From positions 1-46,442 of IMG/VR virus record IMGVR_UViG_3300033489_000016: a DNA stretch of 46,442 nt. The stretch is one strand, 5' to 3'. Below are positions 1-46,442 of the stretch, piece after piece; within the stretch, counting starts at the first letter, position 1; the number at the start of each line of letters is the position of its first letter. The translations under genes and the position numbers were made by a program. The stretch is from a virus (Duplodnaviria; Caudoviricetes). Under the pieces are notes generated by a model, which searched no databases, was not told the DNA's origin, and was given only the letters and a program-made list of their open reading frames with translations.

Positions 1-395
1 CGGTTGAGGAAAAACCTATCATTGCAACCAGCGCAACGATGCAGGGCGGCATGGAAACCATGAAGTTCGGCTTAGGGGGAGGATTGTCGGAGTTGTTTGG
101 CGGCGGTGCAATACCAATGCCTCCGCGTGGTCCAGCCGTCGCGGCGGGGATGTCCTCGCCGGTGCCAGTTGGAACGCCAACAGCGGAGTTTGCCGGCGGG
201 CTCGAGACGCTCAAGTGGGATGTTGGTTCCGACATGAGGCGCGGCCTTGAGGAACTCGCGCGTGCAATCGAACGGCGCCCTGTGGTTACAACCGTGAATA
301 TCGATGGAACGAAGGTCGGGGAGGCTGTGGCTTCCGCGAATCGGTCCAGGCAGTCACGCGGCGGAATGCCTGTCTCGGGGGAGGATGGCTTATGA
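1..395 (+). CDS. Probable C-terminal end of tail tape measure protein (partial, runs off the window start)
   Basis: Frame is open from position 3. Ends with a VTTVNIDGTKVGEAV motif typical of tape measure C-termini and lies directly before the tube-initiator/LysM/hub genes. Confidence 0.6.
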   Translation, partial: VEEKPIIATSATMQGGMETMKFGLGGGLSELFGGGAIPMPPRGPAVAAGMSSPVPVGTPTAEFAGGLETLKWDVGSDMRRGLEELARAIERRPVVTTVNIDGTKVGEAVASANRSRQSRGGMPVSGEDGL

Positions 396-928
396 ACGAA
401 TACGTGACCAAAGATCCCCCGAAGCTCTTGTTTGTAAACCTCGTGAGTGGCGACGAGCTCCCTGTGCAATTTAACCCAACTCAACTACGTGAGGCGATCG
501 AGGCGAATTATTCCAGAGTAGTCGTTCCGGGTCAGTCGCACGCACAAATGCAATTCATCAATACGGATAATTTCAAGATCGATTTGGAACTGTTCTTCCG
601 CGCGGTGACAAAACAGGAGCTCGAACTTATTCATCGCGCGCGTAGACAGATCCTTTCATGGGCATATCCTAGAATGGTTGCTAACGACATCGTTGGGGGC
701 GGCGCGCCAAAGTTGTTGCTCTACTGGCCGTCAATGCTGTCGGTTGAATGCGTGTTGGCTAGCGCTTCGTTTACGCACGAGCGCTTCAACAATCAAGCGA
801 GATCCGTGCAGTTTACGTGTGCCGTTCAGCTTGAGGAGATGCGAAACGTGCGATTACATTTTGACGAGGTGGCCGAGGATAATGTCCTTAGATTCGGTTC
901 GGATTTAGGGTTAGAGGAGGAAGGCTGA
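392..928 (+). CDS. Contractile tail tube initiator-like protein (P2 gpU / CIS tube N-terminal-like)
   Basis: VQFNPTQLRE...YSRVVVPG...QF and PPKLLLYW...CVL.S.SFTHERF motifs; ATGA overlap with the upstream gene; synteny. Confidence 0.7.
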   Translation: MNEYVTKDPPKLLFVNLVSGDELPVQFNPTQLREAIEANYSRVVVPGQSHAQMQFINTDNFKIDLELFFRAVTKQELELIHRARRQILSWAYPRMVANDIVGGGAPKLLLYWPSMLSVECVLASASFTHERFNNQARSVQFTCAVQLEEMRNVRLHFDEVAEDNVLRFGSDLGLEEEG

Positions 929-1272
929 TGCCCCCACGGCAGTATTCACGGCATACGTTTACGACTGGGGAGGCCGATGAGACCGACCGCATTTTTCTAT
1001 CGGAGCGCGTTCCTTTCGGATACGAGGACTTGTCGGATAACCGGCGTGTGGTTACGCAACAGGGGGATTCGCTTTATTCTTTAGCGGGCAGGTATTTCGC
1101 ACCGTTGACGCGGCCGGCGGGCTTGTGGTGGATCATCGCGGATTTTCAACCCACTCCAATTCACGATCCAACAGTTCAACTTGCGGCGGGAACTACGATC
1201 ATCATCCCGTCATTGCGTACGGTTATTGAACGCATTTTTAACGATGAGCGTCGGAGAGAAAGCGCGGTATGA
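928..1272 (+). CDS. LysM / tail X-like baseplate protein
   Basis: QGDSLYSLAGRYF...LWWIIADFQ...IHDP..L.AG..IIIP is a LysM-like signature; synteny. Confidence 0.8.
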   Translation: MPPRQYSRHTFTTGEADETDRIFLSERVPFGYEDLSDNRRVVTQQGDSLYSLAGRYFAPLTRPAGLWWIIADFQPTPIHDPTVQLAAGTTIIIPSLRTVIERIFNDERRRESAV

Positions 1273-2648
1273 CCGATCGCCATGAGCCGCTGTTCTTCGT
1301 GCGCGTGAAGCCGAGTGAAGGCGGTGATTCCCGTATCGATATGACGGGGAGAATTACTTCTTTCGAGTACGAGGATAACGAGCGCGCGGCTGATAAACTG
1401 ACGATCTCGATCGATAACTGGGATCTCTCGAACTTCGACGACCCGGTGTGGAAGAAGGGGAACATCCTAGAAATCTCGTGGGGCTATCCAGACACAATGG
1501 CGCTTCCCAGAACGGTCCAGATCCGTGAGGTGAAGGGATTTAACCCCTTGCGCGTTGAGGCGCATGGGAAAGAAGTCATCGCAAACAGGGTGGTTAAGAA
1601 TCGCGTGTTTGAAAACACGAAGCGCTCCGACGTTGTACGTACGATCGCTAACGAGTTGGGCTATCGCGATGACGACGCGTTGCACATTCAGGACACCGAG
1701 ATCGTTTACGAGACGATCGCGCAGGCGGGATTAACCGATGCGCAGTTCATTCGGCGGTTGGCGCATAAGGAGGGATTTCAGTGGTACGTCGATTTTGACG
1801 GCTTTCACTTTCACGAGCGCGACCTGACACAAGATGCTCTGCGCGTTTATACCTATTATAATATCAACGAGAAGCAGGGCGATATTCTGTCTATCGATAT
1901 TACGAACGATGTTACTGCACGTCCTGGTCGTGTGAAGACGAAGGGGCGTGATCCCGAAAATCGGGCAGACGTCGATGGCGACGCATCCAACGCGAAAGAT
2001 AACAAGCGTGGAGTTCTGTCTGAGCGGATCGAGGTTATCGATCCGGAAACAGGCGAATCGTTGGGTTTCAAGGAAATTGGACAGGAGTCTACGAGCGCAA
2101 CGTCTGAGGAAAGTAACTCTGCCGCGGCGCGCCGCGCGGCGGCGAAGTTCAGGGGCATTCAACAGGTCGCGGTTAAGTTAAACATGACGGTCGTGGGCGA
2201 TGCCACACTCGTTGCCAAGAGCGTTTTCCAATTGGAGAATGTCGGTAAACGGTTAAGTCAGCGATATTACATCCGTAAGGTCGTGCATACGATTGACAGC
2301 TCGGGGTATACCTCCCAAATCGAATCTATATCAGACGGCTCTGGCGGCCATTCTACTAAAAGCATTCACGCGCCGGAGTTGACCGCTGTTCAAGTGGCAC
2401 CATCAACAGACGGGAAACGCGCGGCCGCGATAACAGCGGCTGCTGTCGCGCTAACACAGGCGCACTCGTATGCAAAGCAACACCAACTTTCTCCTCCGAG
2501 TCTTACCGCGCAAAAGGTCGGGGATCACTACGTGTTCTTAGACACTCAAGGCCGGCGCGTTCCGCCCGAAGCTGCAGCGCGTACTATTCAATCCGAGATT
2601 TCGCGTGTACACCAAGAGAGTATTGATGATGCTGAGGAAGAGGAATGA
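1269..2648 (+). CDS. Baseplate hub protein (P2 gpD / late control D family)
   Basis: ADKLTISIDN, QAGLTDAQFIRRLAHKEGF and YYIRKVVHTIDSSGYTS motifs; position before the spike gene. Confidence 0.85.
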   Translation: MTDRHEPLFFVRVKPSEGGDSRIDMTGRITSFEYEDNERAADKLTISIDNWDLSNFDDPVWKKGNILEISWGYPDTMALPRTVQIREVKGFNPLRVEAHGKEVIANRVVKNRVFENTKRSDVVRTIANELGYRDDDALHIQDTEIVYETIAQAGLTDAQFIRRLAHKEGFQWYVDFDGFHFHERDLTQDALRVYTYYNINEKQGDILSIDITNDVTARPGRVKTKGRDPENRADVDGDASNAKDNKRGVLSERIEVIDPETGESLGFKEIGQESTSATSEESNSAAARRAAAKFRGIQQVAVKLNMTVVGDATLVAKSVFQLENVGKRLSQRYYIRKVVHTIDSSGYTSQIESISDGSGGHSTKSIHAPELTAVQVAPSTDGKRAAAITAAAVALTQAHSYAKQHQLSPPSLTAQKVGDHYVFLDTQGRRVPPEAAARTIQSEISRVHQESIDDAEEEE

Positions 2649-3253
2649 TTGATCACGAAGCCCCGGATCCGCAACTTGTCTCGGTGTACGATGGCGTCGT
2701 ACTCGATAGGAACGATCCCAAAAAAATCGGGCGTGTGCGTATTCGAGTTCCTGGACTGATTGAGCCGCCCGGCGTTTGGGCCATGCCAATAGGAATGCCC
2801 GGCAGCGGAAGCGCCTCAAGCGGCCTGTTCTTTGTTCCCGAAGTGGGCGCCGAGGTCGCGGTCCTTTTCAAAATGGGCGATGCGGACCATCCGCGCTATT
2901 TGGCGGGTGCGTGGGGGCGCCCGAATGGGCAGCCCGATATTCCGGGTTCAGCTCTAACCGCCGCGGACGGCACGGCGTATTCTGCGGAACAAACGCCTAA
3001 CGTGCGCGTAATCGAATCGAAACGGTATGAGATCGTCATCGACGATAACGAGGGTCACGAACGGTTAGCGATTCGAGACAAACAATCCCCCGCAGGAGGC
3101 GAGGACATTATTGAGATCGACAGCGTCAACAACGGTGTCAGGATTTCCGGTACGGTTGCGGTGCTTATAGAGAGCGTAGGCGTTGTGAATATCAGGGGCT
3201 TACAGGTGCTGATAAACGGCCGCGTCGTGCGTGATACGGGGGATCCGATCTGA
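2645..3253 (+). CDS. Baseplate central spike (gpV / gp5 N-terminal OB fold)
   Basis: NDPKKIGRVRIRVP...WA.P...GLFFVPEVGAEVAVLF..GD.DHPRYLAG is the gp5/Vgr OB-fold motif. Confidence 0.9.
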   Translation: MIDHEAPDPQLVSVYDGVVLDRNDPKKIGRVRIRVPGLIEPPGVWAMPIGMPGSGSASSGLFFVPEVGAEVAVLFKMGDADHPRYLAGAWGRPNGQPDIPGSALTAADGTAYSAEQTPNVRVIESKRYEIVIDDNEGHERLAIRDKQSPAGGEDIIEIDSVNNGVRISGTVAVLIESVGVVNIRGLQVLINGRVVRDTGDPI

Positions 3254-3963
3254 TGGGCCTTCCTATTGTCGATACTTTATGCGGAGCGATTGATGCGGCT
3301 CAATTCGATTTGTGCATAACTTTTCCAGGTGCCGCGACGGTTTGCGCGTTTCCCCCGGGGTTTCCGCCAAGTTTGCTTGAACTCGCACGCTCTATGCTCG
3401 CGCAAGCCAGCGCGGCGATGGCACCGTTACAGCCTATTTTCGACATTATAGGCGCGATCGCGGCAGTGCTTAATTGCATTCAGGCGATTCCAGATACGAT
3501 AGGTCCCCCACCGAATCCAACCGCGCTTGCGGAGTGCATACCTAATCTTGTTGAGAAGGTGGAAAAGTTGCTGGCGTTGCTTCCTCAGGTGTCCATTCCG
3601 TTGATGATCGTCGGGTTGCTCGATACCTTGATTCTCATGCTTAGCGCGGTTATCGCGGAACTCCGCAGCGTGATTTATCTGCTCGAGCGGATTTCTCGTG
3701 CGCGCGGCGTACCCGCGCTTGGGTTGCTGGCAATTATCGATTGCGGAGAACGAACCGCTGCTGGTCAGATGAGCAACATTGAATCTCTGATCGCATCAAT
3801 AAATCCCGTGATCGAGTTGGTTAACGCGCTTGGCGGACTAGCGGGTATGGAACCCATCCCATCATTCGAAGGCGGGTTGGGCGACGATCCCCAAGCGGCG
3901 ATTGAACCCTTGGAAGATATAAGAAATTTCCTTGTTAGCTTCCGCAATAGCATTCCTGTATAG
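3253..3963 (+). CDS. Hypothetical hydrophobic helical virion protein
   Basis: 236 aa ORF coupled to the spike gene (TGATG); rich in Leu/Ile/Ala/Pro. Confidence 0.65.
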   Translation: MGLPIVDTLCGAIDAAQFDLCITFPGAATVCAFPPGFPPSLLELARSMLAQASAAMAPLQPIFDIIGAIAAVLNCIQAIPDTIGPPPNPTALAECIPNLVEKVEKLLALLPQVSIPLMIVGLLDTLILMLSAVIAELRSVIYLLERISRARGVPALGLLAIIDCGERTAAGQMSNIESLIASINPVIELVNALGGLAGMEPIPSFEGGLGDDPQAAIEPLEDIRNFLVSFRNSIPV

Positions 3964-3984
3964 TAGGATATCAGCGAGGTTGTT

Positions 3985-4452
3985 ATGGACCAGGATTCTA
4001 AAGGCGTTCAAAACGCAGGGCTGTTGGAAGGGCTTCAACGCATGCGTTCAGAGAAGGCGGCTCAAGGCGCATACGCGGAAGGCATCATCGCTTGCGTATT
4101 GCGAATTAATCAATGGTTGGAAAACGCGCTTTCAGATGGCAGCGCCGTAATCGGTTGTGCAGCGTTATCGGGACTTTTAACTTCTATTGAAAAAGAGGCC
4201 AAAGGCGTAATTGGCTCTACATCCAAAGATGTGGAAGTGCTGACCAGGTCTGTCCAAGCATTATCGCTCGAAAACTCGCGCGATCAGATCGGCCAGCTTT
4301 TGAATACGATGCTGGCGCGCATACCCGGCGCAGCGCGGCCGGAGCACGCTAACGGTCTCTTTGCTGTACCGCCTAAAGAAGAGTCGCCACAGACTGGCGA
4401 TTTGGAGCCTTCGCGCGCGCTTCAGTTAGAAGAGGAGATCGCAAATGGCTAG
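3985..4452 (+). CDS. Hypothetical protein
   Basis: GAGG RBS; overlaps the next gene; co-oriented with the operon. Confidence 0.6.
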   Translation: MDQDSKGVQNAGLLEGLQRMRSEKAAQGAYAEGIIACVLRINQWLENALSDGSAVIGCAALSGLLTSIEKEAKGVIGSTSKDVEVLTRSVQALSLENSRDQIGQLLNTMLARIPGAARPEHANGLFAVPPKEESPQTGDLEPSRALQLEEEIANG

Positions 4453-7400
4453 TGCTGTTATACGTATAGACCAATACGGTTTACCCCCTGGCGTTAACGG
4501 CCGCGCACGAATTAATGGGTTGAGCACCGGCGCGTTAGTTACGCTAACGAGTACGGATCCGGGAGGAACCAATAAGTTTCAATTTCTGCACGTTCCGGCG
4601 AACGACAACACGGCTGTTGCAACGCTTGCGCCCACGGGGGGAGGCGCGACACCTGTTTGGACGTTTACACCAACTGTTGGCGCATGGGGCCCGTATCGAA
4701 TCGAACTTATCGTAAATGAAGGATTAATTACTGAAGATAGACAAATCAAAATATTTGCAATACCCGCGCCAAATACAGGTTTAATTCCGCCAGCGTTGGG
4801 CGAACGTGGCGATCCATTGGCAACGTTATTGAACAATGGCGTAGATGTCATTGAAAATACAGAGCGCAACGTTACGGTTTTGGATGCACCTTCAATTGAG
4901 GGGTATTTGCCGTTTTTCCGCGACTTGACGGAATTGTTGGAATCTAGTTTAGGCGTGATCGGTTTACACAAAACGAGTCACCAGGATGGCGGCACTGACG
5001 AGATTAGTGTAGCCGGGTTGTTAGGGTTGTTGGCTACCGCACAGACGCCGACAGCGCACGCGGCGACGCATACCAACGGTGCGGACGATATTCAGGATGC
5101 GACAGCGGCTGTTAAAGGCTTAGCGACACCGACACAGATTACGAAGCTGGATGGGTTGACCAAGGACCACGGTTCGCTGGACGGGTTATCCGATGACGGC
5201 CATAGCCAATACCATAACGATACGCGGGGTGACGCGAGATACCCGCTGAAAGCGTTGATGGACGCAAAAGGCGATTTATGGGTCGGCACCGCTGATAATA
5301 CAGTAGCTAAATTAACAGTGGGCGCTGATCATATGATACCACACGCTAATAGCGCTACGCCGGTTGGTATGGAATGGCGATATCAACAATTGGTAAATAC
5401 TGCGGGTAAAACAAGCGGATATACCGCTCTGCCTTTCGAGAATGTATTAGCTGATCCAACGAGCGCGGCTTTCACGGTTCTAGCTCCGACGACTCCGTTT
5501 GAAGGGATGAGGTTTGGCGTCACGAACTATTCATCGTCTTGGAACGCTATCAAGATAGATGGAAACGGGTCAACCTTTGAACGCGGATCTACTTATAGGT
5601 TTCACAAAGCTCATGGGCACATTGAGTTCCAGTATATATCCGGTAAATGGAGAGTATTTGATTCGCAGCGTGCTATGTTTGGGTTTAATGTTTGGGAATA
5701 CGACGCGATACCGGATGGTAATGGCGCGGGGGGCGGTACTGATAATACTACGGCTTATCAAGCGTGTGTGGATGTTATTCACTCAGTGGGAGGTGGAATA
5801 CTTTATCTGCCGGCAGGTATTTATAGAAAAGACAATGAAACCATCGTATATTCGTGTTTACATATATTAGGCGAATACAGTGGGGTGGATCCAGTTTGGA
5901 ACGTCTCGGGCGTGGTTATAGATCCAACTAATATGCCGTTTTCAAACGATTCGCGGAATGCTGTTTTCAAACAAATCTCGGAAGGTATATTTGATTTACA
6001 TCTGGAAAATTTCGTTGTAAAGGGGCCACTTAGATCTACTATTACTAATTGGTATTCAGGCGGTACAGCAGCATTATGGCTAATTAATTCACGCGCGCTG
6101 CGCCTTCATAACGTAAGTGTTTATGGTATTCACTATGGGTTCTATCTATGGAATCCGGCACTGTTTCGAATAACTCACTGCAAAATACAACAGACTGCTA
6201 ATGTCGGACTATTCCTGTACGGAGACGCCCGCTATGGAAGCATAGTCGGCGGCGATTGTTCTAACGGAAAGAAACACAATATTGCATTGGTTGGATACCA
6301 ATCGGGTTATGAACCGCATGATATTGACATAAGTTTGCCAATGTTGGACGAGTGTAATGACACCAGCCTGTACATGGAACGTTCGTACAACATATCGTTT
6401 CGCAGCAATTGCGTTTACACGGGGTCTGTAGGTGGTGTAGGCACCGGCGTTAAAATAGCGGCCGGGTGTAGCAATATCAATCTAGACGGGTTTATGGTGC
6501 GCAAATGGGATAACGGAGCAGTACCTCTTAACACTATAGCAATTGCAGCAGACGCCAATAATGTTATATTATCTAATATACGCACAGAGCCTAACGGCGG
6601 AGGCGATATATCCGATTTAGCTGCTAATACTATTTATCACAATTGTCTATTCAATGGAATAAAGTATAGTCGTAATGAAAGGAGATACTTGTCACAATCC
6701 GCCGAGCCAACCGCGCTCGTTGGCGAGACGATGGTGTTCACGGATACCGACACTGGCAAATCGTATGTGTTATATGGAACAGCGGGCGGAAACAAGATTA
6801 TTGGATGCGACAGTGGATCTCCTGCCGCGCATGCGGCATCCCATCAGGATGGAGGCTCGGACGAGATCAGCGTTGCGGGGTTGTTAGGGTTATTGGCGAC
6901 AGCGCAGAATCCGGTAAATCATGCGGCGTCGCATCAAAATGGAGCTGGCGATGAGATCAGCGTTGCGGGTTTATCTGGCGAGTTGGCAGACGCGCAAACG
7001 CCCAAGACACATGCGGCGTCACACATAAGCGGGGACGCAATTCAGAATGCGACGGCCTCGCAGAACGGCTTGGCGACGTCGACGCAAATCGCGAAGCTTG
7101 ACAGTATTACAATCCCGTCTTTAACCGACAATAGGATGGTCAAAGCCGACGGAACAGTGGCCATTCAAAACACCGGTATATCGATAGACGATTCAGATAG
7201 AATAACAGAAGTAAAAACGCTTAATTATAACACTCTCTATAGCAACGGCAACAGCGGTGCCGCGTTTACGATGCATCTTAATAACGGGCAAGTTCAATCC
7301 GTAACGTTATCGAGTGATGGGGCAGTTTTGACCATTGATCCTACAGATATAACGGGTCCCGGAATTTGGTATTTGGACGTTGCATCCGGCGGTGCAAATT

Positions 7401-7561
7401 ATAATTGGGACCCCAATCCGGTAATATCCGGAGGCCTGGCATATGTTGATAGTGGGGGATGGAATCCGGCGTTATCGCTCGCGCAACACTGCTTGCATCA
7501 GATAGTTTACGACGGTACTAATATCCACGTTACTACGACTACGATGACGCCGTTTGGATAA
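4445..7561 (+). CDS. Tailspike / tail fibre with central pectate-lyase-like beta-helix (possible depolymerase)
   Basis: FNVWEYDAIPDG...TDNTTAYQACVD...GGGILYLPAGIY is the pectate_lyase_3-type entry motif; flanked by HxxxH fibre repeats. Confidence 0.8.
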   Translation: MASAVIRIDQYGLPPGVNGRARINGLSTGALVTLTSTDPGGTNKFQFLHVPANDNTAVATLAPTGGGATPVWTFTPTVGAWGPYRIELIVNEGLITEDRQIKIFAIPAPNTGLIPPALGERGDPLATLLNNGVDVIENTERNVTVLDAPSIEGYLPFFRDLTELLESSLGVIGLHKTSHQDGGTDEISVAGLLGLLATAQTPTAHAATHTNGADDIQDATAAVKGLATPTQITKLDGLTKDHGSLDGLSDDGHSQYHNDTRGDARYPLKALMDAKGDLWVGTADNTVAKLTVGADHMIPHANSATPVGMEWRYQQLVNTAGKTSGYTALPFENVLADPTSAAFTVLAPTTPFEGMRFGVTNYSSSWNAIKIDGNGSTFERGSTYRFHKAHGHIEFQYISGKWRVFDSQRAMFGFNVWEYDAIPDGNGAGGGTDNTTAYQACVDVIHSVGGGILYLPAGIYRKDNETIVYSCLHILGEYSGVDPVWNVSGVVIDPTNMPFSNDSRNAVFKQISEGIFDLHLENFVVKGPLRSTITNWYSGGTAALWLINSRALRLHNVSVYGIHYGFYLWNPALFRITHCKIQQTANVGLFLYGDARYGSIVGGDCSNGKKHNIALVGYQSGYEPHDIDISLPMLDECNDTSLYMERSYNISFRSNCVYTGSVGGVGTGVKIAAGCSNINLDGFMVRKWDNGAVPLNTIAIAADANNVILSNIRTEPNGGGDISDLAANTIYHNCLFNGIKYSRNERRYLSQSAEPTALVGETMVFTDTDTGKSYVLYGTAGGNKIIGCDSGSPAAHAASHQDGGSDEISVAGLLGLLATAQNPVNHAASHQNGAGDEISVAGLSGELADAQTPKTHAASHISGDAIQNATASQNGLATSTQIAKLDSITIPSLTDNRMVKADGTVAIQNTGISIDDSDRITEVKTLNYNTLYSNGNSGAAFTMHLNNGQVQSVTLSSDGAVLTIDPTDITGPGIWYLDVASGGANYNWDPNPVISGGLAYVDSGGWNPALSLAQHCLHQIVYDGTNIHVTTTTMTPFG
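4967..5151 (+). repeat. Tail-fibre HxxSH/DEISVAGL repeat block, copy 1
   Basis: HKTSHQDGGTDEISVAGLLGLLATAQTP...IQDATAAVKGLATPTQITKLD, homologous to 6830-7102. Confidence 0.85.
6830..7102 (+). repeat. Tail-fibre HxxSH/DEISVAGL repeat block, copy 2 (with an internal duplication)
   Basis: HAASHQDGGSDEISVAGLLGLLATAQNP, HAASHQNGAGDEISVAGLSGELADAQTP...IQNATASQNGLATSTQIAKLD. Confidence 0.85.
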
Positions 7562-7569
7562 AATGCTTA

Positions 7570-8022
7570 TTAATCTACATACGTGCAGATACCGTGAGTC
7601 GCAACGCTCTCGACCGTATCGTACCCATACTCGTTCCAGAGTTTTTCATTCTGGTGTTGCGGGTCAGTCGTATTGTCAACGCATCGTGACATTAGATGGA
7701 TTATCTCGTGTATTAGAGTTGTGCCACGTTGGTATGAGTCCATGTCTGCCAGTATCTCTATCCGTTTTTTTTCTGGCAGAATGCAACCGATTCCGCCAGA
7801 TGGACAATCCGGATCGATGGTCTCGACATCAACGATCGCAAAGTCGTCCAGATCATCCGCGCACCTATTTATCAGCGCTCCACCCATTTTCGAAAACCAG
7901 GCGTCTAACGCAACCGCTATCGCATCCTCATAGCTCGGGTCGCACGGTGGCTCGTAGCGCGGTACGATGCACGATGAGCAGCACAATGATATCGACAAAA
8001 ACACGATTGATTTTAGGTTCAT
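7570..8022 (-). CDS. Moron-like putative lipoprotein with HExxH zincin motif
   Basis: MNLKSIVFLSISLCCSSC signal/lipobox-like N-terminus; TLIHEIIH motif; has its own promoter. Confidence 0.7.
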   Translation of the reverse strand: MNLKSIVFLSISLCCSSCIVPRYEPPCDPSYEDAIAVALDAWFSKMGGALINRCADDLDDFAIVDVETIDPDCPSGGIGCILPEKKRIEILADMDSYQRGTTLIHEIIHLMSRCVDNTTDPQHQNEKLWNEYGYDTVESVATHGICTYVD

Positions 8023-8042
8023 TTTCAATTTCCCTTTGTATA

Positions 8043-8071
8043 ATTATACTATGATTCGCAACAAACATCAA
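8043..8071 (-). promoter_or_regulatory. Sigma70-type promoter TTGATG-N17-TATAAT
   Basis: Minus strand TTGATG (8071-8066), 17 nt spacer, TATAAT (8048-8043), about 20 nt before the ATG at 8022. Confidence 0.75.
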
Positions 8072-8112
8072 TAACTAAAAATAGTGTAATATTACGCGCT
8101 TACAGGTGAGTT

Positions 8113-8460
8113 ATGGCAATCGAAAAACGAACACTAATGGCGGCGTTGACCGAGGTCGAAGTAGATGAACGAGCGTTGCAGCTCGAAGCGGTGCTCGTAC
8201 AAATCGACGAAAAGCGGGCCGAGGCAAAGGCGACGCTCTCAACAATGAGGGCAGAGCTTCGAGAGCTCGAACACGAGGCTGAGGTACTTCGGCGCGCTAT
8301 TCAATTTGGTTATGATCTGAAAGAAATTGATTGCGACGTGATAGAGGTTACTGCCAAATCGGTTACGCGCAAAGACACCGGTGCGTTCATTGAGTTTTTG
8401 CCTCTGGTCGTAGAAGCGGAGCCGATCGAAGAACCTCTGGTCGAGAAAAAGCCAAAATGA
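8113..8460 (+). CDS. Hypothetical coiled-coil phage protein
   Basis: AGGTGAG RBS; 115 aa charged helical ORF ending in an RKDTG-containing beta segment. Confidence 0.7.
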   Translation: MAIEKRTLMAALTEVEVDERALQLEAVLVQIDEKRAEAKATLSTMRAELRELEHEAEVLRRAIQFGYDLKEIDCDVIEVTAKSVTRKDTGAFIEFLPLVVEAEPIEEPLVEKKPK

Positions 8461-8481
8461 AAATAGACTGCAGTAACATTG

Positions 8482-8850
8482 TTATTTATCTATGTTTATT
8501 AATTGCTTGTATAGATAAGAAATGCCAGAGGCGCAATCGAGTACGATTACGCACCATTGTGCCAGTGTGAGGAGTGCCGATCGGTGTGCGATCAGCACCG
8601 CAGCGTAATCGGCGTTTGGGAGCTTGATAGTTAATTTGCGGGTACGCATTAATGGTTCATCCACATGTGGGCGCGAAACACGGGAGATGTCGGGGCGAGT
8701 CCCTTGGATAGCGGGGTTTGCAGCGCAGCGCAGCGCTCGGATTGCCCACGCGTGGCGGGATATTTTGTGAGCATTAGCTGCTGCTGAATACGCGTCAAGT
8801 TGTAGGTGCGATATGCGTAATGATATTGGCTTAGTTAGAATCGCCGGCAT
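8482..8850 (-). CDS. Putative tandem ribbon-helix-helix DNA-binding protein
   Basis: Two similar halves, ISLRISHLQLDAYSAAANAHKISRHAWAIRAL and LTIKLPNADYAAVLIAHRSALLTLAQWCVIVL, each with a beta-strand then helix-helix pattern. Confidence 0.5.
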   Translation of the reverse strand: MPAILTKPISLRISHLQLDAYSAAANAHKISRHAWAIRALRCAANPAIQGTRPDISRVSRPHVDEPLMRTRKLTIKLPNADYAAVLIAHRSALLTLAQWCVIVLDCASGISYLYKQLINIDK

Positions 8851-9245
8851 GGGTTCCGCCTATGCCGATCAATCTGAATCACGTTTTTCGGCAATACATT
8901 AGGTAGATACCCGCGCGATCTCATCCACTCGGACGATTCGGCCGCGGAAAACCCGAGCATTTGAATACCCGCCCACGCAGCTAGTAACGAATCCGATCGA
9001 TACACGGTCAGGATTTTTGCGACTTCGTACGCGGCTTGCCGACGCGCCAGAGGCTCGGAGATTCCTTCATTGATCGTGGAAGGGCTCAACGATGCATAGA
9101 TGATCTCGTGGTCGATGTCATCCCCCATCGCAATCGGCTGGACGATGTTGTTTGCGCGCTCACGAGCCTTGTCCTCCGGCAGATAATTCCGTAGTAGTTC
9201 TACAACTTCGCTCGTTGTTTGTTTTAGAGTAATAAGTTCATACAT
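8835..9245 (-). CDS. Hypothetical protein
   Basis: Strong AGGAGG RBS; 136 aa. Confidence 0.75.
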   Translation of the reverse strand: MYELITLKQTTSEVVELLRNYLPEDKARERANNIVQPIAMGDDIDHEIIYASLSPSTINEGISEPLARRQAAYEVAKILTVYRSDSLLAAWAGIQMLGFSAAESSEWMRSRGYLPNVLPKNVIQIDRHRRNPCRRF

Positions 9246-9282
9246 CTCTATTCCTCCTATTTAGTTTGTTTTTTATGTCCAT
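9238..9282 (-). pseudogene. 14-codon mini-ORF MDIKNKLNRRNRDV, probable relic of a third pentapeptide gene
   Basis: Follows the junction repeat and an AGGAG RBS. Its start resembles MEIKNK/MEIKNR of the two pentapeptide genes; its stop lies just inside the start of the next gene. Confidence 0.5.
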
Positions 9283-9304
9283 CTTATCTCTCCTATTATT
9301 TGTG

Positions 9305-9320
9305 GGCCTCACGGCCGGTT
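9305..9320 (-). repeat. Junction hairpin repeat, copy 1 (AACCGGCC-GTGA-GGCC)
   Basis: Direct match to the consensus; supplies the TGA stop of the upstream gene. Confidence 0.9.
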
Positions 9321-10037
9321 TTTTACAGCTGCGCACTCACGTGCTATCGCGAGTACAATAGATTTGTTAGCTCTCCACCAATCGAGCACGTTGATGCCCA
9401 TATTATTAATTTCCTCATCCGTGAAATTTGTCCATTCTGCCGTAGTGTGATACTCGCAGCCGATCCGGATATGCTCTCGCTGGATGTGGCAGATCGACCA
9501 GCGACAAATTAACACTCGATCGGTCAGTGGCAAATTTACCCTGGAGAGACAGGCTCCGGAGAGATCAGCTCCGGAGAGAATTGTATCGGAGAGATCGACT
9601 CTGGAGAGATAGGCTCTGGAGAGATTGGCTCTGGAGAGGTTAGCTCCGGAGAGATTGACTCCGGAGAGATAGGCTCTGGAGAGAATTGTATCGGAGAGAT
9701 TGGCTCTGGAGAGATCGGCTCTGGAGAGGTTAGCTCCGGAGAGATCGGCTCTGGAGAGATCAGCTCCGGAGAGAATTGTATCGGAAAGATTGACTCTGGA
9801 GAGATCGGCTCTGGAGAGATTGGCTCTGGAGAGGTTAGCTCCGGAGAGATTGGCTCCGGAGAGATAGGCTCTGGAGAGAATTGTATCGGAGAGATCGGCT
9901 CTGGAGAGATCGGCTCTGGAGAGGTTAGCTCCGGAGAGATTGGCTCCGGAGAGATCGACTCCGGAGAGATCGGCTCCGGAGAGATTGGCCTCTCGTGTAG
10001 TAATCAATATTACACCGTTTTTATTTTTGATTTCCAT
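9309..10037 (-). CDS. Pentapeptide repeat protein with conserved C-terminal domain (IGCEYH...EW...WW)
   Basis: About 30 A(N/D)LS(G/R) pentapeptides encoded by 15-bp tandem repeats; C-terminus paralogous to 10453-11010. Confidence 0.92.
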
Positions 10038-10055
10038 TTATTTCTCCTATTAGTT

Positions 10056-10130
10056 GGCCTCTTCGGCCGGTTGATCAATCTGCCCGTTGCGAGCCCGACC
10101 GAAGTCAGGCGCTCGCGGGAAGGGGGGTTA
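10056..10130 (-). repeat. Junction hairpin copy 2 (GGCC-GAAGA-GGCC) plus long stem-loop element A
   Basis: Minus strand: TAACCCCCCTT-CCC-GCGAGC-GC-CTGAC-TTCG-GTCGG-GCTCGC-AAC-GGG-CAGATTGATC-AACCGGCCGAAGAGGCC. Confidence 0.85.
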
Positions 10131-10167
10131 GCAGGCCTCCGCCCAACCACCACAATCGGGACAACCG

Positions 10168-10422
10168 CTAACACATGTAGTCGCCCAATTTCATCTTCTT
10201 CAACACACATTCCCGGCAGCCCCAAACGCTAAGCCCGTCATATGGATAACAGCGCACCCCGTGCCACACCTCGCCCACCTCTTTGCCGCACACGTCGCAC
10301 ACGCCATAACGTGCTGATGACGCATAGGTGCTATAGGCGTAATGACTTTTAGAGGCGGCCACCATCTCAGGGTGTCTTACCTGCCTGAGTTCGTGATCTA
10401 GTCCCGTTCTTGTTTTATCCAT
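10168..10422 (-). CDS. Small Zn-ribbon protein (CDVC...CREC)
   Basis: AGGAG RBS after the junction repeat; two CxxC pairs. Confidence 0.7.
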   Translation of the reverse strand: MDKTRTGLDHELRQVRHPEMVAASKSHYAYSTYASSARYGVCDVCGKEVGEVWHGVRCYPYDGLSVWGCRECVLKKMKLGDYMC

Positions 10423-10438
10423 TTATCTCTCCTATCAT

Positions 10439-10454
10439 GGCCTCGCGGCCGGTT
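10439..10454 (-). repeat. Junction hairpin repeat, copy 3 (AACCGGCC-GCGA-GGCC)
   Basis: The TAA stop of the upstream gene overlaps the AA of the repeat. Confidence 0.9.
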
Positions 10455-11010
10455 ATTTCTTATACGGCTCGCACTCGCGTGCTATCGCGAGTATAATGGT
10501 TTTATTAGCTCGCCACCAATCGAGCGCTAGTGGATCCATCTGCTTTATTTCGGCATCGGAGAAATTCTCCCACTCTGCCGTGGTGTGGTACTCGCAGCCG
10601 ATGCGGATGAATTCGCGCTGGATGTGGCAGATCGACCAACGAGAAATTAACACGCGATCGGTCAGTGGCAAATTTACCCTGTAGAGATTGGCCCTGTAGA
10701 GATTGGCCTTGGAGAGGTCGGCCTCGGAGAGATTGGCTACGGAGAGGTTGGCCTCGGAGAGATTGGCTCCGGAGAGATTGGCACCGGAGAGGTTGGCACC
10801 GGAGAGATTGGCTCCGTAGAGGACGGCCCGGGAGAGGTCGGCCTCGTAGAGATTGGCTCCGGAGAGATTGGCCTCGTAGAGATCCGCCTCGTAGAGATCC
10901 GCGCCCGCAAGATCCGCGCGCGAAAGATCCGCGCGCGAAAGATCCGCCTTTCGCGGCGTATCAGAGCTACTAGTATATATTATCTTACCATCTCTGTTTT
11001 TGATTTCCAT
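10453..11010 (-). CDS. Pentapeptide repeat protein, paralog of 9309-10037
   Basis: Start MEIKNRDG at 11010 behind AGGAG; about 19 pentapeptides; near-identical C-terminal domain. Confidence 0.92.
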   Translation of the reverse strand: MEIKNRDGKIIYTSSSDTPRKADLSRADLSRADLAGADLYEADLYEANLSGANLYEADLSRAVLYGANLSGANLSGANLSGANLSEANLSVANLSEADLSKANLYRANLYRVNLPLTDRVLISRWSICHIQREFIRIGCEYHTTAEWENFSDAEIKQMDPLALDWWRANKTIILAIARECEPYKK

Positions 11011-11029
11011 TTCATCTCTCCTATTACTT

Positions 11030-11128
11030 GGCCTCACGGCCGGTTAATCCATCTGCCCGTTGCGAGCCCGATTGCTCGGCTGGGGGCTCAGGCAACTACA
11101 CCCTGAGCCGATCGCCCAACGGTCGGGA
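11030..11128 (-). repeat. Junction hairpin copy 4 plus long stem-loop element B (three-way junction variant)
   Basis: Minus strand: CCGTTG...GGCTCAGG-GTGTAGTTG-CCTGAGCC...CCGA-GCAA-TCGG-GCTCG-CAACGGG-CAGATGGATT-AACCGGCCGTGAGGCC. Confidence 0.85.
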
Positions 11129-12196
11129 CTATGCCAGCGGCACAATCACTACCACGTCTACGCCGCCGACAGACCAGCAGATTTTCGCGGCATTAAATTT
11201 GTTACTTCTCACGGACTCCTCCTCGCCATCATCATCTTCCTCCGTGCTCTCATCCCAACAGAGTACGGCCGAAATTGTCGCGCCATCGGGCATCCCCGCC
11301 TCGGCCTTTTTTAGCGCGGCAAACTCGGCATTGGTTAGCTCCTCGGCTGTCTCACTATACGTGTATTTTGGATTTGGCTCGGGATAGCCGGCGTCATTCC
11401 GCAACATACATCTGATCGCCCGTAGCACCTCTTTTTCCGCCGCATAACCGGCTTCCGCACGCTCGCGCAACGACTGAGGCAATCGCGCGAACACCGCGGC
11501 ATACTCTGCCTCGACCAGCGCTTTCTCCGCGGCTTCCGCGCGTTCTTTTTCCGCGTCCGCGCGTTCTTTTTCCGCGCGCAGTGCCACCAATTGGGGGCCG
11601 ATCCTATCCTTGATTTCCTCGCGCGCGGCCTCAACGCGTTTCTCCGCGTCTTTCAGCAGCGCCTGTTTTTCCGGCGATGCTGAGTTGACGGTAGAGGTAG
11701 ATATAGGGATATGCGGCCACATCACGGCGATCCGGACATAGCCTCTCTCGTACGGGTAATAGTCGGGTTCTTCTCCTGACTCGCGGAGGAACAGAAACCC
11801 GTTTTCAAACATACCCCCTCTAGCCAATATCTCGTCGATTTTCCGATCGTTTTCTGCCCGATCGGCCTTGCGGCGTTCCTCTTTCACCGTCCAATCCATC
11901 AGGGCAGCCTGGTTTACCCGCACGACAGCCTCATGCAGGCCGTCCAACGTGGGCGCGATCAACTGGATGTGGTGATAGCCGTGATAAGACTGATCACCCC
12001 TGGCGATAGCGGGGAAGTCGTCGTATCGTATGCCCATTTTTGTACAATCGTGGCCGTCGTTAATTACGGCGGCCAAAATATCCCGCTCTAGCTGTGATAG
12101 CTCTGCCGGGTCCACGTCCAGCGTGACGGTACTGCTCGGCGCATTGATTCCGAGCCGAAGAGCTTCGGTCTGATTTACATTGAATAACATTTTCAT
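11129..12196 (-). CDS. Hypothetical protein with coiled-coil segments (355 aa)
   Basis: Long ORF; AGGAG RBS before the ATG at 12196. Confidence 0.8.
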   Translation of the reverse strand: MKMLFNVNQTEALRLGINAPSSTVTLDVDPAELSQLERDILAAVINDGHDCTKMGIRYDDFPAIARGDQSYHGYHHIQLIAPTLDGLHEAVVRVNQAALMDWTVKEERRKADRAENDRKIDEILARGGMFENGFLFLRESGEEPDYYPYERGYVRIAVMWPHIPISTSTVNSASPEKQALLKDAEKRVEAAREEIKDRIGPQLVALRAEKERADAEKERAEAAEKALVEAEYAAVFARLPQSLRERAEAGYAAEKEVLRAIRCMLRNDAGYPEPNPKYTYSETAEELTNAEFAALKKAEAGMPDGATISAVLCWDESTEEDDDGEEESVRSNKFNAAKICWSVGGVDVVVIVPLA

Positions 12197-12283
12197 TATA
12201 TTTCTCCTATTGTCGTCAATCTCAATACTCGCTTGTCTGTGGGTAGCGACGAGCACATCGATTGACTGTTTGTTTTTTTTTCC

Positions 12284-12331
12284 GATTCATGCTACCCGTG
12301 AGATCCAGCGAATTCGCCCGCTGAATCCGGA
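12284..12331 (-). repeat. Divergent long stem-loop element D (no GGCC core)
   Basis: Minus strand TCCG-GATTCAGCG-GGCGAATT-CGCTGGATC-T-CACGGG-TAGCATGAATC resembles CAACGGG-TAGATGGATTC of element C. Confidence 0.5.
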
Positions 12332-12350
12332 CGCGTAACACGCATCCTCC

Positions 12351-12620
12351 TTATTTCATGTTTGCCGCTTCTTTTTCTAACCCGATAGCTTCTTTGATGT
12401 GTTTCTTTACGCCCATACCACGCGCGGCTAATTCGCGTAATTGCGCGGCTCGCCTCAAAAGAACCTCCCGTTCCGTTGGCTGAACAGGAGCAGCCCGCCG
12501 CATGTTACCAAACAGTTCCTCGGCGAGCCGCTTCTGCGCCGCCCTTCTCGCCCTTCTCGACATCCGGCCATTCGGGCTACTGAGTGCTATACTCTCGACC
12601 ATCGTGTCTCGTTTATCCAT
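12351..12620 (-). CDS. Small basic hypothetical protein (89 aa)
   Basis: GAGGAG RBS after the junction repeat; start MDKRDTMVESIALSSPNG; Arg-rich and helical. Confidence 0.75.
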   Translation of the reverse strand: MDKRDTMVESIALSSPNGRMSRRARRAAQKRLAEELFGNMRRAAPVQPTEREVLLRRAAQLRELAARGMGVKKHIKEAIGLEKEAANMK

Positions 12621-12816
12621 CCCATTGCTCCTCTTTCTGGCCTCGCGGCCGGTTGATCCTCCATACAACACCTCGGACAACAAACCGGTGCGCCGCAACT
12701 ATTGCAGCGATTAATTAATTTAGTGCCGCAGTATTCACACCTTTCATCTATATGGGATGGCCATCCCATTCAGATAATTTATCAACTTGTTTTCCCGTGT
12801 ATTCGTCGTAATACAT
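12587..12816 (-). pseudogene. Small Cys-rich Zn-finger gene apparently broken by a 2-bp duplication
   Basis: MYYDEYTGKQVDKLSEWDGHPI then TAG (12750-12748). Removing AT from CCCATATAGAT fuses it to DERCEYCGTKLINRCNSCGAPVCCPRCC. Confidence 0.55.
12639..12654 (-). repeat. Junction hairpin repeat, copy 5 (AACCGGCC-GCGA-GGCC)
   Basis: Direct match; followed by AGAAAGAGGAG RBS. Confidence 0.9.
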
Positions 12817-12829
12817 TGATCCCCTTTCT

Positions 12830-12897
12830 GGCCTCACGGCCGTGGAATCCATCTACCCGTTGTGCGCCCCTCTCACAGGCGCTCGCGGGATGGGGGA
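12830..12897 (-). repeat. Junction hairpin copy 6 plus long stem-loop element C
   Basis: Minus strand, after the TAA stop: TCCCCCATCCCGCGAGCGCCTGTGAGAGGGGCGCACAACGGGTAGATGGATTCCACGGCCGTGAGGCC. Confidence 0.85.
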
Positions 12898-13071
12898 TTA
12901 GTCGGCGCAATCATCCTCCTGGCTCTTGCGCCGCCGCAACTCGCGTACAGCCGCTCGCCGATCCCACCCTAGCCTACTACCGTTATCGGCTGGCTGCCGG
13001 TGATATCCGGCGTCGTCCTCATACGCTACATAGTACCCATTCGCGCCTTCATATATTTTGTAGATACTCAT
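12898..13071 (-). CDS. Small hypothetical protein (57 aa, not in the ORF track)
   Basis: MSIYKIYEGANGYYVAYEDDAGYHRQPADNGSRLGWDRRAAVRELRRRKSQEDDCAD; GAGG RBS; exactly fills the space between two junction elements. Confidence 0.75.
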   Translation of the reverse strand: MSIYKIYEGANGYYVAYEDDAGYHRQPADNGSRLGWDRRAAVRELRRRKSQEDDCAD

Positions 13072-13087
13072 TTTATCCTCTTTTTCT

Positions 13088-13103
13088 GGCCTCGCGGCCG
13101 GTT
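13088..13103 (-). repeat. Junction hairpin repeat, copy 7 (AACCGGCC-GCGA-GGCC)
   Basis: Overlaps the TAA stop of the HNH gene. Confidence 0.9.
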
Positions 13104-13494
13104 ATTGTTTTCTCGTTTTTCGAATTTTTTCAAGGCGCCGACCCTCGACTCTATCGAGCGGCCGGCGCACCAACGCGCGAATCCGGCGCGCAACGCGACT
13201 CGCGTTAATCCCGCGCGCCCTCAACCGCCCCAGCCACCCGCGCGTCGTGAGAGCCTGTTTTGCCGAGTTGCAGTGCGCGCGCGCTGTCACCAGATTACTC
13301 GGGTCGTTGCTCCCGCCGAGCTCCACTGGTACCAAATGGTCCAATGTCAACCCTACCCCATGCTCCTCACCCGCGGCCCCGCAATAAACGCAACAGAATC
13401 CGTCCCGGTGATAAATCGCAAGCCTCGTCGACAGCCTCACCCAATTCATGCCCTGCCCATCGATTCGTTTTCCGGTTCCGCGCTCGCTCTGCAT
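13102..13494 (-). CDS. HNH endonuclease-family protein, first gene of the reverse island
   Basis: RLAIYHRDGFCCVYCG...LTLDHLVPVELGGSNDPSNLVTARAHCNSAK; the ATG at 13494 fits a leaderless transcript. Confidence 0.85.
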   Translation of the reverse strand: MQSERGTGKRIDGQGMNWVRLSTRLAIYHRDGFCCVYCGAAGEEHGVGLTLDHLVPVELGGSNDPSNLVTARAHCNSAKQALTTRGWLGRLRARGINASRVARRIRALVRRPLDRVEGRRLEKIRKTRKQ

Positions 13495-13500
13495 AATTAC

Positions 13501-13529
13501 AGTATGGCGCACGCCATACCGCAAATCAA
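13501..13529 (-). promoter_or_regulatory. Sigma70-type promoter TTGATT-N17-CATACT with overlapping palindromic operator
   Basis: -35 at 13529-13524, -10 at 13506-13501; inverted repeat GTATGGCG-CA-CGCCATAC at 13502-13519. Confidence 0.7.
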
Positions 13530-13620
13530 CAAAACACCAACTCATCGATGTTGATTTAAAAACAGATGTTCAGTATCAGCGCGCGGTGACTTAACAGAAT
13601 CGGTTTGCTATTCTCCTTTA

Positions 13621-14046
13621 ATGGCGTGCGGACACGAGGAGGTTTACGGCGGTGCTGGAATAGTTCCGGGAGGACTGTCGGCTGCGGGGCTTTCGGGGTT
13701 ACTTACAATATCGATTGATTCGGTTAATCCCGAAATCAAAAATTTTGTACCAGCCATAGGATCCGTGATTGGAAGGACGGATTACGTCCAATTTGATGTA
13801 ACTGATGACACGTCCGAATTTACGATAATTTTTGTAATTGCTAGTTTCCCAGACGGATCGTGTGAGTGTGTGTGGGATGGCGATTCATTTCGTCCTCGGT
13901 ATTTAGCGGGATCGTCTCGGGTACCCATTGAATGTGGATTCCGTTTTACGATTCGGCGAACGGGTGGTTGGCCCAGCGCATCGATTCTGGTTGAAACAAC
14001 TGCTATAGATCGTGGCTGTAACGTTGGTGTAGGAGTGTTTTCATGA
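13621..14046 (+). CDS. Hypothetical Ig-like virion protein
   Basis: Beta-rich 141 aa ORF coupled (ATGA) to the gp25-like gene. Confidence 0.6.
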   Translation: MACGHEEVYGGAGIVPGGLSAAGLSGLLTISIDSVNPEIKNFVPAIGSVIGRTDYVQFDVTDDTSEFTIIFVIASFPDGSCECVWDGDSFRPRYLAGSSRVPIECGFRFTIRRTGGWPSASILVETTAIDRGCNVGVGVFS

Positions 14047-14567
14047 CAGTGCCCGCCGAATGGTTGTTGGTTGCGGATCCGATTTCTCCACAGATGCTCG
14101 TTACAGATCCAGACGATCCTGGTGCGTTGCAACTTTCAGCCGAAGCATTTATAGGACGTGCACTGATTAGGCCTCTACGGCGAGAGCTCAAAATCGATTT
14201 TGTAAGTGCGACTGGTGCGCGTTTGATTGCCAGCGCGGTTGGTCAGGTTCTTGGTACACGCTGCGACACTGAAACGACGACTGGCGAGCTACCATGGCGT
14301 ACGGAGTTCGGATCACAACTTTACAGATTACGTAATAAAAACAACTCTATAGCGCTAGTCGAATTAGCGCGGCGTTACGTGGTAGGTGCGCTTGAACGTT
14401 GGGTTCCCCGAGTACGTGTTACCAACGTAAGAATCAGTCGGCAGTCATCGCTTAACGGTACGCAGGACGTATTGTCAATTCGAGTCTTCTACAAAATCGT
14501 TGACCAGCGAGGTTCCAACGGGACTGTTTTAGCGACTGGGCTCGAAACGGGGATTACTTTGGAGTAA
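14043..14567 (+). CDS. Baseplate wedge gp25 / gpW-like protein
   Basis: VLGT...GELPWRTEFGSQLYRL...ALERWVPRVRVTNV motif. Confidence 0.9.
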   Translation: MTVPAEWLLVADPISPQMLVTDPDDPGALQLSAEAFIGRALIRPLRRELKIDFVSATGARLIASAVGQVLGTRCDTETTTGELPWRTEFGSQLYRLRNKNNSIALVELARRYVVGALERWVPRVRVTNVRISRQSSLNGTQDVLSIRVFYKIVDQRGSNGTVLATGLETGITLE

Positions 14568-14576
14568 ATTCCAAGC

Positions 14577-16070
14577 ATGCCTCTTTTACCGCTCAATGTA
14601 GATTACACCGAAAAAGACTTTGATAGTCTACGCGAACGCGCGATCAATCTTGCGCATAGCGCTTTCCCCGATTGGTCTGATGATGACGTTGCAAACTTTG
14701 GCACTATCCTATTGGAGCTGTTTTCATATGTCGGTGATGTGCTTTTGTTTTATCAGGACAATCAAGCGAGGGAGTCTAGGATCTCTTTGGCACGATTGCG
14801 GAAATCATTGCTAGGCTTGGTAAAACTAATTAACTACACACCGCAAGGTGCTACGGCCTCTACCGTTGAATTAACATTCACTTTGGCGGCGGTGCCAGTT
14901 GCAAACGTAACAATCGCAGCAGGTGATACGTTTCGCACACTCGAAATTACGGACCCAATCGTTTTCCAAGCTGTGGCCAATACGGTTATTCCTGCAGGCA
15001 GCACACCTCCCGCGATTGTAATCATCGCCGAAAACAGCCTGCCAGCAACTCAAACGGCACTGTCGAGCGGTTTAGCAAATCAAGAGTTTCAACTCGATGG
15101 CTACCCCTACCTCGACAACTCGGTGGCGATTATTGCTTCTAACGGGGCTTACACGCAGGTCGCCGACTTCTTGGATTCGGCTTCGAGCGATCGGCATTAC
15201 ACGGTGGTGGTGGACGAAAACGACCGAGCAACCATTCGATTTGGAAACGACACGAACGGTGCGATTCCAGCGGGCACCATTTCATTTGCGTACAAAACGG
15301 GCGGCGGCGCGATTGGCAATGTTAATCCCGGAACAATAACGCGCGCGGATAAGGCGTATTCGGATGCATTCGGAAATCCCGTGCAAGTCACGGTTACGAA
15401 TGAGGCGAGAGCGAGTGGAGGATCCGACCGTCAAACGGTAGAGGGTATTCGAGCGCAGGCGCCGTTATCATTGCGCGCGTTAAGTCGCACGGTCGCGCGT
15501 GAGGATTTCGAGATCAATGCACTTAAGGTTCCAGGCGTTTCACGTGCGTTGATGCTTACCAAAAACGAACGTGCGGGGATTCTTGAAAATCAAGGCGAGC
15601 TGCACATTGTACCCGATGGGGGTGGTGTTCCAACGCCAACGCTTCTTGCCGCTGTTTTGACGATGGTAACCGTGACGTATCCATGCACGCTAACCTTCGT
15701 CGTTAACGTGATGAGCCCGACTTATAAAACCATCAATATTCAGACTTCAGTTTCTATTCGTACGGGTTATACGCCTTCAACAGTTGCGGCAAGCGTTCGT
15801 GCAAACTTGGCGACATTCTTCGCGCTTGAGAATGCGGACGGAAGCCCAAACGACGACATCGGTTTCGGGTATCAAATCGATAACGAGATCGCTTACAGCG
15901 ATATCTACAACGTAATCCGTGACACCTCTGGGGTTCGCAAACTCGCGGATACGCCGAGCGCTCTTATGCTAAACGGGTCGGCTGCCGACAGCGCTCTCGA
16001 GCCGTATGAATTTCCTGTTCTTGGGACCATAACAATTCTCGACGCCGCAACGGGATTAGTCATCGCATGA
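14577..16070 (+). CDS. Baseplate wedge J / gp6-like protein
   Basis: DYTEKDFDSLR, ILLELFSYVGDVLLFYQD, IRFGNDTNGAIP, ASGGSDRQTVEGIR and RTVAREDFE motifs. Confidence 0.92.
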   Translation: MPLLPLNVDYTEKDFDSLRERAINLAHSAFPDWSDDDVANFGTILLELFSYVGDVLLFYQDNQARESRISLARLRKSLLGLVKLINYTPQGATASTVELTFTLAAVPVANVTIAAGDTFRTLEITDPIVFQAVANTVIPAGSTPPAIVIIAENSLPATQTALSSGLANQEFQLDGYPYLDNSVAIIASNGAYTQVADFLDSASSDRHYTVVVDENDRATIRFGNDTNGAIPAGTISFAYKTGGGAIGNVNPGTITRADKAYSDAFGNPVQVTVTNEARASGGSDRQTVEGIRAQAPLSLRALSRTVAREDFEINALKVPGVSRALMLTKNERAGILENQGELHIVPDGGGVPTPTLLAAVLTMVTVTYPCTLTFVVNVMSPTYKTINIQTSVSIRTGYTPSTVAASVRANLATFFALENADGSPNDDIGFGYQIDNEIAYSDIYNVIRDTSGVRKLADTPSALMLNGSAADSALEPYEFPVLGTITILDAATGLVIA

Positions 16071-16939
16071 GCATAACGAATCCAGGCTTTGAAACCAAAG
16101 CTGCGGGCGCCGCGCCTGAAGGCAGGCCTTTGGGTTGGACGATCGTCGAGGCCGCTACTGAATTGGAGTTCGCGCAGTTTAGCAATTCGGGGGCGCTTGG
16201 CGACGAAGGCGAACCGCGAGATACTTTCGAGGAGGGCTGGCCCGATTTCACGCAAACGCTTATTGGAGGTTTGGTCGGAAGCAACTCCGAAATGGCGCTG
16301 TTCGACGTCGGTGCAAGCCCGCAGTTCTTCGAAGACTTCGAAACGTTGTGGGCAGATCCCGCGGGCTCCTTCGAAATCAGTTCCATCGAATTCGCGGAGT
16401 TCACAGGTTTAGATTGGGAAGCTTTTGAAACAGGATGGGGCGCGGTTCTCTACACGTTCACCAGCGGTGATTTGACCTTTGCGGCGTACGATACGACTCC
16501 GGAATCCTACGAGGATTACGAGGAGGATTGGAGTCTGAATCAAAATTCCTATGTGGCCACAGGAACGCCCATCGTGTGGACTCTCGCACTTTTTACGATC
16601 CCCTCAGGGACGAATGCATTTGACGGATTTGAAAGTGTTAAGCTGGATCAAGTGGTCGTAAGTTCGGATCCAAGCACAGAACGATTGACGGTTACCTCAC
16701 ATGGATTTGCGGCAGCAGCGCGTGTTTATCTTTACGCGCTTGACGACAATGAAAGCGTTTTGCCCGCGCCATTAAGCGATGAGCACCCCTACTTTGTTTT
16801 AAGTCCCGCCACTCACGATTTTCAGCTCGAGCAACAAATTGGATCGGGTACTATCAACCTTACAGACGAGGGGTTTGGGGTCTCGTACGTCAAAGCGGAT
16901 CCCGTTTATTATTGGACTTACGAGCTAACAGGAATTTAG
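16067..16939 (+). CDS. Acidic virion structural protein with internal FE..W repeats
   Basis: ITNPGFE start; repeated FEEGW/FETLW/FETGW/YEEDW; lies in the baseplate operon. Confidence 0.65.
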   Translation: MSITNPGFETKAAGAAPEGRPLGWTIVEAATELEFAQFSNSGALGDEGEPRDTFEEGWPDFTQTLIGGLVGSNSEMALFDVGASPQFFEDFETLWADPAGSFEISSIEFAEFTGLDWEAFETGWGAVLYTFTSGDLTFAAYDTTPESYEDYEEDWSLNQNSYVATGTPIVWTLALFTIPSGTNAFDGFESVKLDQVVVSSDPSTERLTVTSHGFAAAARVYLYALDDNESVLPAPLSDEHPYFVLSPATHDFQLEQQIGSGTINLTDEGFGVSYVKADPVYYWTYELTGI

Positions 16940-16948
16940 GAGCGTACA

Positions 16949-17680
16949 ATGGGTCAAGCAAATTGGACGGAGTTGGCAAGTTCGTTATCTCAAAGCGTTG
17001 TGAAGCGCGGCGTTACCGCTGGCGTCGTGAAACCGAATGGCGGGGGCAACTTCGTTTTCGGGTTTAACAGTCTCGCGGTTACCGAAGGCGTTGTTGGGTT
17101 TACCAACAATCAGGTCAACTACGCGCCTATGACGAAGGGCGGTTCCATTCGTGCTGCGATCAAGCGCGTAACAGGCGGGGGCAATACGAACTTTGCACCG
17201 ATGCTTTACATCGGATTGCAGGGAACTGACGTATCGGATGCCGGTTACATCCTCGGGTTGGCGGATAACGATCCGTACCATATCGTATTGCGTAAGGGCC
17301 CCTTGTCAGAAGGACTCGCAGATCAAGCGCCTTCGCCAACTGTCAGCCCTCGAGTACTTCTTCGCTCGGCAGAAACGTTCAACATCGATACGTGGTTGCA
17401 CCTTCGGTTGGATATGATCGTCGAAGGTACGGGAGACGTTATTCTTCAGGCGTACAAGAACGATCTTACGGTTAACCCGGTCACGGCGCCCGTTTGGACG
17501 ATCGTTACCGGTATGGAAGGACCGCAGTATCCAACAGTCACGGGGTTCATTGATGACGCTTTGGGCATCAATACGGGGCTCGCACCGTACACATCGGGTA
17601 GAGCGGGTTTTGCGTTTTATAGTAACGACGTGACGCGTCGCGGTTTGGTGGACCAAATTGAGGTAGGACGTCAGCTTTAA
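16949..17680 (+). CDS. Virion structural protein, beta-sandwich (lectin-like)
   Basis: AGGAG RBS; DTWLHLRLDMIV and YTSGRAGFAFY...DQIEV pattern. Confidence 0.6.
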   Translation: MGQANWTELASSLSQSVVKRGVTAGVVKPNGGGNFVFGFNSLAVTEGVVGFTNNQVNYAPMTKGGSIRAAIKRVTGGGNTNFAPMLYIGLQGTDVSDAGYILGLADNDPYHIVLRKGPLSEGLADQAPSPTVSPRVLLRSAETFNIDTWLHLRLDMIVEGTGDVILQAYKNDLTVNPVTAPVWTIVTGMEGPQYPTVTGFIDDALGINTGLAPYTSGRAGFAFYSNDVTRRGLVDQIEVGRQL

Positions 17681-18075
17681 TGGGCAGTCCGTTCTCCATA
17701 GATCTCGGAGTGTCTCAGGGACGCATTCCATCAACGAGCGCGCCGGATGGATCATACGTCTACGAGTTCGGGCATACTCAGCGAATCGATGAACGTGTTG
17801 CGGCTGGCGATTACCACGAGGTTCAACAAACCGTTACGCTAAGCCCGCAAGCGGCGCTTCTTCGCGCTACTGTAAAAATCACACCGCCGGACACGATTAC
17901 GACCGGGTATGCGTGGCTTTTCACCATGCGGCTTAACGGGGTCATTCGCGCGTCGCGAACTATCGAGGCTGGCCGGCGCGCGGTTACACTAACGGATTTA
18001 ACGATTCCACTGGCGCTGGCGAATATCGCACCGCTCACGAATCTCATCGCGTTTAGGCTGGAGTTGATTACCTGA
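17680..18075 (+). CDS. Hypothetical virion protein
   Basis: Translationally coupled on both sides (TAATG, TGATG). Confidence 0.65.
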   Translation: MGSPFSIDLGVSQGRIPSTSAPDGSYVYEFGHTQRIDERVAAGDYHEVQQTVTLSPQAALLRATVKITPPDTITTGYAWLFTMRLNGVIRASRTIEAGRRAVTLTDLTIPLALANIAPLTNLIAFRLELIT

Positions 18076-19832
18076 TGCCTTTGATTACCTTACCTAGCGT
18101 AATCCTAGACGCAGTATTCGAAGACAACCTCGATGCAACGCATGCGGTTTGTACGGGAACAGTCGCGGGGTCGTACAACCTTGGCGTAGGAGGGACTTTC
18201 ACAATTGCTGTAGATGGTGGAGCAGCACAAACCATTGTATTCGCCGATGCGCTGTTCAGTGACATTTTAGCCGCAACCGCAACGGAAGTCGCGGCAGCGA
18301 TCAACACGCAGTTAACGGACGCGGTTGCGACTGTAGTTTTAAACAGAATCGTTGTGACGAGTTCGAGTTACGGCGCGACGTCGCAGTTGACGATTACAAA
18401 CGGAACGCTGGCAATCGTAACGCTTTTGGGTTTTGGACCTGGCGTAACCGTGACGCAGAACGGGGTTGATGCGACGCCAGCAATTATCCTCACCAATCGA
18501 AATCCGGCTCCTGGCGAATCAGCGATCCCGGCTGCAGCCTTGATTTATTTCGAGTTTGCCGCAACGACAGGCGTTGCGCCTTTACCCGCAGACATGATCA
18601 TTGAAATAGAAAGTGTGGTCGCGTGGAACGGCACTTCATGGGTAAATGGTTTTAGCGGTACCATCTCGACACCGTTTGCTGATGTTCTTGCGGTTGAGCT
18701 TACGGCCCTCGCGTTATTCACAAGCGCACAAATCGTTGATGTTCGTGTGGTTTTAACCACTCCGGCATTCGATGAGACGTACTATTTCGTCGCGGGCGAT
18801 ACTGCGCCCCCGCTCATCTACGATGTCCAAGGAAGATCTGAAACCGTTTTGCGCGTTACGTTTACGGAACCAGTCAAAATGGTTTTACCTGCGGATTCAG
18901 ACGACGCGCTTAATCCGGCGAACTACATCATCGAACGCCTTTCGCGGCCCGCTGTGTCGGTAAACGTGATCAGCGTCAACGTTTACGATACGTACACTGT
19001 AGATCTCACAACCGATATCGAGCTGACTTTTGGGGCGCCGTACCTCTTGATGGTTTCTAACGTCGTTGACCTCGAGGATAACGCGTTTCTTCCCCCAAAT
19101 AACGCGTTTATGTTTAATGCGTTTGCGCCGGCGTTCCCCAAAGGGCGGCGCTTCAGGCTTTTCGAAATGCTTCCCGAGATTAATCGGCGGGAAGATGCGA
19201 ATCAGGATCTCGAGGTTTTTGTTGGAATATTCCAAGAGATCACGAATTTGTTGTTAAGCCTTGTCGATCGTTGGTCCGACATCATCGATTTGGATTTGGC
19301 GGGCGAGGGGTTTCTCGATGCAATGCTGGTCGATCTAGGAAATCCTTTTTCGGAGTTCGACCTCACGACGATTGATAAACGTCGACTGCTTCGTGTGCTT
19401 GTCAGCATGTATAAACTCAAGGGGACGCCCATCGGGATTGTCGACGTCGTTCGTTTCTTTTTGGGTATCGAAATAACCATTGAGATATTCAACGGTTTCG
19501 ATGCGTGGGAACTTACAGATGCTGGCGCGGATCCTACTGTAGGCAACGAACTCGGGGATGATTTCACCGATGCGTTCGATCCTGCATATTTTGGCCCAGG
19601 GCCGGATGGGCTTTACTCGTTCATTGTCGACAGTCCATATGCGCTTCTTACTGTGGAACAACGGTCTAGAATCGCATCGATAGCTGAACTGATGAAACCG
19701 GCGCACACACACTTAGTGGCCATAACAGATCCAACACCCGAGATTCCAATTGATCACGTTGAGTTAGGTCTATCCATGCTAGGCTCTGGTATTCCTGGTG
19801 AGAGCTCGGGAACGTTTGTTTTGCATGCGTAA
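18075..19832 (+). CDS. Baseplate wedge protein I-like (C-terminal) fused to N-terminal Ig-like domains
   Basis: C-terminal FLDAMLVDLG...KRRLLRVLVSMYKLKGTPIGI...MKPAHT is the gpI-type motif; DTAPPLI...LRVTFTEPV...NPANY is Ig-like. Confidence 0.8.
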   Translation: MPLITLPSVILDAVFEDNLDATHAVCTGTVAGSYNLGVGGTFTIAVDGGAAQTIVFADALFSDILAATATEVAAAINTQLTDAVATVVLNRIVVTSSSYGATSQLTITNGTLAIVTLLGFGPGVTVTQNGVDATPAIILTNRNPAPGESAIPAAALIYFEFAATTGVAPLPADMIIEIESVVAWNGTSWVNGFSGTISTPFADVLAVELTALALFTSAQIVDVRVVLTTPAFDETYYFVAGDTAPPLIYDVQGRSETVLRVTFTEPVKMVLPADSDDALNPANYIIERLSRPAVSVNVISVNVYDTYTVDLTTDIELTFGAPYLLMVSNVVDLEDNAFLPPNNAFMFNAFAPAFPKGRRFRLFEMLPEINRREDANQDLEVFVGIFQEITNLLLSLVDRWSDIIDLDLAGEGFLDAMLVDLGNPFSEFDLTTIDKRRLLRVLVSMYKLKGTPIGIVDVVRFFLGIEITIEIFNGFDAWELTDAGADPTVGNELGDDFTDAFDPAYFGPGPDGLYSFIVDSPYALLTVEQRSRIASIAELMKPAHTHLVAITDPTPEIPIDHVELGLSMLGSGIPGESSGTFVLHA

Positions 19833-19931
19833 GGAGAAAGATTGTGGATAAATTAGCTGCGCATTTTGCAGTTTCACAGAGATTAATATCTCTCGTTGTT
19901 CGCAACGAATTATGGATAGGAGGGTAAGCCA

Positions 19932-21530
19932 ATTCAACGCTACGACTTTTATTACAGGCAGAAGGTCAGCCAAATTGAACTTGATGCGGCATTCGATGCG
20001 GTTGAACAGGCGATCACGGCGTTCTTGCAAGGGTTTCAGTACATAGGAGTCGCGCTCGGCGCTGATATCGTTCAGCACAATCCAACGCCCAATCTTACAG
20101 TCGACGCGTCGGCGCCAGCGCTGATCTACGACCAAACGGCGCAGAGGATAACCTGGTCGTCTACTCAAGTTATCGACACCACTCTCGACGAGAATGGATC
20201 GGCTACTGCCGTCACAACGTCGGGTAATGAAAAGTGGTTAGCGGTTTTTGCTGAGTTTGAGCGGCTGCTTACGGATCCCCGTACAGATGGCTACGGGAAC
20301 ACCGTGTTTTTCAATCGCGCCGAGTCGTTTAAGATCAACGTCGTGCAGGGCGTCGAAGCGCCAACCGGCACTGCGGTAAAGCCGGGCCTTCGCGGCGACC
20401 AGATTTTAATTGGCGACGTGCTGATTGATTACGGCATGACTCAGATTCTTAATGCGGATATTGACCAGACTCGCGCGGAGTACCCTTACGATCTTACGGG
20501 GTCTCCAACAGCGGTTCGCGCGAAAAGTATGCAAGAAGCTCTGCAAGATATACTGGACACCGTTAATGGATTTACAGGTGCAAATAATATTTTTACTGGT
20601 GATAACACATTTTCCGCGGGTTTAAACGCAAACGGAGTGTTAGCGCTTGGAGTTGCATCGCTTATTACGATGGTGCATCCAACAGCTTACGCAACGCCGC
20701 GGCTCGCGCTCGCCACCAATTTCAATACGGATTTGCCCACAGATATGCTTTGCCTTGCGCAGTTCGGTTCGAACTCTTCGGGCACGGGGAATATAAGATG
20801 TTACGCATATCTCGATGGTTTTATTATTACGCTTGGGGCGCAGTGGACTACTTCACATAACTGGGTTTTCGATACGGGGGTTACATCTGCGCTTGCACTG
20901 CGTATTGCTGCGGGTGAATTTAATCTTCAACAACATGATGGTAGTTCTCCGTGGGTCGATGCGGCGTGGAGTGATAATTGGTTTAAAATTAATGCGAACG
21001 GTGCAACGATCGATGATGGTGGGAATGCGGGGCTTTTTCGCTACGGGGCTGTAAGAGCGGGTGATTTTTCGTTAGCGTTGCCGAATGCAATTTCGGATAG
21101 CAATCTAACGACAGGTCTTCCGGATTGGGTATATATATATTCGGCGGGAAGCTGGGAAAGCAGGGTTTACTTTGGATTTTTAACAATACCAATTCCTGTA
21201 CCGTTTGGGATTGCGGTTACAGCTTATTTAGATGTGTATGTTAATCCGGGTGCTGCTCGTTCTGGATCTGATCGTATACGTGTAGGGGTTTATCAGCATA
21301 CATACGGGACCGGTTATATCAGCCCATTGGTAGAAAATGTATACGACGATGGAACATCTGATGCGCAGACGATTACAGCGTCATTTTCGTTATCTGGATC
21401 TAATGCAAATGTATCGGTTTTCGCGCAAATACGTGCGGGTAGTGACGGCCACACTAATAATGATTATGTTATAAGCGCGCGGCTGCGATTTAATAAGTCA
21501 TTTCAAGAGTTTAAGCTAATTAGTAATTAA
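19932..21530 (+). CDS. Tail fibre protein; probable non-canonical ATT start at 19932
   Basis: Frame is open from the TAG at 19917; AGGAGG at 19918-19923; sequence QRYDFYYRQKVSQIELDAAFDAVEQ precedes the track start at 20025; 3' half is AT-richer. Confidence 0.75.
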   Translation: MQRYDFYYRQKVSQIELDAAFDAVEQAITAFLQGFQYIGVALGADIVQHNPTPNLTVDASAPALIYDQTAQRITWSSTQVIDTTLDENGSATAVTTSGNEKWLAVFAEFERLLTDPRTDGYGNTVFFNRAESFKINVVQGVEAPTGTAVKPGLRGDQILIGDVLIDYGMTQILNADIDQTRAEYPYDLTGSPTAVRAKSMQEALQDILDTVNGFTGANNIFTGDNTFSAGLNANGVLALGVASLITMVHPTAYATPRLALATNFNTDLPTDMLCLAQFGSNSSGTGNIRCYAYLDGFIITLGAQWTTSHNWVFDTGVTSALALRIAAGEFNLQQHDGSSPWVDAAWSDNWFKINANGATIDDGGNAGLFRYGAVRAGDFSLALPNAISDSNLTTGLPDWVYIYSAGSWESRVYFGFLTIPIPVPFGIAVTAYLDVYVNPGAARSGSDRIRVGVYQHTYGTGYISPLVENVYDDGTSDAQTITASFSLSGSNANVSVFAQIRAGSDGHTNNDYVISARLRFNKSFQEFKLISN

Positions 21531-21615
21531 TATTAGTTAATAGATATGGTGTGTTATTTAATTGTCCTGCAAAGTTTAATTATTTAACTACAGAAATTTC
21601 ACCGGGAGGTTTGTA

Positions 21616-22020
21616 ATGGAACTGGCTCTTTCACACTGGCCGTTTTTGGCTGCGATGCTCTTCTTCGCCGTTCTTACACAGGTCCTAAAAGGGACCGTAT
21701 TCACACAAGAGAACGTTGTTAAGTATAAAACGAAAAAGCATGTGCTTGGCGAACTCATTTGGTGGGGGCGCAAGTCGCTTCCTTTGCATCCCGTGATATT
21801 CGGTATGGGGTTGGGTTTTATTCCCGGCGTTCCCGTATCTGCTGGTGTCGAAACTATCGCCGCGAAGGTTTTCTACTTTGCATTTGCGGGTCTTGTTTCG
21901 ACATGGGCTTTTGCAGTTGTCAAAAGCCTGGCTAAAAAACGAGGTATCGATCTTGAGGCTGTAGAGGATACGCCAACAAGCCCTTCATTACCCTCGCTAA
22001 AACGAGATGGCGATGAGTAA
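21616..22020 (+). CDS. Putative holin
   Basis: GGAGG RBS; about three hydrophobic segments and a charged C-terminus; follows the fibre gene. Confidence 0.55.
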   Translation: MELALSHWPFLAAMLFFAVLTQVLKGTVFTQENVVKYKTKKHVLGELIWWGRKSLPLHPVIFGMGLGFIPGVPVSAGVETIAAKVFYFAFAGLVSTWAFAVVKSLAKKRGIDLEAVEDTPTSPSLPSLKRDGDE

Positions 22021-22348
22021 GGTGTGGACGTGGATCGTGACGCACGTCGAGATCGTGCTCGGAGGAATCGTTGCGGTTCTGGTGGGTTGGATTGCGTGGG
22101 GCACGTACGACCGAAAGGTTAATAAGTTTAAGGACTCTGTGAAGGTTCAGCAAGCTCTTGGGCAAGTCGCGCGCTTGGAAACCAAACGTGACGAGGCGCT
22201 TAAAGACGAACGGGTCCTCGCGAAGAAAGATGAAGCGCTCGCTGCCAAGATTATCGATGCGCAAAAGAAAGCAGTGGAGGTAAGAGAAGATGTCAAAGGA
22301 AGATCGCCAACCGAAATCGCACAACGCTTTAACGAGTTGTATCGTTAG
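22013..22348 (+). CDS. Membrane-anchored coiled-coil protein (i-spanin-like)
   Basis: N-terminal TM helix followed by a charged coiled coil. Confidence 0.55.
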   Translation: MSKVWTWIVTHVEIVLGGIVAVLVGWIAWGTYDRKVNKFKDSVKVQQALGQVARLETKRDEALKDERVLAKKDEALAAKIIDAQKKAVEVREDVKGRSPTEIAQRFNELYR

Positions 22349-22787
22349 CCTTGCACTCCTCTGTGTTTTTCGTCTGCAAGTTTCGACGGCTCTTGCCGCG
22401 GCGCCAAAAAACGATGAGCCCGTCGCGAGGAGCGCTTCGGCGATCACGTTAGATTACGATGGTGCGCTTGGTATTTGGATGCCCCTCGAAATGGCCAAGA
22501 AGGCCCAAGCCGATGTCGAGGAACTGCAAATTGCACGACAGGAAATTCGCCTCATCGACGAGCGCTTGCAGTTGAAAGACGAGCGCATCGCGTTGCTATT
22601 GCATGCGTCGGCAGACAGTAAAAAGATCGCGGAGACCGTTACGGGCGTGCTCGATAAGGCGGTTGCTGCGCAACGTGAAGCGGAAGAAGACGAAGACGGG
22701 TTGTTCTCGGGGCAGCCGATCATTTGGTTGTTGGGGGGAATTATCGTAGGTGCCGTTGGAATGGCGCTGATCGTTAACTTCAAGTAA
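22290..22787 (+). CDS. Coiled-coil protein with signal-like N-terminus and C-terminal TM helix
   Basis: IVSLALLCVF...ALAAA signal-like segment; C-terminal IIWLLGGIIVGAVGMALIV; start uncertain. Confidence 0.55.
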   Translation: MSKEDRQPKSHNALTSCIVSLALLCVFRLQVSTALAAAPKNDEPVARSASAITLDYDGALGIWMPLEMAKKAQADVEELQIARQEIRLIDERLQLKDERIALLLHASADSKKIAETVTGVLDKAVAAQREAEEDEDGLFSGQPIIWLLGGIIVGAVGMALIVNFK

Positions 22788-22795
22788 GAGGCCAC

Positions 22796-23320
22796 ATGAA
22801 GCTCATCCTGTTCGTTATCGCATTGCCACTTGTGCTTCTATCGTGGCTAGCGATTGGGATCCTGTTTTGCGCGCGTTTCGTTCGAGACCTGAAATGGGAC
22901 GGAATAATTCTTACAGCAAAATGGAGGCGGTGGGTCCTTCGTTTCTGGCATTACTCAACAACGATTGGTACGGCGGTTGTGTACCATCCCGCAGCGTTCG
23001 TGCATGGCAACACGGAAGCACGTCGTGTGATCGCTCATGAAAAAGTTCACACGCGGCAAATGGCCGACGAAATGTTCAAATCGTTTCTTGTGGGAATCGC
23101 AGTGCTGTTCGTAACAGGCGATGCGCTCTTGGCGTTCTGTCTTTGGACGTCTGGTATTCTTTGGATCTTGGTGCACTACCTGGCTGCGCTATTGCGCTAC
23201 GGCCCGAAGCGAATGTACCGTGGCGCTGAGCATGAGCGCGCAGCCTACGCTCAATCGGATTGCCTTCACGGGGAAAGCAAAAGCTGGCTCGAGCTCGAGA
23301 CGTTAGATCAAGATCGCTGA
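22796..23320 (+). CDS. Membrane protein with HExxH zincin-like motif
   Basis: TTIG..VVY...VIAHEKVHTRQ...HERAAY; several hydrophobic segments. Confidence 0.65.
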   Translation: MKLILFVIALPLVLLSWLAIGILFCARFVRDLKWDGIILTAKWRRWVLRFWHYSTTIGTAVVYHPAAFVHGNTEARRVIAHEKVHTRQMADEMFKSFLVGIAVLFVTGDALLAFCLWTSGILWILVHYLAALLRYGPKRMYRGAEHERAAYAQSDCLHGESKSWLELETLDQDR

Positions 23321-23326
23321 CGCGCG

Positions 23327-23352
23327 GCGTGCGGGGGGGAAGTACTGCACGC
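23327..23352. terminator. Hairpin between convergent genes, possible terminator
   Basis: GCGTGCGG-loop-CTGCACGC; no clear U tract. Confidence 0.3.
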
Positions 23353-23379
23353 ACAGCGCATCAACGATGTCCAAGTATA

Positions 23380-23991
23380 TCACCCGGAATCGTTAGATGT
23401 CCCGTCCCAGTTTATCGGTATATACTGCGCGCAGCGTTTAATTATGGCGCAGAGCCCCATACTTTTCTGTGTGCTCTCGAGCGCGCAGACTTCTGCATGC
23501 AGGCAAGAGTTGCAAATGCAGTCACGCTCCCAGATGTTTTGGGCTTCCTCCGCGTCGACGCCGGCGAACGATTTCAGATTACTCTCTACAATGTCTAACG
23601 CAGATGGAAAGCCGTCAACACGCGATGATGGTTCAAAGCTCCAAAGTTCGGCGGCGCCAGGCCAGCGTCCGTTGAATCGGAATGCGCGGCTATCGATGGT
23701 TACACTTGCCTTGGGTTTGTAGATCGATAGTGTGTATGTTGCGTTGCGGTCAACGCCCGCTCCGTGGCTTAGCATCCACGCGTGGACGGCTGCGATTCCC
23801 TCAGAACGCATGAATCTCGGCGAATGAATATGCACCTCAAACCGCGCATCCTTGATGATCTCGTTGAACCATTCGATAGCGCCTTTGGTTGGTTTTGCAG
23901 TTATTGGGATAGCCCAGATTTCCTCTGTTAAACCCGGTTCTTGACTGAGTACGCCTTCGAAAATAACTTCTATGATTTTTGGGTTACGCAT
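23380..23991 (-). CDS. Degenerate HAD-like (5'-nucleotidase-type) protein with C-terminal Cys cluster
   Basis: IEVIFEGVL in place of DxDGV, IHSPR, and KPKASVTIDSRAFRFNGRW in place of IDDR; C-terminal CICNSCLHAEVC...C. Confidence 0.6.
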   Translation of the reverse strand: MRNPKIIEVIFEGVLSQEPGLTEEIWAIPITAKPTKGAIEWFNEIIKDARFEVHIHSPRFMRSEGIAAVHAWMLSHGAGVDRNATYTLSIYKPKASVTIDSRAFRFNGRWPGAAELWSFEPSSRVDGFPSALDIVESNLKSFAGVDAEEAQNIWERDCICNSCLHAEVCALESTQKSMGLCAIIKRCAQYIPINWDGTSNDSG

Positions 23992-24428
23992 TCCGCTGCC
24001 TCTCGTTCGTTACGAAACGCCTGCAATTCATCGAGTAATATCAGTAGTTCGTCGTAAAGCATTACTACGATAGGAGGTGTGCCTGGGGATCCCACTTTCC
24101 ATCCGGCTGGTTTCAGGTCCTCCTTTGCCACGAGAAGGACCGGTCTCGTGTCGTTGCGCTCCGTGCGTTTCGCAAGCGTCTCCCGAAGATGCTTTCTCCA
24201 ATCGTAGGTCTTCTCGTGTCGGCACTCGACGTAAAAAGATGTCCCTTCGATATCCGCACCTTCACCCGCAGCCGCGCCTCCGCGTGCGTCCTGATGTCCG
24301 CGGTAAACGGAATCGCCCCAAAACTCACGCAGGTCGCGTGCGACAAGGCGCTCCCAAACCTTCCCTTTGTTTCGCGAGCGTCTCCCCAGCAACACGTTTT
24401 TAGGATTCTTCTTTTTTTGCTTTTTCAC
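23970..24428 (-). CDS. Holliday junction resolvase, Hjc-like PD-(D/E)xK nuclease
   Basis: SRNKGKVWERLVA...ADI...YVECR...PVLLV motif. Confidence 0.75.
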   Translation of the reverse strand: MKKQKKKNPKNVLLGRRSRNKGKVWERLVARDLREFWGDSVYRGHQDARGGAAAGEGADIEGTSFYVECRHEKTYDWRKHLRETLAKRTERNDTRPVLLVAKEDLKPAGWKVGSPGTPPIVVMLYDELLILLDELQAFRNEREAAECVTQKS

Positions 24429-24646
24429 AGCATACGCTCTTTGTAGTATTCTAAAATTCGGGCGGATATCGTTTTCATGCGAATTCCACTTTTATTTGCA
24501 AGGTGAATAGAGGCGAAAGTCAATGTGTACAGCGCGGCTTTTGCGTCGATGTTATTTTCTTCCATTGAAACTAACAACGCGGTTGCGAGGCGATTGTATA
24601 ATTCGACGTTTTCGTCAGTTAGCGGCTCTTGGGATTCATCTGGCAT
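24425..24646 (-). CDS. Small hypothetical protein
   Basis: Overlaps the resolvase start (GTGA); 73 aa, helical. Confidence 0.6.
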   Translation of the reverse strand: MPDESQEPLTDENVELYNRLATALLVSMEENNIDAKAALYTLTFASIHLANKSGIRMKTISARILEYYKERML

Positions 24647-24731
24647 TCCATTAAGTTATGTAATTCTTCTCCGATTGTGTAATTTATTGCACGGCCGTAC
24701 ACGAATAAACGGAGCGCTCCGCCCAAAACGC

Positions 24732-24775
24732 TTGATTACAGTTTCGGCTAATCGCATACTCTTGGTAACGGTTGC
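24732..24775 (+). promoter_or_regulatory. Promoter TTGATT-N17-CATACT with downstream TAACGGTTGC box
   Basis: Same hexamers as the 13501-13529 promoter; the box is the reverse complement of GCAACCGTTA at 29290. Confidence 0.65.
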
Positions 24776-24799
24776 GAATGCAAAGAAAGGCTGGACACG

Positions 24800-25684
24800 A
24801 TGAAACCTGGTATCTTCGCTGTTTCTGATGTCAACTCTGCTGGTGAGATCACGTATTGCCGTTTAAGCGGTGATGTCGACGTCGATAAACTTCGTGAGGT
24901 TTGGGAGGCACGTGGGCTTGATCCGGCATTGCTGCCGGATCCACCTACGGATGAGTATGCGCTCAAGCGTGCATGCCTGGAGTCCAAGGGCAATTTCCGT
25001 GTGCTGGTTCGCCCTCTACAAGGTGTCGCTGGTTACGCGCTCGTCACGGAAACTGCCGATGGACAAGACTTGAAATACGATACGGATGGCATGCTACGCG
25101 CCTACATCACGTACGACAAATCCGATGCCGGTCAGTCTGTTTCGAAAGCGGTTGTCGAACCAAAAGACCATCCGAAAGCAAAATCCATTCGGGCGCTTTT
25201 TGAGGAATATCGCGGAACGCTTTCTTCTCGAATAATCGGGGGCAAGTGGTTGTGGGGTAAATTAGCAGTACTGTGTAAATCTGTGAGCCTTCGTGATACG
25301 GGCGGTGTTTATTTCATCCCATCGGATTGTGTAGAGCAATGGCACGCGTTCTGTGACGCAATCGAAGAGGCGTCGTTGTCGACGATCTTCCACATCCCAG
25401 CGGTACGCGCGGAGGAGGCGATATTCGCCGTACTGGCGGCGCTGCAAGTAGAGGCCGAATCGGAGATAGCTTCAATGGCCGAAGAGCTTTCTAGGGCGGA
25501 TGACGGAGCGCTGGGCGCGCGTGCGCTGCGCTCTCGCGCAATGCGATCTCGAGACGTACGGGCAAAGGTGCAACACTACGAAAAGTTGTTTGAACGAGCA
25601 GTACCCGGTTTACAGGAAAAGATAGATGCGCTCGACGCGGATATTGCTAGTGCGGTGCTTTTACTTTCGCCGGATGGGTCTTAG
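24800..25684 (+). CDS. DUF6744/DUF3150-like protein associated with AAA-VWA modules
   Basis: SVSLRDTGGVYFIP motif followed by a helical C-terminus; adjacent to the VWA gene. Confidence 0.6.
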   Translation: MKPGIFAVSDVNSAGEITYCRLSGDVDVDKLREVWEARGLDPALLPDPPTDEYALKRACLESKGNFRVLVRPLQGVAGYALVTETADGQDLKYDTDGMLRAYITYDKSDAGQSVSKAVVEPKDHPKAKSIRALFEEYRGTLSSRIIGGKWLWGKLAVLCKSVSLRDTGGVYFIPSDCVEQWHAFCDAIEEASLSTIFHIPAVRAEEAIFAVLAALQVEAESEIASMAEELSRADDGALGARALRSRAMRSRDVRAKVQHYEKLFERAVPGLQEKIDALDADIASAVLLLSPDGS

Positions 25685-25711
25685 TTTACGATTGCAAATT
25701 GGAGGTTGGGT

Positions 25712-28264
25712 ATGGCTGGCGAGACATTAAGTTGGCAGGACAAATTGGCGGCGGCGCGCTTGATGGCAATCATGAAGTGGCCTTGGATGCGCGTGGCGTT
25801 GTTCTCTCTGATTCCTAAACCCGCGCAGGGTTTGGGGACGCTCGGCGTAACCTACGATGGGATCATGCATGTCGATCCCGCTGCGATCGAACGATGGACC
25901 GTACCTGAGATCGCGGCGGCGGTTATCCATGAGGTCACACACGTTTTGCGGGAACATAATATTCGAGGGGCTGCTATTGGCGCTTATCCGAAACCTTGGA
26001 ATCTTTCGTGTTTTCCTGGAGATGTACTGCTCGAAAACGGGGAACAAATCAAAACCGCGCGTAATACAGCGCGCGAATTTTCTGGGGAACTTATTGAAAT
26101 ATTCACACAAGTAGGATCACTCGCGGCAACGCCGGAACACCCGCTGCGCGCACGTATTAGAAAACACAAAGTTGGGATTAATCCTGTTATTTTACGTGAT
26201 GCGGTTTGGCGCGAAATTGCAGAATTACGTGTTGGCGATTATGTGCTCGTGCCGTGTTTACGGAAAATAGACGCGAACTCGATTGATTTGCAGCCTTTCA
26301 TACAAAAAGGACACGATTCAAAAGGGCGCGCCACGTTCGGAAACCGTGCGATTAAAACATTAGATATTACCCCCGACCTCGCGTGGTTGATCGGTTTATG
26401 GGTTGCAGAAGGAAGTGCAAGCCCTCCAGTTCAATTTTCGTTGGGTGCACATGAACTTCAGATCATCGAACGCGTAAAATCTATTGCTTCTACGCTAGGC
26501 TACCATTCTTCACAAAGCGTTCGTGACAATAGCGTAAGCGTTACACTTGGTAGCGTAGTGTTTGGAAGGTGGCTTAAATTTAATTGCGGTTCGGGCGCGC
26601 ATAATAAACGTGTTCCGAATTTCATTTTACACCATCCCGATAAAGATATTCGATCCGCATTTCTTAGCGGATTACTCATGGGAGATGGGTGTGTAAGAAT
26701 TCAAGGTAAAAAACGATGGGGAATAATAAGCACGGTTTCATCTGCGTTGGCTAATGGCGTGATCCTCCTTCTTGCACAAGATGGTATTGGGGCGCATCGA
26801 TCGATCATGACTAAAGGTCCTAGACAAATAGGCGCATCATTTACACATAAAAATCTTAAGCTGTATAGGATCGCTTATAATTTAGATGGTGTAAGTTATT
26901 CAACCCGTATAATGAAGGGGCATGAGGTAAAAGCGCGCCACGGTCGATGGAAATCTAACGACGAGGGTGTTTGGTATCCAATTAAACGTGTAGTTAAAAA
27001 AGAGTTTAAAGGTGCTGTTTATAATTTGGTGAATACACCTGATCATGTTTATGTTGCTAATTCACTATTAGTTCATAATTGCGACGCTGAAATTAATGAT
27101 GATCTTCAAAGTGCGGAGTGGACACTTCCAGGGCAACCATGCGTACCGGAACATTTCGGACTTCCGCGGGGGTTAACTGCAGAGGAATACTACGCCTCGA
27201 TTCGAATTATTAAATTCCCCTCATCTCAGAAGGGTGGATCAGGCGAAGGGGATTCTTCCGAATCTGATGGCATTGGCGGCGGCGGTTCCGCCGAATCAGA
27301 AGAAAACCCAGAGAATGGAAATGGACAGGAATCAGGCGATAGGGATTCCGCGGAAACGTCAGACGAAACAGGCGGGGGTTCTTCCCCTTCCGATGGTTCC
27401 GGAAGTTCTGCCGGCACGGGAAGCTGCGACAAGCCTGCGGTCGGGCAGGGATGGTGTGGTTCGTGTGGCGGGCGCGCGCTTCCGGGCGAGGAAGAATCGC
27501 GAAAGGAGGTTGGAGGCGGACGATCGAAAAGTGAAATGAGTGGTATTCGCCGACAAACCGCTGAAGCTATTCGCGACATAGAAGAGAAAAGTCGCGGAAC
27601 GGTTCCCGCCAACTGGGCGCGTTGGTCCAATGAACAATTGCTTCCGCCTAAAATCGATTGGCGCACGAAGCTCGCCAGGCTTTGCAGGAATTTCGTGGCA
27701 CGACGCGCGGGTGCGGTGGATATGAGTTACCACAAACCATCGCGAAGACAGGCGGGGCTTGGGTACGGTAATGGCCACGCCGTACTTCCCGCCTACTTCG
27801 CACCGGTTCCCCGCGTCGCAATCATGGTCGACACAAGTGGATCCATGAGCAAAGGGGATTTACTGCGCGCGGTGTCCGAAAGCGAGGGTGTAATGAAAGC
27901 GATTGGATCCGAAATCGCTTTCTTTTCGTTGGACGCCAAGGTTCACACGGTTTCGAAGGTTCGAACGGCACGTGAGTTAGCGAACAAACTCGTTGGCGGC
28001 GGGGGTACAGACTTTGCGCCTGGATTCGAGGAGCTCGGCAAGCTCCCAATACACGAGCGGCCGAAGATCGTCGTATTCATGACCGATGGCTACGGGCCCG
28101 CCCCGCTAAATCCGCCAGTTGGCGTCGACACGATTTGGGTTTTGATTGGCGAGAAATGTCGAAAACCTTGGCCGCATGGTAATGCGAACGTTGCGCTATC
28201 CTGGGGATCGTTTGTGGAGGTCGATAATGACTGCAAGGAAACGCAAGCGAGTCTCATTGGTTGA
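25712..28264 (+). CDS. DUF2201-type metallopeptidase plus VWA domain protein, intein-containing
   Basis: GGAGG RBS then ATG at 25712; HEVTH...WNLS/CDAEIN; acidic Gly/Ser linker; IDWR; MIDAS motifs DTSGSM, GGGTDF, FMTDGY. Confidence 0.88.
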   Translation: MAGETLSWQDKLAAARLMAIMKWPWMRVALFSLIPKPAQGLGTLGVTYDGIMHVDPAAIERWTVPEIAAAVIHEVTHVLREHNIRGAAIGAYPKPWNLSCFPGDVLLENGEQIKTARNTAREFSGELIEIFTQVGSLAATPEHPLRARIRKHKVGINPVILRDAVWREIAELRVGDYVLVPCLRKIDANSIDLQPFIQKGHDSKGRATFGNRAIKTLDITPDLAWLIGLWVAEGSASPPVQFSLGAHELQIIERVKSIASTLGYHSSQSVRDNSVSVTLGSVVFGRWLKFNCGSGAHNKRVPNFILHHPDKDIRSAFLSGLLMGDGCVRIQGKKRWGIISTVSSALANGVILLLAQDGIGAHRSIMTKGPRQIGASFTHKNLKLYRIAYNLDGVSYSTRIMKGHEVKARHGRWKSNDEGVWYPIKRVVKKEFKGAVYNLVNTPDHVYVANSLLVHNCDAEINDDLQSAEWTLPGQPCVPEHFGLPRGLTAEEYYASIRIIKFPSSQKGGSGEGDSSESDGIGGGGSAESEENPENGNGQESGDRDSAETSDETGGGSSPSDGSGSSAGTGSCDKPAVGQGWCGSCGGRALPGEEESRKEVGGGRSKSEMSGIRRQTAEAIRDIEEKSRGTVPANWARWSNEQLLPPKIDWRTKLARLCRNFVARRAGAVDMSYHKPSRRQAGLGYGNGHAVLPAYFAPVPRVAIMVDTSGSMSKGDLLRAVSESEGVMKAIGSEIAFFSLDAKVHTVSKVRTARELANKLVGGGGTDFAPGFEELGKLPIHERPKIVVFMTDGYGPAPLNPPVGVDTIWVLIGEKCRKPWPHGNANVALSWGSFVEVDNDCKETQASLIG
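26009..27079 (+). mobile_element. Intein with LAGLIDADG homing endonuclease (357 aa)
   Basis: Starts CFPGD, has TPEHP block B, LIGLWVAEG and FLSGLLMGDG motifs, ends LLVHN/C; AT-richer than its flanks. Confidence 0.92.
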
Positions 28265-28712
28265 ACTGATAAAAGACGTTACTTCCCCTCCAGGAATTAA
28301 TACACGTGAAGAGTATTGGCTGTCTATCAATAAGTTAGTCCTTCAGACAAACACGATTTTACACCGGATTTTAGAGATGGGAGGATTGGGAATCGACGGG
28401 AAAGATATCCTAGAAACTATTCGAGTTACGTTTCTCAGGGTGTGTTCGTTAGAAGGTGATATTTCTATCGAGTCGCTTCGCGCGCCGAAAGCTGCGCCGA
28501 CCTTAGCAGCAACTGAAAAAGGGAAGGGTGTGATCTATTCGATCGTGCACATAAAAAACATGCTCGCAACGTTTCCCGTTATCGTTGCGCTAGAGGAGTT
28601 CAAGGAATTAGATCGAATGATTACGGCAACAGGAGGAGAAATCTTGTTGTCGTATACGGCAGCAGTACTCGTTGAATCCCAAGCATTCGAAGGATCGAAA
28701 GGCACTCGATGA
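28227..28712 (+). CDS. Hypothetical protein
   Basis: GGAGG RBS then ATG at 28227; ATGA coupling to the next gene. Confidence 0.6.
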   Translation: MTARKRKRVSLVELIKDVTSPPGINTREEYWLSINKLVLQTNTILHRILEMGGLGIDGKDILETIRVTFLRVCSLEGDISIESLRAPKAAPTLAATEKGKGVIYSIVHIKNMLATFPVIVALEEFKELDRMITATGGEILLSYTAAVLVESQAFEGSKGTR

Positions 28713-29269
28713 GAGTTACGAGATCGTTTCCTCATTACCCGGCAGTCGTATGCCCCGCTTGTGGTAAAAAGTTATCCGCGTTATTTTCATTAGAAGAACA
28801 TCAGCGCAGCCCCGGTTGCAAAGCGCGGCAGAACGTTCGCGAACTTATGGCTACCGGTTGGACTGCGTATTCATCGCGCGCGATAAGTACGCTGCGGATC
28901 AATTTAGATCTAGGTTCTGACGTTGTACGCGAAGTATTGATCCCGGAAGATGTGCTTACAATTCCTAAATTAATTTCTTTAAAGGTTGCAGCACGTGGGC
29001 GCGATCATACAGGCACCAACATCATAATCGGTTATATGATTCGGGATTGGTTAGCTACGGTTCTTGATTCGTACCGGACGGCACTTCAGATAGGCCAATT
29101 AACTTTTAACGATCTTCTCGAAGATCCCAGATCAACTGAATTTCCTCCCGTCCTTATGAATCTAGTTGATCAGATTTACAAAAACGAATCTCATCGCGCA
29201 GATGTCCTTGCCGCAATTCGGCTCGGCGGGTTCCGTGCGGCGGTTGATATCAGTAAGACCTGGAAGTAA
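28709..29269 (+). CDS. N-terminal C2HC Zn-finger protein (paralog of 32469-32942)
   Basis: CPACG...EHQRSPGC; GYMIRDWLATVL; AAIRLG. Confidence 0.7.
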   Translation: MRVTRSFPHYPAVVCPACGKKLSALFSLEEHQRSPGCKARQNVRELMATGWTAYSSRAISTLRINLDLGSDVVREVLIPEDVLTIPKLISLKVAARGRDHTGTNIIIGYMIRDWLATVLDSYRTALQIGQLTFNDLLEDPRSTEFPPVLMNLVDQIYKNESHRADVLAAIRLGGFRAAVDISKTWK

Positions 29270-29287
29270 AACCTGGTATTATTCTAC

Positions 29288-29317
29288 TTGCAACCGTTAG
29301 CAACCGTAGGTTATACT
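29288..29317 (+). promoter_or_regulatory. Promoter TTGCAA-N18-TATACT with tandem GCAACCGT repeats
   Basis: Hexamers at 29288-29293 and 29312-29317; GCAACCGT at 29290 and 29300 (10-bp period). Confidence 0.65.
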
Positions 29318-29354
29318 GACCACGTGCTCTAAACAGAAAGGCTGGACGTCACAA

Positions 29355-30512
29355 ATGGATATGCAAAAAATCATTAAGACTGTGTGGTTCACACCCACAC
29401 ATCGGGGTTGGGGTCTGCCGCTTGCATTCGAGGCTTCGCCCGGGACATCAAAGACGGCACAGATTCTACAAGTCTCCAGGACCTGTGGATTTTATTGCGA
29501 GGTGCTTTCGCCCGGTGAAAGGGGCGAAGGTGCCTTCGGAGTTGTTCCCGTGCCGGATAAAGGTGTGCTTACGTACCCCGCGCCAGAATGGACCAAACGT
29601 TTCGAGCAAGATGGGCGCGGCGTAGTGTTCCTGGACGAGCTCACAACGGCAGCCCCGGCGCTTCAGCCGCCACTGTTGGGCCTATTTTTGGAAGGGCGCA
29701 TCGGTGGCTATACTCTACCCGCAGGCGTGCGCTTGATTGCCGCGTACAACAAACCGGAAGAGGCCGCCGCGGGGTACGATCTGCCCGTGCCAGTAGCGAA
29801 TCGCATGGGTCACATGCTATTTGATGCGGGCGACGTTGAAGCTTGGATCGATTGGCTAATGACTGAGGATGGATTAGGCGCGGGTACGCTCGAGCCGATC
29901 AACCCGGAAGAGGAGGAGGAGCGTGTGCTTTTTAGATGGTCTGAATCGTTTGCGGTAGCCAAGGGCAAAGTCGCCGCATTTGTGAAGCGCCGTGGGGAGC
30001 TACTCCATAGGATGCCTCCCGTACACGATCCGAATGCCTCGCGTGCCTGGCCTAGCAGAAGGTCGTGGGAGTTTGCAACACGCGCGCTGGCAGCATCCGC
30101 GATTCACGATCTCACAGAAGATGAAAGCATTTCACTGGTTGGCGCGTTCGTCGGTACGGATGTCGCGGGGGAATTTCTCACCTTCTTGAAGGAGCACGAT
30201 TTACCTGATCCAGTTGAGCTTCTCGACGGCAAGATCACGTTCAAGCACGAGCCGCTTCGACTCGATCGCACGTACGCTGTTCTATCCGCGTGCACGGCGT
30301 TGGTCGTTCCGCCCAAAGCAGCTAGACGCGATGAGCGCGCGAGGGTGCTCTGGACGATTCTGCACGACATCGTCAAGGCCGGCGCGAAAGATGTGGCGTT
30401 CGGCCCCGCGCGTCGAATGGCGAAAGCTGGGCACCTCAAGCACAAAGAGGCGCGGCCCGTATTAGCCCAACTGAATAAGGTGATGGAGGCCGCGGGAATC
30501 ACGGGGCGCTAA
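29355..30512 (+). CDS. MoxR-like AAA+ ATPase (partner of DUF2201-VWA proteins)
   Basis: Variant Walker A ASPGTSKT, Walker B VVFLDE, IAAYN sensor I, ANRMGH and PSRRSWE motifs. Confidence 0.88.
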   Translation: MDMQKIIKTVWFTPTHRGWGLPLAFEASPGTSKTAQILQVSRTCGFYCEVLSPGERGEGAFGVVPVPDKGVLTYPAPEWTKRFEQDGRGVVFLDELTTAAPALQPPLLGLFLEGRIGGYTLPAGVRLIAAYNKPEEAAAGYDLPVPVANRMGHMLFDAGDVEAWIDWLMTEDGLGAGTLEPINPEEEEERVLFRWSESFAVAKGKVAAFVKRRGELLHRMPPVHDPNASRAWPSRRSWEFATRALAASAIHDLTEDESISLVGAFVGTDVAGEFLTFLKEHDLPDPVELLDGKITFKHEPLRLDRTYAVLSACTALVVPPKAARRDERARVLWTILHDIVKAGAKDVAFGPARRMAKAGHLKHKEARPVLAQLNKVMEAAGITGR

Positions 30513-31309
30513 TGCGTAACGGCACACCAGCGCTGGACATAAGTCTCCCAATCGCGTGTAGTTTCGCGATCGGGGGGTTTCACATGTTACGCATGATTTT
30601 TACGGAGGATGGCGAGCTACGGTATATCCGCGCACCGTGTACAGCCGAGCGCGATGCGACAACTGCGGCGAAACGGTTTGATGAACCCACCTGTGCCGAG
30701 ATCGCGAGTTACGTCCGGCACGCGATTAAGACAACCGCGCCTTCCGAAATGAGCGGGATGGCGCGATGCATTCCGATACCGATCGAACAAACTACGCTGC
30801 GTGGGGTTTACGAGGATGCCTTGCGCGTCATGGTTTCTCATGCCATCGGCATCCGTTTAAAACGCGATTCGTCGTTGCAGCCTTTTTACCTTACACAGCA
30901 ATTGGCAACGTTAGATCCCGACGCGTTATCCGATCGTAGAAATCATATGCTGAATAAAAGCATTGCGCGCGTGTTCGGAAGCGACATTGCGGGGTGCATA
31001 CACATTATGACCACTAGCCGCGGAACGGAGGTGTCTGCGCTTGATGCCAAAAACGGATCTCACTGGTTTCATTTTGCAAAGTTGGAAGGCAAACACTTCG
31101 AATTGATTAATCCAAGTTTCGAATCCTCGTCGTCCTTGCGGGGAAAAAGCGCGCTAGTCAAAGCAGACGGATTTTGTATTCCTTGTAATTCCTCGCAGAG
31201 TACGGTTACGCGCCATGTCCTTTCTGAAAAGCATCGCAAGAATGTCGTAAATCTCTGCAAGCGCATCGTAGCGCACCTCAATAAACGATTGGAGGTGCGC
31301 AGTGTTTAA
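30512..31309 (+). CDS. Hypothetical protein with C-terminal U1/matrin-like C2H2 finger
   Basis: FCIPCNSSQSTVTRHVLSEKHRKNV. Confidence 0.65.
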   Translation: MRNGTPALDISLPIACSFAIGGFHMLRMIFTEDGELRYIRAPCTAERDATTAAKRFDEPTCAEIASYVRHAIKTTAPSEMSGMARCIPIPIEQTTLRGVYEDALRVMVSHAIGIRLKRDSSLQPFYLTQQLATLDPDALSDRRNHMLNKSIARVFGSDIAGCIHIMTTSRGTEVSALDAKNGSHWFHFAKLEGKHFELINPSFESSSSLRGKSALVKADGFCIPCNSSQSTVTRHVLSEKHRKNVVNLCKRIVAHLNKRLEVRSV

Positions 31310-31973
31310 AGCCGAGCGCTGCTGGAATCTTCGGCGCGCGCCTATCTATAAAAAGGGGGTGCGGGGCGTTCAACAAGTGGTCGATTACGGTTGGCGCGCG
31401 GTGGAATACGTGAGGTCCCCCCGCCCCGACGATTCTTCTTTGTTCGTCTGGATGCGCGGGAGTAATATTTCGAAAGTAATTCGGACGGGGGTTGGTTGTT
31501 TGGAGGCCGCCAATCAAGATGGTCTTTTTACGGAACTGTCGTTCGTCAAAACAGCGCGCCACAAAAGACCCGCGTTGCGGATTGAGGACTACGTGGATCC
31601 CGCCATGTTGGCAGAATGGCGGCTGGGCGCAACACTTTATCTACGAATCGTGATGAATGTAAAACCCTGGGTGAACCGCGAACCGATGTTACGGACGCTA
31701 CTCATTACTAGAAGATATAAGAGTCGGAAGCCTTGGGAAATAATTTCGGATCTTGGCGTATGGCCCGATCCAACACTGGTCGCGGATTCTCTCGGGGTTA
31801 GGTACGCATGGACGCATAATTCGTTAGATGCGCCATTGCTTTCTGTTGTAACCTTAGGCAAACGCCCGAGCAGAATTTCGGCAGAGGAACGAATACGGAT
31901 ACTCAAGAAAGAAAAACTGGAGGCTAGACATGGATATCCAAATCGAACGGATGGCGCGAAGGATGGCACGTAG
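31302..31973 (+). CDS. Hypothetical basic protein
   Basis: GGAGG RBS with GTG start; fills the operon. Confidence 0.55.
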   Translation: MFKAERCWNLRRAPIYKKGVRGVQQVVDYGWRAVEYVRSPRPDDSSLFVWMRGSNISKVIRTGVGCLEAANQDGLFTELSFVKTARHKRPALRIEDYVDPAMLAEWRLGATLYLRIVMNVKPWVNREPMLRTLLITRRYKSRKPWEIISDLGVWPDPTLVADSLGVRYAWTHNSLDAPLLSVVTLGKRPSRISAEERIRILKKEKLEARHGYPNRTDGAKDGT

Positions 31974-32472
31974 CTTCGCGTTTCACTATCGAGGCAATGC
32001 CAATGACAACGAGGATTATTTTCAGGAAGCCATGTGTGTTGTGTTAGAGATACGGAAACGTTGTGATCCAAGCCGTGATTTCCAAAACTACGCGCGTGGC
32101 GCTATCCGCCGTAGACTGTACTGGTATGCTACGAAGGAACACGCGCCAGTTATCGGGAGCACACACAGCATTCGCGCATTGAACGTGTCCAGGTCAACAG
32201 AACTTACCGATCGGATCCAACACCTAGTCACACCAGAATTCCTTTTGCACTCGGCTCGCTGGGCATTAGACATCAGTCTGTTAATCCAAGACGCGTTCGA
32301 ACGGGTACCTGATGGGGAGGTGGCCAGAAAGGTTCTACTCGATGGGCTGCCAGCGGGCGCGGTCGCGCGCGAGCATTCGTTTCCGTTATGGCGTGTGTAC
32401 CGTGCCACAAGAAAAGTCCGAAAGGCGATTAGAACGGATAGACGGCTACAAACGCTGTGGGAAAACGCATGA
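31930..32472 (+). CDS. RNA polymerase sigma-factor-like protein (ECF-sized)
   Basis: EDYFQEAMCVVLE...DPSR.FQNYARGAIRRRL resembles region 2; C-terminal HTH-like region 4. Confidence 0.7.
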   Translation: MDIQIERMARRMARSFAFHYRGNANDNEDYFQEAMCVVLEIRKRCDPSRDFQNYARGAIRRRLYWYATKEHAPVIGSTHSIRALNVSRSTELTDRIQHLVTPEFLLHSARWALDISLLIQDAFERVPDGEVARKVLLDGLPAGAVAREHSFPLWRVYRATRKVRKAIRTDRRLQTLWENA

Positions 32473-32942
32473 AGCCTAAAATGCAACTCATGCTGTGCTC
32501 GCGATGCTACCTACGCTATCGAGACCCCGCGCACGTTGGTTCGGATTATTGCAAGCTAACAGTAATCCACAGGAATCGCAGGCGAGAAGGGTTGCAAGTA
32601 TGTCATGGCAATTGGATCCGATTAGTTCGGGATGCGGGCATCCCGTTAATTGAAGACTTCATCAGACTTGATTTTAAAAATAAGATGTACGAACGCGTTG
32701 GAATTAAGGGTTATTGGATACCAAACTGGGTAGACACATTTCTGCATAAGACCGCAGATAAGAGCCCTAATAAGATTAGTAGAAATCGACGGGTGAAGTA
32801 CCTACACGTTCTTAGCGACGATGGCGTACGCGCCGAATTTTCGGCTGCGGTAAGGCTCGGGAATTACAAGGGCGCATTTGTGTTTTTAGACGGAATTATA
32901 AAAGATGAAGATCAAGCTAACGCTCAAATAATGGAGAAGTGA
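32469..32942 (+). CDS. N-terminal C2HC Zn-finger protein (paralog of 28709-29269)
   Basis: CSRC...HVGSDYC; GYWIPNWVDTFL; AAVRLG. Confidence 0.7.
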   Translation: MKPKMQLMLCSRCYLRYRDPAHVGSDYCKLTVIHRNRRREGLQVCHGNWIRLVRDAGIPLIEDFIRLDFKNKMYERVGIKGYWIPNWVDTFLHKTADKSPNKISRNRRVKYLHVLSDDGVRAEFSAAVRLGNYKGAFVFLDGIIKDEDQANAQIMEK

Positions 32943-33244
32943 ATATGGCACAAACGAGAAAACCTAGGGGTAAGTACACGCGGGTGGTCTTACCAAAACT
33001 GGTAGATCCTCCGAAGAGAGAGAGCCAGCAAGAACTATTGTTGCAGCATGGATATTTACTGCCATCAGACGCGGCGCAACGCGCCGGCGTGAACATGTCC
33101 ACGATTTATAGAATGATCAAGCAGGGTAAAATCGAAGCGGTAAGAGTGGGTCAGTATTCTTACGTGGTCGCAAAATCCCTCGCGGCGTATTACTCGGAGG
33201 TCAAACTTCTGCGCGATCGGATACTCGCGGGCGTCATAGAATAA
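32939..33244 (+). CDS. Excisionase/MerR-like HTH DNA-binding protein
   Basis: YLLPSDAAQRAGVNMSTIYRMIKQGKIEAVRVG. Confidence 0.8.
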   Translation: MNMAQTRKPRGKYTRVVLPKLVDPPKRESQQELLLQHGYLLPSDAAQRAGVNMSTIYRMIKQGKIEAVRVGQYSYVVAKSLAAYYSEVKLLRDRILAGVIE

Positions 33245-33253
33245 GGGTACGCC

Positions 33254-35158
33254 ATGATTTTAAAACTGTCTAACCTACTCACGACAGTCGAATGCACTGA
33301 CGAAGAGTTCGACTGGATCTTTGACTATCTATCGTTCGAAAGTAAATTCTTCCGGCCGACAAAGGGGCAATATACGATCGAGCGGATTCGGCTGTTTAAT
33401 CGATCGGCGATGACCTTTCCAACCGGCTTCGTTTCAATGGTGGAAAAGACGGCCGCGGCTAAAGGATTCCCGATTGTAAAGGAAGATAAACGTGTCAAGC
33501 CCATCGCGAGAGATCCTAATGCGGATCTCAGTTGGCTGCGCGATTACCAACTGGAGGCGGCTAAAATCGCTTCGCAGCGTACACGAGGGATTCTTTGGAT
33601 TCCAACCGGAGGCGGCAAATGTCTTGGCATAGGAACACGTGTGATCAAGTACGATGGCAGCCTCGTTGCTGTCGAGGACTTGCGCGTGGGCGATATGCTA
33701 ATGGGACCCGATTCCTGTGGTAGAACAGTGCAATCAGTGACGCGTGGCGCGGGCCCCTTGTTTCGCATCGATCCCAGAAATTCAAACCCGCTGTCATGGG
33801 TTTGTAATGATGCTCACGTACTCACGTTGATCGGCGCAAAGGGGCCGATGAGGAAAATCATTGATACCCCTCTAACCAAGTTCATGAAGTTAAAGTCGGG
33901 GCATGATTACTACAAGTTGTTTAGCGTAGACGTTTCATTCGACCCTCCCACAGGATCCGGGTTTCCTAAGATTGCGCCCGTGATCGTTAACAAGAATTAC
34001 AACTTCAGCATCACGCCAATCGGAGAGGGCGAGTACGCGGGGTTTACGCTCGATGGGGATGGCCGTTTCCTGCTCGAGGATCTGACGGTTACGCACAACA
34101 CGGAGGTCGGAATCGCGATGGCGCTAGCCTACCCGTGTCCATGGGTATTCATCGTGCATCGCGCAACGTTGTTGCAGCAAGCCGCAGAGCGTTGGGAGAA
34201 ACGTAGTGGAGAGCCCGCCGGATGTATTGGCGACAAGGTTTTCAAAATCCATCGTTTCAATGTGGCGACCTTCCAGACGCTACTCTCCCTTGTAAAGCAA
34301 CGCCGTACGAATCCTAAAGATATTAAAGTCCAGATGTTTTCGGATCTGGTAAACACAACAGGAGGAATGATTGTTGACGAGTCTCACGTTCTTCCCGCGA
34401 GAAACTACTCCCTCGTCGCGATGCGATTCAAAAACGCATACTGGAGAATTGGTCTTTCAGGAACCCCGTTATCGCGCGGCGATCGCAGAAGCCTCATGGC
34501 GATTGGGACTCTTGGACCTGTCATCTACCGTTTGATGCCCAACACACTGATCAAACAAGGAGTGCTCGCCCGTCCAGATATCCGTATCGTCGACACGTTT
34601 GGAACGAGCACTTCGGATCGCTACACTTCAATTTACGGCTCAACGGTTATTCGGAACACAGAGCGGAACGAACTGATAACGGAAATTGCGAAGATCGCAG
34701 ACAAGCCATCGTTAGTATTTGTCAAATCGCTGAAGCACGGAAAACACCTGCTTGATCGGTTCAAACGTGTCGGCCTAAACGCGGAATTCATTTGGGGCGC
34801 GGCTTTATCAGTGAAACGCAGGGCTGCGGTTGAGCGACTCGTGCGCGCGGAAATCGATGTTTTAATCACGTCAGTTATTTTTCAGGAAGGCGTCGACATA
34901 CCGGAGCTTCGTTCTGTTGTCATTGCAACAGCGGGTAAAAGCGTGATTGCGGCGATCCAAAGAATCGGGCGCGGCATGCGAATGTCTGCAGGAAAGAATG
35001 GTGTTTTTCAGGTCTGGGACTTCTACGACTACGGTCACCGTGTCATGGAAAACCATTCTGCCGGTAGGATAAAGGCGTACAAGAAGGAGGGCTACGAAGT
35101 TCTTCGAATCAAAACGTTGGATCAACTCCAGTTGAATTTAGGTAGCCAGTCGAGGTAG
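33254..35158 (+). CDS. SF2 DExH helicase (UvsW/XPB-like), intein-containing
   Basis: LRDYQ, PTGGGK/T, IVDESH, GLSGTP, EGVDIP and QRIGRGMR motifs. Confidence 0.92.
   Translation: MILKLSNLLTTVECTDEEFDWIFDYLSFESKFFRPTKGQYTIERIRLFNRSAMTFPTGFVSMVEKTAAAKGFPIVKEDKRVKPIARDPNADLSWLRDYQLEAAKIASQRTRGILWIPTGGGKCLGIGTRVIKYDGSLVAVEDLRVGDMLMGPDSCGRTVQSVTRGAGPLFRIDPRNSNPLSWVCNDAHVLTLIGAKGPMRKIIDTPLTKFMKLKSGHDYYKLFSVDVSFDPPTGSGFPKIAPVIVNKNYNFSITPIGEGEYAGFTLDGDGRFLLEDLTVTHNTEVGIAMALAYPCPWVFIVHRATLLQQAAERWEKRSGEPAGCIGDKVFKIHRFNVATFQTLLSLVKQRRTNPKDIKVQMFSDLVNTTGGMIVDESHVLPARNYSLVAMRFKNAYWRIGLSGTPLSRGDRRSLMAIGTLGPVIYRLMPNTLIKQGVLARPDIRIVDTFGTSTSDRYTSIYGSTVIRNTERNELITEIAKIADKPSLVFVKSLKHGKHLLDRFKRVGLNAEFIWGAALSVKRRAAVERLVRAEIDVLITSVIFQEGVDIPELRSVVIATAGKSVIAAIQRIGRGMRMSAGKNGVFQVWDFYDYGHRVMENHSAGRIKAYKKEGYEVLRIKTLDQLQLNLGSQSR
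33620..34099 (+). mobile_element. Mini-intein (160 aa, no endonuclease) in the helicase P-loop
   Basis: GK/CLGIGT...CNDAHVL...GFTLDGDGRFLLEDLTVTHN/T. Confidence 0.92.
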
Positions 35159-35194
35159 AAAGATCGTAGAGTTTTTACTTTAGGAGCTTACACC

Positions 35195-37066
35195 GTGACG
35201 CATAGGCTGGACTCCGTAGAGAAATCATCTTCGCAATTAGATTCAATTCCAGTTCCTTTTATCTCGTTTAAGAGATGGCTCGGGACTAGTTACCACGTTT
35301 GGGAAAAGCTGTGCGAACTGCGCGATTCGCATGGGCGCTGTAACGCTACGGCCGGTGAGCTATCGGAGGCTACCGGAATTAAACTCCGCAACGTTAAGGC
35401 GGGCCTTATCCGCCTCCGAAAGTTGGGCGTTCTTTCGGATGAATTGCTTGTGCGTCCAGGCGGTAAAGGTCGCCGCCTTAGGATCATTCGTTGCGCTCTC
35501 GACGTCGGTTCATCCAACGAAGTCGCTCTAGTTCCACCGGAACTGATCGCCTCGGTGAATAGCGCTTATGGCTGGGGAGGCCCTAGACTCACACCCGGTA
35601 ATCTAGCGGAAACGTCCCCAAATGGGTACGGTAAATTGAGGGATAAAGGGGCGAATCCCAGGCAAGGCGGGAACAAACAGAGCGCTCTTGCCGAAAGCAA
35701 GTATGTCCGTTATGGGGAAAAAGCAGACAGACAGAGCGCTCGACTCGAAAGCAAGTATGTCCGTTATGAGAAAAATCACGAGCCGAGCGCTCGCCAGGAA
35801 CAAAATGAGCGGAGCAAGTGTGTCCATTACGACGAAAAACAGGACGAGCCGAGCGCTCTCCTCGAAAGCAAGTGTGTCCATTATGAAAGCAAGTGTGTCC
35901 GATATGCAAAAATAGGCTGGCCAGTCACACCGAAAATATACAGTGAGCCTGGCGACGAATCGAATATATTTCCCCCCTTAAGGGGGGAATATATTACACG
36001 CGTACGTGCGCGCGCGTCCGCGCGCCCGCGCATGCGCGCCCGCGCTTTAAGAATTAATAATTTAATATGTAATTATAATTATATTAAGTTTAATAAGTTT
36101 AATTGGTTAACCGACTTCGTGTTTTTTTTAAAAATTAAAAAAAACGCGGACCTGGACGAGCGTGCAGTGCACGCTCGCCATGCCGATCATTTTAATTTTT
36201 TTGAAGACAGTCCCGAGCGGCTAGCGCCGCTCGAGCCTGAGAACATCGCGCGGCTAGCGCCGCACGAATCTATGCCGAGTTCGGTTTCTCTTCGACTGTC
36301 TGAAGATGTCGCGGCTCCCGAGAATTGGTTTGGGGGTCGCGGGCGCCGAGCTGCTTGGCGATATCGAGACGTTCCGCCGTTTCCTAGTTTATCTATAATC
36401 AATCCGGTTAAGGTTCCGCGCCCTCCACAGTTCGGTGAGCGGTGGACCCAAGATCGCCGCGTTCGATTTCTCGTTCGAACCTGGATCGATGCCTTTACGC
36501 ATTTGACCGGCGAGGATTGCAGAACGTTTTACGCGAGAAAATCCCGCGCCGGTGTGCAGGTGGATCCGGTGAAAGCAAACTATGAGCTACTGGTGCATGC
36601 CGCCGAAAAACTTGTTGAGTATGAAATCGAGCCCGCACCTTGGGTCGCGTTCAGCTTCGACGTTTGGAACCGGTATATCGGCGACCGCCCGAAAAATAAA
36701 AAGCCCGCGCGACGAAGGAAGTACGCCAAGAAGAAAAAGCGGGGGACAACCCCACCGCTCTCGTGGGTGTTTTTGGACAGTCGTATTGATGAGCGTCGCG
36801 CTTGGTTTCATGCCGAATACGATGCGGAGTTTTATTCGGGGCATGTGCGCTTCACTCCCGCACATCGAGATTTGATTTACAAGCACGCGGCTATGCGTTC
36901 CGCGTTGCTCGCGCTTGATAATCCGCAGCAGGATACGGTGGATAAAATCGTACGTAAGTATTTTCCTGATGGTTGGGAAGGAGCGATCGCTAAGTGCGTT
37001 GAGGAGACCGAGGAGGAACAAACGCGACTTAACGCCGTTGCGCTGAAAGGTGCATGGCTATGGTAG
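35195..37066 (+). CDS. Putative replication initiator (N-terminal winged HTH) containing the origin
   Basis: ATAGELSEATGIKLRNVKAGLIRLRKLGVL wHTH; internal iterons and AT-rich tract; directly upstream of DnaB. Confidence 0.65.
   Translation: MTHRLDSVEKSSSQLDSIPVPFISFKRWLGTSYHVWEKLCELRDSHGRCNATAGELSEATGIKLRNVKAGLIRLRKLGVLSDELLVRPGGKGRRLRIIRCALDVGSSNEVALVPPELIASVNSAYGWGGPRLTPGNLAETSPNGYGKLRDKGANPRQGGNKQSALAESKYVRYGEKADRQSARLESKYVRYEKNHEPSARQEQNERSKCVHYDEKQDEPSALLESKCVHYESKCVRYAKIGWPVTPKIYSEPGDESNIFPPLRGEYITRVRARASARPRMRARALRINNLICNYNYIKFNKFNWLTDFVFFLKIKKNADLDERAVHARHADHFNFFEDSPERLAPLEPENIARLAPHESMPSSVSLRLSEDVAAPENWFGGRGRRAAWRYRDVPPFPSLSIINPVKVPRPPQFGERWTQDRRVRFLVRTWIDAFTHLTGEDCRTFYARKSRAGVQVDPVKANYELLVHAAEKLVEYEIEPAPWVAFSFDVWNRYIGDRPKNKKPARRRKYAKKKKRGTTPPLSWVFLDSRIDERRAWFHAEYDAEFYSGHVRFTPAHRDLIYKHAAMRSALLALDNPQQDTVDKIVRKYFPDGWEGAIAKCVEETEEEQTRLNAVALKGAWLW
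35680..36145. other. Putative replication origin: 5 iterons, palindromes and AT-rich unwinding region
   Basis: AGCAAGTRTGTCC at 35696, 35750, 35813, 35867 and 35888; GAGCGCTC four times; 20-bp palindrome at 35970-35989; AT tract at about 36046-36110. Confidence 0.75.
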
Positions 37067-38397
37067 CCCCGAAAAAACAGAATGGTGTGGAGCCCTACGG
37101 ATTGGATCCCGCTTTCGAGCGGGCGCTCGTTTCGCTGATATGCCAACGGCCTAATCTTTTCGGGAGGATCGGCACGTGGATTGAGACGGAGGCTTTGGGC
37201 GATGCCAGCGCGCAGTTGCTCGTTCAGGCCGCGCAATTGATTGCCTCTGAAGTTGGATCGGGTCCTGATTCGACTTTACTAGTCGTTCAGCGATTGCACC
37301 GTATGTTGAATGCGGGTCAGGTAACGCAAGAGCAGATCAACGCGTGTAGCGACCTACTTGATTTAGCAGACGACTTTGGTCTTCCCGACGAGGCCGCGGT
37401 GATCAACGAAATGGTTCCTACGCTTAGGAGGCGCGGCGAGAAGACTGCATTGTATTCCGCGATGGATGCTTTTGGTAAGCAGCAGGATTTGAAGAAGGCT
37501 GTCGAGCAGCTTGGTCGGGTTGAGCGTTTGGGTACCGCGCTTTTCGACACTGGCATTCGCGTTGGAGCGGGTTCCTTCGAGTCGATTAGGCGTTTACACG
37601 GTTTAGCTCGCTTGCCGATGGACGTGCCCGAAATCGATACGTTGTTGGAAGGAGGGTTGTGGCGTAAGGCATTGGGTGTTGTGATGGCACCTCCTGCCGG
37701 GGGAAAATCTATTTTTCTTTCGCATCTTGCCGGTGCCGCGAGTCGGAATGGAATTCGAACTGCGGTTGCTACGCTCGAGCTTCCGGAGCCTATTATTTTG
37801 GCGCGCATCAAAGCGAACCTTCTCGGGCTTCCGATCAACGATCTTTTGGATGGGTTTCTCGATGAGGCTCAACGGCGAATGGAAATACTTTCGCCGCATT
37901 TAGGGTTGTGCGTAGTTAAAGAGTTTGCGCCTAAGGCGACAACGGTGGGCGACCTAACAGCTTGGATAAAGCGGGTGGAAGACGAGATTGGGGATTCGAT
38001 AGAGTTGCTTATCGTAGACTACGCAGATAAACTTGGTACGGGAAAGGATGAGTCTTCGTACGTGGCGGGTGGTGTGGTATACGAGGGTTTACGCTACTAC
38101 GCGGTGGAAAATGATAAGTGGGTGTGGACCGCTTCGCAGCCCAGGCGTTCGGAGAAAGGCGCGCGAAAGAGAATCGAGTTAGACCAGGTAGCGGATTCGA
38201 TGGAGAAGGTTCGTGTGGCCGATGTGGTGTTGACGATCACACCGAGAAATGACGGCGAGCTTCTTTTATATTATCTAGCAAAGAATAGGATGGGGAAGAC
38301 AGGCGCGAGCATAGGGCCGCTCCCTCATGATTTCGCTTGCGGAAGAATTGCACCGGTTGTGCGAGAGGATGGGTATTTCGATGTCGTCCCGTTCTGA
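37060..38397 (+). CDS. dnaB: Replicative DnaB-like helicase
   Basis: APPAGGKS, TLEL, IVDYAD, TASQPRR and KNRMG motifs. Confidence 0.88.
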   Translation: MVAPKKQNGVEPYGLDPAFERALVSLICQRPNLFGRIGTWIETEALGDASAQLLVQAAQLIASEVGSGPDSTLLVVQRLHRMLNAGQVTQEQINACSDLLDLADDFGLPDEAAVINEMVPTLRRRGEKTALYSAMDAFGKQQDLKKAVEQLGRVERLGTALFDTGIRVGAGSFESIRRLHGLARLPMDVPEIDTLLEGGLWRKALGVVMAPPAGGKSIFLSHLAGAASRNGIRTAVATLELPEPIILARIKANLLGLPINDLLDGFLDEAQRRMEILSPHLGLCVVKEFAPKATTVGDLTAWIKRVEDEIGDSIELLIVDYADKLGTGKDESSYVAGGVVYEGLRYYAVENDKWVWTASQPRRSEKGARKRIELDQVADSMEKVRVADVVLTITPRNDGELLLYYLAKNRMGKTGASIGPLPHDFACGRIAPVVREDGYFDVVPF

Positions 38398-39262
38398 TCA
38401 GGAACTTGCGCTCACCGCGTTTGTTGGCGCTGTACGGTCCTCGACCGGTTGGTATCGGGCGCCGTGCCCGTTTTGTGCTGCTCGTATTGGCAAGCCAGAT
38501 CGTCACAGGTCGTTTTCGATCTTGGAGGGCGAATGGGTTTACCACTGTTTCAGATGCCATGTCGTTGGGCATCTTTCTTCGGCACCTACCGGATTCGAAC
38601 ACGTCATTGCGCGGAGTCAGTGGGATGTCACCCAGGAGACAGAAAAACCTGCTGATCTCGGGCCGCCAGAAGGCTTTTGTGAATTGTCTTGCGAGCCCGG
38701 ACTCACAGCGCTATCGTTCGCACCCGCTCGTAAATATCTGTCTCGGAGGCGTGTGTCGAAATCAATCTGTAGGGCTGTAGGAATAGGCGCAACGTTGGCT
38801 GGGAAAGCAGCCCACCGAATCATTGTGCCAATCGCGGGTGGCGACGGCGTAACGTGGTTGGGTTGGTCTGGCAGAGCGCTCGGTTCGGGATCGAATTTGA
38901 AGTACTTGTACCCGCGAGGAATGCAGCGGGGGTTTTTACTTTTCAATGGGGGCGCGATTCATGCAAAGACGGATATTCCTCTGATCGTGGTCGAGGGTGT
39001 TTTTGATGCGTTGCCCCATTGGCCGCACGCGGTTGCGTGCTTAGGGAAACCAACGCGCGCGCAGTACGAGATTCTTTGTGAGACAACTCGGCCGATAGTT
39101 GTCGCGTTGGACGGTGATGCTTGGGAAGAGGGTGAGGCGCTTTCTATGCGGTTGAAATTGGCGGGCAAGCGTGCGGCTTTCGTTAGGCTTTCGCCAAAAA
39201 CAGACCCGGGAAATTTATCCAGAGAAGATTTAAATCTGCTCATTTCCGGAGTGATCGCATAA
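38369..39262 (+). CDS. dnaG: DNA primase (Zn finger plus TOPRIM); start uncertain (38369 or 38381)
   Basis: CPFC...YHCFRC; RIIVPI...WSGRAL...KY; VEGVFD; LDGDA; KTDPG. Confidence 0.88.
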   Translation: MGISMSSRSDQELALTAFVGAVRSSTGWYRAPCPFCAARIGKPDRHRSFSILEGEWVYHCFRCHVVGHLSSAPTGFEHVIARSQWDVTQETEKPADLGPPEGFCELSCEPGLTALSFAPARKYLSRRRVSKSICRAVGIGATLAGKAAHRIIVPIAGGDGVTWLGWSGRALGSGSNLKYLYPRGMQRGFLLFNGGAIHAKTDIPLIVVEGVFDALPHWPHAVACLGKPTRAQYEILCETTRPIVVALDGDAWEEGEALSMRLKLAGKRAAFVRLSPKTDPGNLSREDLNLLISGVIA

Positions 39263-39272
39263 CTAGGTGGCT

Positions 39273-39500
39273 ATGGCTCAAGGTCAAGAATACGAAAAAG
39301 ATTCCAACGCGGTGATATTCGAGGACGCGAAGTGCAAGCACGCGACCGACGTGGCTATTCTGGTTTCGATCGATGGTGATGACTACTGGGTGCCCTCGAG
39401 TATGGTCCACGACGACAGCGAGGTGTTCGAAAAAGGGCACGAAGGTAATTTAATAATCACAAAATGGATCGCGAAGAAATTAGATCTTTGGGAAGATTGA
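39273..39500 (+). CDS. Small acidic beta-rich hypothetical protein
   Basis: AGGTGG RBS; ATDVAILVSIDGDDYWVPSSMV...LIITKWIAKK. Confidence 0.7.
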   Translation: MAQGQEYEKDSNAVIFEDAKCKHATDVAILVSIDGDDYWVPSSMVHDDSEVFEKGHEGNLIITKWIAKKLDLWED

Positions 39501-39520
39501 ACAACGGGACAGGAGGCAAG

Positions 39521-40312
39521 ATGGCTTTATTCAAACTATACGGATACGATGGTGAGGCTGATATACGTGGCGCGATGCGACATGTATCGTTCGACGAGGA
39601 TGGGTTGCATATACACGGGGTAACCCTTCGTGAGGCGAATGACTTGTTGGGGTTTTTAAGCAGCGGAGAAGTTATCGCGCAGCAACCAGGTGGCGAGGAC
39701 CTGCATGCGATGGGCGTTGTTTTCACAGGTTTGGGGGAGGGTGTGGAGGAAGTTTCTGTTGATCAGGCACCTTCACCCGTGCGGCAGAGGACTCCCGCCG
39801 CATCTACGTCGAACGCCAAGCAGGCCGAACCGGATAAGTATGAATCGCATAAACCGCAGGCATCTAAAGTTTCTCCGCAAAAGGTTCCGGCATCTAAGCC
39901 TGTCAAAAGTTCGCTGGCCGATGATGTCATGACGGTGGACGCAGAATCGCAAGAAGCCCCGGTAACTTCGGCTGTACCCGCGGAGAAAGCGGAACCTAAG
40001 GCGGTCGAGAAGCCGCCCGCGCAGCAGCCCAAGTCGAGGAAGGCTTCGGTTGAAGAAACCGCGGGTGATGAGGTTGCTGCCGCTAAAAGCACTTCAAGTG
40101 GCTCGAATGATAAATCACTCGTGACAGCTCTTTCGGGCGCGAAAAGTTTGAGGGATGTGGTGACCATCCTTCAGGATTCTGGGTTGGCGACTGGTTCTGC
40201 TATTGCCGACGCCGCTGTTGGTCTGCAAGCCGAACTACCAATTCTATCTCGAGTTGGAAATCTTGCCGAGCGCATTAAGCGCACCGCTTCTGCTCTTGGT
40301 ATCCCCGCATAA
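39521..40312 (+). CDS. Hypothetical protein with long Ala/Pro/Lys/Ser linker
   Basis: AGGAGG RBS then ATG at 39521; abuts the polymerase start. Confidence 0.7.
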   Translation: MALFKLYGYDGEADIRGAMRHVSFDEDGLHIHGVTLREANDLLGFLSSGEVIAQQPGGEDLHAMGVVFTGLGEGVEEVSVDQAPSPVRQRTPAASTSNAKQAEPDKYESHKPQASKVSPQKVPASKPVKSSLADDVMTVDAESQEAPVTSAVPAEKAEPKAVEKPPAQQPKSRKASVEETAGDEVAAAKSTSSGSNDKSLVTALSGAKSLRDVVTILQDSGLATGSAIADAAVGLQAELPILSRVGNLAERIKRTASALGIPA

Positions 40313-43300
40313 ATGGAGTTATTGCGCCTATACGATTCCGCGCCTTTGGAGGTTGTGGAAAAGACCGCGCCCTTGTGTGTTTCTTCTCAATGTACTCTTT
40401 GTAATCTACACGAGCGGGTGCGGTCTTCGTGTATGCGTGCCGAGGGAGATTCTGGCGGGGTGCTCCTCGTTGGAGATTACCCGGGAGCTGAGGAAGATCG
40501 TACGGGTATTCCATTTAGCGGGCCAACAGGAAAATACCTGAGAAAGTTAGTGGCGCGATGGTGGTCCGGTCCTGTGGCGTATGACAATGCACTTCGCTGT
40601 TTTCCTGGGGAACGCCCAACGAGTACTGCGATGGTTGACTCGTGTCGCGGGTATCTCGCGGCAACGATTCGAGAGGTCAAGCCCACGGTGATCGTGGCAA
40701 TGGGGGGTCGCGCGATATACGGGGTGCTCGGGCGTACTCTTCCACTTCAGTCTGTGCGGCGAGGTTACGGGTGGCTGTACAACACAGATATCGATCCCAT
40801 TTCAGGAATGCCTATTCCGGTATTTGAACTCATTAATCCCGTTAACGCGCTTAGGAATAGATTTATCAGGATCAGTTTCGAAGAGGACTTGAAAGTAGCA
40901 TTATCGGGTGCGCCTCTCACGCAGCCCCCATGGGGTGGCGTCGTTAGTGTTATTGAGACGTATGCCGACGCGTGCGCGGCCGCCTCTGACTTGCGCGCTG
41001 CGGAATGGTTATCTTTCGACTGCGAAACAATTGGGGTTCAGTATCATCCCGATTTTAGAAATATTAGCATGGCCTGTTGCGCGCGAGGTTCCGACCATTC
41101 TTACGCATGGGATTCGCGCGCGCTACGAGACAAGGAGCTTGTTGCGCCGTTGCTCGATCTTCTAAAGGACGATCGTGTTAAAAAGATTGGTAGCAATCTT
41201 AAGTACGATGCTCATTCAGTTGCTTGCGAATACCACGTTACTCTAAGAAACCATTTTTGGGATACGCGTTTATGCCGCAAGCTTTTAGATGCCGACGCGG
41301 ATGCATCGCTCGAGGTGATGTGCGAGCTTGTTGGTATGGGCGGAATGAAAAAGGAGGCCGAAGACGCATTGATCGTGGCGGTTCGTCAGATCGTTAAGGC
41401 GCGTGTGGCTTGCCGTAAATCATTGCTGTTTCCGTTTGAGAATCCCGTGATCCTTGCCGCGTGTAAACGTGTAGATGTTGAACCGAAGCGCTATGCTTTT
41501 GGATTGCTTGCCCGCAAAATACTTCTTCGGTACAACGCACGCGATGCTGTCTCGACTGCGAGGCTTGGCGTTTTGCTAGGGGATCGGCTTGAAGAGACAC
41601 CTCCCGTAAAGCGTATTTGGACGAAGGTGGTGCGTGGCGCGAGCTACGCAATACAGCGCGTAGAGGAATGGGGGATGCCCGTAAGCCGCGATAGCGTCGA
41701 GCTTTTCATTAGGCGTTTAGAGATAGCAGCTTCCTCCGCGGCGCTTAAGTTTAATGGCTACCCTAATTTTAATCCTCGTAGTTCTCAAAGTGTATTGAAC
41801 CTGTTATTTGGCCAGCTTCACTTGAAGCCCGTCAAGCTGCTGGTTTCTGGCGCGTCCTCGACCGATCAGGATTCGTTGAAGGAATTGGCGGGATCTCATC
41901 CAGTGGTTGATGCGCTTATCGAGTACAGGCGTCTCGATAAACTTCTCGGTTTTGCCCGTGGTTTGCAGGAGCATATTAGTCCCGATGGGCGTATACACCC
42001 ATCTATCAATATTGATGGTGCGCGTACTGGCAGAACGAGCTGTATCGCAAAGGGAACACCGATTGAAGTGTTGCGCGATGTGGCCGCTATTCCCGCAGGG
42101 GTTCCAATTGAACAAGTTAGTGTGGGCGATTGGGTGTGGACATATTCCATAGACGGCACGCCAACACTTCGGCGCGTTGTTCGCGTATTTGCGAACGGCG
42201 CGCGGCGGATCGCACGCGTGCATTGGAGGGGGCAGGGGGGTTATTCGCGCGGGTTTTTAGACCTAACACCCGATCATCGCGTTAGGATGATGAATGGTAC
42301 GTATGTGCGCGCGGCTGACCTAAAGTGTGGTGATCGAATTAGCGCCGTTACGCGGAATGTGACGAATAGCGGTTACGCGCGTTTATATTTTACGGGCGTA
42401 AAGCACGCCATTAGGGAACATTGCCGCATAGGTGAATTTTTGCGTGGAGGGCCCTTCGAACATTGCCATCATGTTGATGGTAATAAGTTGAATAACGTTC
42501 CACATAATATTGTTGGAATGGATGCTATTGCGCATTTAACTTTACACGCGAATAGTATTCCCGAAGGATTGCGCGTTCGCCGCTCCGAAGTGATGCGCGA
42601 ACGTCATCGTCTTGGGCGTATTAGATATTTGCGCGGTGAGGAGAATGCTCGTTGGAAAAGGTTAACGAAAGCGACGGCGCTTTTTTTATTGCGTGCCAAT
42701 AGATGGTCGATTTCCTTGGCTGCGCGATCGGCAGGGTGGGATTTTGCGACGTTTAGAAAGCATCTGACCTTGCTTGGATTTGATTGCGAAGAAATAAAAT
42801 TGCGTAGTCGGCGCAAGCGGCGAGATTCAATTTTACGCGCGGCCGCGTTTGCGCGGTCAGTACGCTTAGGAAATAATCACATTGTTGAATCAATAGAATT
42901 TTTAAATAGATCGGCACTCGTCTACGACCTTGAAATTGACGGTACGCATAATTATTTTGCGGGAGGAATTTGCGTACACAATTGCTCTGCTCCGAATTTA
43001 CAAAATATAGCCAGGCCTCGCGATCCTGAATCCAAAATGGCGCGGGATTTGTTTGTGGCGAATCCGCACCACAAATTGGTGTCATTTGATTATAGCCAAC
43101 TTGAATTGCGTATCGCTTCGATGATGTCCGGTGACCCCGAGATGCTTGCTATTTGGGCTGCTGGTTTGGATTACCATCAGCGTACGGCGGAACTGATTGC
43201 CGATGTCGCTTGGGGACTTAGGGTGGATCAGCTACTGCCAATTCATCGCGATCAAAGTAAAACCGTTAACTTCGGGGTTTTGTATGGAATGGCCGCCAAG

Positions 43301-44956
43301 AGTCTTGCTAAACGAATAGGTTGCAGCAAGGCGCAGGCCGCAAAAATTCTGACCGCGATTACAGGACGGTTCTCACGGTTTGCGGAGTGGTGCCAAGAGC
43401 AAATCGAGATCGCGCGTAAAACAGGTTATGTGTATACGTGGTGGGAAGGTGAACAGGCACGGCGTAGGCCGTTATGGGGTATTGCAGACGCCGACGACGA
43501 GACGCGTTCTAATGCCGAACGTGCGGCGCTGAACACACCCATTCAAGGCTGTATTCCGGGTTATACGCGCATAACCACTGACCGGGGAATTCTTAAAATT
43601 GCGGATGCGCCCGATCAAGGACGTGTGTGGACTGGGCACGAATTTGCTGAATACGAGAAATTGAATCGTGGCGAATGGCAGTTGAGCATTATTGCGTTGG
43701 CGAACGGGCAAATGTTTCATTGCGATACTAGGCATTCGGTTCTTGTTGTCGGTGAGAACGAGTACGAATTTAGAGCATATAAAGATCTTAGGGAGGGTGA
43801 TCTAATATGTCTGTCATTGGCACAACCTATCGAGTTTAGCTCGAATGGGTGCGATACCGAACTTGCATATTGGTTGGGATACGCGATTGGGAATGGTTAT
43901 ACTTGTACGAGCCGCGGACGAAACGCGCTGGCTGTTACATTTGGTAATCGTAAGGGACGTGCGTCTAAAGAAGAGAGCGCCAATCGTTTTGTTGTATGGG
44001 CGTATTCGTGTGGATATGTTCATCAAAAACCTCGTGTGTTCAAAAACAAAATAACGGTTACGATTTGCAGCCCTGCTTTGCGCGAATCCTGGGTCGCGCT
44101 TGGTTATCCTTGGGGCGCGAACTCCCATACAAAATATACGCCTACTGTTGTGTGGTCCCTTTCGTTGAAAGCTAGGAGGTCATATCTATTAGGCTTATTA
44201 GATTCTGATGGAACCATCGGTGTTGCGGAAAAGACAGGGCCTTGTTTGCATCTTTGTCAAGGGGGTTTGCTGCGCGAGACACAGATCTTGGCGCGTACTT
44301 GCTGTGTTGAAAGTGTGTATCGTGAGTTGAATGATGGATCATTCAGACTTGATTTTAATGGGGGTCAATTGCGAGAGGCTTTGGATTACGGGTATAAACG
44401 AGAGAAAATCGTTGTGCGCGACTGCGCCCCTCGTTTTGTTGTTGAGGAGTTTTTGCGCGAGCTTTCTGTACGAGAACGTGTCGTATGGTCTTCAAGCGAT
44501 CAGGTTTTAATATCTCGTTTTAGGAAGGGTGGGTCCACTAGCGTCTATAAGCTTTACGAGATGTGTAAAAAGATTGCAGTTCCAATTCGATTGTATGCTG
44601 CTAGCGAGTTGGTATCTAAGAGAGCGAGTCGAATGAAAGAGACGACGTGGACGTTAGCTGTTAAGCATTCTGGCCATCGCTTTGATTCAGAGGGTGTTAT
44701 TAGTAAGAATACGAGTAGCGAGTATTGTGTGGCGTCGATTGCGTCATGCGTGCAATGGATTGAGGACGATGAGCCACCGGCTAAAGTCGTTCTCGCGGTT
44801 CACGACGACATCATTTTTGAAGTCGAGGACTCCGCGGTTGATGAGGTTGTTTACCACGTCCCAAAGATCATGACGGGTTGGGACAGCGGTGTGGTCCCCC
44901 TTGAAGTGTCGATTAAGGTTGGGCAGTCTTGGGGGTCAATGCAAAAATATCAGTAA
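40313..44956 (+). CDS. polA: Family A DNA polymerase with N-terminal family-4 UDG-like domain, 3'-5' exonuclease and two inteins (846 aa after splicing)
   Basis: UDG-like CTLC...LVGDYPGAEEDRTGIPFSGPTG; Exo motifs FDCET, NLKYD, YNARD; Pol motifs DYSQLELR, KTVNFGVLYG, VHDD. Confidence 0.95.
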   Translation: MELLRLYDSAPLEVVEKTAPLCVSSQCTLCNLHERVRSSCMRAEGDSGGVLLVGDYPGAEEDRTGIPFSGPTGKYLRKLVARWWSGPVAYDNALRCFPGERPTSTAMVDSCRGYLAATIREVKPTVIVAMGGRAIYGVLGRTLPLQSVRRGYGWLYNTDIDPISGMPIPVFELINPVNALRNRFIRISFEEDLKVALSGAPLTQPPWGGVVSVIETYADACAAASDLRAAEWLSFDCETIGVQYHPDFRNISMACCARGSDHSYAWDSRALRDKELVAPLLDLLKDDRVKKIGSNLKYDAHSVACEYHVTLRNHFWDTRLCRKLLDADADASLEVMCELVGMGGMKKEAEDALIVAVRQIVKARVACRKSLLFPFENPVILAACKRVDVEPKRYAFGLLARKILLRYNARDAVSTARLGVLLGDRLEETPPVKRIWTKVVRGASYAIQRVEEWGMPVSRDSVELFIRRLEIAASSAALKFNGYPNFNPRSSQSVLNLLFGQLHLKPVKLLVSGASSTDQDSLKELAGSHPVVDALIEYRRLDKLLGFARGLQEHISPDGRIHPSINIDGARTGRTSCIAKGTPIEVLRDVAAIPAGVPIEQVSVGDWVWTYSIDGTPTLRRVVRVFANGARRIARVHWRGQGGYSRGFLDLTPDHRVRMMNGTYVRAADLKCGDRISAVTRNVTNSGYARLYFTGVKHAIREHCRIGEFLRGGPFEHCHHVDGNKLNNVPHNIVGMDAIAHLTLHANSIPEGLRVRRSEVMRERHRLGRIRYLRGEENARWKRLTKATALFLLRANRWSISLAARSAGWDFATFRKHLTLLGFDCEEIKLRSRRKRRDSILRAAAFARSVRLGNNHIVESIEFLNRSALVYDLEIDGTHNYFAGGICVHNCSAPNLQNIARPRDPESKMARDLFVANPHHKLVSFDYSQLELRIASMMSGDPEMLAIWAAGLDYHQRTAELIADVAWGLRVDQLLPIHRDQSKTVNFGVLYGMAAKSLAKRIGCSKAQAAKILTAITGRFSRFAEWCQEQIEIARKTGYVYTWWEGEQARRRPLWGIADADDETRSNAERAALNTPIQGCIPGYTRITTDRGILKIADAPDQGRVWTGHEFAEYEKLNRGEWQLSIIALANGQMFHCDTRHSVLVVGENEYEFRAYKDLREGDLICLSLAQPIEFSSNGCDTELAYWLGYAIGNGYTCTSRGRNALAVTFGNRKGRASKEESANRFVVWAYSCGYVHQKPRVFKNKITVTICSPALRESWVALGYPWGANSHTKYTPTVVWSLSLKARRSYLLGLLDSDGTIGVAEKTGPCLHLCQGGLLRETQILARTCCVESVYRELNDGSFRLDFNGGQLREALDYGYKREKIVVRDCAPRFVVEEFLRELSVRERVVWSSSDQVLISRFRKGGSTSVYKLYEMCKKIAVPIRLYAASELVSKRASRMKETTWTLAVKHSGHRFDSEGVISKNTSSEYCVASIASCVQWIEDDEPPAKVVLAVHDDIIFEVEDSAVDEVVYHVPKIMTGWDSGVVPLEVSIKVGQSWGSMQKYQ
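42041..42982 (+). mobile_element. Intein with HNH endonuclease (314 aa)
   Basis: RTGRTS/CIAKGT...TPDHR...HHVDGNKLNN..HN...GICVHN/CSAPNLQN. Confidence 0.93.
43550..44710 (+). mobile_element. Intein with LAGLIDADG endonuclease (387 aa), ending in KN
   Basis: NTPIQG/CIPGYT...WLGYAIGNG...LLGLLDSDG...SEGVISKN/T. Confidence 0.9.
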
Positions 44957-44972
44957 CGAAAGAGAGGTTTGT

Positions 44973-45464
44973 ATGTCACGCGTTGTTGAAGTTAATCCAG
45001 AAGAGGCCGTATTGCTCCGTGATATAGAAGTTCCTAAATATCTTAAGGAATGTATTACGTTGTTTCCCGAGCAACTGGACGAAGAACTTATTCGAGCTCC
45101 ATCTGATATCGCTTATTGGAACGAGCATTATGCGTCAGCGCTTCGAGACTATCTTCTCGCGAAGAACAGTGCCGAAGTTGTGCGCGCGCGTGTACTGATC
45201 GAGATACGCGAGAAGGCCGCGGCAAACGGGCAGAAGTTGACCGTTGGTGACTTGGATGCTTATGTGACCGTGGATGATCGTGTTCAAGCGGCGAACCTTA
45301 AAGAAATAGAAACGGAGGCTGAGAAGCAGCTTCTTAGATGTCGCGTTGAATCGGTGACCGCGAAGTTGGAGGTCTTGCGATCTCTCGGCGCGAAGCTTCG
45401 CGCAGAGATGATGTCCGACCCATCGGTACGCGAACTTACTGTTGGATCGCGTTCGATCGGGTAG
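44973..45464 (+). CDS. UvsY-like recombination mediator / helical protein
   Basis: LDEELIRAPSDIAYWNE...KLTVGDLDAYVTVD...LRSLGAKLRAE; position between the polymerase and SSB. Confidence 0.55.
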   Translation: MSRVVEVNPEEAVLLRDIEVPKYLKECITLFPEQLDEELIRAPSDIAYWNEHYASALRDYLLAKNSAEVVRARVLIEIREKAAANGQKLTVGDLDAYVTVDDRVQAANLKEIETEAEKQLLRCRVESVTAKLEVLRSLGAKLRAEMMSDPSVRELTVGSRSIG

Positions 45465-45537
45465 TATACTGGCTTGCGATTGCATGGTGCAGTCGTCAAG
45501 AATCACAGGTAAATCAGGAAAATACACAGGAGTTATT

Positions 45538-46380
45538 ATGCCTAAGGAACCAGGAAGCAATTTACAGAAGTGGGGAACCTACGAGTTGGATACTGCGAAT
45601 CAGGAGGCGCTTGATCTGGCGCACGAATCCGGCAGTGCGAGTTTTATGAAACTGAAGGTGGGTAAGAATATCATTCGAATTTTGCCGCCACTGCCCGAGA
45701 AGAAATCGCCTTTCTTCGTGACCTATCAGCATTACATTCGGACGCCGAACGACGACAAGCCGTTCGCATTCTCCTGCCCGCGCTTGGTGTTGCAAATTAG
45801 ATGTCCGGCGTGTGATGAATGGCAGCGTCTTAGGAAGTCGTCTAATCGTAAAGACCAGGAGCGCTCTAAGGAGTTTTTCCCCAAGCGGCGCGTGTTCTGT
45901 AACGTCATCAACAGGGCTGAGCCCGAAACTGGGCCGATGGTCCTCGCGTTTGGTAAGACGATTCACGAGGAGTTGATCGCGCTGCGACAGGACGAGGATG
46001 CTGGCGGGGATTTTACGCATCCTATAAACGGGATAGATGTCGTTATCGAGCGGACCGGTGTTGGTAAGTTCGATACTGATTATGCAGTGAGGCTGGCCCG
46101 TCGCTCGACGCCTATTTCTGATGACGCTTCTGTTATGGACGCATGGCGGGAGGCGATGCACGATTTGGAATCGTTTGCGAAGTTACCCAGTGATGAAGAA
46201 ATCAAAGCTCGGTTGAACGGTGAGGATTACGAGGACGAAGATAAGCCGCGGGATTCAGGTGCCTCTAGGCGGCGGCCACGCGGGAAGGCACCAGCGCGCG
46301 CTAGCGTAGACGCTGACATTTCCGATGCGGAGTTTACTGAGGTTGATGGCGAAGATCATAACGAAGACTGGGGCGTCTAG
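45538..46380 (+). CDS. gp32-like single-stranded DNA-binding protein
   Basis: AGGAG RBS; NIIRILPP, H...C...CPAC Zn site, G.DVVIERTG.G..TDY; acidic C-terminal tail. Confidence 0.85.
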   Translation: MPKEPGSNLQKWGTYELDTANQEALDLAHESGSASFMKLKVGKNIIRILPPLPEKKSPFFVTYQHYIRTPNDDKPFAFSCPRLVLQIRCPACDEWQRLRKSSNRKDQERSKEFFPKRRVFCNVINRAEPETGPMVLAFGKTIHEELIALRQDEDAGGDFTHPINGIDVVIERTGVGKFDTDYAVRLARRSTPISDDASVMDAWREAMHDLESFAKLPSDEEIKARLNGEDYEDEDKPRDSGASRRRPRGKAPARASVDADISDAEFTEVDGEDHNEDWGV

Positions 46381-46390
46381 CGCGAAGGGG

Positions 46391-46423
46391 ATCGTGTCCT
46401 CGGGTTAATCCCCGGGGACCGAT
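46391..46423 (+). terminator. Hairpin after the SSB gene, possible terminator
   Basis: ATCG-T-GTCCTCGGG-loop-CCCGGGGAC-CGAT; weak U tract. Confidence 0.35.
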
Positions 46424-46442
46424 ACAATTTTATGGGCAAAGA

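Follow-up and report, generated by a model that had tools for sequence, protein, structure and literature searches.

Whether phage genomes become mosaic through conserved boundary sequences or only through illegitimate recombination is an old question, one worked through chiefly on the PeSLs found in T4-type phages (Arbiol et al. 2010, PMC2839356; Comeau et al. 2014, PMC4122927). The locus described here raises it again. In the window (the whole 46,442-nt stretch of virus record IMGVR_UViG_3300033489_000016), a minus-strand island of small genes at 8482..13529 lies inside a tail operon, and the same short hairpin, here called H, marks 7 of its 10 junctions. Is H a signal for expression of the genes behind it, a joint for their exchange, or both?

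All seven copies of H listed in a preliminary description of this DNA are real, and all lie on the minus strand: H1 (13088..13103), H2 (12830..12845), H3 (12639..12654), H4 (11030..11045), H5 (10439..10454), H6 (10056..10072) and H7 (9305..9320). The loop is GCGA in H1, H3 and H5 and GTGA in H2, H4 and H7. The two copies reported as atypical proved to be so, H6 having the pentaloop GAAGA and H2 a CCAC leader for AACC; the remaining leaders read TAACC (three), CAACC (two) and AAACC (one). Past the end of every copy there is an SD at 4-10 nt and an ATG at 13-22 nt. On the upstream side, the TAA of TAACC is the stop codon of the HNH gene (H1) and of pentapeptide gene A (H5), and the H7 loop supplies the TGA that ends pentapeptide gene B. 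The motif is confined to the array, as had been noticed by eye: GGCC-N3-6-GGCC has nine matches in the window versus 2.6 expected (0 of 100 shuffles scored as high), seven of them within 3.8 kb; the two outside that stretch (19593, 22493) have no GNRA-type loop. A general scan of the window for hairpin, SD and ATG gave eight sites, seven of which were the H copies.

The genes of the array, all on the minus strand, begin with an HNH endonuclease (13102..13494), followed by a 57-aa ORFan cassette (12898..13071) and a probable frameshifted gene (12587..12816) that reads through H3 and consists of two overlapping ORFs in different frames, one of 22 aa (12816-12748) and a Cys-rich one of 60 aa (12769-12587). 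Run X2 had no variant letter over 11491-12854, a region that includes this gene. An 89-aa ORFan (12351..12620), a 17-codon relic ORF in a junction without H (12292..12345) and a 355-aa ORFan with no family and no usable atlas match (11129..12196) come next. Pentapeptide-repeat gene A (10453..11010, 185 aa, PF00805) and its duplicate, gene B (9309..10037, 242 aa), flank an 84-aa Cys-rich ORF (10168..10422). Behind gene B are a 14-codon relic (9238..9282) that looks like the beginning of a pentapeptide gene, a 136-aa ORF (8835..9245) 60% identical to an early-region gene of a 45-kb phage (G001), and a last ORF (8482..8850) that is tandem ribbon-helix-helix (RHH)-like by predicted fold (feature score 0.93; TM 0.65-0.75 to RHH/NikA-like clusters; no Pfam or PHROG match). 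The earlier reading of the cargo, with an HNH gene first, an RHH-like gene last, a duplicate pair, a relic and a frameshifted pair, was therefore sound, and so was the view that the array splits the tail operon: array cargo lay between the flanking tail genes in 0 of 38 relatives, the one exception being a single weak HNH match 8 kb away, and the exact 12-mer of H was absent from 36 of the 38.

Directly upstream of three H copies we found a folded element of ~60 nt, here called E, which the preliminary description had overlooked. E1 (12846..12900) opens on the stop codon that ends the 57-aa ORF, E2 (11046..11092) has a degenerate 5' half (19.8 bits, E-value 0.006) and E3 (10073..10131) has a C-UUCG-G apical loop; all three are on the minus strand. 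E starts at or adjoins a stop codon in six of eight copies, its ends pair as AATCC/GGATT in 5/6, and the apical loops are mostly UUCG-type. The consensus has 21 pairs, 92% of cells paired, an invariant U-G and two doubly changed pairs, this covariation comprising two columns in six related copies and none in the lower stem. Single E sequences fold no better than shuffles (z -0.07 to -2.1). Processing sites of the RNase III type are irregular intergenic duplexes roughly two helical turns long, and T7 and SPO1 have them between their early genes. E, an irregular hairpin of ~20 bp that starts at a stop codon between early genes, fits this form, in a structure derived from the same sequences, and is probably a processing site for a double-strand-RNase of this type. 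We know of no T7 or SPO1 site that serves as an exchange point or as partner of a GNRA hairpin. With Rfam covariance models, the best E-value in the window was 4.2, and no match in eight loci reached the gathering score. On the sense strand, no H or E passed the terminator scan, the downstream sequence being A-rich, not U-rich.

Cargo is exchanged at the repeats, unit by unit, in three phage groups. Different cargo lies between conserved repeats, and relatives swap units at these borders rather than keeping a fixed gene order with breakpoints unrelated to the repeats. In the window's own group (A), locus L111 is identical to the window over 77 nt up to 13087, diverges 1 nt past H1 and meets the window sequence again on the base where E1 begins (12900), with 99 identical nt from 12854; between H1 and E1 it has three other genes and a relic in place of the 57-aa cassette. 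The two haplotypes coexist in run X1, which branches at both breakpoints from a depth of 17.7 to 11.1 (window type) and 6.4/5.4 (L111 type), with the caveat that only assembled contigs were used and that assembly through repeats can join haplotypes. L111 and the window are probably one population. The homology between the pentapeptide duplicates stops at the last (3') base of H5 and H7. Group B has the orders H-A-H-B-H-C, H-X-H-Y-H-C and H-Z-H-X-H-C, with gene X in slot 1 or slot 2, blocks beginning at H and TAA overlapping H at 4/6 junctions. In group C, L324 and L378 have an HNH gene and H in common, and identity stops 2 nt past the stem. In one of the two groups other than the window's, the stem is different and a related HNH gene heads the array. 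Within group A, and likewise within group B, the H stem does not vary; stems differ within some arrays (L378, L328), where homology for recombination is consequently lower.

Breakpoints beside H are partly to be expected, since unrelated genes begin there, and illegitimate recombination at gene borders is a standard model (PMC3029335). H might then be a translation or stability signal only, with shared borders left by illegitimate recombination tolerated at gene borders alone and the repeats uninvolved. H also occurs singly upstream of many genes, core genes included, and the G001 homolog of the 136-aa gene has no H beside it, both of which suit this reading. It is nevertheless distinctly unlikely in view of the seven identical-stem copies in 3.8 kb with none elsewhere in 46 kb, of a duplication that terminates on the last base of H, of the reordering of gene X between slots, and of E, which has been copied between a ~110-kb-type myophage and the 45-kb phage; in G001, E+H stands between unrelated genes.

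The window motif is not peculiar to this phage; it represents one of the stem forms of a hairpin that is widespread at gene starts. The broad class (AACC, G/C stem, GNRA loop, RBS) was found in dozens of unrelated phages. Stems were perfect in 66 of 111 viral matches and, with these reduced to 96 independent groups, in 56 of the groups, versus a mean of 9.2 and a maximum of 22 in 10,000 arm shuffles, and the perfect stems comprise 13 sequences that covary across phages. GGCC-GNRA sites lie upstream of SD and ATG in 19/136 cases versus a background of 2.2%, and in 1/135 on the opposite side; for sites with a GNYA loop the count was 4/84 (p=0.04 versus GNRA). Selection on the sense-strand fold, proposed earlier from the loops, is thus supported by stem covariation, GNRA bias and strand bias. 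A few GNYA sites look genuine and two group B copies have GGAG loops, so that a fold in single-stranded DNA is possible. In silico, breaking the stem of H produced no consistent change in SD accessibility, and with 40 upstream nt included H was predicted to be unformed in 2/7 copies (P 0.06-0.07).

These data also bear on the idea that H and E have no RNA role and persist solely as homology for recombination, made uniform by duplication and gene flow. It would account for the invariant stems of groups A and B and for E copies that are degenerate, truncated or without H, but covariation over 13 stem sequences, the loop and strand biases and, in unrelated phages, a constant placement ahead of the SD make it very doubtful. 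Similarly, H could be a boxB-like site for antitermination or for another RNA-binding protein, keeping early-operon transcription running, as the one GAAGA loop, the sense-strand fold and the commonest stem of the class (GCCC/GGGC, like that of lambda boxB) might suggest. Lambdoid boxB has a 5-bp stem and a GNRNA pentaloop, however, whereas six of the seven H loops are tetraloops on 4-bp stems, and an RBS-linked site stands at nearly every junction, which processive antitermination does not need. We consider a boxB role highly improbable.

Transcription of the array from a single promoter had also been proposed. A scan of 7900-13800 did not bear this out, giving four sites versus 5.1 expected, with one 9/12 site just upstream of H1 and no sigma-70 promoter at the other six H copies. 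A candidate sigma-70-type promoter identified by eye (minus strand, 13529-13501; 8/12 matches, 17-nt spacer) is weak and below the scan threshold, and the HNH ATG lies 7 nt downstream of its putative -10 box, which would make the message near-leaderless. Of the preliminary interpretation, then, the joint for unit exchange and the selected sense-strand fold are supported, and boxB antitermination and the single promoter are not. An operator-like 8-bp inverted repeat (13502..13519), single in the window, covers the spacer and -10 box of the candidate promoter. It is a better operator candidate than H, which might otherwise be seen as a double-stranded operator for the RHH protein encoded at the array end, or as a terminator for the opposing tail-operon transcript, given two copies that score terminator-like on the plus strand. 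Since five of the seven copies do not pass that scan, loops of differing length and stems that covary speak against a dsDNA site, and tblastn found no RHH homolog in G001 or the group B loci, either role is extremely improbable.

In the reading we prefer, with a probability of roughly 55%, the array consists of single-gene units (RBS and ORF) bordered by H, or by E+H at three junctions, and H and E are likely mRNA punctuation; as direct repeats they would likely also allow genes to be cut out, added and exchanged by ordinary phage recombination. A single early transcript would run over the island; E would probably be cut as described above, and H would probably guard the end of the resulting RNA and uncouple each gene's translation from that of the upstream gene, so that a gene could be expressed wherever it was inserted. 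Hairpins of integron attC sites block the movement of ribosomes (PMC8876359). Group B is a poor fit to such insulation, because its H ends 4-7 nt upstream of the ATG and contains SD-like bases. Crossing-over or slippage between co-oriented copies of H (16-20 nt) or E+H (~75 nt) would then delete, duplicate or swap units, each gain depositing another H. Probable agents would be annealing proteins and exonucleases, not a dedicated recombinase; a RecE-like exonuclease adjoins the array in G001. Sixteen nucleotides are short for homologous recombination. A precedent is the gene shuffling at PeSLs (PMC2839356).

Alternatively, H (and E) could fold in single-stranded DNA and be cut or synapsed by a protein dedicated to the task, such as the array-head HNH enzyme or a host factor, as attC is by integron integrases. 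The same HNH subfamily heads the arrays of the window, L324 and L378 (48% and 93% identity), and in prophage locus L442 HNH is directly followed by an AACC-GNRA hairpin. Unit-end stop codons overlap AAC/AAT, as in integron cassettes, E is attC-like in size with an internal loop and bulges, and the fold is kept while stems vary, even within arrays. Yet H follows HNH in only one of six HNH loci found without using the motif, and a search confined to the group B, G001, L357 and L328 loci themselves gave no homolog of this HNH. No cassette integrase was found for the array: G000 (42% complete), G001, G047 and G048 contained no tyrosine recombinase, and the G046 integrase sits in a lysogeny-type module among repressor/excisionase-like ORFs. 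A Y1 HUH transposase was absent from all five records searched (two incomplete; the control was positive in 6/14 genomes), which also sets the array apart from REP and IS200-IS605 hairpin ends. Moreover, class H precedes virion or replication genes in 12/65 cases (virion genes alone, 6/65), and the GTTRRRY core with its inverse at palindrome ends (PMC8876359) is absent from E and H. Such structure-directed recombination is, in our view, unlikely. So is a more speculative extension, an integrase-free phage counterpart of integrons in which a universal micro-joint defined by fold (AAC and GNRA hairpin) would be recognised by the HNH subfamily or a conserved host factor, and unrelated phages of one host would exchange early genes one at a time through a shared pool of cassettes.

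No description of the H/E arrangement was found in the literature, and comparison with known systems gave partial likenesses. Like H, PeSLs are repeated intergenic elements with a G/C stem-loop, spanning the upstream stop to the SD/ATG and clustered among ORFans; their relatives differ by element-bounded units, as do those studied here, and no dedicated recombinase has been identified in either (PMC2839356; PMC4122927). PeSLs differ in having a sigma-70 promoter per copy (H is promoterless), a stem-loop shown to terminate (H has a GNRA loop and no sense-strand U-tract) and ~100 conserved bp versus 12-16 nt; H is found in many unrelated phages, and mini-circles have been shown for PeSLs, whereas this array is known from assembled contigs. 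Linker or boundary sequences of modular phage evolution, as these sources summarise them, are short conserved sequences at gene borders and proposed exchange sites (PMC2839356, PMC3029335), which cannot be found at most mosaic borders (PMC3029335); here, by contrast, a defined covarying fold is tied to the RBS and exchange is seen between coexisting haplotypes. Integrons likewise have promoterless single-gene units under a head promoter (a candidate here), palindromic joints after the stop, fused and relic units, and attC hairpins that influence downstream translation (PMC8876359), but the array has no integrase at its head, where three arrays have HNH, and H, far shorter than any attC, has AAC without a GTT partner. 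SAS of Cluster K mycobacteriophages (PMC3203893) resemble H as one-orientation repeats just upstream of non-structural start codons (7/7 in the window), with a longer element, ESAS, before about half of the copies. SAS is a fixed 13-mer of other sequence that contains the SD, whereas H is a covarying hairpin with a separate SD downstream (group A); E pairs, whereas RNA pairing is reported to be absent from ESAS repeats.

As a joint, H is much smaller than a PeSL and has no promoter, and it recurs in unrelated uncultured phages. Its breakpoints are sharp to the single base and alternative units coexist within one population, which makes the linker model directly testable on plasmids. H may, in addition, have a role in translation or mRNA stability that has gone unrecognised. 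As a simple tag for exchangeable early genes, most of them family-less (45 of 65 genes after class H were without any family), it marks candidate genes to be screened for host takeover or counter-defence; among the cargo, PADLOC returned only generic HNH matches and one weak match on a repeat protein. In the HNH gene, a nearly invariant Zn-ligand Cys is Arg in the window and Cys in the X2 haplotype (position 13281).

Unit borders in the small-gene array of the window (8482..13529, - strand) coincide with two repeats, namely H, a short hairpin made of AACC, a G/C stem and a GNRA-type loop, and E, a folded element of about 60 nt (repeat family D5) that precedes three of the H copies. The seven H copies, numbered H1 to H7 from the array head, have the positions, loops, leaders and stop-codon overlaps assigned to them in a preliminary description, and occupy 7 of the 10 array junctions. 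GGCC-N3-6-GGCC matches numbered 9 in the window against 2.6 expected, a count equalled in none of 100 shuffles, and a search of the window with one mismatch added a single site, also within the island. The HNH gene at the head, the pentapeptide genes and the RHH-like gene at the end kept their assignments; the single promoter proposed for the array was not borne out by a promoter scan. A weak promoter candidate lies directly before the HNH start. It is overlapped by one 8-bp inverted repeat (13502-13519), which covers the putative -10 box and is a candidate operator for the array's tandem RHH protein.

Rfam covariance models had no match in the window or in eight loci. Ribozyme folds (hammerhead, HDV-like and hairpin) were ruled out by eye, as the conserved cores are missing. 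N4-type hairpin promoters, ECF promoters, Chi-like sites and restriction-site decoys, all judged from recall, were dropped because they fit neither the sense-strand GNRA fold nor the variable stems. Further points of comparison are boxB, the RNase III sites of T7 and SPO1, REP and the features of N4.

Exchange of cargo at the repeats is most direct among close relatives of the window. A locus search gave nine, of which three were the window's own sequence, one repeated the phage G001, and three were chance matches in cellular genes; the loci L110 and L111 were kept. L111 is letter-identical to the window for 77 nt, through H1 and one further base. Beyond that point it has three genes (68, 89 and 73 aa) and a relic, with E variants separating them, before it rejoins the window at the TAA that opens E1 (12846..12900). 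L110 has three H copies and an E, with cargo different again. Within the window, homology between pentapeptide cassettes A and B begins inside E and runs as far as the final base of H5 or H7.

Two sequencing runs contain alternative paths, X1, flagged as a run from which the window may derive, and X2, which has the same sample code. X1 contains both the window and the L111 path. Its depth of 17.7 before H1 divides into branches of 11.1 and 6.4; at 12900 the L111-type end returns with a depth of 5.4. The stretch 11014-12770 has no cover in X1 and was left out of the argument. An apparent X1 joint at 12901-13087, with 306 letters between, was discounted as the window's own E3-H5 segment. In X2, E1 is followed by a canonical H, and loose ends at 10131 and 11029 run into different sequence. 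A 737-nt X2 record with a pentapeptide start directly after an H5-type end is weaker evidence, as the joint was called at 85% likeness. The gene order of the window may be one route through a branched assembly.

H also occurs in other phages. G001, a complete 45-kb phage in which tblastn found no similarity to the tail genes of the window, has one E followed by H between unrelated genes, and elsewhere a 60% homolog of the 136-aa cargo gene. In the same region as this copy, a duplicated unit of about 70 nt (L053:2370-2440 and 3680-3750), which contains a near-consensus sigma-70 promoter and an RBS, joins early genes and resembles a PeSL, the repeat of T4-type phages. A second group (the three related contigs G002, G003 and L131) has three H copies each, upstream of a common gene C and a GP88 gene, with the cargo combinations A-B, X-Y and Z-X and homology blocks that begin at H. 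Of its 6 junctions, 4 have a TAA that overlaps H; a separate Shine-Dalgarno-like site (SD) is absent, and GGAG stands in two of the loops. The non-coding sequence before the first H of these arrays (L070, L071) contains tandem GC-rich repeats of 10-11 nt and T-tract repeats. In a third group, L324 and L378, an HNH gene precedes an H with the stem GCCC/GGGC. The two HNH proteins are 93% identical to one another and 48% identical to that of the window over 73 aa. Identity between the loci stops 2 nt past the stem, after which the cargo differs. By eye, L324 has a clear sigma-70-type promoter ahead of the HNH gene.

H is maintained as a sense-strand fold in a fixed place before the RBS. A class scan for AACC, four G/C, GNRA, four G/C, SD and ATG, in which pairing was not demanded, gave 111 distinct matches, drawn from 37 of the 64 parts of the collection. 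Perfect stems were present in 66, with 13 stem sequences; after merging of relatives they remained in 56 of 96 groups, versus 9.2 on arm shuffling (maximum 22 in 10,000). The upstream stop was the TAA of TAACC in 11/66 perfect-stem versus 2/45 imperfect cases. Raw 16-mer counts in viral contigs (64 and 95) were close to the GNYA control (105), so most single matches are chance and only the SD-linked fraction is informative. SD and ATG followed GGCC-GNRA hairpins in 19/136 cases, compared with 2.2% at random, 1/135 on the opposite side and 4/84 for GNYA loops. Among hairpins that could not be bait, an SD came next for 8/172 GNRA versus 44/4,099 other loops; four of these eight have AAC just upstream, and most lie in arrays reached via a bait match. 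In four records (G044, G046, G047 and G048), perfect copies share orientation and cluster in 0.5-2 kb. The array is real, and the case for exchange and for breadth is stronger than in the preliminary description.

Proteins downstream of perfect-stem copies (65 of 66, one being too short) had no PHROG in 45 cases, an unknown family in 8, and virion or DNA-metabolism functions in 6 each. H thus goes with small orphan genes for the most part, but not exclusively. Among cultured phages, a short-motif BLAST search gave single hairpins before genes in Ruegeria phage RpAliso and Microbacterium phage Barnstormer; with follow-up, no H array was found there. An AACC-GNRA hairpin also precedes a small DNA-binding protein gene at L394:3001-3030, a locus with microvirus-like genes. 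The phage contigs L146 (two sites), L188 and L199 contain sequences that look by eye like hammerhead ribozymes, with a GGCC-GCAA-GGCC hairpin as one stem.

For E, a model trained on six copies and run over 11 sources found eight sense-strand copies (three in the window, three in L111, one each in L110 and G001). Six of the eight start at or right after the upstream stop codon, and in six E leads directly into H. RNAalifold gave a consensus of 21 pairs in which 92% of cells are paired, both sides vary in two columns and a U-G pair is invariant; four of six copies have UUCG or AUCG apical loops. Support for a conserved fold is modest, because 14 of 500 shuffles scored as high, the E copies are relatives of one another and covariation is absent from the lower stem. 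Beyond the window, L110 and L111, E was present in 1/22 other records (G001), and further searches added no locus. A truncated E copy in L111 (- strand, 642-700), whose E-H junction lies at a 5-nt sequence common to both, suggests a microhomology deletion. At a window junction without H (12292-12345), a 17-codon relic has its own hairpin and is faintly similar to E's 3' end, but receives no score from the E model.

The GNRA preference, the UUCG loops and the U-G pair suggest that the H/E fold acts in the mRNA. Both would act as punctuation, E probably as an RNase III-type cut site and H probably as an end-guard and a barrier to translational coupling, an effect reported for attC hairpins (PMC8876359). 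Stem breaking, the one test in silico, did not shift SD accessibility in a consistent way and lends no support to an RNA role. H may alternatively fold in single-stranded DNA, a reading that accommodates the cases with GGAG and GNYA loops.

For the exchange itself, the probable route is general recombination between direct repeats, or slippage between them. A RecE-like exonuclease gene adjoins the G001 array; Y1 transposases were absent from 5/5 records and tyrosine recombinases from 4/5, the one integrase (G046) lying within a lysogeny-type module. The rival is a dedicated enzyme that moves the units, and it is kept mainly for its link to the HNH gene, which heads three arrays and stands ahead of H in L442. 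However, H was present at only one of six HNH loci found by protein alone, and other array loci have no homolog of the window HNH. This HNH (13102-13494) belongs to a subfamily of >120 clusters in which a basic C-terminal part is conserved and the gene often comes first behind a promoter; the window allele has lost one Zn-ligand Cys, which is kept in X2. Searching cultured phages with it returned generic HNHs only.

Shuffling works alike in PeSL arrays, but each PeSL unit has a promoter and H/E units have none (PMC2839356, PMC4122927). Integrons have an integrase and a core site, neither of which is present here (PMC8876359). The H array is also set apart from SAS, the Cluster K mycobacteriophage repeats (PMC3203893); PMC3029335 served for comparison with phage modular exchange, and the searched passages of the phiCbK paper (PMC3556154) have nothing relevant to H. 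The motif was undescribed in the literature searched, though most subscription papers lay outside it and this is not proof of novelty.

The window is an entire record, about 42% of a phage genome, and encodes contractile-tail, helicase, primase and PolA genes. Its 5-kb small-gene run lies on the opposite strand, flanked by the tail-fibre region and the baseplate genes. A single-protein search gave no tail relatives; 38 loci that carry related baseplate genes came from an alignment search. Array cargo was absent between the flanking tail genes in all 38, the sole exception among these relatives being a weak HNH match 8 kb upstream in L086, and the exact 12-mer of H occurred anywhere in just 2/38 records, once in each; the island is thus a lineage-specific insertion. 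The assembly name of one HNH relative is a weak hint of a Polyangiaceae host. The 355-aa cargo ORFan (11129..12196, -) had no family and no usable atlas match.

Two orphan genes, one per strand (7570-8028 and 8113-8460), separate the tail fibre from the array, the second partly skipped by X1 and X2 contigs. Elsewhere in the window, a DUF2201 gene (25706-28264) has an intein bearing a LAGLIDADG domain, a Hint domain lies within the helicase (33254-35158), and PolA, with an intein, is fused to a uracil-DNA-glycosylase-like domain (40313-44956).
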